The notes under the pieces: generated by a model
The model's input: only the letters and a program-made list of their open reading frames with translations
The model's database searches: none
Told to the model about the DNA's origin: nothing
Translations under genes and position numbers: made by a program
Assembly: GCA_964016885.1 (NCBI GenBank)
Contig: OZ024742.1
Location: forward strand, 305,970,001 to 306,034,000
Reading direction: 5' to 3'
Length of the DNA stretch: 64,000 nt
Origin: Eledone cirrhosa
Lineage: Eukaryota
In this document: positions 1 through 64,000 of the stretch, piece by piece
How the letters are laid out: the number at the start of each line of letters is the position of its first letter
Numbering within the stretch: the stretch's first letter is position 1

Positions 1-3000
1 CAAGCAGTGAAAAGGATGGAAAAACCGTCCTTCCTCTACGAGAAGTAAGGTAAGTGGTCTTTCCCATCTTTTCCACTCCTTTTCAACATGACCTCACTCA
101 GAATAGGCAGCATAAATGCGCGTGGCTTGGGGTCGTCATGGAAGCAGGGCCACCTGCTCAATGACCTCAGGTCACTAAACATAGATGTAGTGGCCATCAG
201 CGAGACCAGAATCTCCGAAGCACAGGCTTTCGCACCGATCTTCGGCGGCTACGATGTGTACGCATCTCCCAGCCGTCCGGGATCGGGGGGAGGAGTTGCT
301 GTGCTTTTTCGGAGAGGTTTGGATCTTGCCATACGGGCCATCTTCCTGGACCCAGAAGGTAAGTTTGTGGTGCTGGACATGACCAGCGGAGACGGGCAAG
401 CTTTCAGGTTAGTGGCCGTCTATGCCCCGACAGGAGCAGGCGGCCTGATTTCTTCCGGCGTCTGGAGACCTTTCTTGGAACGTCCCGCTCTTTAGTGTTA
501 GTGGGCGACTGGAACGGGATCTTAGATGCACGCTGGGATTGTGTGGGATTAGTGGATAGGGAAGGAGGGTGCAAGAGTCTCACCAACCTGCTCAGACGTT
601 TTGAACTGTCTGACAGGTACCGAATGGATTTCCCGAATGTACCAATGTGGACTTGGACAAATCGCATAGGGTCATCCAGATCATATCTAGATAGAGTATT
701 TTGTAGGGAAATAGATAGGTCTAGCATAGGCTGTCCACAATTCAAGATAGTCAGCTACACGGACCACAAATTCGTGATCTGTGTGCTTGACTTAGATAGG
801 CTTCATAGACGAGGACCCGGCTACTGGAAGCTATAACGCGTCCTTACCAGCGCGCAAGGCCTACAGAGACCGGATTAGCGAACAAGTTAAGCGGGCGTTG
901 ACGGGGGCCATCGTCAACAACAAGTGGTGGTTTGCTCTGAAAAGAGCAATTAGAATAGAGTCCATTAGGTTTAGTAAGACTTTAGCAATAGAGAAAAATA
1001 GAGCAGAGGGAGAATTAGTTAGAAAATTAGATGAGGCGCTTAGCAAAGGCATCGCGACCGACGTACTTGCGGCGAAATTGACCCTTGACCAATTCTTCAA
1101 TGCAAAGCACGAAGGCTGCGTTGTCAGAGCTAGGGTGCGTGCTCTCAGACACGAGGGGACGAAAGCCGTTCAAAGGGCCCGAGTGGCGGAGGTGCGTCGT
1201 GGCAACAAAGCCACGATCCGGTCTTTGGTGGACCACGACGGGCGCATGCTACTCGATTCCGGGCAAATGTGTGAAGCTTTTCAGCGACACTTCGCTCAAC
1301 TGTTCGGGGGCAGTGGCGGGCCGGATCGAGGGATGGACTTTAATGTCTACCTCGACGGACTGCCGCGGCTTTCGGCCACTGAGGCGGAGTGTTGCGAAAA
1401 GCCGATAACAACCGCTGAAGTACGGGATGCAATGACTAGTTGCACAAGGGCTAAATCGCCTGGTTTGGATGGTCTGCCCTATGAATTTACGTACAAATGC
1501 CAAACTTGTTCGGAGGCCTCTTGGCGGACGTCTACTGCAACTGGCAACAGAACGGGAGAATTCCCAGCTCTGTGAGCCGAGGAGCGGTGGCGCTGCTGAG
1601 AAAGGATCCGAACAAGGGGGATAACATAGATAATTTTAGGCCCATAACTCTGCTAAACACAGAGTTCAAGATTTTGCCCAAGGTGCTAGCAAAGAGGTTG
1701 GCGCTTGTCGTTGGTGGTCTGGTGGGAGAGGCACAGACATGCGCCATTCCCGACAGATCCATCCACGACAACCTCCACCTCATGCGATACATCGTAGAGA
1801 GGGTAGCTAGGGAACCTGGCACGGGTGGGTCTTTGATCAATTTAGATCAGTCGAAAGCCTTCGATAGGGTCGACCATCGTTACCTAGCGGCAGTCCTGAG
1901 GGCGGCTGGCTTTGGGCCCGTCTTCAGAGGCTGGATCGCTGCCATGCACAGCGACATCTGCTCTGTAGTGAGAGTCAACGGTCACCTTTCGAAACCGTTC
2001 AACATCATGCGCTCGGTACGCCAAGGATGCCCCATCTCGTCCCTATTGTACGTATTGACTCTCGAGCCATTACTGCACAAACTGGAGACGTTGAGGGGGG
2101 TCCCGCGCGAGCTGGGATGCGGAAGATCCGTGTCAGCATATGCCGACGATGTCACCGTAGTGGTGTCGAACGCCAAACACATCGAGGCGATCGGCACTAC
2201 ACTAAGAGAATACGAAGCGGTGACAGGAGCAATGATCAACCAGGAAAAGTCAGTGGGCCTGCAGCTTGGCACCTGGAGAGGCAGGTCCATGCCGTCCAAC
2301 AGCGTCGTCGGGCGCTGGACGGACGGACCGGTTAAATTGCTAGGGGTCTGGTTCGGTCCAGACCTCCAGACGGACAAAAACTGGGATGGGGTGACGAGCA
2401 GGGTGGCTTCTCTCACCCAGAAATGGGCCGAGAGGAAGCTATCCCTGAAAGGTCGAGCGGAGGTGGCGAATGCGTACATCGCATCCGTCATCTACTACCG
2501 CCTGACCGTCTTACCTTGTCCTAAGCCCCGCCTGACTGCGCTGGAGCGTTTGCTCTTTCGCTTCTTGTGGAAGGGACGCGCTCCGATGGTCAGGCGGTCC
2601 ATCTGCTGTCAACACCCGCTACGTGGAGGGCTGGGCATGCCGTGGCTGATGATGCGCAGACACGCGCTCAGGCTACGACATCTCCACCTCTTCCTCGACG
2701 GTGATCAGGTGTGGTCGCCGTTTGCTAGACACGTTTTTCCCCAGCTCGTCTCCTTGACGGAGCTGCAGTCCTGGGTCAAGCGAAGACGGAGAGGGAGCGC
2801 TTGGAGACTGGAATGTCTTCAGGCGCTCACAGTGGAAACTCCACCTTGGCGTTTTATAGGGGATTAGTGGAGGGGAAGAGCGACGACGTACTTGGAGAAA
2901 CTCTAGGCGTCGACGAAAATCAACTAGCCAATCTCTTCGGAAGGACTTTCGGGCCGGGGCCTATGGACAACTTCCAGAAATCCCTGGCCTGGCAGTGCTA

Positions 3001-3721
3001 CCGGGGTGCTTTGCCAGTTCGGGATAAACTTTACAGGCATGGATGTGCCGTCAGCCGGGCATGTCCGAGATGCGCACAGGGCGACGAAACCGTCCTGCAC
3101 GCACTCGTCCAGTGCCCGAGCATTGCTGACTTGTGGGTTTATGTCGAACACCTGCTGTCACGTGTAGGACGGATCCAGCTATCAGCTGAGTCCATCGTGA
3201 GGATTGCCCCGCCCCCTTCCTTTAGCCGGGAAGGGCAGGCAGTTTTTATCTGTCTGGTGGCCATGGCGAAAGAGATAGTATGGTGGACACGTTTGAAAGG
3301 GCTGAAGACGAGCAGTTACCTCTTCGGTGATGCCCTGATTAACTTTTTCAAACTTCATCTGAAAAGAAAAATCAGGGTAGAGAGGGAAGTGCTCTCTTCC
3401 CAGCATTTTGTTGAAAGATGGGTGAGAGAAGCAAGTATGGCCCGAATGAATGGGCCTTCCCTGAGTATGTGTCTGTAAATTAAAGGTGGAAAACTGGGAG
3501 AGGGCACTTGCCCTGGTGGTCAGGGCCACTGTGGTCTTTTAATGGGCTTTCTCCACAAATGTCCCTAGGAAGTCTCCCCCCTATTGGGGAATTTTTCTTT
3601 GTTATTTTATTTCATCCTCTTTTTTTTTTACACGCAGAAATGCCCATTTGTACCGTCCTGTATTGTCCTGTAGTGTCCTTAATGTCTACTTTATGTAAAC
3701 CCTTGTGGTTAATAAAGAAAA

Positions 3722-3767
<46 letters not shown>
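1..3767 (+). mobile_element. Tx1/L1-clade non-LTR retrotransposon, copy 1 (subfamily A; 5' part outside window)
   Basis: End of ORF1, APE-RT ORF2, 3'UTR, AATAAA at 3711, (TTA)n tail about 3723-3767. Confidence 0.92.
88..3478 (+). pseudogene. Frameshifted ORF2 (APE + RT + C-terminal Zn finger) of copy 1
   Basis: Motifs across ORF fragments: SINARGL, ISETR, VYAP, GDWN, TDHK, GPGYWKL, PGLDG, RPITLLN, RQGCP, YADD, CPRC..ETVLHALVQC. Confidence 0.92.
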
Positions 3768-3982
3768 GGTTGGTGAAGCCACGCTTCTTATCGCCTCCAG
3801 TCTTTTTCAACGTTTTACCTCTTTTTCATCCGTTCTAAACCTTTTATTCAAGTTTTAAATTTGATAAAAGTTTAGAAGAAATGACCCACCTAATACAGGG
3901 GTTCACTAGTAAATAATACGGCACCCCTTTACGGAGTGTCGTATTCGTATTTTTGGAAAAATATTTTTTAAAAAATTTCAAA

Positions 3983-6008
3983 ATGGATAACACATAAAAG
4001 AGAGAGAGCGCTGTCAGACAACACAGAGAGAGGGAGACTTTATCATCATGTCAACAAGACAGCGTTCCAGCGGAGGTAAATATAAACGAAAATATTACAA
4101 AGGAAAAAAAGATTGTTACAGATTTAAAATTAACAAATATTTCTAACACAAACAACACTAACAATAACACCAACAACATCACCAACAACAACACCAAAAA
4201 TAACAGTGGTAAAGTCGAGAACGACAATAACAAAAATAACAGCGGTAAGGTCGAGAACGACAATAACAAAAATAACAGCGGTAAGGTCGAGAACGACAAT
4301 AACAATGACAATAACAACAGCCACAACAATAATAGTAGGAACAGTATCAACAAAAACAACAATAATAACAACAGCCACAATAACAGTAACAGCAGCAACA
4401 GTATAAACGAAAACAACACCAACAACTGTACCAGCGAAAAGAACAACAATGACACCGATACCTGTAATAGCGACCTCAGCACCACCAGTAAGACCAGTAG
4501 CGGCAGCAATAGTGGTGCTGCTGAAAAAGGGACCACTTCTTTTGCAGGTGTCGCCCGAAATATCGAAACAGTGTTAGTCACAGAGGAGGAGATGGCAGTC
4601 GCAAGGGCCATGGTGACAAGAAGCGCAAATAGAGTTTCCCTGAAACCTCCACCCGATTTTTTCAAGGACCAGCAGCTACGAACGGTGACTTACTGCACCG
4701 TAAGCAAAATCTCACATCGAATGGAGAGAGCCACGGAGGCTCAAATCCAAAAGGCCTTGGGGTGTGTCTGGGCACGCAAAACCCACATCACCCGAGGCAG
4801 AAAGTCCGCCACAGTAGACGTACTTTTCGCCACCCCCCAGGAAGAAAAGTCTCACTCTTTGGAAACCCTAAAGAGTGAGGAGTTAGTCTTGGTGCCCTCC
4901 TACTGCGGGCAGAAAATTGTGAGGGTCAAAGTGACCCAGGTTCCACCCGACGTACCCATACCTTGGCTGCCCGCGTCTGTCCTTGCTGGAATTGAGAACA
5001 GGGCGACCATGCTGCAAGTAGAAAAAATAGGGAGAGAGAACTGGTCAGGTATAGGCATGCAAATGCTTATACAAACTGACCAGGAATGTATCGAGGCTAT
5101 CCCCGATATCATAGACTTTGAGGAAGGACTCCAACTCCTTATAAGTTAGAAGGAAGACGGCCAAAATGTTATCTCTGTGGGTCGAAAGGTCACCTCAGGG
5201 CCTTTTGCCCGCAGAAGACACCGAAGAGGGCCCCTCTCCTTCCAATACCTGGTCCGCTGCTACCAAGAGCAGGACAGGCAACAAACGAAGAAGCCCCTTC
5301 CACGGTGAGTAGAAGGGTAACGTCCATAGCACCCGTACCAAGGCCACGGATAACTAAAGCAGCAACACCAATAGCTACATTTGAAATAGCTACACCAGCA
5401 ACAACATTGCCGAAGAGGGCTCCACTACCACCACCAACAGCCGTGGAGCACATACCCCTCCCAGACGCCACAGAATCCGACATGGAGTTTGAGGCGGGAG
5501 TGACGTGGCAAACAGTCTGCCACAAAAAAGAAAAAAGAAAAAAAAACTAAGGTTCACCCTCCAAAAGTCGAGGCATACAAAGAGGGGTAAAGGCAGCAAA
5601 GAAACTTGCAGCAACACCACCACAAACACCAACAAAGCAAACACAACAAGACACACACACCAAACAGCAACAAGAAGAAAACGGCAACAAAATCACCCCT
5701 CCCCCCAAAAAGTACAAAGCCATAAACATAGCAAAAAAAGAACTCATAAAATATATAAAGCAGCACACAGACATCACGGAAAAAAATTACTACACCCCAC
5801 CAAGACCAAGAACTCTCCCGTCAAACATAAGCATCATCGAAATCTCATTAGAACAATACAAACCTTTAAAACAAAAATTCCCCAACGCAGTTGGAGACTT
5901 CAGAAGACGATTACCAAGAGGATATACACTGACATCCTCTTGGAAACACCCATGACCAGCGAAAGGGACGGTTCTACTGTCCCTTCACCACACGAACAAG
6001 GTAAGTGA
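3983..6008 (+). pseudogene. Disrupted ORF1 of copy 2 (Asn-rich N-terminus, folded core, CCHC knuckle, Pro/Thr-rich tail)
   Basis: ATG 3983 is in frame with ORF 4571-5149, with an early TAA at 3995. Knuckle RPKCYLCGSKGHLRAFC near 5158-5208. Homologous to ORF 13932-15140. Confidence 0.8.
4195..4302 (+). repeat. 36-bp tandem repeat x3 inside ORF1 (KNNSGKVENDNN)
   Basis: caaaaataacag(t/c)ggtaa(a/g)gtcgagaacgacaataa at 4195, 4231 and 4267. Confidence 0.9.
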
Positions 6009-6040
6009 CCCTTTCTCATTTGCCCCGTTTCTCATCCAAC

Positions 6041-9000
6041 ATGGCTGTACTCAGAATAGGAAGTATAAATGCACGTGGCCTGGGGTCATCTTGGAAGCAG
6101 GGTCACCTGCTCAATGACCTCAGGTCACTAAACATAGATGTGGTGGCCATCAGTGAAACCAGAATCTCCGAGGCACGGGCTTTCGCACCGATCTTCGGCG
6201 GCTACGATGTATACGCATCTCCCAGCCGTCCAGGATCGGGGGAGGGGTTGCCGTCCTTTTTCGGAGAGGCTTGGATCTCGCGATACGGTCCATCTTCCTG
6301 GACCCAGAAGGTAAGTCGGTGGTGCTGGACGTGACCGGCAGCGAAGGCAATGCTTTCAGGCTAGTAGCCGTCTACGCCCCAACAGGGGCAGGACGGCCAG
6401 ATTTCTTGAGACGTCTAGAGACCTTTCTTGGAACGTCCCGCTCTTTAGTGTTAGTGAGCGACTGGAACGGTATCTTGGATGCATGCTGGGATCGTGTGGG
6501 GCTAGTGGATAGGGGAGGAGGGTGCAAGAGCCTCACCAACCTGCTCAGACGTTTTGAACTGTCTGACAAGTATCGACTGGATCACCCGAATGTGCCAATA
6601 TGGACATGGACAAACCGCATCGGGTCATCCAGATCGTATCTAGATAGGGTATTCTGCAGGGAACTTGATAAGGCTTGTATAAGTTGTCCACAATTTAAAA
6701 TAGTCAACTACACAGACCTCAAATTTGTGATCTGTGAGATCGACATAGACAGACTTCATAGACAAGGGCCTGGTTACTGGAAGCTGAACGCGTCACCCGG
6801 CGCGCAAGGCCTACAGAGACCGGATTAGCGTATTAGTTAAGCGGGCGTTGACGGGAGCGGTCGTCAACAACAGGTGGTGGTTCGCCCTGAAAAGGGCAAC
6901 CGACGTGCTTGCGGCGAGATTGGCACTCGACCAATTCTTCAACGCAAAACACGAAGGCTGCGTTGTCAGAGCTAGAGCGCGTGCTCTGAAACACGAGGGG
7001 ACAAAAGCCGTCCAATGGGTCCGGGTGGCAGAGGCGCGACGTGGCAATAAAGCCACAATTCGGTCTTTGTCTGACCAAAACGGGTACGTGATGCTCGAAC
7101 CCGAGCGGATGTGTGAAGCTTTTCAGCAGCACTTTGCTGAACTGTTCGGGATCGGCGGCGGCCCGGATCGGGACATGGACTTCAGTGCATACCTCGACGG
7201 ACTGCCCCGGCTCTCGACGACCGCAGCACAGTGTTACGAAAAGCCAATAACAGCCGGTGAAATACGGGAAGCGATGGCTAACTGCGCAAGAGGTAAATCG
7301 CCAGGTTTAGATGGTCTGCCCTACGAGCTTTATGCATTTATTCCAGACTTGTTCTGTGACCTCTTGGCATACGTCTACTGCAACTGGAAGCAGAACGGGA
7401 GCATTCCCAGTTTTGTGAGCCGGGGAGCAGTGGCGCTGCTGAGAAAAGACCCGAACAAGGGGGATGTTATTGATAATTTCAGGCCCATAACCCTGCTAAA
7501 CGCAGAGTTCAAGATTTTGGCCAAGGTGTTAGCAACGAGGTTGGCGCTTCTCGTCAAGGGTCTGGTGGGAGAGGCGCAGACATGCGCCATCCAGGACAGA
7601 TCCATATACGACTATCTCCACCTCATGCGTTACATCATAGAGAGGGTGGTTAAGAAACCTGGCAAGGGTGGGCCCCTGATCAACTTGGATCAATCCAAAG
7701 CATTCGGTACCTGGTGGTGGTGCTCGAGGCAGCCGGTTTCGGGCCCGTTTTCAGGCATTGGATCTCAGCAATGTACAGCGACATCTGCTCAGTTGTGAGG
7801 GTGAACGGTCACCTGTCGCAGCCGTTCAGCATCATGCTTTCAGTCCGCCAGGGTTGTCCCCTCTCGTCCCTCTTGTACGTATTGGCTCTCGAGCCGTTAC
7901 TGCACAAACTGGGGGCGATGAGGGGCGTCCCACGCGAACTAGCATGCGGGAAATCCAAGTCGGCTTACGCTGACGACGTCACCGTGGTGGTGTCGAGCAC
8001 CAGACACGTCCAGATGCTCGGCACCGCTCTCAAGGAATACGAAACGGTGACAGGAGCAAAGGTAAACCAGGAAAGGTCGGTGGGCTTGCAGCTAGGCACC
8101 TGGAAAGGCAAGTCCATGCCGTCCGACAGCGTCGTGGGGCGTTGGACGGACGGACCGGTTAAATTGCTCGGGGTCTGGTTCGGACCGGACCTCCAGATGG
8201 AGAAACACTGGAACGAGGTGACGAGCAGGGTGGCCTCCCTCACCCAGAAATTGGCTGAGAAGAAGCTGTCCCTGAAAGGCCGGGCGGAAGTGGCGAATGC
8301 GTACATCGCATCCGTCATCTGCTACCGCCTCACCGTCGTCCCTTGTTCCAGCCCAACTCTCACCAAAATAGAGCGCCTCCTCTTCTACTTTTTGTGGAAA
8401 GGACGCGCTCCCATGGTCAGACGATCCATCTGCTGTCAACACCCGTTGCGTGGAGGACTGGGCATGCTATGGCTGATGATGCGCAAACATGCGCTGAGGC
8501 TGCGACATCTCTGGTGCTTCCTTGATGGTGAACGGGTGTGGTCGCCGTTCGCCAGGCACATTTTCCAACAGCTCGTCTCCTTGACGGAGCTGCAGTCCTG
8601 GGTCAGAAAAAGACCGAGGGATAGCGCTTGGAAACTGGAATGTTTCCAGGCGCTCACTGCCCTCTACCAGTTGGGCACCAGTAGCGGTGGAACATCCACC
8701 TCGGCGTTCTATAGAGGACTAGTGGAGGGGAAGCGCGACGACGTTCTCGGAGAGATCCTGGGCGTCGAAGAAGATCAGCTGCTTGCTCTCTTCCGGAGAA
8801 CTTTCAGCCCGGGGCCTATGGATAACTTCCAAAAATCCCTGGCCTGGCAGTGCTACCGGGGAGCGCTGCCGGTTCGAGATAATCTCTACAGGCACGGAAG
8901 TGCCGTCAACCGAGCCTGTCCGAGATGCGCGCATAGCGACGAAACCGTTGTGCACGCACTCGTTCAGTGTCCGAACATTGCTGACTTGTGGAGCTATGTA

Positions 9001-9333
9001 GAACAGTTGCTGTCACGTGTGGGACTGATCTGGTTGTCGACTGAGTCCATTGTGCAGATGGTCTCGCCGTCTTCCATTGAGGAGAAAGGGCAGACGGTTT
9101 TCATCTGCCTGGTGGCCATGGCGAAAGAGATTGTGTGGTGGACAAGGTTAAAAGGATTAAAGACAAACACTTTCCTCTTCGGCGAATCCCTGATTAACTT
9201 TTTCAAGTTTCACTTGAAGAGGAAAATCAGGGTGGAGAGGCAAGTGCTGCTTTCTAGCAAGTTTGTTGAAAGTTGGGTGAATGCAGCGAGAATGGTCCGA
9301 GTGAACGGGACCACTCTGAATATACGTCTGTAG
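6041..9333 (+). pseudogene. Frameshifted ORF2 (APE-RT-ZnF) of copy 2
   Basis: ORF fragments 6005-6334, 6271-6828, 6848-7798 and 7714-9333 carry APE motifs, RQGCP, YADD and CPRC..H..C. Confidence 0.92.
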
Positions 9334-9649
9334 TTTGAGAGATAGAAAAATTGAGAGAGGGCGCTTGCCCTGGTAGTCAGGGTGACGGTGGTCTTTTGTG
9401 TGGTTTTCGCCACGAGTAACCCTCGGAGGTTTCCCCCCTATTGGGGAATTTTTCATTGTTTCAATTTTCATTTTTTTGTTTATATATATATATGTTTTAT
9501 GTCTTTTTTTCTTTTCTTATATAAATAATAAAAATATTTACACGCACAAAACCCACATCGTACCGTCCTGTTCCGTCTGTGATGTTTTTCTTGATGTCAG
9601 CCCTTGTGGCCAATAAAGAAATCATTATTATTATTATTATTGTTATTAC

Positions 9650-11927
9650 TCTTTGAGTCTCAGTCATTGATGTTAGTTAACTGGAAAGATTGTTGAAATG
9701 AATATCAAGCCACTACCTGCAGCCTCAGATATTCAGGACGTATCGGAGGGTTCTTGCTGTTCCCAGCAAGCATGCCTTTTGAAGCGTTCCAAAAAGCGTG
9801 AAGCGGCCAATTTTCTTTAATCATCCATGGAAACTTTGTGAGATAGTCCCTAGTGCGCCTATGACAATCGGGATCACTTTGACTTCATGGCAGCTCCAAA
9901 TCCTTTTTACCTCCCACTTTAAGTCCTGGTATCGGTTAATTTTCCCCCTCTCCTTCTCTTGCACTCTCGTGTCGAATGGGCAGGCCACATCCACAATCAG
10001 GCACGATCTTTTTTCTTTGTCCAAAACCACCAGGTCAGGTCTATTGTGTTCCAGTTTCTTGTCCGTCTGTATCCTAAAATCCCACAGCATATTCACCTGA
10101 TCGTTTTCTATCACCGCCTCTGGCTTATGATCATACCACTTCCCAGAATGTGGTAAATTGTTTACTTTGCATAGGTGCCAGTGGATCACCCTGCCCATCA
10201 CATCATGTCTCCAGCCCTTATAGTGAGTCTGGGCTAGGTGTTTACACTCGGATACAATGTGAGCCACAGTCTCCTCTCTCTCGCCACAGATCCTGCAGAG
10301 TGGGCTAGCCTCCTCCTTGTAAATGTGGTGTTTCAACCACTTCGTTTTGAGGGCCTGCTCCTGCGCAGCCATTAACATTCCTTCTGTAGCCTTTTTTAGG
10401 TCTCCTCTTTTCAACCAGTTCCATGTCTGTGGATCTCTAAATTCAGTTTTCTCAAAGAAGGTACTATGAAGGGATTTTTCCTGAAGGCTGCTCTTTCTCC
10501 TTGATGTTATTTCCTCCTTGGACATCCCCTGGCCTATTTTCCCCTCCTTCAGTACCATTCTGAACATTGGCTCCTTACTATCAGTCACGTATTTGTGTAG
10601 GTTGTTTTTCTCCATCTTAACACAGTCCTCTATACTGATAAGACCTCTTCTACCTTCAGATCTCCTTAAGTCTATCGACATCACTCCTCTTGTGGTACAT
10701 ATTGTAGATAGTCAATAGCTTCCTAGTCTTCCTATCCATTTGTTTTTGTTCAGCAACATTCCATCTCAGAATTCCCGCACTGTACCTAATAATAGACACA
10801 GCTCGGGAATTTACTGCACTTATGGCATTCCTACTGTTCAGATGTGACTTTAATACGCTCCTTACTCTCCGAAGGTATTCAGTTCTTATCAATTCCTTCA
10901 TTTTTTTGTTCTTGATGTCATCAGCCTCCAGAACGCCCAAATACTTATATCCTTCCTCAGAGTCAATTTCCTTTATCATCTCACCTGTTGGTATCTGGAT
11001 TCCGTTACTTCTGCTCAGCTTACCCCTCTTTATCACAATGACTCCACACATACTAATACCAAATTGCATACATATATCATTGCTGAAAATACGGACAGTG
11101 TCAACAAGCACATCCAACTCCTTCTCACTCTTCCCGAAGAGCTTAAGATCGTCCATGAAGAGGAGGTGATTGATGGTAAGCCCTCCCTTTCCCAACCTGT
11201 ATCCTGCTCTCACTTTTCGCAGTACACTGGTCAGGGGCATCAGGGCAAGGACAAACCACAGAGAGGACAGACTATCTCCCTGGAAGATACCTCTCTTGAT
11301 CTTCACGCTTCCCAAGGATTCTCCAGTTGATGTTAACTCTGTTTCCCAGGACTTCATACCTTTGCCCAACAACTGTCCGATGTTATCTGCCACCTTGAAG
11401 ATCTCCAGGCTTTTGGTGATCCAAGAATGAGGCACATTGTCAAATGCCTTTTTGTAGTCTATCCATCCCATGGCAAGACCAGTGTGTCTCCTCTTGCAAT
11501 TCCTCATTACCATCTTATCAATAAGTAACTGGTCCTTTGTACCACGTGACTTCTTTCGGCATCCTTTCTGTTCGTCCGGTAACAAGTTGTTTGTGTGGAG
11601 GTGATGGTAGATTTACTCAGACATAATGCTTGTCAACAGTTTCCACATTACGGACAGACATGTGATAGGTCTATAGTTGGTAACATCATTACCCTTGATT
11701 CGGTCTTTCATTATCAGAATTGTGGTACCTTTTGTCAACCACTCTGGTACCTCACCTGCCATCAAGCAGTCATTGAACATGGTTGTCAGTTTCGGGTGGA
11801 GGGATGTTATGTTTTTAATCCAATACCCCTGCACACCATCTGGGCCAGGTGATTTCCAGTTGGTTAGTTTTTTGGCCTGCCCCTTAAGAGTTTCAACTGT
11901 GATACTCAACTCAGTTTGTTGGTGTGT
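9650..11927 (-). mobile_element. R4/Dong-like RLE non-LTR retrotransposon family A, copy 1 (5'-truncated)
   Basis: RT motifs [57 protein letters not shown] and RPD..IVDVACP indicate an RLE. Flanked by (TAA)n on its sense strand. Confidence 0.88.
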
Positions 11928-11952
11928 ATTATTATTATTATTATTATTATTA

Positions 11953-13125
11953 CAGTTGTATTTATCTTGCTTTATGTTCATACGAGTTATCACCAAGTCA
12001 AAACCAGTGACCTCAAGAGACAACAAGGTCCGCCATGTTCAAGAAAGAAGATACATATTCACACATGCATCTTTAGTGTTTAGACTTGTGATGTACTTAT
12101 ATTGACAGAATCTTCCTTAGTATAGGCAGTTCCCATTAGTACTATCTTTTGTATTTCTCCTATACGCGGGTTTCCTGGGATTTGCGATAAGTAATCATTA
12201 GACCCCTTAGGTATCATTCCCAGAGCGCCTACAACCACTGGTATTGTTTTAGTTCTCAATTTCCACATTTTTCCAATTTCTATCTCCAGGTCCCTATACT
12301 TGCTCAATTTTTCAAATGTTTTTATAGATACATTCTTGTCTATTGGAACAGACATATCAATTAGCAGGCATACCCTCTTTTGAAAGTCTTTCAATATTAT
12401 ATCAGGTCTGTTTGCATCTATTTTTCAGTCTGTTTGGATGCTAAAGTTCCACAAGATTAAGATGTGATCTTTTTCAAGTATGGGAGATGGTTGATGCTCC
12501 CACCAATTCTTTTGATGGGGCAGGTCAAAATGCTTACACATTATCCAATGTATGTATTGTGCAGCTCTGTCATGCCTGTTTAGGTATTCGGTTGGAGCTA
12601 TAGGACTGCACATTGAAATTATATGGTCAATGGTCTCTGGTTGTTTTTTGCATACACGGCATAATGGGCTGCACCCATTTTTTATTATGTTGGCTTGGTA
12701 ATTTTTTGTTGGCAGACACTGATCTTGTGCTGATATAATCAGTCCTTCAGTCTCCGATTTCAGTCCAGAGGATGCCAAGCACTGATGGGTTAAAGTTTTG
12801 TCAACATCAGAATTGTTAGCTCGCTCTGGGTATTTTCCATACAGAGGCTTTTCTTGCCATTTCTTAGCCAGTTTCTGTAGCAGTTCTTTCTTTGCAGTTA
12901 CTTTTACCTGCTTTGCTTTTTCTGTGTTTTCCATTTCAGCAGTAAATGGGACTTCTGAAATTTGTAGTCCATTACTGTATCTTTGTGCATCTTTTGTAAT
13001 GGAATATGATCTTTTGATGCTTTCGTGTTTCAAAACTAGTTTGATCATCCAATCATGTGATTCCCTTAGATATGTAGATAATCCAATTGTTTCAGTTTTC
13101 AACGCAATGTCTAACTGGATTAACC
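11953..13125 (-). mobile_element. R4/Dong-like family B, copy 1 (5'-truncated; CCHC + RLE + 3'UTR)
   Basis: CRVC..ETIDHIISMC, RHD, LIDMSVP, EKLSKY, PVVVGALG. 3'UTR matches about 17187-17330. Both flanks are (TTA)n. Confidence 0.88.
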
Positions 13126-13367
13126 TTATTATTATTATTATTATTATTATTGAATGCTATGGTTGACGGAGGCTCGGCTCTGTAAGGTACTGTAAATTTT
13201 GAACGCTATAACAATTGTAAATTGTTTAAAACTTAGACCAACTTGTAGACAAAAACACCCTCCTCCTCGTGAGAGGGGTCTTTCTGCCCGTTATTTGGCC
13301 CTTCGGGGTTAAATAACTGCTTATTGGGGTTTTGCACCCAATATTTATTTTAAACAAAAAAAACAAC

Positions 13368-15466
13368 ATGGCTACGAAAAAGAATTTGCATAGGTCACTC
13401 CCACTCATTCCGTCTTCTTCTTCCTCAATCGTCACTACAGCAGAGAGAAGATTGTCTCTCTCCCTCCCTTCTTTAAATGTGTCTCTCTCCCTCCCTTCTC
13501 TTTCGCAAGCGACGAAAGAAAAGAAAAGTCTCGTGCAAAGCGTGCAAGGTTTCTCCACGACGACGACGACAGCGACGAAACAGGTGTGCGGGAAATACGA
13601 AAACCCAGTTCATTCGTCTGACGTCAGGAATAATAGCAGTAGCAGCCGTAATAACAACAGCAACAGTGACAATGAAAACAACAGTAGCAGCCGCAACAGC
13701 ATCACCAGCAGCATAAACAACAACAGCATTAGCAGCAGCAACACCAACAACAACCACAGCAACAGCGGCGGAGGAGGTAGTCGTAGTACCTGCAGCAACA
13801 ACAAAAGTAACAGCAGCTCTGACGACAACAACAACAACAGCAGCAAAGAAAAACCAATCTCATTTGCAGGTATTGCGAAAAACTTGTAAACAATCCTCAT
13901 AACAAATGAGGAATTAGAGGAAGCGAAGAAGATGGTGACAAAGACTGGACACCGAGCAATCTGCAAGGCAGCGGAAACATTTTTCGAAACCCAACAGCAC
14001 TGTACGGTCACGTACCGAACAGTAAGTACAAAATCCCGTAGGGTGGAAAGAGCCACAGAGGCTCAAATACAAAAAGCCTTGGGGTTTGTGTGGCAGCGGA
14101 AAACGCACATCACCCGAGGAAAAAAATATGCCACCGTAGACGTACTTTTTGCCACACCCCAGGAGGCAAAGGCCCAATCCGTAGTGACCCTAAGGAGCGA
14201 GGAAATGGTGTTGGTGCCCTCCTACTGCGGGCAAAAAATTGTGAGGTTCAAACTGACCCACGTCCCCCCCGGGATGGCCCCTTCTTGGCTGGCCGCGTCT
14301 GTCCTCGTCGGAATCGAGGACAAAACAACTGTACTGCAAGTACAGAAAAAAGTAAGAGAAGATTGGGTCGGCACCTCCATTGAGATGCTAATCCAAACCA
14401 ACCAGGAGTGCATCGAAGCTATCCCGGATGTGATAGACTTCGATAACGGCACTCAACTGCCCATAAGTGTTGAGGGAAAACGCCCGAAATGCTTTCGCTG
14501 TGGATCGAAGACTCACCTCAGGGCCTTCTGCAACGAGAAGACCCTGAGAAAGGAGAAAACCACCCTCCTTCCGAAACCGGCTCCACGGCTACCAGCAACA
14601 GGACAAGCGGCAACCAGGAACGATAGGTCCGTGGCACCCATACCCACGCCACGGAAATCAAAAACAGCAACAGCAGTGGAAATATTAACAACAACAACAG
14701 CAATACCAAATGCAGCTGCAACAGAGACTCCAGTGCAAACATCACCAACAACAACAAGTGAAAGAGTGGAGCTGGTACCCCTCCCCGACCTCACAGAATC
14801 AGACATGGAGTGTGAGGTGGGAGAGAGATGGCAAAAGGTCGTAAGAAGCCACAAACGCAGAAGCAGCGCATCGTTGCCTTTGAAAAGGGAGGAAAGAAAT
14901 GAGAAAAGGGTAAAGTCTACTGCAAAGAGACCCACAGCAGCAACACCACCAACACCATCACCACCCACACTAGCACCACCATCACCACCGGCGACAACCC
15001 CACCGCCAACAACACCTTCAACACCACCACCACAAACACCAACATCGCAAACACAACAACAAAACACACACACCCAGCAACAACGACAAGAAAATAGCAG
15101 AACCACACCCACACCCAGAAAAACAAATGCACGGAAATAAATACACACAACAAGAAACTAATGACTTACATAATTGAACACAGACATTTCACAACACGAC
15201 TACATAATACCAGCACCAATCAAAACGCCAACTAACGTAAGACTGCTAAAAATAGCACAGAACAATACACAAACATTAAAACGAAATTCCCCAACGCAGT
15301 TGGTGATTTCAGGGACCTAGGAGGAACTATCAATCGAAGAGTATATTCAGACATTCTCTTAGAAGAGCCGACGACCAGCCGAAGGGACGATTCAACGGTC
15401 CCTTCACCAGACGATCAAGTGAAAAGGGATGTAAAAACCATCCCTCCTCTACCAAAAGTACGGTAA
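13368..15466 (+). pseudogene. ORF1 of copy 3 (in-frame stop at 13887, distal disruptions)
   Basis: MATKKN start, N/S-rich tract, conserved core, RPKCFRCGSKTHLRAFC knuckle, Pro/Thr-rich tail. Confidence 0.82.
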
Positions 15467-15501
15467 GTGGTCTTTCCCATCTTTTCCACTCTATTTTAAA
15501 C

Positions 15502-16284
15502 ATGACCTCACTCAGAATAGGCAGCATAAATGCGCGTGGCTTGGAGTCGTCATGGAAGCAGGGTCACCTGCTCAACGACCTCAGGTCACTAAACATAGAT
15601 GTAGTGGCCATCAGCGAGACCAGAATCTCCGAAGCACGGGCCTTCGCACCGATCTTCGGCGGCTACGATGTGTACGCATCTCCCAGCCGTCCGGGATCGG
15701 GGGGAGGAGTTGCTGTGCTTTTTCGGAGAGGTTTGGATCTCGCCATACGGGCCATCTTCCTGGACCCAGAGGGTAAGCTGGTGGTGCTGGACGTGACCAG
15801 CGGAGACGGGCAAGCTTTCAGGCTAGTGGCCGTCTATGCCCCGACAGGAGCAGGGCGGCCTGATTTCTTCCGGCGTCTGGAGACCTTTCTTGGAACGTCC
15901 CGCTCTTTAGTGTTAGTGGGCGACTGGAACGGGATCTTAGATGCACGCTGGGACTGTGTGGGATTAGCGGATAGGGGTGGAGGGTGCAAGAGTCTCACCA
16001 ACCTGCTCAGGCGTTTTGAACTGTCTGACAGGTACCGATTGGATTTCCCGAATGCGCCAATGTGGACTTGGACAAATCGCATAGGGTCATCCAGATCATA
16101 TCTAGATAGAGTATTTTGTAGGGAAATAGATAGGTCTAGCATAGGCTGTCCACAATTCAAGATAGTCAGCTACACGGACCACAAATTCGTGATCTGTGTG
16201 CTTGACTTAGATAGGCTTCATAGACGAGGACCCGGCTACTGGAAGCTAAACGCGTCCTTACCAGGAAAAGGAAAATCAGAGTAG
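15502..16284 (+). CDS. Uninterrupted APE endonuclease domain ORF (260 aa), truncated ORF2
   Basis: All APE motifs are in one frame. The stop arises just after the deletion junction. Expression is unknown. Confidence 0.7.
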   Translation: MTSLRIGSINARGLESSWKQGHLLNDLRSLNIDVVAISETRISEARAFAPIFGGYDVYASPSRPGSGGGVAVLFRRGLDLAIRAIFLDPEGKLVVLDVTSGDGQAFRLVAVYAPTGAGRPDFFRRLETFLGTSRSLVLVGDWNGILDARWDCVGLADRGGGCKSLTNLLRRFELSDRYRLDFPNAPMWTWTNRIGSSRSYLDRVFCREIDRSSIGCPQFKIVSYTDHKFVICVLDLDRLHRRGPGYWKLNASLPGKGKSE

Positions 16285-16625
16285 AGAGGGAAGTGCTCTC
16301 TTCCCAGCATTTTGTTGAAAGATGGGTGAGAGAAGCAAGAATGGCCCGAGTGAATGGGCCTACTCTGAGTATATATCTGTAAATTAAAGGTGGAAAACTG
16401 GGAGAGGGCACTTGCCTTGGTGGTCAGGGTCATTGTGGCTTTTTACTGGGCTTTCTCCACAAATGTCCCTCCGAAGTCTCCCCCCTATTGGGGAATTTTT
16501 CTTTGTTATTTTATTTCAACCTCCGTTTTTTTTACACGCAGAAATGCCCATTTGTACCGTCCTGTATTGCCCTGTACTGTCCTTAATGTCTACTTTATGT
16601 AAACCCTTGTGGTTAATAAAGAAAA

Positions 16626-16674
<49 letters not shown>

Positions 16675-16680
16675 TTTGTT

Positions 16681-17038
16681 CTTTGAGTCTCACTCATTGA
16701 TGTTATTTAACTGGAAAGTTTGTTGAAATGAATATCAAGCCGCTACCTCGGAAGGTTCTTGCTGTTCCCAACAAGCATGCCCTTTGAAGTGTTCCAAAAA
16801 GCGGGGATGGACTAATCTTCTTTAACCACCTTGGAAACACTTTTAGATAGTACGTAGTGCGCCTATAACAATCGGGACGACCCTGACAGTTCCAAATCCT
16901 TTTTACCTCCCACTTTAAGTCCTGGTATCGGTTAAATTTCTCCCTCTCATTTTCTTGCACTCTCGTGTCAAATGGGCAGGCTACATCTACAATCAGGCAC
17001 GATCTTTTTTTCCTTGTCCAAAACCACCATGCCAGGCC
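16681..17038 (-). mobile_element. R4/Dong-like family A, copy 2 (short 3' fragment)
   Basis: Matches about 9651-10040 (ctttgagtctca...). RLE motif CLIVDVACPFD. Confidence 0.88.
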
Positions 17039-17067
17039 TATATTATTATTATTATTATTATTATTAC

Positions 17068-17186
17068 AGTTCAAATCCCGCCAAGGTTAACTTTGCCTTT
17101 CATCCTTACGGGGTCGATAAAATAAAGTACCAGTAATGTACTGGGTAATTGCTGGCCTTGTGCCTAAAGTAGAAACAATTATTATT
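17068..17186 (+). mobile_element. 5'-truncated tRNA-type SINE
   Basis: B-box-like agttcaaatccc; core cctttcatccttacggggtcgataaaataaagtaccag; apparent TSD ttattattacagtt. Confidence 0.8.
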
Positions 17187-20100
17187 ACAGTTGCATTTAT
17201 CTTGCTTTATGTTTATACGAGTTATCACCAAGTCACAACCAGTGACCTCAAGAGACAACAAGGTCCGCCATGTTCAAGAAAGAATATACATACACACATG
17301 CATATTTAGGTGTTTAGACTTGTGATGTACTTATATTGACAGAATCTTCCTTAGTATATGGGCATTTCCCATTAGTACTATCTTTTGTATTTCTCCTATA
17401 CGCGGGTTTCCTGGGATTTGCGATAAGTAATCATTTGACCCTTTAGGTATCATTCCTAAAGCGCCTACAACCACTGGTATTGTTTTAGTTCTCAATTTCC
17501 ACATTTTTCAAATTTCTATCTCCAGGTCCTTATACTTGCTCAATTTTTCAAATGTTTTTATAGATACATTCTTGTCTATTGGAACGGACCTATCAATTAG
17601 AAAGCATACACGCTTTTTAAAGTCCTTCAGTATTATATCAGGTCTATTTGCATCTATTTTTCGGTCTGTTTGGAATCTAAAGTTCCACAAGATTGAGATG
17701 TGATCTTTTTCAAGTACGGGAGGTGGTTGATGCTCCTACCAATTCTTTTGATGGGGCAGGTCATAATGCTTACACATTATCTAATGTATGTATTGTGCAG
17801 TTCTGTCGTGCCTGTTTAGATATTCGGTTGGAGCTATATGAAATTATATGATCAATGGTCTCTGGGTTTTTTTTACATACACGGCATAATGGGTTGCATC
17901 CAATTTTTATTATGTTGGCTTGGTAATTTTTTGTTGGCAGACACTGATCTTGTGCTGATATAATAAGTCCTTCAGTCTCCTCCGATTTCAGTCCAGAGGA
18001 TGCCAACCACTGATGGGTTATAGTTTTGTTAACATCAGGATTGTTAGCTCTTTCTTGGTATTTTCCATATAGAGGCTTTTCTTGCCATTTGTTTGCGAGT
18101 TTCTGTAGCAGTTCTTTCTTTGCAGTTACTTTTACCTGCTTTGCTTTTTCTGTGCTTTTCATTTCAGCAGTAAATGGAACTTCTGAAATTTGTAGTTTAT
18201 TACTGTATATTTGTGCATCTTTTGTAATGGAGTATGATCTTTTGATGCTTTCATGTTTCAAAACGAGTTTGATCATCCAATCATGTGATTCCCTTAGATA
18301 TGTAGATAATCCAATTGTTGCAGTGTTCCACGCAATATCTAACTGGATTAACCCACGTCCTCCTTCTTTCCTAGGGAGATATATTCTATCTGTATCTGCC
18401 TTAGGGTGATGCATTCTGTGCATGTATAAGGATTTTCTAATTTTTGTATCGAGCCTACGGATCTCTGTGCTTGACCAGTTGATGACATTATAACTGTAGG
18501 CAAGCGTGTTATAACTGGTATGGCATTATAACTGGTATGGCAAGCGTGTTTATGGCAACGATCCTATTCCTTGCATTCAATTCCGTTCTTAAGATTGCTC
18601 TTACTCTGCGGTAACATTCCTTCCTTATCCTTTCCCTCATTGTCGAGTGCTTGATTTCGTCTCCTTTACAAACACCTAGATATTTATATGTTTCCTCTTG
18701 ACCAAGTTCACTTATCAGATTCCCCCGATCAAGATTAATGTCTGAACTTTTCAGCAGCTTTCCTCTGGTTAACGTTGCTTTGGCGCATTTATCTAGTCAT
18801 CACTGAACTGCTCCACAGTGGATTATAGCCCTTGCAATTGTTCATCATATTTTGCAAATAGTTTCAGGTCATCCATGTAGAACAGGTGATTAATGGTTTT
18901 GTCATAGACTTTATATCCATGTTTTGTTTCATTGAGCATTTTACTTAATGGTATAAGTGCGATGCAGAATAAAAGCGGTGATAAAGAGTTATCCTGAAAA
19001 ATTCCACAATTAATATTAACTTCTCCAGCTTCCAGTGATTTTGTTTCACTATTCAAAAGGAGTGTCGTTTTCCATGTCTTCATACTGAATGACAGGAACC
19101 TCCTGACAACGGGAGATATTTTGAAAATCTCTAAACATTTTTCAATCCAATTGTGTGGCAAACTATCGAATGCTTTTTTGTAATCTATCCAAGCAATTGA
19201 TACATATTTGTGTCTATTATGACAGTCTTCCAGTATCATTTAATTACCAAAAGCTGATCTTTACAGCCATATGAGCCACGTTTACACCCTTTCTGTTCAT
19301 TGGGAAATAGATCATTTGTTATCAGATGATCATATGTATATTCAGTTAGGACTGATGTTAAAATTTTATACATTGTGGTCAAGTAAGTTATCGGTCTCTA
19401 ATTTTTGGGATTGTTTGTCTCATCATTCTTCGGAAGTAGGAATGTAGTGCCGTTAACTAGCCATGGTGGTATCTTTTCTGGCTCCTCAACCATTTCATTG
19501 TAAAGTTGGGATCACAGTTCAGGAGGCTCTGTGAATGCATTTATCCAAAAATTAGGTATTTTGTTTTTACCCGGAGATTTCCATTTGCTGGTTTTTCTAA
19601 GAGCCAAACGCAACTATTCAACTGTTATATTTTCCCATATTTGTTCCTCAAGGTGAGCTGTATCTTTCATTTGTCTGTCTATCCACGAGGCATGTATATT
19701 ATGAACTTTTTCTTCGGCCCAGATCTTTTCCCAGAATTCTTGCACTTCCTCCTTGGGTGGTATTGATTTAGCAGTTATTGTTGACTTGCCAATTTTTCTG
19801 TAGAAGTTTCTTTGGTTGTTTTTGAACATATTATTGTCCTTATAGAATCTATATCGTTTTTCAAAGCGCCTTATACAAGCAGCTTTGGCCGACACTTTTT
19901 GCTTGATTATTCCTATCAGCATGTCTATGTCACTTGTTGATTTTATACTGTATTTCGTTTTCAATTTTCAAAGTTTAGTTTGTTTAACATGTTCACCTAC
20001 TTTGTAGTTTGTTAAAATTTCTATGTCAGATCTGAGAAGTTTTATTTCGCGATTGATGTTCTCTTGCCAAGTAGATTTCTTGTGGGAATTCCTTTGTTTT

Positions 20101-21120
20101 ATTCATTTTCACACCACATAAGTGAGTGGTGACTTTAGCCGATGCATAATAGAGATGATTTAAATCAGTAATGTTTAGTTTGTTTGTGATGATAATGTTT
20201 TTGAGAATTATGTTAGACTTGTCTATTATCTTTTGGTTCTGTTTGGAGTTCTGGATCTTAGGGAGAGTGTCTCGTTCCCCATGTCAGATTCTTTCATTTT
20301 CATCCATTCCATCATAATTTCATTCTTCAAGCTGGCAAGTTAATTCTCATTCATTTCTTTATCATTTAGGATCTCATTGTTTTCATTTTTAGTTTCATCT
20401 TGATCATGCACTCCCTCCACCTTTTCGATCCTTTCTTTAATTTGTTCTGCTATCAGTGATTCCACTCGAACACTGGGATTCAAATTGTTACAATTTACCT
20501 CGGTTTCACTGACACATTTTTCATTTTCCCTTCGCTGACTTTGTGCTAATTGCTTGATCTGATCAATTTCTATATCAGTTAATAACTTTTTTTTTACAAT
20601 ATTTCTTCGTATATTGGCTAGTTTGTTACTGTCAATATAGTCTCTGTTTTCTGGATGTTTCTTTTACCAGTTGATATATGTCTGTTCTGTATTCGATCTA
20701 TTTGATGAGTAGTACATGGCAGTGTAGAAAGCCTCAAGGTCTTCTTTAGTCTTCCCTTGACCATTTTTTTCTGTGGTGAGCATGGAGGGCCAACAGTAGG
20801 AGTATTCCGGTTATGGGAGGTCTCCAGCTCCAAATTGATGGGAAGGTTTGAACCATTAGCTGATTTTTCGACTCCAGACCGGTTCCTTTCTGAGGGACGC
20901 GGCCCTTTTTGATCCGGGTGGCGGCCGATCCGGTATGAGATGTTATCATTTTACATTGACTTTATTTTGTTGCGTTTTATCCTTAACCGCCAAGGAGTAA
21001 TCATTTCGTGTTACCACTCCTAGGACGAGTGTCAACCAAGACTAGAGGGGTCGTTTTCCCCTAGAGACACGGCTATACCCTGCAGGCCGCCATCCCGGTA
21101 TTCTTGGTCACGGGTTTTTT
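17187..21120 (-). mobile_element. R4/Dong-like family B, copy 2, near full-length, degraded single ORF (about 20949 to 17331)
   Basis: N-terminal region, [45 protein letters not shown], structured 5' leader. Confidence 0.88.
20984..21114 (-). ncRNA. Candidate pseudoknotted 5' leader RNA (HDV-like order of helices)
   Basis: Pairings found by eye: gaccaaga/tcttggtt, tagccg/cggtta, gtgtc/gacac, plus internal hairpins. Catalytic residues not assigned. Confidence 0.4.
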
Positions 21121-21498
21121 TTTTAAGTTGTTATTATCATGAGTGGTTCCTTAATGTGAGCATTGCGTGGCTTAAGAATGAAATTATTATTAATAATATA
21201 ATATACTTTTTGTTGAAGTTGCCTGTTGTTATTGGCTATGTCGGTGGTTTATTCTATTGTTGGTGGGGAAGGGGGAGCCAGCAATACCATAGTCGTTGAC
21301 GTTTGACTGGATCACTAAGTCAGTCTATTTATATCTTTTGCTAGCCTCTCCCTTGTCTAGTCATACCGCCACCTCCCCCTTTCTTAAGTTAACCATTTGT
21401 ACTAAGAATTGTTATATCACAATTGTTTAAAATGTTAAAAATCAAAAAATTTACGGGAGCGATTCCATAACACTCTATCCACCACGTGCGTCTTCTTC

Positions 21499-21532
<34 letters not shown>

Positions 21533-24500
21533 GGTCTGTTCGACAGTCCTTTTAGCTCGCTCCCAGTAAGTCGCTTTATTTACCTGTTATAATTATATGT
21601 TGTTAAATTTTTCTTGTTGTGTAAGGGATATAAGCCCTTGGACTTTGCCATGTGAAAGGGAAAGTATAATATTTGGGCCTTTTGGCCCAAATATTTGAAC
21701 AATATTTGAACATTTTCTTTTGAAAATTTAAATAAAAACAAAAAGAACATGGCTGAGCCACGCACCCCAGCAATATGTCTGCTGTCGTGTGACAAGGGCG
21801 TAAAAGTTGAGAGGAGGGTTAGTGAAATTCATACAACAAACACCACCACAAACAACGTGAGCAAAGACAACAACACTGAGAACACTAATTTTAAAAACAT
21901 TACCACACCAAATACAACAATAACAGCGTCAACCAAAATACAGACAACAGAAAAAAATGACAACAAATGCAACAACGATATTAACACCACTAACAAGAAA
22001 ATAAACAACGATAACACCAACAGCAACAATACAAATTGCACCGAAAACAACAACAACGGTGGCACCAAAAACACAACCAACTACAACAGTGATAACAGCA
22101 ACACCAACACCGTTTGTAGCAGTAGCAACAGCAACAGCACCAACAACAAGACCAGTAGCAGCAGTAGCGGTAGCAATAATGGTGCCGCTGAAAAAGAGGC
22201 CTCTTCATTCACAGGTGTGGCCCGAAATATAGATACAGTGTTAGCCATGGAGGAGGAGATGGCAGTCGCAAGAAACGACAATAGAGTTTCCCTGAAACGT
22301 TCACCAGATTTCTTCAAAGACCAGCAGCTGCGCACGGTGACTTACCGCACCGTAAGCAAAATTTCATATAGGGTGGAGAGAGCCACGGAGGCTCAAATCC
22401 AAAAGGCCTTGGGGTGAGTCTGGGCGCGCAAAACCCACATCACCCGAGGCAATAAGTATGCCACAGAACACATACTTTTCGCAAGAGGTGAAGTCTCACT
22501 CTTTGGAAACCCTAAAGAGTGAGGAGATAGTCTTGGTACCCTCCTACTGCGGGCAGAAAAGTTTGAGGGTCAAAGTGACCCAGGTTCAGCCAGCTGTGCC
22601 CATACCTTGGCTGGCCGCATCTGTACTTGCTGGATCGAAGAGAAGACCACCATACTGCAAATACAGAGTATGGGAAGAGAGAACTTGTCAGGAATAGGTA
22701 TGAAAATGCTAATACAAACAGACCAGGTGTGCATCAAGGCCATCCCAGACATTATAGACCTCGAGGAATGACTCCAACTCCCTATAAGCGTGGAAGGAAT
22801 GTGCCCAAAGTGCTATCTCTGTGGGCAGAAGGGTCACCTCAGACCTTCTGCCTGCAGAAGACAGCCAAGAAGAGGGCCCGCTCATTCCGACGCCTGAGCC
22901 GCTGCTACCAAGAGCAGGGCAGGCAACAGAGGCAGAAGACCCTTCCATGGTGAGTAGTAGGGCAACGTCCGTGGCACCCATACCAAGGCCACGGACAACT
23001 AAAGCCATAGTTGCAGTAGCTACACCGACGGCAAAATCGCCGGAGCGGGCTCCACTACCACCACCAACAGCACTGGAGCTTATATCCCTCCCAGACGCCA
23101 CGGAATCCGACATGGAGTATGAGGCGGGAGGGAAGTGGCAAACTGTCTGCTTCAACGTCCCAATGCGAAAGCAAACAAAGAGGGGGAAAGTCTGCAAGGA
23201 GACTTGCAGCAACACAACCACCATCACTATCACCACCACAAGCATCACCACCAACAACAACCACACCCCCACCAGCATCACCAAAAACACCAACATCGGA
23301 AACACAACAAAACACACACACCCAAAAGCAACAACAAGAAAACAGCAACAAAATCTCCGCTCCCCCCCAAAAGTACACAGCCATAAACATGGCAAATAAA
23401 GAACTCTTACAACATATAAAGCAGCACACAGACATCACAGAAAAACCTACTACACTCACCAACACCAAGAACTCTCCTGAAAAACATAAACATAATTGAA
23501 ATCAAAATAGAACATTACAAACTGTTAAAAGAAAAATTCCTCAACGCAGTTGGAGACTTCAGAGGATATACACCGACATCTTGGAAACACCCATGACCAG
23601 CCAAAGGGACCGTTCTACTGTCCCTTCACCACACGATCAAGGTAAGTGATACTTTTTCACTTACCCCGTTTCTCATCCAATATGGCCGTACTTAGAATAG
23701 GCCGTATAAATGTACGTGGCCTGGAAGCAAGGTCACCTTCTCAACGTCCTCGGGTCACTTAACATAGAAGTGGTGGCCATCAGCGAGACCAGAATCTCCG
23801 AAGCACGACACTTCGCATCTCCCAGTCGTCTAGGATCGAGGGGAGGGGTTGCCGTGCTTTTTTCGGAGAGGCTTGGATCTCGCCATACGCCCCAACTTCC
23901 TGGACGCAGAAGGTAAATCGGTGGTGCTGGATGTGACCGGCAGCGACGGTAGCCGTCTACGCCCCAACAGAGACAGGACGGCCAAATTAAGTCAGACGTC
24001 TAGAGACCTTTCTTGGAACGTGCCGCAGTTTAGTGTTAGTGGGCGACCGGAACTGTATCTTAGATGCACACTGGGATTATGTGGGGCTAGTTGACAGGGA
24101 AGTAGGGTGTAAAAGCCCCAACAACCTGCTCAGACGTTTTGAACTGTCTGACAAGTATAGACTGGATTATCCGAATGTGCCAATGTGGATATGGGCAAAC
24201 TGCATCGGGTCATCCAGATTGTATTTAGATAGGGTATTATGTAAGGAAACAGATAATGCTAGTGTAGGTTGTCCACAATTTAATGTAGTCGACTACACGG
24301 ACCACAAATTTGTGATCTGCGAAATTGACTTAGATAGACTCCATAGGCAAGGGCCCGGCTACTGCAAGCTGAACGCGTCTTCCCGGCGCGCAAAGCTTAC
24401 GGAGACCAGATTAACGAATTAGTTAAGCGTGTGTTGGCGGGTGCGATCCTCAACAACAGGTGGTGGTTTATCCTGAAAAGGGCTATTAGAGTAGAATCTA

Positions 24501-26475
24501 TAAGGTTTAGCAAAGGACTAGTGATAGAGGAAAATAGAGGTAGAAGGAGAGTTAGTTAGAATGCTAGAAGAGGCGTTTAGGGCAGGCATCGCAACAGCAC
24601 TTTGCTCAATTGTTCGGGAGCGGCGGCAGGCTGGATCGGAGTATGGATTTCGGTGCATAACTCGACGGACTGCCGCGCAGTGATGCGACCATCGGTACCT
24701 GGCTGCGGTCCTTGAGGCGGCCGGCTTCGGGCCCGTTTTTAGAGGCTGGATCGCTGCGATGCACAGCGTTATCTGCTCGATTGTGAGGGTGAATGGTCAC
24801 CTGTTTCAGCTTTCAGCTTCATGCGCTTGTTCCGCCTGGGTTGTCCCCTATCGTCCTTCTTGTACGTACTGGCCCTAGAGCCGTTACTGCACAAATTGGA
24901 GACGATGAGGGGTGTCCCACGCGAATTGGGACACGGGAGATCCGTATCAGTTTACACCGACGACGTCACCGTGGTGGTGTCGGGCACCAAAGACGTCCAG
25001 ATGCGCGGCACCGCTCTCCAAGGAATGCGAAGCGGGAACAGGAGCAAAGATAAACCAGGAAAAGTCGGTGGGCTTGCAATCGGCACCTGGAGACGCAAGC
25101 CCATACCGTCCGACAGCATCGTGGGGAGCTGGACGGAAGGACCGCTTAAATTGCTCGGGATCTGGTTCGGTCCGGACCTCCAGATGGTGAAAAACTGGAG
25201 AGAGGTGACGAGCAGGGTGGTCTCTCTCATCCAGAAATGGTTGGAGAGGAGGCTGTCTCTGAAAGGTCGGGCGGATGTGGCGAATGCATACATAGCGTCC
25301 GTCAACTGCTACCGCCTGACCGTCGTACCTTGCCTCCGCCCAACTCTGACCAAAATGGAGCGCTTTCTCTTCCGCTTTTTGTGGAAGGGACGTGCTCCCA
25401 TGGTCAGACGATCCATTTGATGTCAACACCCGTTACCTGGAGGACTAGGTATGCCGTGGATGATGATGCGCTGAGGCTGCGACATCTCTGGTGCTTCCTT
25501 GACGGTGAACAGGTGTGGTCGCCGTTTGCCATACGCGCTTTTCCCCAGATCGTCTCCTTGACGGAGCTGCTGTCCTGGATCAGGAAAAGACCGAGGGATA
25601 GCGCTTGGAAGCTGGAATGTCTCCAAGCGCTCACTACCCTCTACAAGCTGGGCACTAGTATCGGTGGAACATCCACCTCGGCGTTCTATAGAGGGCTAGT
25701 CGAGGGAAAGAGCGACGACGTTCTCGGGGAGACCCTGGTCCTCGAAGACGATCCGCTGTTCGCTCTCTTCAAGAGAACTTTCAGACAGGGGCCTATGGGC
25801 AACTTCCAGAAATCCCTCGTTCAGTGCCCGAGGATTGCTGACTTGTGGAGCTATGTCGAACAGCTGCTGTCGCGTGTAAGACGGATCCGGTTATCGACTG
25901 AGTCCATTGTGCAGATAGCCACGCCACCCTCCTGTACAGAGGGGGATGAGCAGGCAGTTTTCATCTGCCTGGTGGCCTTGGCGAAAGAGATTGTGTGGTG
26001 GACTAGTTTGAAAGGGTTGAAGACGGACACTTTCCTCTTCGGCCAATCCCTGATTAACTTTTTCAAGTTTCACTTGAAGAGGAAAATTAGGGTGGAGAGG
26101 CAAGTGCTGTCTTCTAGTAAGTTTGTTGAAAGGTGGGTGAAAGTGGTGAGTCTGGTCCAAGTGAACGGGCCTGCTCTGAGTATACGCCTGTAGACTGAGG
26201 AGTGGGAAAACTGAGAGAAGGCGCTTGTCCTGGTGGTCAGGGTAGCCGTGGCCTTTTTGTATGGTTTTCGCTACGAGTAACCCTTGGAGGTTTCCCCCTT
26301 TTTGGGGAATTTTTATTGTTTTAATTTTTTGGATTTCTAGCCCAATTCTGCTATATCTCGTTTACACGACCAAAACACCCTTTGTATCGTCCTGTACTGT
26401 TTTGAGCCGTTTCTAATGTTTTTCTTCGGGTTAGCCCTTGTGGCCAATAAAGAAACCATTATTATTATTATTATT
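21533..26475 (+). mobile_element. Tx1/L1-clade element, copy 4 (subfamily B'), degraded with internal deletions
   Basis: Begins after (TTA)n. ORF1 about 21749-23649, ORF2 about 23682-26193 (YTDD), deletions near 24597 and 24680. Ends CCCTTGTGGCCAATAAAG + (TTA)n. Confidence 0.9.
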
Positions 26476-28140
26476 TATATTACTATTATCCGTATTTATT
26501 ATCTTTCATTTATTTATCTATATATTTATCTAATCGCCTCGTTTTATTGCGTGCTTTCACTACATAAGCGGGTTAATCGCAATATTTAATTTTTGTGTTT
26601 ACTATTATTTTGAAAAATACTTTACGTTCTATGTATCCATACCTAATAGTGCTACTTCATAATGTTATGTATATGTGTACATCTAGTTCATTCGGAATTT
26701 GTCTACATCTTCCTTATTCTTCATCATTACGTCTAATATTGGCAATGATTTTGTTACAATTCCCACATCTTGGCTATTGCTACTTAGAAATGTTTCTATT
26801 TGCATAAATTCGTCATATATTTTGGACACCTATTGTCGTCTTTAGAGAGCTCATGATTCAATTAAAAAGCGCATCCATTCCTGGTATTCCATGAAAAGTA
26901 TATCCGGATAATTATCTTTCAGCTTCCCGTCTATGTAGATATATGTATAGCAGAGTATGGTTGCTTCCTCATTCTTTGAGATTTTGAGGCGCGATGTTTA
27001 AACCATTGTTTTTTTCTGTCAGCTAGTCTTTCATTCTATAGATGTATTTGCTTTTGGCTAAGAGTGGCCAGTCTAGTTTAATGTGTTTAAATATTTCTCC
27101 CTCCCTTCAAACATTCTTCTGTTATCTTTACTTGCTTTTAGTAGTTTCTAGGGGAAACACTGTGGTATTTTTATCTCATTATCCATCACAATTATTATGA
27201 TCTCGTTATCCATCACAACACCGCATTGAGGTTAAGATAAATATGTATTATTCCTGATTCGAGAAATATATCAATGTTTCTGAAAAGGAAATTATACACA
27301 TCTTCGAAAACTTTGATGTAGAGCTCAAATTTAACAGCGATCAAGAAGAACTGCAAGGTTGACAATTCCTTTCAGATATTAGTATTTTATCGACGTATTA
27401 TCGTTGCCTCCAGAAATGGTGAAGTTCATGAATCAATTTCATGTTGTGCAAATGAAATGTGATTATGATTTGGGGCTGGATCTTCGTCGCTTCCAACAAC
27501 GAGAGATGTAGATGTTTGAACAATGGAATATCTTAATTGTGAAATTAACATGCACGAGGCTGAATATTTCAAAGTCATATGCAGCGCTAGGATATTTCTG
27601 GGGAAGATTCAGCGTGGCACATTTAATTAAAAATCAATTTCCAACTATAATATAGGCGTTGTGAATACTGCTCTCAATATTCCTACTGGTGTTAGCTTGC
27701 CCCTATATCCTGATTATTGTTTTTCATTTTGATGTCTGAGTAATGTCAGATCTGTTGATACATATAAATATACTTTTATTCTTCCCTATATGTTTAGCTT
27801 GCAACGTATCAAGACTATTATGATGTCAATGGCTTATACAAATACCTCTTCTGAATAAAGAGCCTGGGTGTCTGTGGTGCAGTGGTTTCGTCCGAGTGTT
27901 TGTATATATATGCTGGAGCAATGTGCTATATCTTTTCACAAACGTTTGTCCTTTACTCAAATTCAGTTGCAGATTTCTGATCGTAAACCGTATGTTCGTA
28001 CCGTCCTTTCGGTAAATCCCAGCAGCATCTTTCATTACTGTAACTTGTAGCATATATAATATGCAATGTGGTGAGCTGGCACGCAGATCTGGTCTTTCAG
28101 AGCGCTGAGTGTACCTTGTATATTATCTATATGTCTATCT

Positions 28141-28179
28141 ATCTCTCTCTCTCTCTCCTTCTCTCTCTGTCTCTCTCTC

Positions 28180-28252
<73 letters not shown>

Positions 28253-28999
28253 GGTGTATTAAATTATTTATAATCAAAGTTAGGCTACACCGCTATAATA
28301 TATTCTGCTAGATTATAGATCACCCGATGTGACGTTATGTTACTTTATATAACATGACATTACATTGTACTATTTGGCATTGTAATACGATATATTATAT
28401 GATATTACATTAAATTTTATGATATCGTATGTGATATGTAATTTCATTGTTTACATCATATGTATATGTTGACAATTTCTATATATGTTTATTCTTTATT
28501 TCGTTTTACTTCTCTTTCTTATTCAGGTATATATTTCGTGTGCTGTATGTATATTGGTACTCTGGTATAATAGGAGAACTTTAGTGCATGGATAAATCAG
28601 CAAATTACATATTACATCATAATATAGCGTATTCTGTTGAATCATAAGAAGTTTATCGGTTTCAAATATATAAGCTTAAACGCTTATTTCTTTGGATGCC
28701 TGTAGATAAATATGAATGTATAAATCTATGCATGTATGTATGTATGTATGTATGTATGTATGTATGTATGTATGTATGTATGTATGGTATGTATGTATGT
28801 ATGTATGTAAGTATGTATGTATGTATGTATGTATGGAAATGCGTGCTATGCTTTCACACCCGCAAACTATTTTTAGTGTTGATGGATGTATATATATATA
28901 TATGTATGTGTGTATCTATTCATTAGTGTACATATGCATGAATGTCTGTATGTATATTTGTATATATACACACACACACATATATATATATATGTGTGT

Positions 29000-29054
<55 letters not shown>

Positions 29055-29126
29055 CATTTTTTTATATTTATCTCTACACATTAGTATGAATTTATACTAC
29101 AGAACAATACTAACACACACACACGT

Positions 29127-29220
<94 letters not shown>
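28141..29220. repeat. Microsatellite cluster (CT)n, (TA)n, (TATG)n, (TG)n
   Basis: Directly visible. Confidence 0.95.
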
Positions 29221-29223
<3 letters not shown>

Positions 29224-29299
29224 AAAGACTCAGGATTCGACTGCTGATCTCTTGCCGTTTCAACAGCTAATTCCCATCTGAGTTCCTACTTTTTATAGT

Positions 29300-29556
29300 A
29301 TAGCCACATGCGTGTCCGATGAAATAGAGTTCCTGTCGTACCAAGGAGAAGCTTATCAGACCGGATTTATCCCACTTCTATCGGAAAGATTACTGGGATT
29401 CAATTTTACAGGCGTGTGTATTGGAGCATTATAAAAAAAATGAAGTGTTTTGCTCAAGAACAAACCACCCAACCCATTCCTGAAACCGAGCCGACGTCAT
29501 TAACATCGTAAGGGCAACACCTTGGCTTCTATGCCAAAGCCTTGAACTCTTCATAA
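29300..29556 (-). mobile_element. Old tRNA-derived SINE remnant
   Basis: tRNA-like head then ttcttgagcaaaacacttca on -. Similar to 62000-62250. Confidence 0.45.
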
Positions 29557-29727
29557 GTTATAGCCCTTGTTCTTATGTTTGAATTGTCGTTGTAGTTTTA
29601 ATTGGCAGGATCGTCATTGGTATATACACATCTATACTAACATATGTATACTAGTTTGCGTGTGTGCGTGCGTAAATATCTATATCTATCTCTCTCTCTC
29701 TATCAATATATATATATATATATATCC

Positions 29728-29785
<58 letters not shown>

Positions 29786-30973
29786 AAACAATTGTTCTCG
29801 GTATGGTGAACTAACTGTTGTGTAATCAGTTCTACCTAATTCGTCCCATGGACGGAGTGCTCTACCACTACGGATATTACCTTCCAGTGTTCTACCACTA
29901 TATATATATATATATATATATTAAAGTTATATATGCACGGTTTCTTCACAGCCACGGCGGTTTGCAATGTTTTACTCCAGCGGGGCTATTCTAATTATTG
30001 CCCATCGCATTCCTCGGAGAAAAACCACGTTTCTACAAGAGACGCATTTAAACCACATAACCACATCTTGAGTAGAATATATAAGTATCAGCAATATATT
30101 CCTAACATCATATGATTTCCGTATAAGCATTGAGTAAATGTATTAAACAGACGCATCGTAGTAGTTAAATTAAATAGATTTGGCACAGCTATATTTTAGT
30201 ATTTTAGATGTGACATGTGATATAATTCAATATAAGCTGTTTGTTTCTTCAATCATTCCCATTCATACCCTGCGTAATCCACTTTGCAAATTAGCTCCCA
30301 TCACACCTCCTATATTCACTATAGTTAATTCACTATAGTTAACTACATGTTTTTCATATATAATGAATGGCGTGGTTCTTAGTTGAATGAAATCAATATC
30401 TGAATTCTTGAGATACTAAAATTTACCTAAAATTCCATCTTGAAAATATATTTTTTAAATAAAAAATAAATTATATTTAGGTTTTGAAAATTGAAATGAT
30501 TAACATTCTTTAAGATTTCCTGCATTGATTCCCGGTGTTTTTGAAAACCACCTGCAGTTTACCGTCTTGGTGCAATTAATCTTTGCGACCTTTTAATGGG
30601 ATAGTTTTCTCGAGATATGTCTAACCCCGCTCTAATATAATTAATAATCTATTTTTTTTCTTTTACGTGAAATCAAGATTCTGTAAGCGTCCCTGTGCTG
30701 TTTTCTGTTTCTGTGTGTTTTTTTCTGGAATATAAGCCTATGCGTATTCGCATCTGTCTGAATGTAACATTTAATCTAGACTAAATTTCTATAGTGAAAA
30801 AGATATGCCATTTACAATGCCCTATGCGGTATTCCTTTTTATATTAAATTTGTGGATATTTCTACCGTTAATCTAGTCACATAATTTTGCCAAGGCCTCT
30901 CAATGCTTCAGTGTCCTATTGTTCCTTCCTTGCATATAGTTTCTAATATTATTACCAGATGTCCTATATAGTG

Positions 30974-31325
<352 letters not shown>

Positions 31326-31739
31326 GTGCGGATGTATGTATAAGGAATCCATATATACACACGTCTGTACACACGCACACACAAATCAGATAAGATTATA
31401 GGACAACTGGAAATAAGATTGAGGATGAAAGCACCGATTCTTTGCTTAAACTTTAATCTCTTATTTTAATACATATATATATATATTTCGTTTCTGAATT
31501 TGTTATAATAAGATTCTTTATCTGAAATCGTGTGTTGAAAGCGATATTGTTATACTTTGGGAGGGTCATGTTGCCAATAAGAAACTCACGCACCAGATGC
31601 TTTCACTTCAATTTATTATATATTTATAAATTTATAAATTTACAAATCTACAAACTTATAAATTTCTGGTTGGTTGGTTGGTTCCACAACCAGATAGTTG
31701 TTTATATATAGTCATAGTCCTTTCGTCACACACTCTGTA

Positions 31740-32040
31740 TACTGAAGGACAATGTAGAAATAAAAATATAGTGTACATAGGTGCTACAGCTCGTAGTATA
31801 GGGGAACGAATAAATGAACACTGGCGAGACCTTCAAGATAATAAAGAATCATCTGTGCTCTACCAACATGCTAAGATAGAACACAGGGGTAGATTAGAGA
31901 ACATAGAAATAAAAATAGAATCCACACACAGAAAAGATGCAATGTTTAGGCAAATTACAGAGGCAGTAAGCATAAAATAATTACAACCAAAATTAAATAG
32001 AAAATATGAGTGGAACAGCAACATCACAACTTACAATTAA
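31740..32040 (+). pseudogene. GIY-YIG endonuclease fragment (PLE type)
   Basis: VYIGATARSIGERINEH...LYQH...H...RQITEAVSIK*LQPKLNRKYEW. Confidence 0.82.
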
Positions 32041-32111
32041 GGACAAAATGAAAACACACACAGGACAAAATGAAAACACACACACACATAGAACAAACAA
32101 CCAACCAACAA

Positions 32112-32142
<31 letters not shown>

Positions 32143-32292
32143 ACAAATAGATAAATGAACACAAACACACACAAACACACACAGACACCCGGATGTGGCG
32201 CATGCGCAAACTGAGCACACAACACACACACAGAAACAAAAGGGCGTAGGATAGAAGAAAGGAAAGGCACAGAAACAAAGAAAGGAATCCCC

Positions 32293-32337
32293 AGTCACTG
32301 AAGAGGTCACAGAGTGTGTGACGAAAGGACTATGACT
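32293..32337 (+). ncRNA. Minimal type I hammerhead ribozyme motif
   Basis: agtca-CTGAAGA-g-gtcac..gtgac-GAAA-gga-CTA-tgact. Stem I agtca/tgact; stem II gtcac/gtgac; 2-bp stem III. Confidence 0.8.
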
Positions 32338-32495
32338 ATATATAAACAACTATCTGGTTGTGGAACCAACCAACCAACCAGAAATTTATAAGTTTGTAGA
32401 TTTGTAAATTTATAAATTTATAAATATATAATAAATTGAAGTGAAAGCATCTGGTGCGTGTGTTTCTTATTGGCAACATGACCCTCCCAAAGTAT

Positions 32496-32543
<48 letters not shown>

Positions 32544-32842
32544 ATGTGTGTGTATGTGTGTGATTGTGTGTGTGTGTGAATGTGTGTGTGTTCGTGAATG
32601 TGTATGGTGTGTGTGCGCTGACTGTACTTTGGGCAATCAACAGCCTGTGTTCTATAGTCTGCATATCACCAGCTTTGAGAAATTCCGCCCGATAATGACG
32701 TGTTGGACTTACGTAACTATCGTCGACGCCTCTGATATTTACATAATTATCGTTATTTAGTAAATTGAAGTAAGGAAAGCAGCTTCCTGTCTTCATATTT
32801 TAACATACATAAACACGCACACATATATTACTATTATTATAA

Positions 32843-33030
32843 GTATTGGCAGTATCGGTAAAGGGTCGGACCCCATGCTTTGACGCATAGAGTTACGGCC
32901 CTTGCCATTCTGAGTTTAAATCCCGCCGAGGTTAACTTTGTATTTCAACCTTACGGGGTCGATAAAATAAAGTACCAGTAATACACTGGGATAATTGATG
33001 GCCTTGTGCCAAAAAGTAGAAACAATTATT
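32843..33030 (+). mobile_element. tRNA-type SINE, near full length
   Basis: A-box-like tggcagtatcgg, B-box-like gagtttaaatccc, same core and tail as 17068 and 43465. Confidence 0.82.
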
Positions 33031-33039
33031 AGTAGTAAC

Positions 33040-33900
33040 ACCTTTGTTCTGGCAGATGTTATACCGACACTATACCAAAAGAGCGAGCCATAGCCAATAG
33101 CAAAATGTCCTTTGGTTCATTCCTTCTACTTCAACTTTCCAACTCCCTTCATAGAACTCTTGCTGTTCCCAGCAAGGATGTTTTCTGCAACAATCCTATC
33201 CTGATGGTAATTCATAGCCTCTCAAGCCATGCATCCAGCCTTTGACTAACTGCTCCCAGTGCGCCGATCTCAATCGGTACCACTTCTACGTGCCTGATTC
33301 TTCCGAGAAACGTTTCATACTTCTGGGCATTTCGTGAGAAAAATCCTGTAAAATTTGACACAGCATTATTCCGATATATCAATAGAGTATTCACTAAGTA
33401 CAGATCAGATTATAGATGCATAAACATCAGCTGAGATGGAAATACACCAAAAGAATATAGGATAGCAACAGAATTACGAAGAAATAAAGGAGAGAAAAAC
33501 ATTAGATGTTCTATCCAGTTGATACATGAAGAGATTCTGAGAGATTTTTTGCAACATTGCATTTTCAAGATAAAGACTTGTTTTTTTTTATATATGTTTA
33601 CTTGATTTTTTTAGGCTTTTAGTTTGTTATTTCTTTTGTTATTTTAGTGCTTCTTATTTTTGATGTGTAGAAACTTTTCTGTGTGGAGTGTGGCATGTTA
33701 TGCGACTGAATTTTATCATCTCGTTGCTCTGCAGTGATATAGTTGTTTTCCATTTTGACATGGCATCTTAGTATTCGAGCTGTTATATTTATCTGCTGTA
33801 CTTCCAATATATTTAGATATTTGATATGATGCCAAACATCATATCAAATATCAAATACGTTTGGGTACTCAATCTATCATATTCTAAGCTTTTCCTTCTA
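33040..33900 (-). mobile_element. Degraded 3' fragments of further R4-like RLE elements
   Basis: VEVVPIEIGALGAVSQRL, LQKTSLLGTARVL and EVQQINITARILR resemble the RLE C-termini of families A and B. Confidence 0.55.
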
Positions 33901-34265
33901 TTCTTGCTCTCCAATTCATCAGGAGCCGCTCCTTATAAACAAGCACCCCTCTCTAATAACCCTTCTGCTACTCTAGTAAGACGTTATTACTTTCCAGATT
34001 AACAACCGGCTTCTTACGCTATATATGTATATATACATAGAGTTTGTATATATATATATATATATATCTATATATATATATATACAAAGAGTCTTTTATG
34101 TTGTTGCAAACAAGTTATACGATTCTAGTTTTGGCAGTCTCGTGTTTTGCGGAATCAATATTGCCTTTCGTTTTTGTAAGCAGTCAAGTAGTAATTCGAG
34201 CCTGTTTACTAATTCAATAAATTCTGTCACAACATAACCATCATGATTTGAAGGCAATGTCAACC

Positions 34266-34378
34266 TCAAATCCCGCCGAGGTTGACTTTGCCTTTCATCC
34301 TTACGGGGTCGATAAAATAAAGTACCAGTAATGCACTGGGTAATTGCTGGCCTTGTGCCTAATGTAGAAACAATTATT
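34266..34378 (+). mobile_element. 5'-truncated tRNA-type SINE
   Basis: tcaaatcccgccgagg...ggggtcgataaaataaagtaccag...ggccttgtgcctaatgtagaaacaattat. Confidence 0.8.
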
Positions 34379-34711
34379 TGTAGGGTATCTCAGCTAGAAA
34401 TTGAGTTTTGTCATTTCCGGTAGTTTCCAGTTTCTTGCACTCTTTGTCATGTTGTTGAATTCGTCCCTGATCATGCTTGGTCACGACCACGTAGTTATAG
34501 CAAGTGCTGAACTCCATATTTGTAATTCCTTGTTTTCCATTCTGCTGAATGTTTTTGTTTTATATTTTCTTCCACTATTTTTGAATTTCAGTTGATGTTG
34601 GTGTGCCCTCCAGTATTATGGTGTTTCGTATATTTTTCTTCATTGCTGCTTTTGAAAATTGTCTGGTATGTTGATATACCATATTCTGAAAACTGTACAC
34701 ACGCCATTAAC

Positions 34712-35804
34712 AGTCTCTTGTCCATGTTGCACTTTCAAAATATGTTATTGATGTTTTTATCTTATTATTTAGTTATCGATTTATTTTCATTTTTTTCATA
34801 TAAAACTTATTTCTATTTAGCTAAGTAAAGATAATCATTACATATCCTGTCAGATGTATATTAAAAATCCCCATCCTTATTGTTGATGCGATAGACTGTG
34901 GAGAGTCTTAATCTATTAGAATCACATCGATTTCTTTCTGACCATTTTGCAATAGATTATGTTTCATTCTGTTTATAATTGTGTTTGTTTCGCTTGCATG
35001 AATTTTCCGTCTCACCTTTCAGTACTGGGGAATGTATACTGGAAACTGAATATATATATTTACCGAAAAGGGAAAAATCTCAGAGATCATTTTACTGACG
35101 GAGGCAATTATCGATAACAGATGATAGATCCCACTATAGAACAACATCAAATCAGAGAAGGAATTAATGAACTGATTCGAAAATGTAAAGAAAGAAGACA
35201 TCGGCTACCATATGCTAAACTCGAGATTGAGTATTGGTAAAAAAAAGACAACAAAGGGTGGAATCGGGAGGTGAGCACCTAGATTAAATTGCGACACAGG
35301 AGAGCCATATCTACGTACTAGTACATATCCGGTATGGAAGTGGCTACCAGACTTATGGAGAAGTATCAGGGGTAATTGTAGCATGCAATTGTCACAAGTT
35401 GGACGACTATCGAATCGGCTTCCTTGTGGCAAGTTGGCTTCTGTCACTGGAGTGAGTGTCAGGTTAAAGAGCACGTTAACCTGACACTCGCTCCAGTGAC
35501 AGAAGCGAAACAAACACAATTATAAACATAATGAAACATAATCTAATCAAAATGGTCAGAAAGAAATCGATGTGATTCTAATAGATTAAGACTCTTCACA
35601 GTCTATCGCATCAACAATAAGGATGGGGATTTTTAATATACATCTGACAGGATATGTAATGACTATCTTTAATTAGCTAAATAGAAATAAGTTTTATATG
35701 AAAAAAATGAAAATAAATCGATAACTAAATAATAAGATAAAGACATCAATAACATATTTTGAAAGTGCAAGATGGACAAGAGACTTTTACCTGACACTCG
35801 CTCC
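34712..35804. repeat. About 283-bp inverted duplication plus a 31-bp-stem hairpin
   Basis: 34712-34995 is the near-exact reverse complement of 35503-35785. Hairpin at 35437-35506. Confidence 0.9.
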
Positions 35805-35819
35805 TTTGGACTCAATCTC

Positions 35820-36700
35820 AAGTTTCAAAGACAACCGGACTGACGCCACGAGTAGAGTGGATAGTCTTAGTCATAAATGAAATGAGGTGAAGCTGGTTCT
35901 GTAAAGTCGAGTGGTCACGTATATATAAACATTCGATGATTTACTCCTGTTTAAATGACATGTCCTGTCCCAGATTTAGACGAATGCACTTTCGTGTTCT
36001 GAGGAGGAATTAGATTCCACCAGTCAGAATTTCCATTTGCTGCTAACGTCTTTTACGAGGGACTTTCTGGATACCGTTATAGTGAGTATAAAAGAGCATA
36101 CTGTGGCTGAAACGTGTGCAGAGATTGATGAACCAGGAAGATGTTTGTCTATTGTGCGAGGCTCTTTCATGTCGCTTGTCTCTTTGACAGCTGCAATTCT
36201 GGATCAGTCACACACCGGGTGTAGCCATTTGACATCTGGAATCATTTTAGATGCTCACTAAACTCTAGCAGATATACCCTGTATTCGGAGTAATATCAAT
36301 GTCCATATTCTATAGAGTGCTAGGCATAGATATGTGAGATGATTCCAGTAGATTGAATATGGACGTTGATGAACGCAAACCGAGTAACGTTTTCTGGAGT
36401 TCAATCAAATATGTTATTATAGGTGTCCTTGGGTGGGTAGTGATTCAGACGGTCTTTGATTTGTTTTGCATGGCCTTTACAGGAATACTTGTACTGGTGT
36501 AACTGATTCCCTACTTGATACAGGTGGATGACGAATCAGTCCTGCACGCACTAGCTTAGTCTCATTGCAAGCTGATTTGTTTGTTTATATCAACTCTTAT
36601 GATGTATATGATGGTTCTAGATGACAGGCAAGTCTTTCGTGCAGTTTGAACCACCGCTCTTCTTTGGGAAAGAAGGGTTGATAATTATTTATGAGATGAT
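35820..36700 (+). mobile_element. Very old Tx1 ORF2 remnant
   Basis: Patchy nucleotide similarity to the TSRVASLTQKW and DE.VLHAL regions of the younger copies. Confidence 0.5.
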
Positions 36701-36949
36701 ATTACCTTTGGTGTGTCATGTTAATGTAGGGTTGGTTTAGGGGGCCCTGAATCACATTATATGGTTTCTACATTACTTCTGTGGTTAGTTTCTTTTTTCT
36801 TTCGGTATATCTGTGTAAAAATTCATCAAAGGGCCCTTATTGTTATTGCTAAATCCACATATCTACTCACTGTAAATGTTAATCTTGTCTTGCTTGTTGT
36901 TTTACATTTGTACTATCCCCAACGTATTGAACTCATGCAGCCGATAAAA

Positions 36950-37726
36950 GAAATTATCGTTGGTGCCAGCACCCTCTATGCGAAGGACTGGGTATGCAGC
37001 ATCTCCAGATATTCTGCCTAAAGGGTAAACATGTGTGGTCGCCGTTTGTCAGACCGGCCTTTCTGCATCTCAACTCTTTGACTGAGCTGCACTACTGGGT
37101 CAAGAAGGGACCACGACTGGTTCACTGGCATCTGGAATGTTTCCAGGCATTCACCAGGCAGGAAATGTGGTCAGTGGAACTTCCACTCTCGAATTCTATA
37201 GAGGATTAGTGGTGGGCAAGTGTGATGACGCACTCGGAGAACTCTTGAGCCGGAGATGATGGATAACTTCCAGAAATCCCTTGGTTGGCAGTTCTACCGG
37301 GGGGGGGGGGGGTTCGAGATAAGCTCTACAGGCACGGAAGTGCCGTCAAACAGACCTGCCTGAGATGCACAAAGAGCGACTAAACTGTTCTGCACGCACT
37401 CGTCCAGTTTCACCATTACTGACTTGTGGAATGGCTGTTGTCGCGTGTAGAACGGATCCGGCTATCGGCCGAGTCCATAGTGAAGATCGACCCGCCGCCT
37501 TCTTTTGGCCAGGAAGGGTAAATTTCCTCTGTCTGGTAGCAGTAGCAAAAGATGTTGGCTGGTGGACCAGCTTAAGAGGACTAAAGACGGACACTTTTCT
37601 TTAGGGTCAATCCCGCATTCTTAAATTGGTTTTGTTATTATGCGTTTTTACTCAATCTTATTGTAAACTTCTACTGTACCTGTCTTTGTATTGTTCCCTA
37701 CATGTCGGCCTTTGGGGCTAATAAAT
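36950..37726 (+). mobile_element. Tx1 3' fragment, copy 5 (subfamily C)
   Basis: Aligns to about 42200-43350. Ends ggcctttggggctaataaa. Confidence 0.82.
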
Positions 37727-38588
37727 TCTTTGAGTCTCAGTCATTGTTGTTATTTAACTGGAAAGTTTGTAGAATTGAATATCAAGCCGCTACCTGCAGC
37801 CTCAGATATTCAGGACGTATCGGAGGGTTCTTGCTGTTCCCAGTAAGCATGCCTTTTAAAGTTTTCCAAAAAGCCGGGCTGGACTAATATTCTTCAACCA
37901 TCGTTGGAAACACTTTGTGATAGTAACTAGTGCGCCTATGACAATCGGGACGACCTTGATTTCATGGCCGTTCCAAATTCTTTTTAACTCCCACTTTAAA
38001 ACCTGGTATCGGTTAATTTTCTCACTCTCCTTTTCTTGCACTCTCGTGTCAAATGGGTAGGCTACATCTACGATTCTTTTTCCTTGTTCAAAACCACCAG
38101 GTCAGGCCTATTGTGTTCTAATTTTTGACCGTCTGTATCCTAAAATTCCATAGCACCTTCACCTGATCGTTTTCTATCACCGACTCTGGCTTATGCTCCT
38201 ACCACTTCTCAGAATGTGGTAAATAAATTGTTTAGTTTGCATAGATGGCAGTGGATCAACCTGTCTATCACATCATGTCTCCGACCTTTATAGTGAGTCT
38301 GGGCTAGGTGTTTCCACTCGGATACAATGTGAGCCACATCCCCTCTCTCTCTCCACAGATCCTACACAGTGAGCTAGCCTCCTCCTTGTCAATATGGTGT
38401 TTTACCCACTTCGTTCTGAGGGATTGCTCTTGCGCAGCCATTAGCATTCCTTCTGTAGCCTTTTTAAGGTCTCCTCTTTTTAACCAGTTCCATGTCTGTG
38501 GATCTCTAATTCTGTTTTCGTAGAAGGTGTTATGAAGGGATTTCTCATGAAGGTTGCTCTTCCTTCTAGTTGTTATTTCCTCCTTGTA
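37727..38588 (-). mobile_element. R4/Dong-like family A, copy 3 (5'-truncated)
   Basis: Aligns to about 9651-10520. Encodes EKINRYQ.LKWELKRIW and VVPIVIGAL. Confidence 0.88.
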
Positions 38589-38607
38589 CTATTATTATTA
38601 TTATTAT

Positions 38608-41600
38608 ATATGGGTAAAAGGACAGTGAGGGTACGCATTCCCAGCATCCCACCAGGAATGAACATATGGTGGCTGCTGGGATGTGTAATCGAGGAGGGGA
38701 CAGACACTGCCCTCCTAGACATCAAAAGGACAGAGAGAGAGGACTGGTCCGGAATGGATTTAGAGATTCTTCTCCAAATGAAACCGGAGGATATGAATAA
38801 CATCCCGGATTTTGCCCGCCTGCAGGATGGGACAGCAATCCAACTAATGATTGACGGAAGAAGGCCACGCTGCTTCGTCTGCGGGGAAGCAACGCATCTT
38901 CAAGCCTTCTGCCCTCAGCGCAAAAATGCAGGGGGTCGCAAACCTCCTTTGTTGCCAACGCCAGTGTCAGCACGGAAAGCTGCACCACCACCACCACCAC
39001 CAAAAACAACATCAACAAAAACACCAACATCAAAAGCAGCCGGATCACCACCAACACCAAAACGAAAAGGAGAAAACGAGGAAAGCACTCCCACTCCCCC
39101 TACCACCCCCAATTATACACATAGACAAAACAATAAACGCACAAACAGACACAGTGATACTCACAGACACAGACGCTTTGTCTTCCAGCAGCGAAGCTGA
39201 AGGAAAACCCAAAAGTGCAAAAAAAAACAGAGAAAACTCACAAAAAAAAAAAAAGCCCCAACAAAACACAAAAACTCACACAACAAAAAATACAGACACC
39301 ACTAACGCAAACACTTCCCCAATAACATCATCACCAACAGCAACATCGACACCACCACCACAATCCCCGAAACGCAAACAACCTAAACAAACACAAGTAC
39401 AAATAAACACACAAATACCTGAAATTGCAGACACCACACCTACAACAAACATAGACATACCCGAAACAAAACCACCAAATCCATCGCCACCACCTTCACC
39501 AAAACGAAAACAAATAAAACCACACCAACAAAATGTTAAAAACTTCGTGCTTGTCAGAAGGGCTAACGATAAACTGATGGCCCTCTTAGCGCGAAGCGAG
39601 GACATTCAAACAGAGGGGGAGATTTTTGAAATGAGCACATTTTGCGTGCCAGAAGATTTGCTTCTGGTCCGAATGTCACTCAATTCCTTCAAAGAAATTC
39701 GAGAGAGCTTTCCTCAAGACGTGAGAATCCCGAATGTTAAACCCACATCAAGACTTTTAAAGGGGTTCCCAAAAGAAACCCCACCAACCATGGAGGTCGA
39801 ACCACCCGACCTTCACAAGACCCGGAAGGTAAGTAAACCTTCCCTCTCTCTCTCTTAGCTTACCAATATGGCCATATTAAGAGTAGGAAGTTTAAATGTT
39901 CGCGGCCTGGGGTCACCCTGGAAGCAGGCTCGCCTGCTCAACGACCTCCGGTCGCTGGAAATGGATGTGATTGCCGTAAGCGAGACCAGAATTTCCGATA
40001 CGCGCGCACTAGCCCCCATTTTCGACGACTATCAGATCTTCGCATCTGTTAGCAGGCCGGGAATGGGGGGGGGGCAGTGCTGTTTAGGAAAGGACTGGAT
40101 CTCGAGGTAAGGTCGATCTTCCGGGACCCGGACGGTAAGTTGGTGGTCTTGGATGTGAGCAGTAGCGAAGGTGGTGCCTTTAGACTGCTGGCCGTCTATG
40201 CCCCTACAGGGGCCGGACGACCTGACTTCTTTAGGCTCCTGGAGACCTTTCTGGGTACGTCTCGCCCTTTACTGTTAGCGGGGGACTGGAATGGCATCTT
40301 AGACGCACGCTGGGATTGTGTGGGAGTAACCGATAGGAGCGGGGCGTGCAAAAGCCTCAAACACCTACTCAGCCAGTTCCAACTGTCTGACAGGTATCGA
40401 CTAGATTTCCCCAATGTGCCAGTATGGACATGGACCAACCGAATGGGGTCATCTAGATCGTATATAGACAGGATCTTCATTAGGAAAATAGATAGAAATA
40501 GTGTGGGCTGTCCACTTTTTAAAACGGTCGCCTATTCAGATCACAAATTTGTGATCTGTACGGTCGACCTAAATAAAACGCGTAGGTTAGGACCGGGTTA
40601 CTGAAAGCTGAACATGTCATTTCCGGCACGTAAGGCTTACAGGGACCGAGTCAACAATTTAGTTAAGCAAAAGTTGACAGGGGGGGATCATCAACAACAG
40701 ATGGTGGGTGGCTCTCAAAAGAGAGATTAGAGTAACTTCGATAGAGTCCAGCAAAGAACTAGCGTTAGTGAAAAATAGAAAGGAGTGGGAGCTGGTAGAT
40801 AAGTTAGACGAGGCTATTTGTAGTGGCATCGCAACTGACGTGCTAGCGGAGAGAATGGCATTACACGATTTCTTCAATGCCAAACACGAAGGTTGCATTG
40901 TCAGAGCTAAGGCGCATGCGCTGAGAAACGAGGGAACTAAAGCTGTTCGATGGGCCCGCGTGGCGGAGGCGCAGCGTGGTAATAAAACCACAATTCGGTC
41001 TTTGGCGGACCGAGACGGACACTGCATGAGGCGCAAGTCACCCGATTTGGATGGCCTGCCCCACGAGCTTTACGTAAATATGCCAGACTTGTTCTCCGAA
41101 CTCCTCCAAGCACTCTACTGCAACTAGCAGCAGAATGGGAGTATTCCCAGTTCTGTGAGCAGGGGAGTGATGACGCTGATAAGGAAAGACGAGAACAAGA
41201 GGGATACATTAGACAACTTCAGGCCCATAACTCTGCTCAACACGGAGTTTAAGATTTTGCCCAAGGTGTTAGCAAAGAGATTGGCGCTTGTCGTCGAGGA
41301 TTTGGTTGGGAAGGTGCAAACTTGCGCAATTCCAGCCAGGTCCATACACGACAATCTCCACCTCATGCGATACATCATAGAGAGGGTAGGGTGTAAACCT
41401 GGCTTCGGTGGGGCACTGATCAATTGAGATCAATCGAAAGCATTCGATAGGGTCGACCATCGGTATCTGGAGTTTGTCCTCAAAGCAGCTGGCTTAGGCC
41501 CTGTCTTTAGAAGCTGAAATCGTTGCAATGCACAGCGGCACACGCTCGGTGGTCAAGGTTAATGGCCACCTCTCGGAACCATTTCGGATCTCCCGATAGG

Positions 41601-43388
41601 TCCGTCAAGGGTGCCCTCTCTCTTCCCTTCTGTACGTATTGACTCTCGAGCCTTTACTGCGGAAGCTGGAGCTGTTGCAGGGCATCCCGCTCGAACCAGG
41701 ACGTGGAAAGGCGGTGTCGGTTTATGCGGACGACATCACGGTGATGGTGTCGAACACCTCAGAAATCGAGGTGGTCGGCACCTTATTGAAGGAATATGAA
41801 AGGTTGACAGGAGCCAAACTTAACCCGGAAAAGTCGGTGGGCTTGCAGCTCGGAACCTGGAGAGGCAAGCCCATGCCGTCCAACAGCGTCGTGGGGCGCT
41901 GGACGGACGGACCGGTAAAGTTGCTCGAGGTTTGGTTCGGACCAGACCTCCAGGTGGAAAAGAATTGAGACGAGGTAACGAGCAGAGTAGCCAGTCTCAC
42001 CCAAAAATGGGCTGGGAGGAAGCTATCACTGAAAGGTCGCGCGGAGGTGGCAAATGCCTACATCGCGTCCGTCATCTACTACCGCCTAACCGTCGTGCCT
42101 TGCCCCCGTCCGCGCCTCGTCAAGTTGGAATGGCTCCTCTTCAAATTCTTGTGGAGGGGACAAGTTCCTTTGGTGAGGCGGTCCATCTGCTGCCAGCACC
42201 CTCTACGCAGAGGGCTGGGCATGCCGTGGCTAATGATGCGCAGACATGCGTTGAGGCTGCGACATCTCCAGATATTCTGCCTCAATGGTGAACAGGTGTG
42301 GTCGCCGTTTATCAGACGGGCCTTTCCGCAGCTCATTTCTTTAATTGAGCTTCAGTTCTGAGTCAAGAAGAGACCGAGACTAGGTGACTGGCACCTGGAA
42401 TGTTGCCAGGCACTGACTGCCCTCTACCAAGCGGGCAATGCGATCAGTGGAACTTCCACTCTCGAGTTCTATAGAGGATTAGTGGTGGGCAAGTGCGATG
42501 TCTCACTCGGAGAAGCTTTGGGCCTCGACGAAGTCGAACTGACCAGTCTGTACCGGAGGACTTTTGAGCCGGGGATGATGGACAATTTCCAGAAATCCCT
42601 CGCTTGGCAGTGCTACCGGGGGGCACTGCCGGTTCGGAAGTGCTGTCAGACGGACCTGCCCAAGATGCGCACAGAACGACGAAACCGTTTTGCACGCACT
42701 TGTCCAATGTCCGTGCATTACTGACTTGTGGAGTTATGTCGAACAGCTACTGTCGCGTGTGGAACGAATCCGGCTTTCAGCCGAATCCATAGTCAAGATC
42801 GATCCGCCACCTTCCTTAGGTCCGGAAGAGCAGGAAATTTTCCTCTGTCTGGTGGCAGTTGCGAAAGAGATTATATGGTGGACCAGATTGAAAGGACTAA
42901 AGACAGACACTTTTCTCTTCGGCCAATCCCTCATCAACTTCTTCAAGTTTCACCTGGAAAGGAGGGTGAGGGTGGAGAGAGAAGTGCTGCCCCCCCCCCC
43001 CCCAGTACATTTGCTAAAAGGTGGGTGAATGTGGCGAGAATGGCTCCTGTGAATGGGCCTACTCTGAGCATGCGCCTATAGCTGGCTAACTTGAGGAGAG
43101 GGGTGCTCTCGCTGGGTGCCCTAGAAGCGCAGGGTGGTTCAGGATTGGTGGGGTACCCGAATCACCCCAGGGTCGTCCACCCCTGTCGGGGAATGTATTT
43201 GGTTATATTTATGCATAGTTTATTTTATATTTTTATATTTTCATTGTTAAATTAGTCTTGCCATTGTGCACTTTTACTCGACCTTATTGTAAACCCCCAC
43301 TGTCCCTGTCTTTGTATTGTCCCCTACATGTCGGCCCTTGTGGCTAATAAATGAAATCATTATTATTATTATTATCATTATTATTATT
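38608..43388 (+). mobile_element. Tx1/L1-clade element, copy 6 (divergent subfamily C; 5'-truncated in ORF1)
   Basis: Starts after (TTA)n. RPRCFVCGEATHLQAFC knuckle, ORF1 stop 39858, ORF2 39868-43081 (YADD) with stops and frameshifts. Ends CCCTTGTGGCTAATAAA + (TTA)n. Confidence 0.9.
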
Positions 43389-46300
43389 GGGATGATCGGA
43401 CGTCTTTTTGCTCGCTCACAGTAAGTCTCTTTATGTACTTGTCACAAATTATTTATTGTTAAATAAGGGCGGGGGATTGGCAGTATCGGTAAAGAGTCGG
43501 ACGCCATTCTTTCCAGCATAGTTACGTCCCTTTGCGGTCTGAGTTCAAATCCCGCTTAGGTTAACTTTGTCTTTCATCCTTACGGGGTCGATAAAATAAA
43601 GTACCAGTAATGTACTGGGTATTTGATGGCATTGTGCCAAAAGTAGAAACAATTATTTATTGTTAAATTTTTGTTATTGTGTAAGGGACATAAGCCCTTG
43701 ATCTTTGCCCTGTGAAGGGGAAAATATAATATAGGGGACTTTTGGCGCAAATATTTGGGACTTTTGGCCCAAATATTTGAACAATATTTGAATATTTTAC
43801 TTTAAAAAATTATCAAAGATAAACCTGGCTGAGACACGCCTCCCAACGATATGTCTGCTGTCGTGTGACAACGGCGTAAACGTTGAGGGTTACGGAGAAC
43901 ACAGAAATTGACACAACAAACGCCACCACAAACAACGTGAACAAAGACAGCAATGACAACAACTCTGGGAACACTAATTTTTTTAAAAATCTCCACACCA
44001 ACTACAACAGTAACAGCGACAACAGAAAAAAATGACAACAAATGCAACAACAATATTAACACCACTAACAAGAAAATAAACAACGTCAACACCAACAGCA
44101 TCAATGCAAATTGCACCGAGAACAACAACAACGGTGGCACCAAAAACACAACCAACTACAACAGTGATAATAGCAACAACAAGGTTTGTAGCAGTAGCAA
44201 CAACAACAGCACCAACAACAACAACAGTAGCAGCAGTAGCGGAAGCAATAATGGTGCCGCTGAAAATGGGGCCACTTCTTTCGCAGGTGTGACCCGAAAT
44301 AGAGAAACAGTGCTAATCACGGAGGAGCAGATGGCAGTCGCAAGGACCATGGTGACAAGAAATGACAATAGAGTTTCCCTGAAACCTCCACCCGATTTTT
44401 TGAAGGACCATACTACAAATACAGAGAATGGGAAGAGAGAATTGGTCAGGAATAGGCATGCAAATGCTAATACACCTGACCAGGAGTGCATCGAGGCCAT
44501 CCAGATATCATAGACCTCGAGGAAGGACTCCATCACAAACAGCCGTCGTGATCATTCATACCCCTCGCAGACGCCACGGAATCCGACATGGAGTATGAGG
44601 CGGGAGTGAAGTGGAAAAAGGTCTGCTACAAAAGACAAAAACAAAAGAACCCATTAGATTCGTCCTCCGAAAGCGAGGACAAACATTGTAGGGTAAAGGC
44701 TGAAAGGCGACTTGCAGCAACGCTCCTACCATCAGTACCACAAGCATCACCACCAACACAACCACACCACAACCAGCATCACGACAAACAGCAACATCGC
44801 AGACACAACAAAGCTCACACACCCAACATCAACAACAAGTTAACAGCAACAACAAGTTAACAGCAACAATCCCCCCCCCCCCCAAAAAAAAAAATAATAA
44901 TAATAAATAAATAAATAAATAAAATAAAATAAAATAAAATACACAGCCATAAACACTGCACACAAAGGATTAATGGAACATATAAAAAAGCACACCGTAA
45001 TTTCAGATTTAGATTTCCACTCCCCTCCAACACCAAGATCATTACCCAAATACATTACAATTGTCAAAATTAAACTGGAAGACTATAAACAATTAAAGCA
45101 AAAATTCCCCAAGTTCAAAGGGTCGCCCTCCAAGAGATTCTATACAGATATCATCTCGGAAAAACCCATGACCAGTCAAAGGGACTGTTCTACTGTCCCT
45201 TCACCACACGATCAAGGTAAGTGATCCTTTCTCACTTAGACCGTTTCTCATCCAACATGGCCGTACTTAGAATAGGTAGTATAAATGTACGTGGCCTGGA
45301 AGCAAGGTCACCTGCTCAACGACCTCAGCTCACTAAATATAGATGTGGTGGCCATCAGCGAGACCAGAATCTCCGAAGCACGACCCTTAGCATCTCCCAG
45401 TCATCTAGGATCGGGGGCAGGAGTTGCTGTGCTTTTTCAGAGAGGCTTGGATCTCACCATACGAGCCATCTTCCTTGACCCAGAAGGTAAGTCGGTGGTG
45501 CAGGACTTGACCGGCAGCGAAGGGAATGCTTTCAGGCTAGTAGCCGCCTACGCCCCAACAGGGCCAGATTTCTTCAGTCATGTAGAGACATTTCTTGAAA
45601 CGCCACGCTCTTTAGTGTTAGTGGGCGACTGGAACGGTATCTTAGATGCATGCTGGGATTATGTGTGGCTAACAGACAGGGGAGGAGTGTGTAAAAGCCT
45701 CAACAACCTGCTCAGACGTTTTGAACTGTCTGACAGGTACAGACTGGATTATCCGAATGTGCCAATGTTGGCTTGGGCAAACCGGATCGGATCATGCAGA
45801 TCGTATTTAGCTAGGGTATTCTGTAGGGAAACAGATAAGGCTAGTGTAGGTTGTCCAAAATCTAAAGTAGTCGACTACACGGACCACAAATTTGTGATAA
45901 GTGAAGTTGACTTAGATAGACTCCACAGGCAAGGGCCCGGTTACTGGAAGATGAAGGCTTCGTTCCCAGCACGCAAAGCTTACAGAGACCAGATTAGTGA
46001 ATTAGTTAAGCGTGTGTTGACAGGTGCGATCGCAACAACAGGTGGTGGTTTACCCTAAAAAGGGGTATTAGAGTGGAATCGATAAGTTTTAGCAAAGGAG
46101 TACTGATAAAGGAAAACATAGTGTAGAGGGGAAGTTAGTTAGAAAACTAGAAGCGGCGTTTAGGACAGGCATCGCAACAGACGTGCTTGCGGCGAGATTG
46201 GCACTCGACCAATTCTTCAACGCAAAGCATAAAGGCTGCGTTGTCAGAGCTAGAGCACGTGCTCTAAGACACGAGGGGACGAAAGCCGAGGGCGCGACGC

Positions 46301-48135
46301 GCAAGAAGTCCACAATTCGGTATTTGCCTGATCAAAACGGGCGCATGTTGCGAGAACCCGAGCAGATGTGTGCGGCTTTTCAACAACACTTTGCTCAATT
46401 GTTCGGGAGCGGCGGCGAGTCGTATCGGAGTATGGACTTTGGTGCATTCCTCGACGGACTGCGACAACTCTCCATGACCGCAGCGCAGTGCTGCGAAAAG
46501 CCGATAACAGCAGGTGAAATACGGAAAGCGATATCTGACTGCACGAAAGGTAAAGCACCAGGTTTGGATGGTCTGCTCTTCGAGCTTTATGCGTATATAC
46601 CGGACTTGTTCGGCGACCTCTTGGCAGATGTCTACTGCCTCTGGCAGCAGAACGGGAGCATTCCCAGCTTTATGAGCCGGGGAGCGGAGGCGCTTGAGAA
46701 AAGATCCGAACAAGGGGGACGTTATAGACAACTTCAGGCCCATAACTCTGATAAACGCAGAGTTTAAGATTGTGGCCAATGTGTTAAGAAAGAGATTGGC
46801 ACTTGTCGTCGGTAATCTGCTGGGAAAGGCGCATACATGCGCCATTCCGGACAGATCCATCCACGACATACTCCATCTCATAGAAAGGGTGGTTAAGGAA
46901 CTGTGATATGGGAGATTCATGTCAGCTTACGCCGAAGACGTCACCGTGGTGGTGTCGAACAATAAACACATCCAAATTCTCGGCACCGCTCTCAAGGAAT
47001 ACGAATCGGTGACAGGAGAAAAGATAAACCAGGAAAAGTCGGTGGGCTTGCAACTCGGCACCTGGAGAGGCAAGTCCATGCCGTCCGACAGCGTCGTGGG
47101 GCGCTGGACGGAAGGACCGGTTAATTGCTCGGGGTCTGGTTCGGTCCGGACCTCCAGACGGAGAAAAAATGGAGCGTGGTGACGAGCAGGGTGGCCTCTC
47201 TCACCCAGAAATGGTTGGAGAGGAGGCTGTCTCTGAAAGGTCGGGCGGAGGTGGCGTACATCGCGTCCGTCATCTGCTACCGCCTGACCGTCGTACCTTG
47301 CTGCCGCCCAACTCTGATCAAAATGGAGCGCCTGCTCTTCCGCGTTTTGTGTAAGGGACGTGCTACCATGTTCAGATGATCCATTTGATGTCAACACTCG
47401 TTGCGTGGAGGACTAGGCATGCCGTGGCTGATGATGCGCAAACATGCGCTGAGGTTGCGAAACTTCTGGTGCTTCCTTGACGTTGAACAGGTGTTTCTCA
47501 GACTCGCTTTTGCCCAGCTCGTTTCCTTGACGGAGCTGCACTCCTGGATCAGGAAAAGACCGAGGGATAGCACTTGGAAGCTGGAATGCCTTCAAGCGCT
47601 CACTCTACCAACTGGGCACTAGTATCGGTGAAACATCCACCTCGGCGTTCTATAGAGGGCTAGTGGAGGGAAACAGCGACAACGATCTCAGGTAGATCCT
47701 GGACGTCGAAGACGAATAGCTGTTCGCTCTCTTCAAGAGAACTTTCAGCTCGGGGCCTATGACAACTTCCAGAAATCCCTGGTCTGGCAGTGCTACCAGG
47801 GAGCGTTGCCGGTGCGGGATAAGCTCTACGGGCACCGAAGTGCTGTCAGCCGAGCCTGTCCGAGATGCAAGCAGGGCGACGAAACCGTTCTGCACGTACT
47901 CGTTCAGTGCCCGAGGATTGCTGACTTGTGGAGCTATGTCGAATAGCTGCTGTCGTGTGTAGGACGGATCCGATTATCGAGCGAGTCCATTGTGCAGATA
48001 GCCCCGCCACCCTCGTTCAAAGAGGAGGAAGGGCAGGCAGGTTTCATCTTCCTGGTGGCCATGGCGAAAGAGATTGTGTGGTGGACAAGGTTGAAAGGGT
48101 TGAAGACAGACACACCTCTCCGGCCCATCCCTGAT
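43389..48135 (+). mobile_element. Tx1/L1-clade element, copy 7 (subfamily B'), degraded, 3' end missing
   Basis: 5'UTR and ORF1 homologous to copy 4. ORF2 from 45257. Deletions near 44408, 44530 and 46900. Confidence 0.88.
43465..43650 (+). mobile_element. Full-length tRNA-type SINE nested in the copy 7 5'UTR
   Basis: 18-bp TSD aattatttattgttaaat (43447-43464 / 43651-43668). Absent from the sister 5'UTR near 21590. Confidence 0.9.
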
Positions 48136-48139
48136 TATC

Positions 48140-48960
48140 TTACTATTATCCTCAGGCTTAGATGGAAATCTTTGTTTTAGCATGAGTAGTTCGTTCTAAT
48201 TTTTCATTTGTTCTTTCATTTTATAATTATGTCTGATATAATTCCTTCGTTATCCTAGTTTGCATATTCCACTGTACATTTCCTCTTCTTTTATACCTAA
48301 CTCTGTTAGCAATAACATTTTCCACAAGCCTTTCTTTACATCTGTCAACATATCTCATAATCGGGGCTGATACAGTAGAGCTTTCTCTGGTATAATCATG
48401 ATACGTTCTGACTAAGACCTGGTTTTCATCATTATAACGTTGCGTTTCTGCTCTTCTAATGAAATTTGTTTCATCAGTCAATACGCTTTCTAATTTTGGC
48501 AACAAATTTATTCTATTGCTTTCAGTGCCATCATTTATATTGTCCCTACTTTCCAAATATTCCTCAAATGTATTATTCCTTAACTCAGAGCCATTAGTGT
48601 CAACATTTCTTTGAATCTCTTCAATTTCAACCTCTGTTAACAACACATTTATTCGTATTGACATCTGCATGTCGATATTCGGTTGCTTCAAACACTCATA
48701 TTTCATCCCGAATTGACTTCATTCGTTGTCTAAATACACTCTTTTGGGGTTCACTTTTAATCCCCTATCCTGTCTCAATTCGCTTGACCTCCATGGCCTA
48801 TTGTCTTCTCCTTCTGCTTTTGCTTTGAAGAATCATTGCGTGCCCCCGAGCCCTAGCTATTCAACAACTGAAAACCTGCCGGGCGAGAAGCCTTCACCAC
48901 TTGATCCAATCTGAAACACACCATCGTTCAAAACATGTTTCTGTCATTTCCACTCAATGA
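48140..48960 (-). mobile_element. Degraded N-terminal remnant of an R4-like element
   Basis: LLTEVEIEEIQR resembles LTDIEIDQIKQ near 20560 in family B. Confidence 0.45.
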
Positions 48961-49433
48961 TGAAGTTTGTGTTTCAGGTTAGACACCAGCCAGTGTCTAT
49001 AGTGAGACACCATGTCCAGGAGAAATATTTCTGATTAGGGGTCTATTAGCTTAATATACTCAGTATTAATTATGTTGATCGCAAAGGCCCAAAGAGAAAT
49101 AGAATCCTCCTTAAGTTTTTAACTGTTATTGAACACTTTAATAATTTCGATCAACAAGTTAGTATATTACTTTTTCAATTTCTTTCAATGCTCTGCTGTA
49201 GTATCCTGGGATGGGAGCAAGAAGAATCTGGCTTTGACGTTAATTTATGTGCATATAACTATACCAGTTCTATTGTTTTGAAGTTTAAGTCTGTTTGGAT
49301 AGGAAGTCCCAGAGTATATTGTTTGTCTCTGTCACCAAGCATACATTCTCTGTCAAGCTGTTATCAAACATTTTGTTGGCCAATAAAGTTACATACAGAT
49401 CTCTTCATGTATTGTTATACTCTTTTTGAGTAA

Positions 49434-49570
<137 letters not shown>

Positions 49571-49943
49571 GCATCAGAGAAATGTTTTACTGTATTTTTT
49601 TTGCTGCTTTATACATGTTCAGTCAAGTTCGGTTTAGGTTAACTGCTAAAAGTATTAGTTTGTAGTTAGCCAAGAAGATATTTGTGGAAGATTTTCCAGA
49701 GAACAGGAAACTGGTGCAAATTCGGAAGGGGGCTTAGGAACAAAAAAGTCAAGATTCTATTGATTTTCTGACAAGCGTTTTGGAAGAATTATATTTGTTG
49801 TTGGAGGTAAGTAGCTTGTTCAATCCACAATTCGGAAAATCTTTCAGGTCAAAATTGACAATGTAAGAGTACCTACCTACCTACCTACCTACTACCTACC
49901 TCTCTATCTCTGTCTCTATGTCTGTCTATCTGTCTGTCTTCTG

Positions 49944-49974
<31 letters not shown>

Positions 49975-50269
49975 GTCCATTCGTCTATTTATTTGTCTAC
50001 CTTTCCAACTATTTCTCTTTGCACATACACATGGGCACACACAAGCTCACTCCCACAAACCCACATACACACCCCCACACAAACGCACACACACACGCAC
50101 ACACACAGACACACAAAGACACACATATATATATGTAATATATATATGATGGACTCTCCCGTCGTATATCGATATATGAGGGATCCACAGTTTTCTCAGT
50201 CCATTCTTTCTGGTTATGCCTTAAATGGCACTTTAGTCCAGCTGGGTTTATTGCAGATGATAGGATTTT

Positions 50270-51200
50270 AACGCATCAGGATGAAAGGTTTGATCGGATA
50301 TTGGTGTTAGATATTACATCACAAAGATGAACCAGACCAACATTTTCAAAGTTCTTAACACCTTCATGGCAGACAGTTCTCCACTTTCCTTGCTCTACAG
50401 CTAGGGTTGCAAAAGAAGTAAGAGGTATGTTCACAAATTTTAGATTGTACTTCAGTTTGTTTTTATATCTGAGCAAATGTCTGCTTAATTAACGTGTACA
50501 ATTGTGAAGTTGAAGGTATAATAGTACAATGTGTGTGCGGCCCTCAGTCATCCGTTGCACATTAAAGTTGGGATACATTAGAAATTACCCAATCTTGCCA
50601 TCTTGCACTTGTGAACAGATCGGCGTTGAAGATTCTGTCAGAATGTGCATGACCATAGATAGAGCGAAGAAAAATTTTGTGGAAGACATCAAGTTTATAA
50701 ATGTGGCTCCAGAGAATGTGTCTGTGGTGTAAAAAAATATTGTGAGCACTACTGCACGATAAATTACTACTTCTGTTTTCGGGGATAGATATCCGACACC
50801 CCATATTCGATGATCTAATTTTCCAAAGGCGGCATTTGCTTTGGAGACAGGATTGACGATCATACCAAGTTAAGTAAAGAAGTTGGCATAATTCAGATCC
50901 TTAACATCAGCAGTGATAGGGCCATGGAAATGCCAGTATTCTGGCTGTCCTCTGCCCGACACCGTCTACATGTGTTTGTGTGTGTATGAGGGGTCTTGGT
51001 TGATGTACCACCTTCGTCTTCTTAATACTGATTGTTAAACTGAATGCAAACAAAAAGTGGTCCGCCAATACTTGTACCTGTTTGGAGAATGTTACAATAG
51101 GTGCATAATCATCAGCAAACAGTAAATCAGGATTAACACTTGTTTGTGTAAGTACTTTAGCCTTAAATCGCTGATGATGGAATTCAAACCTGACACCAGT
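50270..51200 (-). mobile_element. Degraded RTE-clade LINE fragment
   Basis: LLFADD near 51110-51126, KANAAFGKLDHRIW, LAVEQGKWRTVCHEGVKNFE. Confidence 0.72.
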
Positions 51201-51264
51201 GTCTGAAAGTCAAATGCACAAAGAACAAAACAAAGAGAACAGGAGCCTTAAAAGAACGCTGCGC

Positions 51265-51405
<141 letters not shown>

Positions 51406-51852
51406 GCGTGTGTATGGTTTGCTTTGCTAATTATGTTTACTTTTTTTGCATATATATATATATTCCCGAGTTGAGTCATGGGGCAATCACAGATAAAAAG
51501 AGTACTCTATAATTTAGGCATATTATATATATGAGAGACAGAGGGGGAAAGCAAGAGAGTAAGCAAGAAAGATGGCAAAAAGCAAAAAAGAACGAAAGGA
51601 AAAAAGAAAGAAAGAAAACATTACGAAAGATAAGAAAGAAAGAGAGAGATTGGTGTTTGTTTAGAAATGCTTTCTGTAATTCCTCGCTGCATGGAAAATG
51701 TTGTTTATCCCAAGATTATAAATACGTATACTATTCAATTTCGTAATATTAAACCAACTCTACAATACATTTAGTTTGTGCTGTTTATATGTAGTTAATT
51801 GATCTATATAATTGAATACATACATACATACACACACACAGACACATACACC

Positions 51853-51892
<40 letters not shown>

Positions 51893-52005
51893 TTAAAATA
51901 ACAGATTAAAGTTTAAGCAAAGAATCGCCGCTTTCACCCTTAACGGGATCTTCTGAATATACAATGATATTAAATAAATGGAAACTATATATATAAAACC
52001 ATATT

Positions 52006-52066
52006 TATTCTATTATATATATTTCAAGGGTACCAAAACTTTGGTACGCTCTCATCAGATAAAATA
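52006..52066 (-). ncRNA. Minimal type I hammerhead ribozyme motif
   Basis: Minus strand: tattttat-CTGATGA-gagcgtaccaaa..tttggtaccctt-GAAA-tatata-TA-atagaata. Confidence 0.75.
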
Positions 52067-52103
52067 CAAAGCTTGTTTTATAAATATTGACATACCCAGG
52101 CTG

Positions 52104-52105
<2 letters not shown>

Positions 52106-52188
<83 letters not shown>
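52106..52188. repeat. (TA)n microsatellite
   Basis: Directly visible. Confidence 0.97.
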
Positions 52189-52191
<3 letters not shown>

Positions 52192-52305
52192 AATATACAT
52201 CATGTCTCAATATTATGGTATAAATATTGAGTTTTGTCATATGTTAATCACTACCGTGACTGAATCTTAACCATCTACTATGTCAGGGTATGTCATGCAT
52301 CATCC

Positions 52306-52372
52306 TATTTTATCTGATGAGGACGTACTGTTAAACTTAACTCAGTACCTCTGAAATATGTATAATAAAATA
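52306..52372 (+). ncRNA. Minimal type I hammerhead ribozyme motif
   Basis: tattttat-CTGATGA-ggacgtactg..cagtacctct-GAAA-tatgta-TA-ataaaata. Stem I is 8 bp. Confidence 0.78.
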
Positions 52373-53588
52373 TAATTGATCACAAGAATATCTATTTTGT
52401 TAATATTTTGAATTAATATATATATATATTTATATATATGCACACACACACACATAGACACATTTATATATATATATATATACAATATAACACTTAAAAT
52501 ACCATATTGATCTTTTATACCTGATGCTTGTTTCGAATTACGCAGTGGAATTTCCACGGGGTCGTCAGAGCTTATATTTATTTCCAGTTATTTAACAGTA
52601 TAATCTGATAAGTAAATTTGTTTAAAAAATTATAAGCTGAGTAACAAAGGAACTGAATTAAAGAAAGAAAAGAAACGGATTATCAGATAAAACCAAGGAG
52701 ACAATTTCTATTGGTGTTTTCATTACTCATTGTGTCGTTCGCAACTTTAAATCTAATACTTGCCACTGGAATGAATTCTTATGATATAAGTGCTCTTCAA
52801 ATTCATAAATTCTATGCTATTATATAGAAATTCCTCTAAACTAATACTACAAATGAAGAACTTCACCTAAATTGCACATTAAATTCTTTTTGTGTGAATT
52901 TATGTTCATCTGTTAACAGCTGTTAACTTTTATAATAATTTTCCAACAACTAAATTCAGTAATCCATCCATGGCTAACCCGATGGCTATTAGTTTTTATA
53001 CCTCATTATATCTAGTTGATATCCTCCAGTATCTCATGAAATGTTCTGTTAGCTTTTCTATTTCACCAAATGTTTCAATTTTTTTTGTTCTTTCCTATGC
53101 CAAGTGTGTCTTCTCCCAATCTCATTAATTCTTTTTTCTTATCATGATCACTAACTCAAAATTTGACTTCCGACTTGCGTCTAATTTCCTCTAAAATTCT
53201 AAATATCCTTGACGTAAATGAAGTGTCTCTATATGGTTGATGGAAATAACGGGCAGGTCTCCTTCACGTCGCACCCAGTTGTATTACATAAATAGAATAA
53301 TGCAACGTATATCTATATACTACTAAAACTCTCTGATTGTGTTTGTCTGTCATTTAAAGTTAACCCTTATATATATGGGAATACAAATGGAATAAAACAA
53401 GTTTCGCGTTAATTGGAGCAACGGATCCCGAGATACGGGTTTCTTCATGAATAGAGAAAGAAAGATAGAGAGAAAGAGATAGTGGTTGTGAAAGAGTAGA
53501 TTGAAAGAGAGACGTAGAGAGAGAGATTGAATGAGACAAAGAAGGAGAAAGTAGAAGAGACAGAGAGCTGGTGGTGTTGTTGAATGAA

Positions 53589-53717
<129 letters not shown>

Positions 53718-54084
53718 CACACATACATATATATATGTGCCTTCCAATTTTATTTTAAATTAAATACATGTCTATATTTTGGTGTAAATTTGACCATATC
53801 TTGAATCGATCAGTATATATTAGGGGCTAAACACCTATATCAATATTACCTATATATTTACTATTTGAAGCTCACCGTGTATATATATATATATATACAC
53901 AGTTCAAGAGTAACCAATCTTGAAGAGAGAGATGGAGATAGTAGAGGAGATATGAAAGGAGAGATTGGTGAGTTAGTTAGAAGCCAAAGCGTAAAGGCAT
54001 GTGCTCAATGTGCAATATGCAGTAGAAAGCAGCTAGGTGGCTGGGTTCTTGCAGAAGTTAGGTGCGCAGAGCTGGAAATATTCA

Positions 54085-55950
54085 TTAGTTAAGCAAAACA
54101 AGACCACAAACTTCACAAGGAAGACATTATTAAAATATTGTCAGCATATTTTAGTTTGATGTAAGGAATGTAGAGAATAATAATAATAATATTAATAATA
54201 ATAATAATGTCCGTTTACAATTGTTTCGCTACTCCATATAATATTTCTGGATCAGATGACTATATATCAGAATTGATCTGGTTCAGTTGAAAATAATTAA
54301 CATATTTAAAAAAACAGAGTGGCTCATCGGAATCATTTATGATATATAGTCATCTGATCCAGAAATATTATATGGAGTAGCGAAACAATTGTAAACGGAC
54401 ATTATTATTATTATTAATTTCTTTTATTTGCCACTAGGGCATCAAAAGTGGGACAAGTACAAAGGGGGGAGTTTACACAAAAAGGCGTCCTCAATAAGGA
54501 GGAGGCAATAACAAAATATAAAAATAAAATAAGATATAACAAAAAATAAAATTTTTAACAAAATCCTCAATAGAGAGGAGGCGCCTTGGGGGGGGGGTCG
54601 CACACACCCCCGAAAAAAGTGTGCAACCCTTCTCCTCAGGAGCACAGAGAAGGGGTGCTCCCTTGGTCTTTCATCTTCCTCACCTATAGTCTGATGTAGA
54701 GTGAAGGCCCATTCACACGGGCCATTCTCGCCACTTTCACCCATCTTTCATAGAAACGGCTGGGGTGCAGCACCTCTCTCTCCATCCTGATCCTTCTTCC
54801 GAAATGATATCGGAAGAAACGGACCAGTTGTTGGCCAGAGAGAAAGGTGCCTGACCTCAGTCCTTTCAACGCGTCCACCATGCAACCTCTTTCGCCATGG
54901 CTATTACGCACAGAAACACCGCCTCTGCTTCATCTTTGAAGGGGGGAGGCGGCTTGATCATTACAATAGACTCGGTGGTCAACCGGATCGGTCCCACCCT
55001 TGACAGCAGTTGTTCGACATAGCCCCACAGATCGGCTACGCCCCAGCAGTGTACCAATGCGTGTGCAACGGTTTCCTCGTCGCACACGCATCTGGGACAG
55101 ATCTTTTTGGCGGGGTCCCTACCCGGACGCCCGTGTCTGTAGAGCCTTTCTCGAACGGGTAAAGCCCCTCGGTAGCACTGCCAGGCCAGGGACTTCTGGA
55201 AGTTGTCCATAGGTCCCGGGCTGAATGTCCTACCGAACAGGCTGGCCAGTTCGTCCTCCTCCATGTCTAGGGCTTCTCCGAGGGCGTCGTCGCACCTGCT
55301 GCGTACCAGCCCTCTATAGAATGTTGCGGTGGAGTCTCCACTGATAACCGGATCCGCCTGCCAGAGGGCGGTGAGCGCCTGGGCACAATCAGTGTGCCAG
55401 GCGCCCAGTTTTCTCGGTCTTTGCTTGACCCAGGATTGCAGCTCGGTGAGTGAGACGAGTCTGGGAAAGGTTCGTCTCACAAACGAGGCCCACACCGGTT
55501 GTCCGGTGAGGGATACGTAGAGGTGCCGTAGCCTTAATGCGTGTTTACGCATCATTAGCCACGGCATCCCCAGCCCTCCTTTCGAAGGGTGTTGACAGCA
55601 GATGGATCTCCTCACCATAGGAGCCCGCCTCTTCCAAAGGAATTGGAAGAGCGCGCGCTCCATCTTGGTGAGGGTTTCCCTTGGGCAGGGCACTACGGTC
55701 ATGCGGTAGTAGATGACGGACGCTATGTAGGTGTTCGCCACCTCCGCCCGACCTTTCAGGGATAGTTTGCAACTGGCCCACTTCTGGGTCAGTGCAAACA
55801 CCCTGTTCGTAACCTCCGCCCAGTTTTTCTCCACCTGGAGATCCGGTCCGATTATTATTCTCTACATTCCTTACATCAAACTAAAATATGTTGACAATCT
55901 TTTAATAATGTCTTCCTTGTGAAGTTTGTGGTCTTGTTTTGCTTAACTAA
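54085..55950. repeat. About 185-bp-arm inverted repeat whose right arm is split by a Tx1 insertion
   Basis: 54191-54269 pairs with 54340-54418. 54085-54184 pairs with 55851-55950. Confidence 0.9.
54419..55850 (-). mobile_element. Tx1/L1-clade element, copy 8 (divergent subfamily D; 5'-truncated)
   Basis: ORF 54866-55834 (KLSLKGRAEVAN, MDNFQKSLAWQCY, CPRC). 3'UTR ends CCCTAGTGGCAAATAAA. Confidence 0.9.
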
Positions 55951-56183
55951 AGTATATATATATATATATATAAATCAGTAAAGAAGATTGACATGGTTTG
56001 CTATACAAAAAAGGTTTTTAATCTCATTGTTTACAACATAGGAATTACAGCATACTCGCAACATCACTATGAAAACGCCTTGTTGAGTCAAACCAAGCCA
56101 AGCGTTGATATCATCCACTACCCGGAATACCATAACTGGACTACACCTAAGTGGACTGCATATAACTATTATTTGTTACCCCG

Positions 56184-56254
<71 letters not shown>

Positions 56255-59039
56255 ATATAAGATGAGCTCCCAACAGTTTACCCACGAACAATTTTGATTA
56301 TCTGATCTTGAACTAAATCAACAATAAAAGTGTGTTTGCCTTAAGTACCGTGTAGTGGGTTTAAACAAAAGTTTGTGGTTGCAAAAAGAAATTATTAACG
56401 ACGATGTTGTTCTATGCTTCTGTCTATATATTGAAAATTGTCGTAGATGATAACTCCAATATATTCTGTTCACCTCTAAAACTGCAAGGAGGAAGATGCG
56501 AAATATGATGGAGCTCGAATCTAAACATAAATTTGACCAGTATCCTTCATTGTGTTGATATTACAGAATGACACGTGTTATCTGTCAACTATCAGTGAAT
56601 AAGCGAAGTGTTGTCTGATATTGACTGACAAGCACATATATCAGCACACCACAATAACCCAACTAATACTAGCACCAACCAGTATCACCCCTACCAACAT
56701 CATCCTCACAAACTCCATCACCACCAACACTCACAGCATCAACGCCATCACCACCACCACCACTGCCGTCGACGCCACAACCACCAAAACCACTGCCACG
56801 TTCACCCCTCCACCAGCACTGCCACCACCACCACCACCACCACCACCACCAATGATAACTAACCAAGCCAGTAACTAAACATCAAATCAATGGCTTGGCA
56901 GATATCACAGAAAATATCTCCACCAAGACTACTTTGCATTTATCGATCTTGCTATCCCAAGATATTTTCAAAGATTGTGTCTGCCAGAACGTTAGACTTT
57001 GACATCAGCTATAATGAGGTATCTGCCAAATCTTGTCTAACATTACTCTTTAGAAAGGGAACAGAAAAATATGGAAGGAATATTCTCACATAAATCTCAG
57101 GAATATTCTCATACTCTATAACTATATAATTCACTCTTTACTAGCAACAACATAATTTCCTATGCAGCGATAGGTCATCAAACTGGAATTCAGATTGAAT
57201 AGTTGACGGTATGTAACTCCCCCTTACTACTACGATATACACATGGGCACAACTGATTTAACTCTTAATGGCTAATTTCTCTTAGCAGCTTGGATAGCTT
57301 CTCTAAGTATATGAAAGTCCAGAACGCTATATATAATGCATGAGTATTTCGTTAGCTTACATAGCTGAGTTCAATTTCTGTTTTTTGGTCTCATATATGC
57401 CTCGCCAATTATTGCATCAAATTCTTACAAAATATCCAGAAGTTTATTCCATCACTTGCTCAATTTTCATTCGATTCCTTATAGATTGAAAATCGGTTAA
57501 AAGGAATATAACAATGCTTTCTATTTTACTAGGCTTATGATTCTATATTCCACGGAAGGAGAATGTTTTATTGTATGTATTTCTCAAGGTTATTCAGGGT
57601 ATAAATTTAGTTAAATAATTTCCCAAGTTCGATTGAAACTGTGTTCATTTTATTCGATTTCACAAAAAACAAAATTTCTTTATTGTTAGGAGACTTAACC
57701 ATCTAGGATGATTTTTTTTATCCACCAGTGATTTCCATTAAATAAATATCTGGATACTTTAGATTCAGAAGCATTTAAAATATGGGATCAATAGCACTTT
57801 ACTCACCAAATAAAAATCATTTTTTAGATAACTTCTAACTACGTATGTTAATATAATATATTCATATGTGCAATAGTTCTATATTTCTTCTACCGACCTA
57901 CAGGAGTTTTGGAACTCAACATAACAATTTAACCAATAATTATGAAATGATAGTAACCTTACAGCATTAAGTGCAACCTATCTTAACTGCCTTACAAATA
58001 GGTACACTGTGGTAGCAGAAATGCCATGTGTAGACATCTCCTCCAAAATAAAATTGTTTCACCATATAAATGTAGTCAGTAACTTATCCTACGAAATACG
58101 ACAGAGTTACGTTCCATTTTCCCTACTTGTTCTGTCAATTAGGATTTTTACGACTGTAGATGGACATTAAAATAGTTACGTCAATCACTCTTTGTTGACA
58201 CTTCGTGTGGAATAAAGATTTCCCTTTAATATTATATATTTAGATCAAGTGTGCTAATAACAGACATATAATGTGTCTGATCCAACTAGGGAGTTTTTAT
58301 GTGGCGGATTAATTTGATAGAAATAACAGCCAATCTTCCTACAATCCTAAATAAAGAGGAGAATAGATTTTTGATGTAGTTGAAACTATATCTATATAAA
58401 AAAAAATGTTAATGTAACTGTTACAAAGGAATTTGATCATATGTCTGTTAACTCAGTGTTGACCCCGGGTTAAACAATAATACAAGCATAAAGGGAAATC
58501 TATAACAGGTCGATCTGAGAGCTACTCAATATAACTATATGGGTAGAGCAGTTCTTAATTCCAATCAACACAATAATTAGGTTAACAATAAGAAAAACAA
58601 AAGAGAAGGAACACTTTGCATGCGAAATATGAATCGCTCAATAAAAACAAACTCGTATTTTAGTTTTCTATGACAAGCATAGAGGGCCGTATAAAACGTT
58701 GAGAAATAAACACAAGATTGTAGATACATGAGCACACTTTAGTCTTTGACACGCCATTGCATGTACAAATAGACATTTTTGTGGTTGGTGTACACTAGCC
58801 TGTGTGTTTGAATGTGTGTGCTTTTGTGTGTATGTTTGTGTATATATGTGCTTATGTATGTGTGTGCATTTGTGTGTAGGTACATTTGTGTGTAGGTAGA
58901 TTTGTGTGTGTACATTTAGAAGGGTGCATTTGGGTGCTGGTAAATGTAATCATGTGTGGCGATGTTTAAAAATAGTAAGAGGTGTATAGTTGAACACACA
59001 TATAAATCTATATTCACCTTGAATATATGGATTTATATA

Positions 59040-59445
<406 letters not shown>

Positions 59446-59704
59446 TACATAAACGAAGAAAGCTAATAGCGATACTCTAATAGCGATACTAATAGCGATA
59501 CTCCGGCCAAATTCCAACTCACTCAACAAACATTATGAAATATCTGAGTATATTCCTAATTAAACGTTCAGGTTTATTGTATTGTGTGGAGAATTGGCTG
59601 TATCATTTCATATGAGATATATCAAATATATCGCTTCCCAGACGACTCGTTTATAAATATATATATAGGAAAAAGTATGACCCGACGGCAGAGCTCAAGC
59701 CGTT

Positions 59705-59748
59705 TCGACGGCTATTTCTGGACTACTAAGTCCAGAAATAGCCGTCGA
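59705..59748. other. Perfect 20-bp-stem hairpin
   Basis: tcgacggctatttctggact-acta-agtccagaaatagccgtcga. Confidence 0.85.
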
Positions 59749-59837
59749 TACATTTTCCAATTTCCCACTCTACTTCCGTAAGTATTGAGTACTCTGGTGC
59801 GTTAGGGTCCATCTGGTTCCTTACCACAATTCCTTTG

Positions 59838-59909
<72 letters not shown>

Positions 59910-61999
59910 ATATATATATATATAAATACATACATATATGCATACATGCATACATGCACAAAGAACTGTCCTGAACTCGCAAATAACCACATTCACTGCA
60001 GCACACACACTTCAACACACAGATAGGCATGTGCTATTCTGCGCACATACTGGTGGGTAGTATACTTGGACAGGAATGGATTTAAGTACTCTCTTATGTT
60101 ATGTGCAGTGCAGTACTAGCATATACGGTACATTTGTCATGCCTGCTTGAGTGCATCTGATTGCTCGCAGAGAATGTCAATGGCTGGCTTGTTGACTGAC
60201 AACCCCATTGATGTTACCAGTTGTCTGTGATTTTCTTTTCATTTTCTTATTATTTCTCTTGTATAATTCTTCAGTTATTTTGACAGCTTGTTTTGCCATC
60301 GTCGTCGACGTCAGCAACGTTTGTTGTCATTGACATTGTGTTGGTTATTACTATCGTTCTTGTATTTTTTTTTACTAGTGTTGTTTCTTTTATTCTCTTC
60401 TCGTTGTTGTTTATGTTGCATTTGTTATTATTACAGGTCGCTCTTTGTGGCATTGATGATATTAAATTTGTTGTCGCTAGTTTTTTTTTGTTTCTTTTTT
60501 CTTATTGTAATTCGTGTTTGTCTTGTTTTGCAAATGGTCGCCGTTATTAGTATGATGGCCCCTGTTGTTAGTTAGTACTTTTTACTTTGTTCTTAATGTT
60601 CGTGTTGCTAGGAGGGTTTTTTTTATGTCGTTGTATCTGTTACTGATGTTATATATTATTATTGTTGATGCTGTTGTTGTTGCTACTTTTATATTTATGG
60701 TAACATTGTTTATTGGTTGGTTCTCGGTTTGTCGATAGATGACTGAAGGCTGTGTTGCTAGGTAAGGGGATATTATTTTTATCTGTACCATTGTTGTGGC
60801 ACCGATTTCAGTACATCATACAATTGTTGTTATTATTACTACTTGTACCTGGTTTATTGTCTTCTGGTTTTATTGGTAACACACATGAAATTCACATTAG
60901 TCCGTCTTTGTCGAGTTTATTCCACAATGTTTATACTTATTGTAACTTCAACCACTCAAAATTATAATTTTCAGAGAAGAGCAACTCAACCGGTGATGGG
61001 AAATCCTTGTTTTTTTCACGACAGAACGTTCATCTTATATAGTGTTATTTATCATTAGAAAATAGGCATTTTAAATTACATTTATATGAAGAAGGCATTG
61101 TCTAATACAGGAGTTAGTAACTTAATTGTCCATATACCCCAATTAAAAGATAACGGGACAAATTATTCGGCTCATTTTCTAACCATATTATTGCCGAAGC
61201 GGAAGAAGAAGAGAGTTCCTTCCAACAACACCATCGCCCTCACTAGTAGCAAACCCCCGCGGCACTTCATAATGAGTTTGCAGTATTGTAGATACAATTA
61301 CTTCTGTGACTGCACCTAGCTGAGCAAGTAAGTGCGTAAGTAAATGAAGCAGAACAAAAGCAACACTACCATCGTTACCAAATACAATATCAATAACAAA
61401 AGCAGCAATACCTAAGTTAACATGCTCTTGTGTGTGTATGTTGGATTTCCTTCAGTTCTGATGACGATGTCTCCAGTTGTTATATTTTTTATGGTTTGTC
61501 GCTTCTTTGTACAGGGGCAATTTATTCTATTTTGATTTTTATTGTTGGTGGTCACTCTAAATTATTACGTTTAGATATGAGAACTGTTTCTTATTACACG
61601 CTTGGTACATCATGGGTCCTGCATTTTATTGAATCTGTAAGTGTTGCTTTATGATTCAATGTCGGAAATGTTTAATATTTTGTGTGTAATTCCACAAGCA
61701 TTGAAACGATTGTTTAAATATCAGCACATAGAGAAATGAATGTATGGCTACCAGTGGGTGTTGCTAGACTAAACGACTAAGTAACTTCTTCAGCATAGAA
61801 CTCTACTATAATGCGTTTTCCGGCTATTTGCAACCATGTGCTGGAAATATAATATCTGCAGAAATTACAGGGAATGAACATGTGCAGTTGTTTCTTAGAT
61901 GCATCCGTCCGGAATTTGAAACGTGTCCAGGTGCATAAAGTTGTTTACAAATTTTGAATTGCAACCGTTAGCACGTTAACACTTGTATGTATGGAAAGA

Positions 62000-62250
62000 T
62001 AGTGGGGTCTGGTAGTTATAGCGTTGGATTTACGATCATAATGTCATGGGTTCAATTCCTGGTCCGTGTGGTTCCGTTGTGTTCTTTCGCAAAACAGTTC
62101 ATATCCCGTTACTCCAGTATACTCATTTGAATCTGAGTGCAATCAGGAGCTGAGAGTTTAACTTCTGATAGAATGGGGTCCTGTCCTGAGATGTCTTTTA
62201 CTAACAGTTGCTTACATTGATGAAACCCGAATAACAACCGGTAAGTTGAA
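62000..62250 (+). mobile_element. Old tRNA-derived SINE
   Basis: A-box-like region, B-box ggttcaattcc, then gttctttcgcaaaacagttca similar to about 29440 on -. Confidence 0.5.
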
Positions 62251-62585
62251 CCTCAAGGCTTCGGACAGACTTTAACCATTTTTATCTTTTAGTAGATAGA
62301 GTAGGCGATGAAATCTTGGGGATGCTCTACAGATGTTCTGGGTGTCATTAAATAATGAACACAGCACCCCTTTCCTCTGGGAAACGTTGAATTGGGGATT
62401 ACGGAAACAAGTTTTTCACGTAGCAGTGCCAGCGGGAGGGGGAGTATTACTACCTGAAGACAAAATCTACAACAAGCACGGCTTCCCGCTCTTGCGGGCC
62501 TCTCCGAGTTTTGCTTATACAGATAATCTTGTTAAACAGATATCAGCACGTTTAAGGATGATTCGTGATGATTAGCACCTCTAGT

Positions 62586-62811
62586 CTGATGAAGCTGGTA
62601 ATGTTGATGATTATGATGATGAAGAAGACGACGATGAATATGATGATGATTAGGGTGATGATGACGATGATGATGACGATGATGATGATGATGCAGATGA
62701 TGATTATGATGATGATGGTGAGAAGAAGAAGAAGAAGAAGAAGAAGAAGAAGAAGAAGAAGAAGAAGAAGAAGAAGAAGAAGAAGAAGAAGAAGAAGAAG
62801 AAGAAGAAGAG
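62586..62811. repeat. (GAT)n followed by (AGA)n microsatellite
   Basis: Directly visible. Confidence 0.95.
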
Positions 62812-64000
62812 AATGTCTCGAGAAACCTTGTCATGAATGCCGTCTTGTTAATATTTTTGTTATTTCATTCGATAATGTTTGTGTTTTTGTCTATATGTGA
62901 TAGATATTTCTCTTTATAATTCTGCTGCAGTTGTCGTCTATTGTTGCTATTTTTATTGTTTCTATTGTTGTTGATGTTTGTTGTTATTTTTGTAGATTCA
63001 GAAAATTATTTTATGATGATGCTCATCGAGGCTGCATATTATTGATATAGGAATACAGTCATCTTGCTCGTGTAGTAGTTGTAGTTGTTGTTGTTGTTGT
63101 TGTTGTACCGTTTTAGCAAATGGGATTATTATTGTTGTTATTGTTACAAAAATAAGGTATTTTTCAAATGAAGAGATTGAAAAAAATACACGCAAATTTA
63201 AATCAAAAGATATTATTTCAAATGTCAAAACCACTTTAAGTTTCAGACTTTTGTTTAGAAACGCAGGAGAAAGGGAAAGATGGGGAGGCAGAGTGAAAAG
63301 GGGAGGAAGAAGTGGGAGTAGAAAAAGAAAGAGATGAAATAGATGAAGGGGAGGAAAGAGATGCAATGGAATGAGGGTGAGTAACGTGAGTTAGAGGGTT
63401 AAAGAGAGGTAAATTGAGAGAAAGACGGCGAAATCGGGTAAAATAATAGGAAAGTGGGATAAAGAAGCGGATGATGAGGAAAGAGTTGTCAAAAATGAAA
63501 TTCGGCTAAAGAGGCTTAAGAGGTAGAAATATGTTGAGAGAAAGGCGAAAGACGGTGACAGTGTGCCAGAGAGGGAAAAAGTGACATATAGTGAAAAGAG
63601 GGAGAAGTGGAAAGGTGGACTGGGGGAAAGATGAGCAAAAGTTTTGTAAGGTGGGATAAATATGTCGAATGGCACCGAATAATGACGAAAGTAGGCGAAG
63701 GAAGGCGAAAAGACGGAGAAAGAGAGCATGGAGAGGAAAAAGAGGTTAGGGGAGGAAAATGAAGGCAAAAAGAGGAGCAATGATGAATGTGTTTGAAGCA
63801 TGAAATAGGGAACTTTAAAAAAAGTAAAATACTGCGAAGAAAACCGAAAGAATAATAAGATGAAACTGAGAAAAATGGGGCAGAGGGATAAAAGGGGAAA
63901 GATGCTGGGAATAAGGGACATGGGTGACGAGAAGGGGAAGGAAAGTGAGCTAAATTAGGATAAAAATAAGGAAATTTAGATAAAATGGACGAAGATGATA

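Follow-up and report, generated by a model that had tools for sequence, protein, structure and literature searches.

It is generally assumed that LINEs avoid splicing, and a long-standing open question is how the ORF1:ORF2 protein ratio is set in them. The major splice donor of retroviruses is linked both to RNA structure and to U1-dependent control of poly(A) sites, as exemplified by foamy viruses, HIV-1 and the negative regulator of splicing of RSV. Long-range masking of a downstream start codon is known from the coat-replicase interaction of phage MS2, and the calicivirus TURBS and the UAAUG of SART1 represent termination-reinitiation signals. Kibi and Koshi are microsatellite-targeting LINEs of the Tx1 group. 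In the Arabidopsis Ty1/Copia element EVD, a U1-type donor just after GAG enables the formation of a GAG-only RNA and also suppresses premature termination of the full-length RNA; a double role of U1, in splicing and in the suppression of premature 3' ends, was proposed for this LTR element, which has one ORF, a real short intron and a terminator established by RNA blots and 3' RACE (Oberlin et al., 2017, PMC5580714; partial text). Human L1 RNA contains functional donors and acceptors, and splicing of RNAs that retain ORF2 gives rise to genomic copies lacking the intron, or SpIREs, the splice sites being treated as harmful by-products giving dead-end copies (Larson et al., 2018, PMC5860796; partial text). 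Octopus vulgaris has families designated "L1-Tx1" (PMC13282606; partial text).

The elements described below resemble EVD, as far as the partial text on the latter goes, in having a consensus U1 site just past the first (structural) gene and in the unspliced RNA being the genomic form. Unlike EVD, they have two ORFs, neither a conserved acceptor nor a conserved poly(A) hexamer, and a predicted helix over the donor, and they are known from DNA alone. As in the retroviruses, whose site serves beyond intron removal, the U1 site would be embedded in structured genomic RNA; retroviruses differ in being LTR elements with known acceptors. No LINE case of a U1 site placed in RNA structure and serving beyond intron removal was found in the literature searched.

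The window, i.e., the whole stretch of 64,000 nt that was analyzed, belongs to Eledone cirrhosa (GCA_964016885.1, contig OZ024742.1, positions 305,970,001–306,034,000, forward strand). Only one element copy in it has both ends:

3768–9650, forward strand: copy 2 (subfamily B), with the order 5'UTR, ORF1 (ATG at 4049), junction, ORF2 (broken), 3'UTR, AATAAA, (ATT)n tail.

The copies begin directly 3' of (ATT)n and terminate in (ATT)n, with head-to-tail pairs about 5.9 kb apart. ORF2 encodes, from the N- to the C-terminus, an AP-type endonuclease, a reverse transcriptase and a zinc-binding domain (Exo_endo_phos 8–227, RVT_1 510–754 and zf-RVT 975–1027 in an intact copy of 1140 aa), while the protein of the separate ORF1 had no Pfam match. 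Judged by the ORF2 domains and the separate ORF1, the elements fit an L1/Tx1-type LINE, "Tx1" being a label taken over from the preliminary description and not derived from a phylogeny. An ORF2 with endonuclease, reverse transcriptase and zinc-binding domains, two ORFs, the (ATT)n tail and head-to-tail arrays are features in common with the Tx1 group and, within the partial text available for them, with the L1-Tx1 families; that text (PMC13282606) holds no mention that we found of a junction donor or a long-range helix in Octopus vulgaris. A metagenome scan detected no relatives outside this genome, and a protein search gave one match. Family A is the largest (1269 intact junction copies), and B is young and abundant. 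A minus-strand LINE at 9650–11921, considered as a "distant Tx1", was rejected as a different element, endonuclease-less at its N-terminus and without an ORF1/ORF2 junction.

At all six ORF1/ORF2 junctions of the window, GGTAAGT had been reported 38–40 nt before the ORF2 ATG in three ORF1 registers, and these positions were confirmed:

49–55, forward strand: GGTAAGT of copy 1 (subfamily A1); ORF1 stop TAA at 51–53, within the motif.
6000–6006, forward strand: GGTAAGT of copy 2 (subfamily B); ORF1 stop TGA at 6006–6008 overlaps the last motif base.
15462–15468, forward strand: GGTAAGT of copy 3 (subfamily A2), preceded by ACG; ORF1 stop TAA at 15464–15466.
23641–23647, forward strand: GGTAAGT of copy 4 (older B type); ORF1 stop TGA at 23647–23649.
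39828–39834, forward strand: GGTAAGT of copy 5 (subfamily C); ORF1 reads through to TAG at 39856–39858.
45216–45222, forward strand: GGTAAGT of copy 6 (older B type); ORF1 stop TGA at 45222–45224.

The corresponding ORF2 ATGs are located at 88, 6041, 15502, 23682, 39868 and 45257, i.e., 38, 40, 39, 40, 39 and 40 nt from G|GT; in copy 5 both ORFs share one frame. In the alignment of the six junctions, GGTAAGT is the sole long invariant block between an upstream hairpin and the ATG. Its count in the whole window is unremarkable (14 matches against 7.97 ± 2.98 expected, with at least 14 in 4 of 100 shuffles), and its non-randomness lies in its position. A second GGTAAGT, 230–270 nt inside ORF2, encodes the G-K of DPEGK and is accounted for by the protein. 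The CAGTAAGT previously noticed at the 5' ends of copies is present at about 21566 and 43421 and absent from the copy starting at 3768.

The motif was further compared in seven subfamilies of the same genome, using 11 representatives. AG|GTAAGT is retained in A1, B, B2, C and D, and A2 has CG|GTAAGT; GGTAA is the invariant core of all the representatives, with the GT invariant in 11/11. Family F retains just CAG|GTAA, followed by variable bases (GTAAAT, GTAAAG, GTAATT), with G at +5 in 0 of 26 copies. The claimed conservation of GTAAGT therefore extends to A, B, B2, C and D and breaks down in F, and the spacing of 38–40 nt to the ATG stands for A, B and C but not for D (45 nt) and F (51–55 nt). 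The AAG described before the motif in C turned out to be private to copy 5, the family having GAG|GTAAGT in 34 of 35 loci.

The registers differ between the families. In A, ORF1 ends with (A/C)GG TAA, and 14 of the 18 copies have this as their longest upstream frame. In B it ends with GGT AAG TGA (stop in 30/30 copies, longest frame in 28/30), and in C it runs through the motif as GTA AGT to a TAG 28 nt further on (stop in 30/30, longest frame in 29/30). In A, D and F, ORF1 stops at the TAA inside the motif, whereas in B and C the motif is not a stop codon. The spacer flanking it is hardly alignable between families. The family-level branches along which the motif was retained have a total length of about 0.84 substitutions per site, measured in the coding sequence next to it, and the chance of eight sites remaining unchanged at that constrained coding rate is estimated as exp(-6.7), or about 1e-3. 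Because of the three registers and the retention over this distance, the constraint acts on nucleotides rather than on the protein, as the preliminary description had proposed.

The U1 genes of the host begin with ATACTTACCTGG in all six loci read among 42 matches above the Rfam cut-off, and AGGUAAGU forms eight contiguous Watson-Crick pairs with this 5' end. The suggestion of a U1 snRNP site thus agrees with the host's own U1, and, with U1 complementarity and GT at +1/+2, the motif qualifies by sequence as a U1-type 5' splice site. To our knowledge, nothing but U1 reads AGGUAAGU. Family F, despite the loss of G+5, has C at -3 in 22 of 26 copies, pairing with G11 of U1; real donors trade exon-side against intron-side pairing in the same way.

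The region around the motif is predicted to form a long-range helix between a junction strand (J), which begins some 45 nt 5' of the motif and runs to the ORF2 AUG, and a strand (T) directly after the ORF2 stop, 3.4 kb from the junction:

4–93, forward strand: J strand of copy 1, including the upstream hairpin (HP1) region, motif, pyrimidine-rich spacer and ORF2 ATG (88–90).
3470–3533, forward strand: T strand of copy 1, starting at the ORF2 stop TAA (3476–3478), with CACTTGCC opposite the motif; dG with J -58.9, best of 356 windows.
5955–6046, forward strand: J strand of copy 2, including the ORF2 ATG (6041).
9332–9400, forward strand: T strand of copy 2, starting in the ORF2 stop TAG (9331–9333), with CGCTTGCC opposite the motif; dG with J -61.2, best of 349 windows.
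26192–26261, forward strand: T strand of copy 4, placed 2551 nt after the motif by an internal deletion; dG -49.5, z -2.8.
43092–43155, forward strand: T strand of copy 5 (subfamily C); dG -61.0, z -4.2.

When all downstream 70-nt windows were compared, 11 of 13 elements had the best partner of J at the end of ORF2. The J-T duplex energies, which leave aside competing local folds (HP1 is part of the same strand) and the 3.4-kb distance, ranged from -49 to -74 kcal/mol (z -2.7 to -5.4). With shuffled T strands the real energy was reached in 0 of 300 cases for six of the seven families (z -4.8 to -10.9). Own-family pairs were more stable than foreign ones (-82.5 vs. -59.2 in C and -81.6 vs. -64.4 in D), and these comparisons indicate that the two predicted strands co-evolve in the diverged families C and D. 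The pyrimidine-rich spacer, correctly described as always following the motif, is explained by its place in the J strand pairing with the sequence after the ORF2 stop, a pairing missed by the earlier reader. The helix outside the motif covaries, while the motif does not: its partner is CACUUGCC in A and D and CGCUUGCC in B, and in C just GGU(A) of the motif is paired, yet GGTAAGT is retained. Because the partner varies, C pairs GGU(A) only and the rest of the helix covaries, the motif is more constrained than the predicted helix requires.

Tentatively, and with less than even confidence, we interpret the AG|GTAAGT at the ORF1 stop as a conserved U1-type 5' splice site masked by the predicted long-range helix, itself conserved across the subfamilies. 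In the closed state the helix would exclude U1 and leave intact the full-length bicistronic RNA, which is the one that gets copied. Once the helix is open, for instance in the wake of a ribosome completing ORF1, or during transcription while the 3' strand has yet to be made, U1 would bind, with two conceivable outcomes: ORF2 could be spliced out to leave an ORF1-only message, or U1 could influence 3'-end processing or nuclear retention in the absence of splicing. This retains from the initial interpretation the nucleotide constraint and the fit to U1; its proposal of an ORF2-removing donor finds no support in the genomic copies. Against the masked donor, family F indicates that the GT at +5/+6 is dispensable, and there is neither a conserved acceptor nor a conserved poly(A) hexamer to suppress, nor a GT-AG copy beside 2488 copies with an intact junction. 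It is a further and rather doubtful step to regard the reverse-transcriptase gene as a conditionally excisable unit, with the competition between a helix of about 50 bp and U1 selecting either full-length template or ORF1-only message. If true, this would be a structure-gated splice switch, undescribed for non-LTR retrotransposons in the literature searched. A consensus donor kept across subfamilies whatever the frame, in a co-evolving helix, would make the question of the ORF1/ORF2 ratio directly testable and, if confirmed, would mean that a non-LTR element uses the host U1 machinery as retroviruses and Ty1/Copia elements do.

The main rival to the masked donor is translational coupling, which we regard as plausible but on balance doubtful. 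In this case the helix would hide the ORF2 AUG, and the motif would be a ribosome- or factor-related stop signal rather than a U1 site: translation of the final 45 nt of ORF1 would melt J, the ribosome would stop in or just past the motif, and the freed unstructured pyrimidine spacer and AUG would allow re-initiation. In favor of coupling, in every family ORF1 stops 0–28 nt from the motif and 9–50 nt before the ORF2 AUG, ORF2 keeps an AUG of its own, and in the predicted helix, which starts about 45 nt upstream of the motif within ORF1, this AUG is paired opposite the ORF2 stop. The logic resembles that of the replicase-start masking in phage MS2 and of the UAAUG coupling in SART1; as in these systems and in TURBS, the start of the second gene would pair with a distant segment and the stop of the first gene is close by, but here the RNA would be a eukaryotic capped mRNA with the partner 3.4 kb downstream and not in the first gene.

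The comparison with a TURBS-like layout covered the stop-to-AUG distance, which is 9–50 nt, and the upstream hairpin HP1, for which 8 of the 11 representatives have a z no higher than -2.6:

12–32, forward strand: HP1 of copy 1, 8 bp, loop AAAAA, 16 nt upstream of the motif; z -3.25.
5963–5985, forward strand: HP1 of copy 2, with the same layout in copies 4 and 6; z -3.97 and -2.64, given jointly.
23604–23626, forward strand: HP1 of copy 4, layout as in copy 2.
39791–39815, forward strand: HP1 of copy 5, 9 bp, loop AACCACC; z -3.86.
45179–45201, forward strand: HP1 of copy 6, position by analogy with copy 2.

The protein reading of HP1 in copy 5 is unlike that in A and B. RNAalifold on eight hairpins gave a weak result, with compensatory changes in 3 of 6 pairs, owing to a shift of C and D in the alignment, and an Rfam search of the junction found no family (best match at E 0.36). 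Two other local folds were discarded: a motif-spacer hairpin, strong in B alone and inconsistent across families, and pairing of the 5' arm of HP1 with the spacer, for which shuffled spacers did equally well in 8 of 9 cases. What speaks against coupling is the motif itself: the stop lies in three registers and 28 nt off in C, so a stop-context signal cannot explain an invariant 7-8-mer; the helix needs no fixed sequence, and its remainder covaries; and only U1 is generally known to read this octamer.

A constitutive donor, the first option of the initial interpretation, would regularly join G|GT to an acceptor close to the ORF2 stop, removing ORF2 and giving abundant ORF1-only mRNA. It is unlikely, even though the donor is strong, the helix brackets exactly ORF2 and would bring both its ends together, the ORF2 stop has the form YTAG| in B, B2, C and D, and Ty1/Copia offers a precedent (PMC5580714; partial text). 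In the predicted helix the donor itself is paired, and the acceptor is missing in A, the largest family, where the stop is TAA in 3/3 copies read, with 1269 intact junctions. The genomic copies did not support the proposed donor that removes ORF2: GT-AG joins were found in 0 copies beside 2488 with an intact junction (A 1269, B 489, C 184 and D 546). From 88 deviant copies found, 80 were read (65 with non-G after the anchor, eight of B with G and non-T, and seven of D with GT and non-A), and none of them joined ORF1 to what follows the ORF2 stop; in one D copy (L241), about 130 nt are missing in a deletion that is ambiguous. Missing joined copies weigh heavily only against splices keeping ORF2; ORF2-less RNAs may be copied rarely. 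Human L1 differs from the present elements, in which the donor is conserved across subfamilies and GT-AG spliced copies number 0 beside the 2488 intact ones.

On the acceptor side, the 3'UTR candidates differ between subfamilies, as had been noticed before. The only acceptor-like sites common to A, B and C, at +452 and about +2810–2840, are both in coding sequence, and no set of branch point, pyrimidine tract and acceptor conserved across subfamilies was found for the motif. Among the features of the Ty1/Copia "short GAG" arrangement (PMC5580714; partial text), the donor is present; neither AATAAA nor ATTAAA occurs within 1.5 kb of the ORF2 start in A, D and F, and intron-less copies were not found. 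U1 telescripting against internal poly(A) signals was rejected, as the hexamers are not conserved and are absent from A, D and F.

Quite unlikely, too, is simple inheritance combined with a stop codon, whereby AGG TAA would be the ancestral ORF1 end, B and C would not yet have diverged from it and the likeness to a donor would be coincidental. The families form one fairly tight clade with 64–72% identity in the endonuclease domain, ORF1 of A, D and F ends on the TAA within the motif, and F retains just AGGTAA; a stop-codon effect could explain part of the motif conservation in these three families also if the masked donor is real. Over the same branches, however, the spacer and the ORF1 tail beside the motif have diverged beyond alignment, the GT at +5/+6 is retained in A, B, B2, C and D though outside any stop, and in B and C the motif encodes weakly constrained tail residues.

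The splicing of a mini-intron, a GT...YAG segment of 30–54 nt (52 in A, 54 in B, 53 in D, about 51 in F and 30 in C) whose removal would fuse ORF1 to ORF2, is very improbable: a pyrimidine-rich AG-free tract ending in YAG does follow the donor and the two ORFs would be joined in frame in A, D and C, as well as in F provided that its ORF1 ends AGG TAA, but in the young and abundant B the join is out of frame and gives ...Q-E-stop, the ORF2 AUG would be deleted, the pyrimidine tract is accounted for by the long-range helix, and, although the spliced RNA would stay copyable, 0 copies without the segment were found beside the 2488 intact ones.

In three sequencing runs of unspecified kind from one sample, the motif started none of the 15 joints examined among 364, and the depth climbed from 5' to 3' as for a 5'-truncated DNA repeat, giving these runs a DNA-like appearance.

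The window contained six plus-strand copies of one LINE lineage and, on the minus strand, a different LINE:

LINE copies in the window
1-3767, plus strand: copy 1, subfamily A
3768-9650, plus strand: copy 2, subfamily B
about 13900-16877, plus strand: copy 3, subfamily A (A2)
about 21530-26500, plus strand: copy 4, subfamily B
to about 43383, plus strand: copy 5, subfamily C
about 43390-48141, plus strand: copy 6, subfamily B
9650-11921, also 12425-13048 and 17770-18423, minus strand: different LINE with reverse transcriptase and zinc-binding domain

The intact ORF2 of a sister copy of the plus-strand lineage encoded an AP-type endonuclease, a reverse transcriptase and a zinc-binding domain, and no Pfam family matched ORF1. 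The splice-donor-like motif GGTAAGT was located at 49, 6000, 15462, 23641, 39828 and 45216, and these six sites stood 38-40 nt 5' of the ORF2 ATGs, which upheld the fixed spacing claimed in the preliminary description. The 7-mer count in the whole window was unremarkable (14 against 7.97 +/- 2.98 expected): what matters is the position of the motif, not its window-wide count. The junction segments were 99-100% identical to dozens of others in the 3.0 Gb genome; on sequence the copies are young, so that identity within a subfamily is uninformative and only comparisons between subfamilies count.

Further families were taken from stretches beside the window and from genome searches. The majority sequence of family D was AAAAG|GTAAGT, with GTAAGT in 25 of 27 copies, GGTAAGT in 21 of 27 and the ATG 45 nt beyond the motif; B2 and two additional A copies were also recovered. 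The older family F had AG|GTAA and then A or T in 26/26 copies, with C at -3 in 22 of the 26, G at +5 in none and the ATG 51-55 nt beyond the motif. Across 11 representatives the block GGTAA was invariant, and A was present at -2 except in A2. The AAG earlier read before the motif as the C form proved private to copy 5, GAG|GTAAGT being found in 34 of 35 C loci. In a tree from the first 720 nt of ORF2, resolved as F - A - (B, B2, (C, D)), the branches keeping GGTAAGT totaled about 0.84 substitutions per site, while the spacer and the ORF1 tail, described before as divergent, were indeed unalignable between subfamily groups, indicating from sequence comparison that the constraint on the motif is real.

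Genes for the host U1 snRNA, which recognises 5' splice sites, gave 42 matches over the Rfam cut-off in the genome, and the six loci read among them all started with ATACTTACCTGG; with this start, AGGUAAGU forms eight contiguous Watson-Crick pairs with U1 nt 3-10. Family F has lost +5/+6 and gained C at -3.

The junction strand (45 nt before the motif through the ATG plus 6) was scored for RNA pairing against each downstream 70-nt window. For 11 of 13 elements (A1, A2, three B, B2, two C and three D) the best partner was found at the end of ORF2, with duplex energies, calculated without regard to rival local folds or to the 3.4 kb between the strands, of dG -49 to -74 kcal/mol (z -2.7 to -5.4); the next-best windows in C and D were weaker by 9-25 kcal/mol, and of the two F elements one copy was weak and one failed. 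With the partner strand shuffled, the real energy was reached in 0/300 shuffles in six of seven families (z -4.8 to -10.9), F giving z -1.5. In a cross-family matrix the C and D strands paired far more strongly within their family than with any foreign partner (C -82.5 against -59.2, D -81.6 against -64.4), which shows co-evolution of the strands in these two families. The predicted pairing spanned the region of HP1 (a local hairpin upstream of the motif), the motif, the spacer and the ORF2 AUG, which fell opposite the ORF2 stop; the pyrimidine-rich spacer reported after the motif was present and thus represents one strand of a predicted purine/pyrimidine helix. The main rival interpretation treats this arrangement as a translational-coupling device, in which translation of ORF1 would open the helix and free the ORF2 AUG.

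The partner of the motif was CACUUGCC in A, GCACUUGC in D and CGCUUGCC in B, with U+2 always opposite G, and in C pairing of the motif was limited to GGU(A). Since the helix covaries freely, the motif's partner varies and C keeps the motif with only GGU(A) paired, the models point to a sequence-specific constraint on the motif on top of the helix. The best-supported interpretation is that a U1-type 5' splice site is kept at the ORF1 end, where the conserved long-range helix would mask it; U1 binding at the junction could lead to removal of ORF2 or to an effect without splicing. The nearest precedent is the Arabidopsis Ty1/Copia element EVD, with a U1 site after GAG (PMC5580714), the motif here being at the ORF1 end. 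Splice sites and spliced integrated retrotransposed elements (SpIREs) of human L1 are seen as dead ends (PMC5860796). Full-text literature searches listed no title or abstract on a donor conserved where ORF1 of a LINE stops, or on a helix that brackets ORF2.

HP1 was located 13-16 nt 5' of the motif, within the ORF1 tail, and shares bases with the long helix, so that the two are in part alternatives. For 8 of 11 representatives it folded better than shuffled sequence (z -2.6 to -4.0); in F it was weak. Compensatory changes comprised one stem position with U.G, U-A or C-G within A and B, another with A-U versus G-C, and a G-C to A-U change between C and D, the protein reading being unlike between the A/B and C/D groups. 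Two hairpin modules stood in tandem in A2 (copy 3, window 15380-15450; also locus L167), B-type, then ...caagTGAAAAG, then A-type, so that A2 has 43 nt inserted or duplicated when compared with A1 and B.

The motif was read by ORF1 in three registers, as proposed initially. ORF1 ended with AGG TAA inside the motif in 14 of 18 A copies, in D and in 10 of 30 F copies, the longest frames among them; an old stop codon that was simply inherited partly accounts for these three families, but leaves unexplained B, ending GGT AAG TGA, and C, where ORF1 read GTA AGT as codons and stopped at a TAG 28 nt further on. The frame of ORF2 relative to ORF1 was different in A, B and D and the same in C; all families had their own ORF2 ATG, thus excluding a common frameshift or readthrough logic. 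In C, the in-frame ORF1 and ORF2 are parted by 30 nt, GTAAGT...TTAG (window 39829-39858), which end with the ORF1 stop; three codons then precede the ATG.

Genomic copies were counted by what follows an exact anchor of 21-25 bases 5' of the motif:

Continuation of anchored copies
A: 1269 with GTAAGT, 13 with non-G
B: 489 with GTAAGT, 22 with non-G, 8 with G plus non-T
C: 184 with GTAAGT, 0 with non-G
D: 546 with GTAAGT, 38 with non-G (30 read), 7 with GT plus non-A

In the 80 deviant copies read the ordinary spacer continued, with point changes or small deletions, and the copies sought as joining ORF1 precisely at G|GT to downstream sequence did not appear among them, with a single ambiguous exception. 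In this D copy (L241, G000:C2:135301198-135304219) a stretch of about 130 nt between the motif and ...CCTTAG|G of ORF2 was missing, with AGGT at either end, and one G was lacking for an exact GT-AG join. Either it is an old spliced copy that lost 1 nt later, or the deletion arose by slippage. The counts and the deviants read ruled out a frequent ORF2-keeping splice, such as a 30-54 nt 'mini-intron', which would join ORF1 to ORF2 in A, D and C, not B. Against an ORF2-removing splice the counts are only weak evidence, because ORF2-less RNAs may rarely be copied. Within the B loci L031-L052, TTAAGT (a G to T transversion) was present in nine of 22 copies with non-G at +1, on GAACAAG and GATCAAG backgrounds alike, outnumbering transitions.

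The 3'UTR acceptor candidates were, as stated before, not conserved across subfamilies, and just two acceptor-like sites were common to the aligned A, B and C elements, both in coding sequence. The ORF2 stop was YTAG in B, B2, C and D and TAA in 3/3 A copies. In A, D and F the initial 1.5 kb of ORF2 had no AATAAA/ATTAAA, and the sole such hexamer common to B and C encoded G-N-K.

A second GGTAAGT, 230-270 nt inside ORF2 in A, B and C (window 358, 6310, 40134, 45486), encoded G-K of the conserved DPEGK and is probably held by the protein; copy 3 had GGTAAGC there. The donor-like site described about 33 nt from the 5' end, CAGTAAGT, was present at 21566 (copy 4) and 43421 (copy 6), but copy 2 read CCAGTCTTT at the equivalent place, so the youngest B copies have not retained it. 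Locus L283 (G000:C2:206695489-206698512) combined a D-type ORF1 end and hairpin with GTTAGT, another spacer and a divergent ORF2 start, and may represent another subfamily or a recombinant. Copy 2 had three 36-nt tandem units at 4200-4310, each with GGTAAGG, in a very A-rich, Asn-rich coding stretch of the N-terminal part of ORF1. U1 snRNA genes were arrayed in tandem, repeating about every 2674 bp (G000:C2:180973544-180995099 and contig C1128).

Copies ended with AATAAA plus (ATT)n and started directly after (ATT)n, which alone separated the head-to-tail neighbours copy 1/copy 2 (3727-3768) and copy 5/copy 6 (43383-43392); many A junctions elsewhere in the genome were spaced about 5.9 kb apart on the same strand. 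The head-to-tail arrangement suggests that copies inserted into the tails of earlier ones. The minus-strand LINE was very abundant (46550 first-look candidates, copies 94-97% identical at the protein level) and had no N-terminal AP endonuclease upstream of the reverse transcriptase; it lies tail to tail with copy 2, its 3' end adjoining the (ATT)n of that copy, and may therefore be a microsatellite-targeting element similar to Dong/R4.
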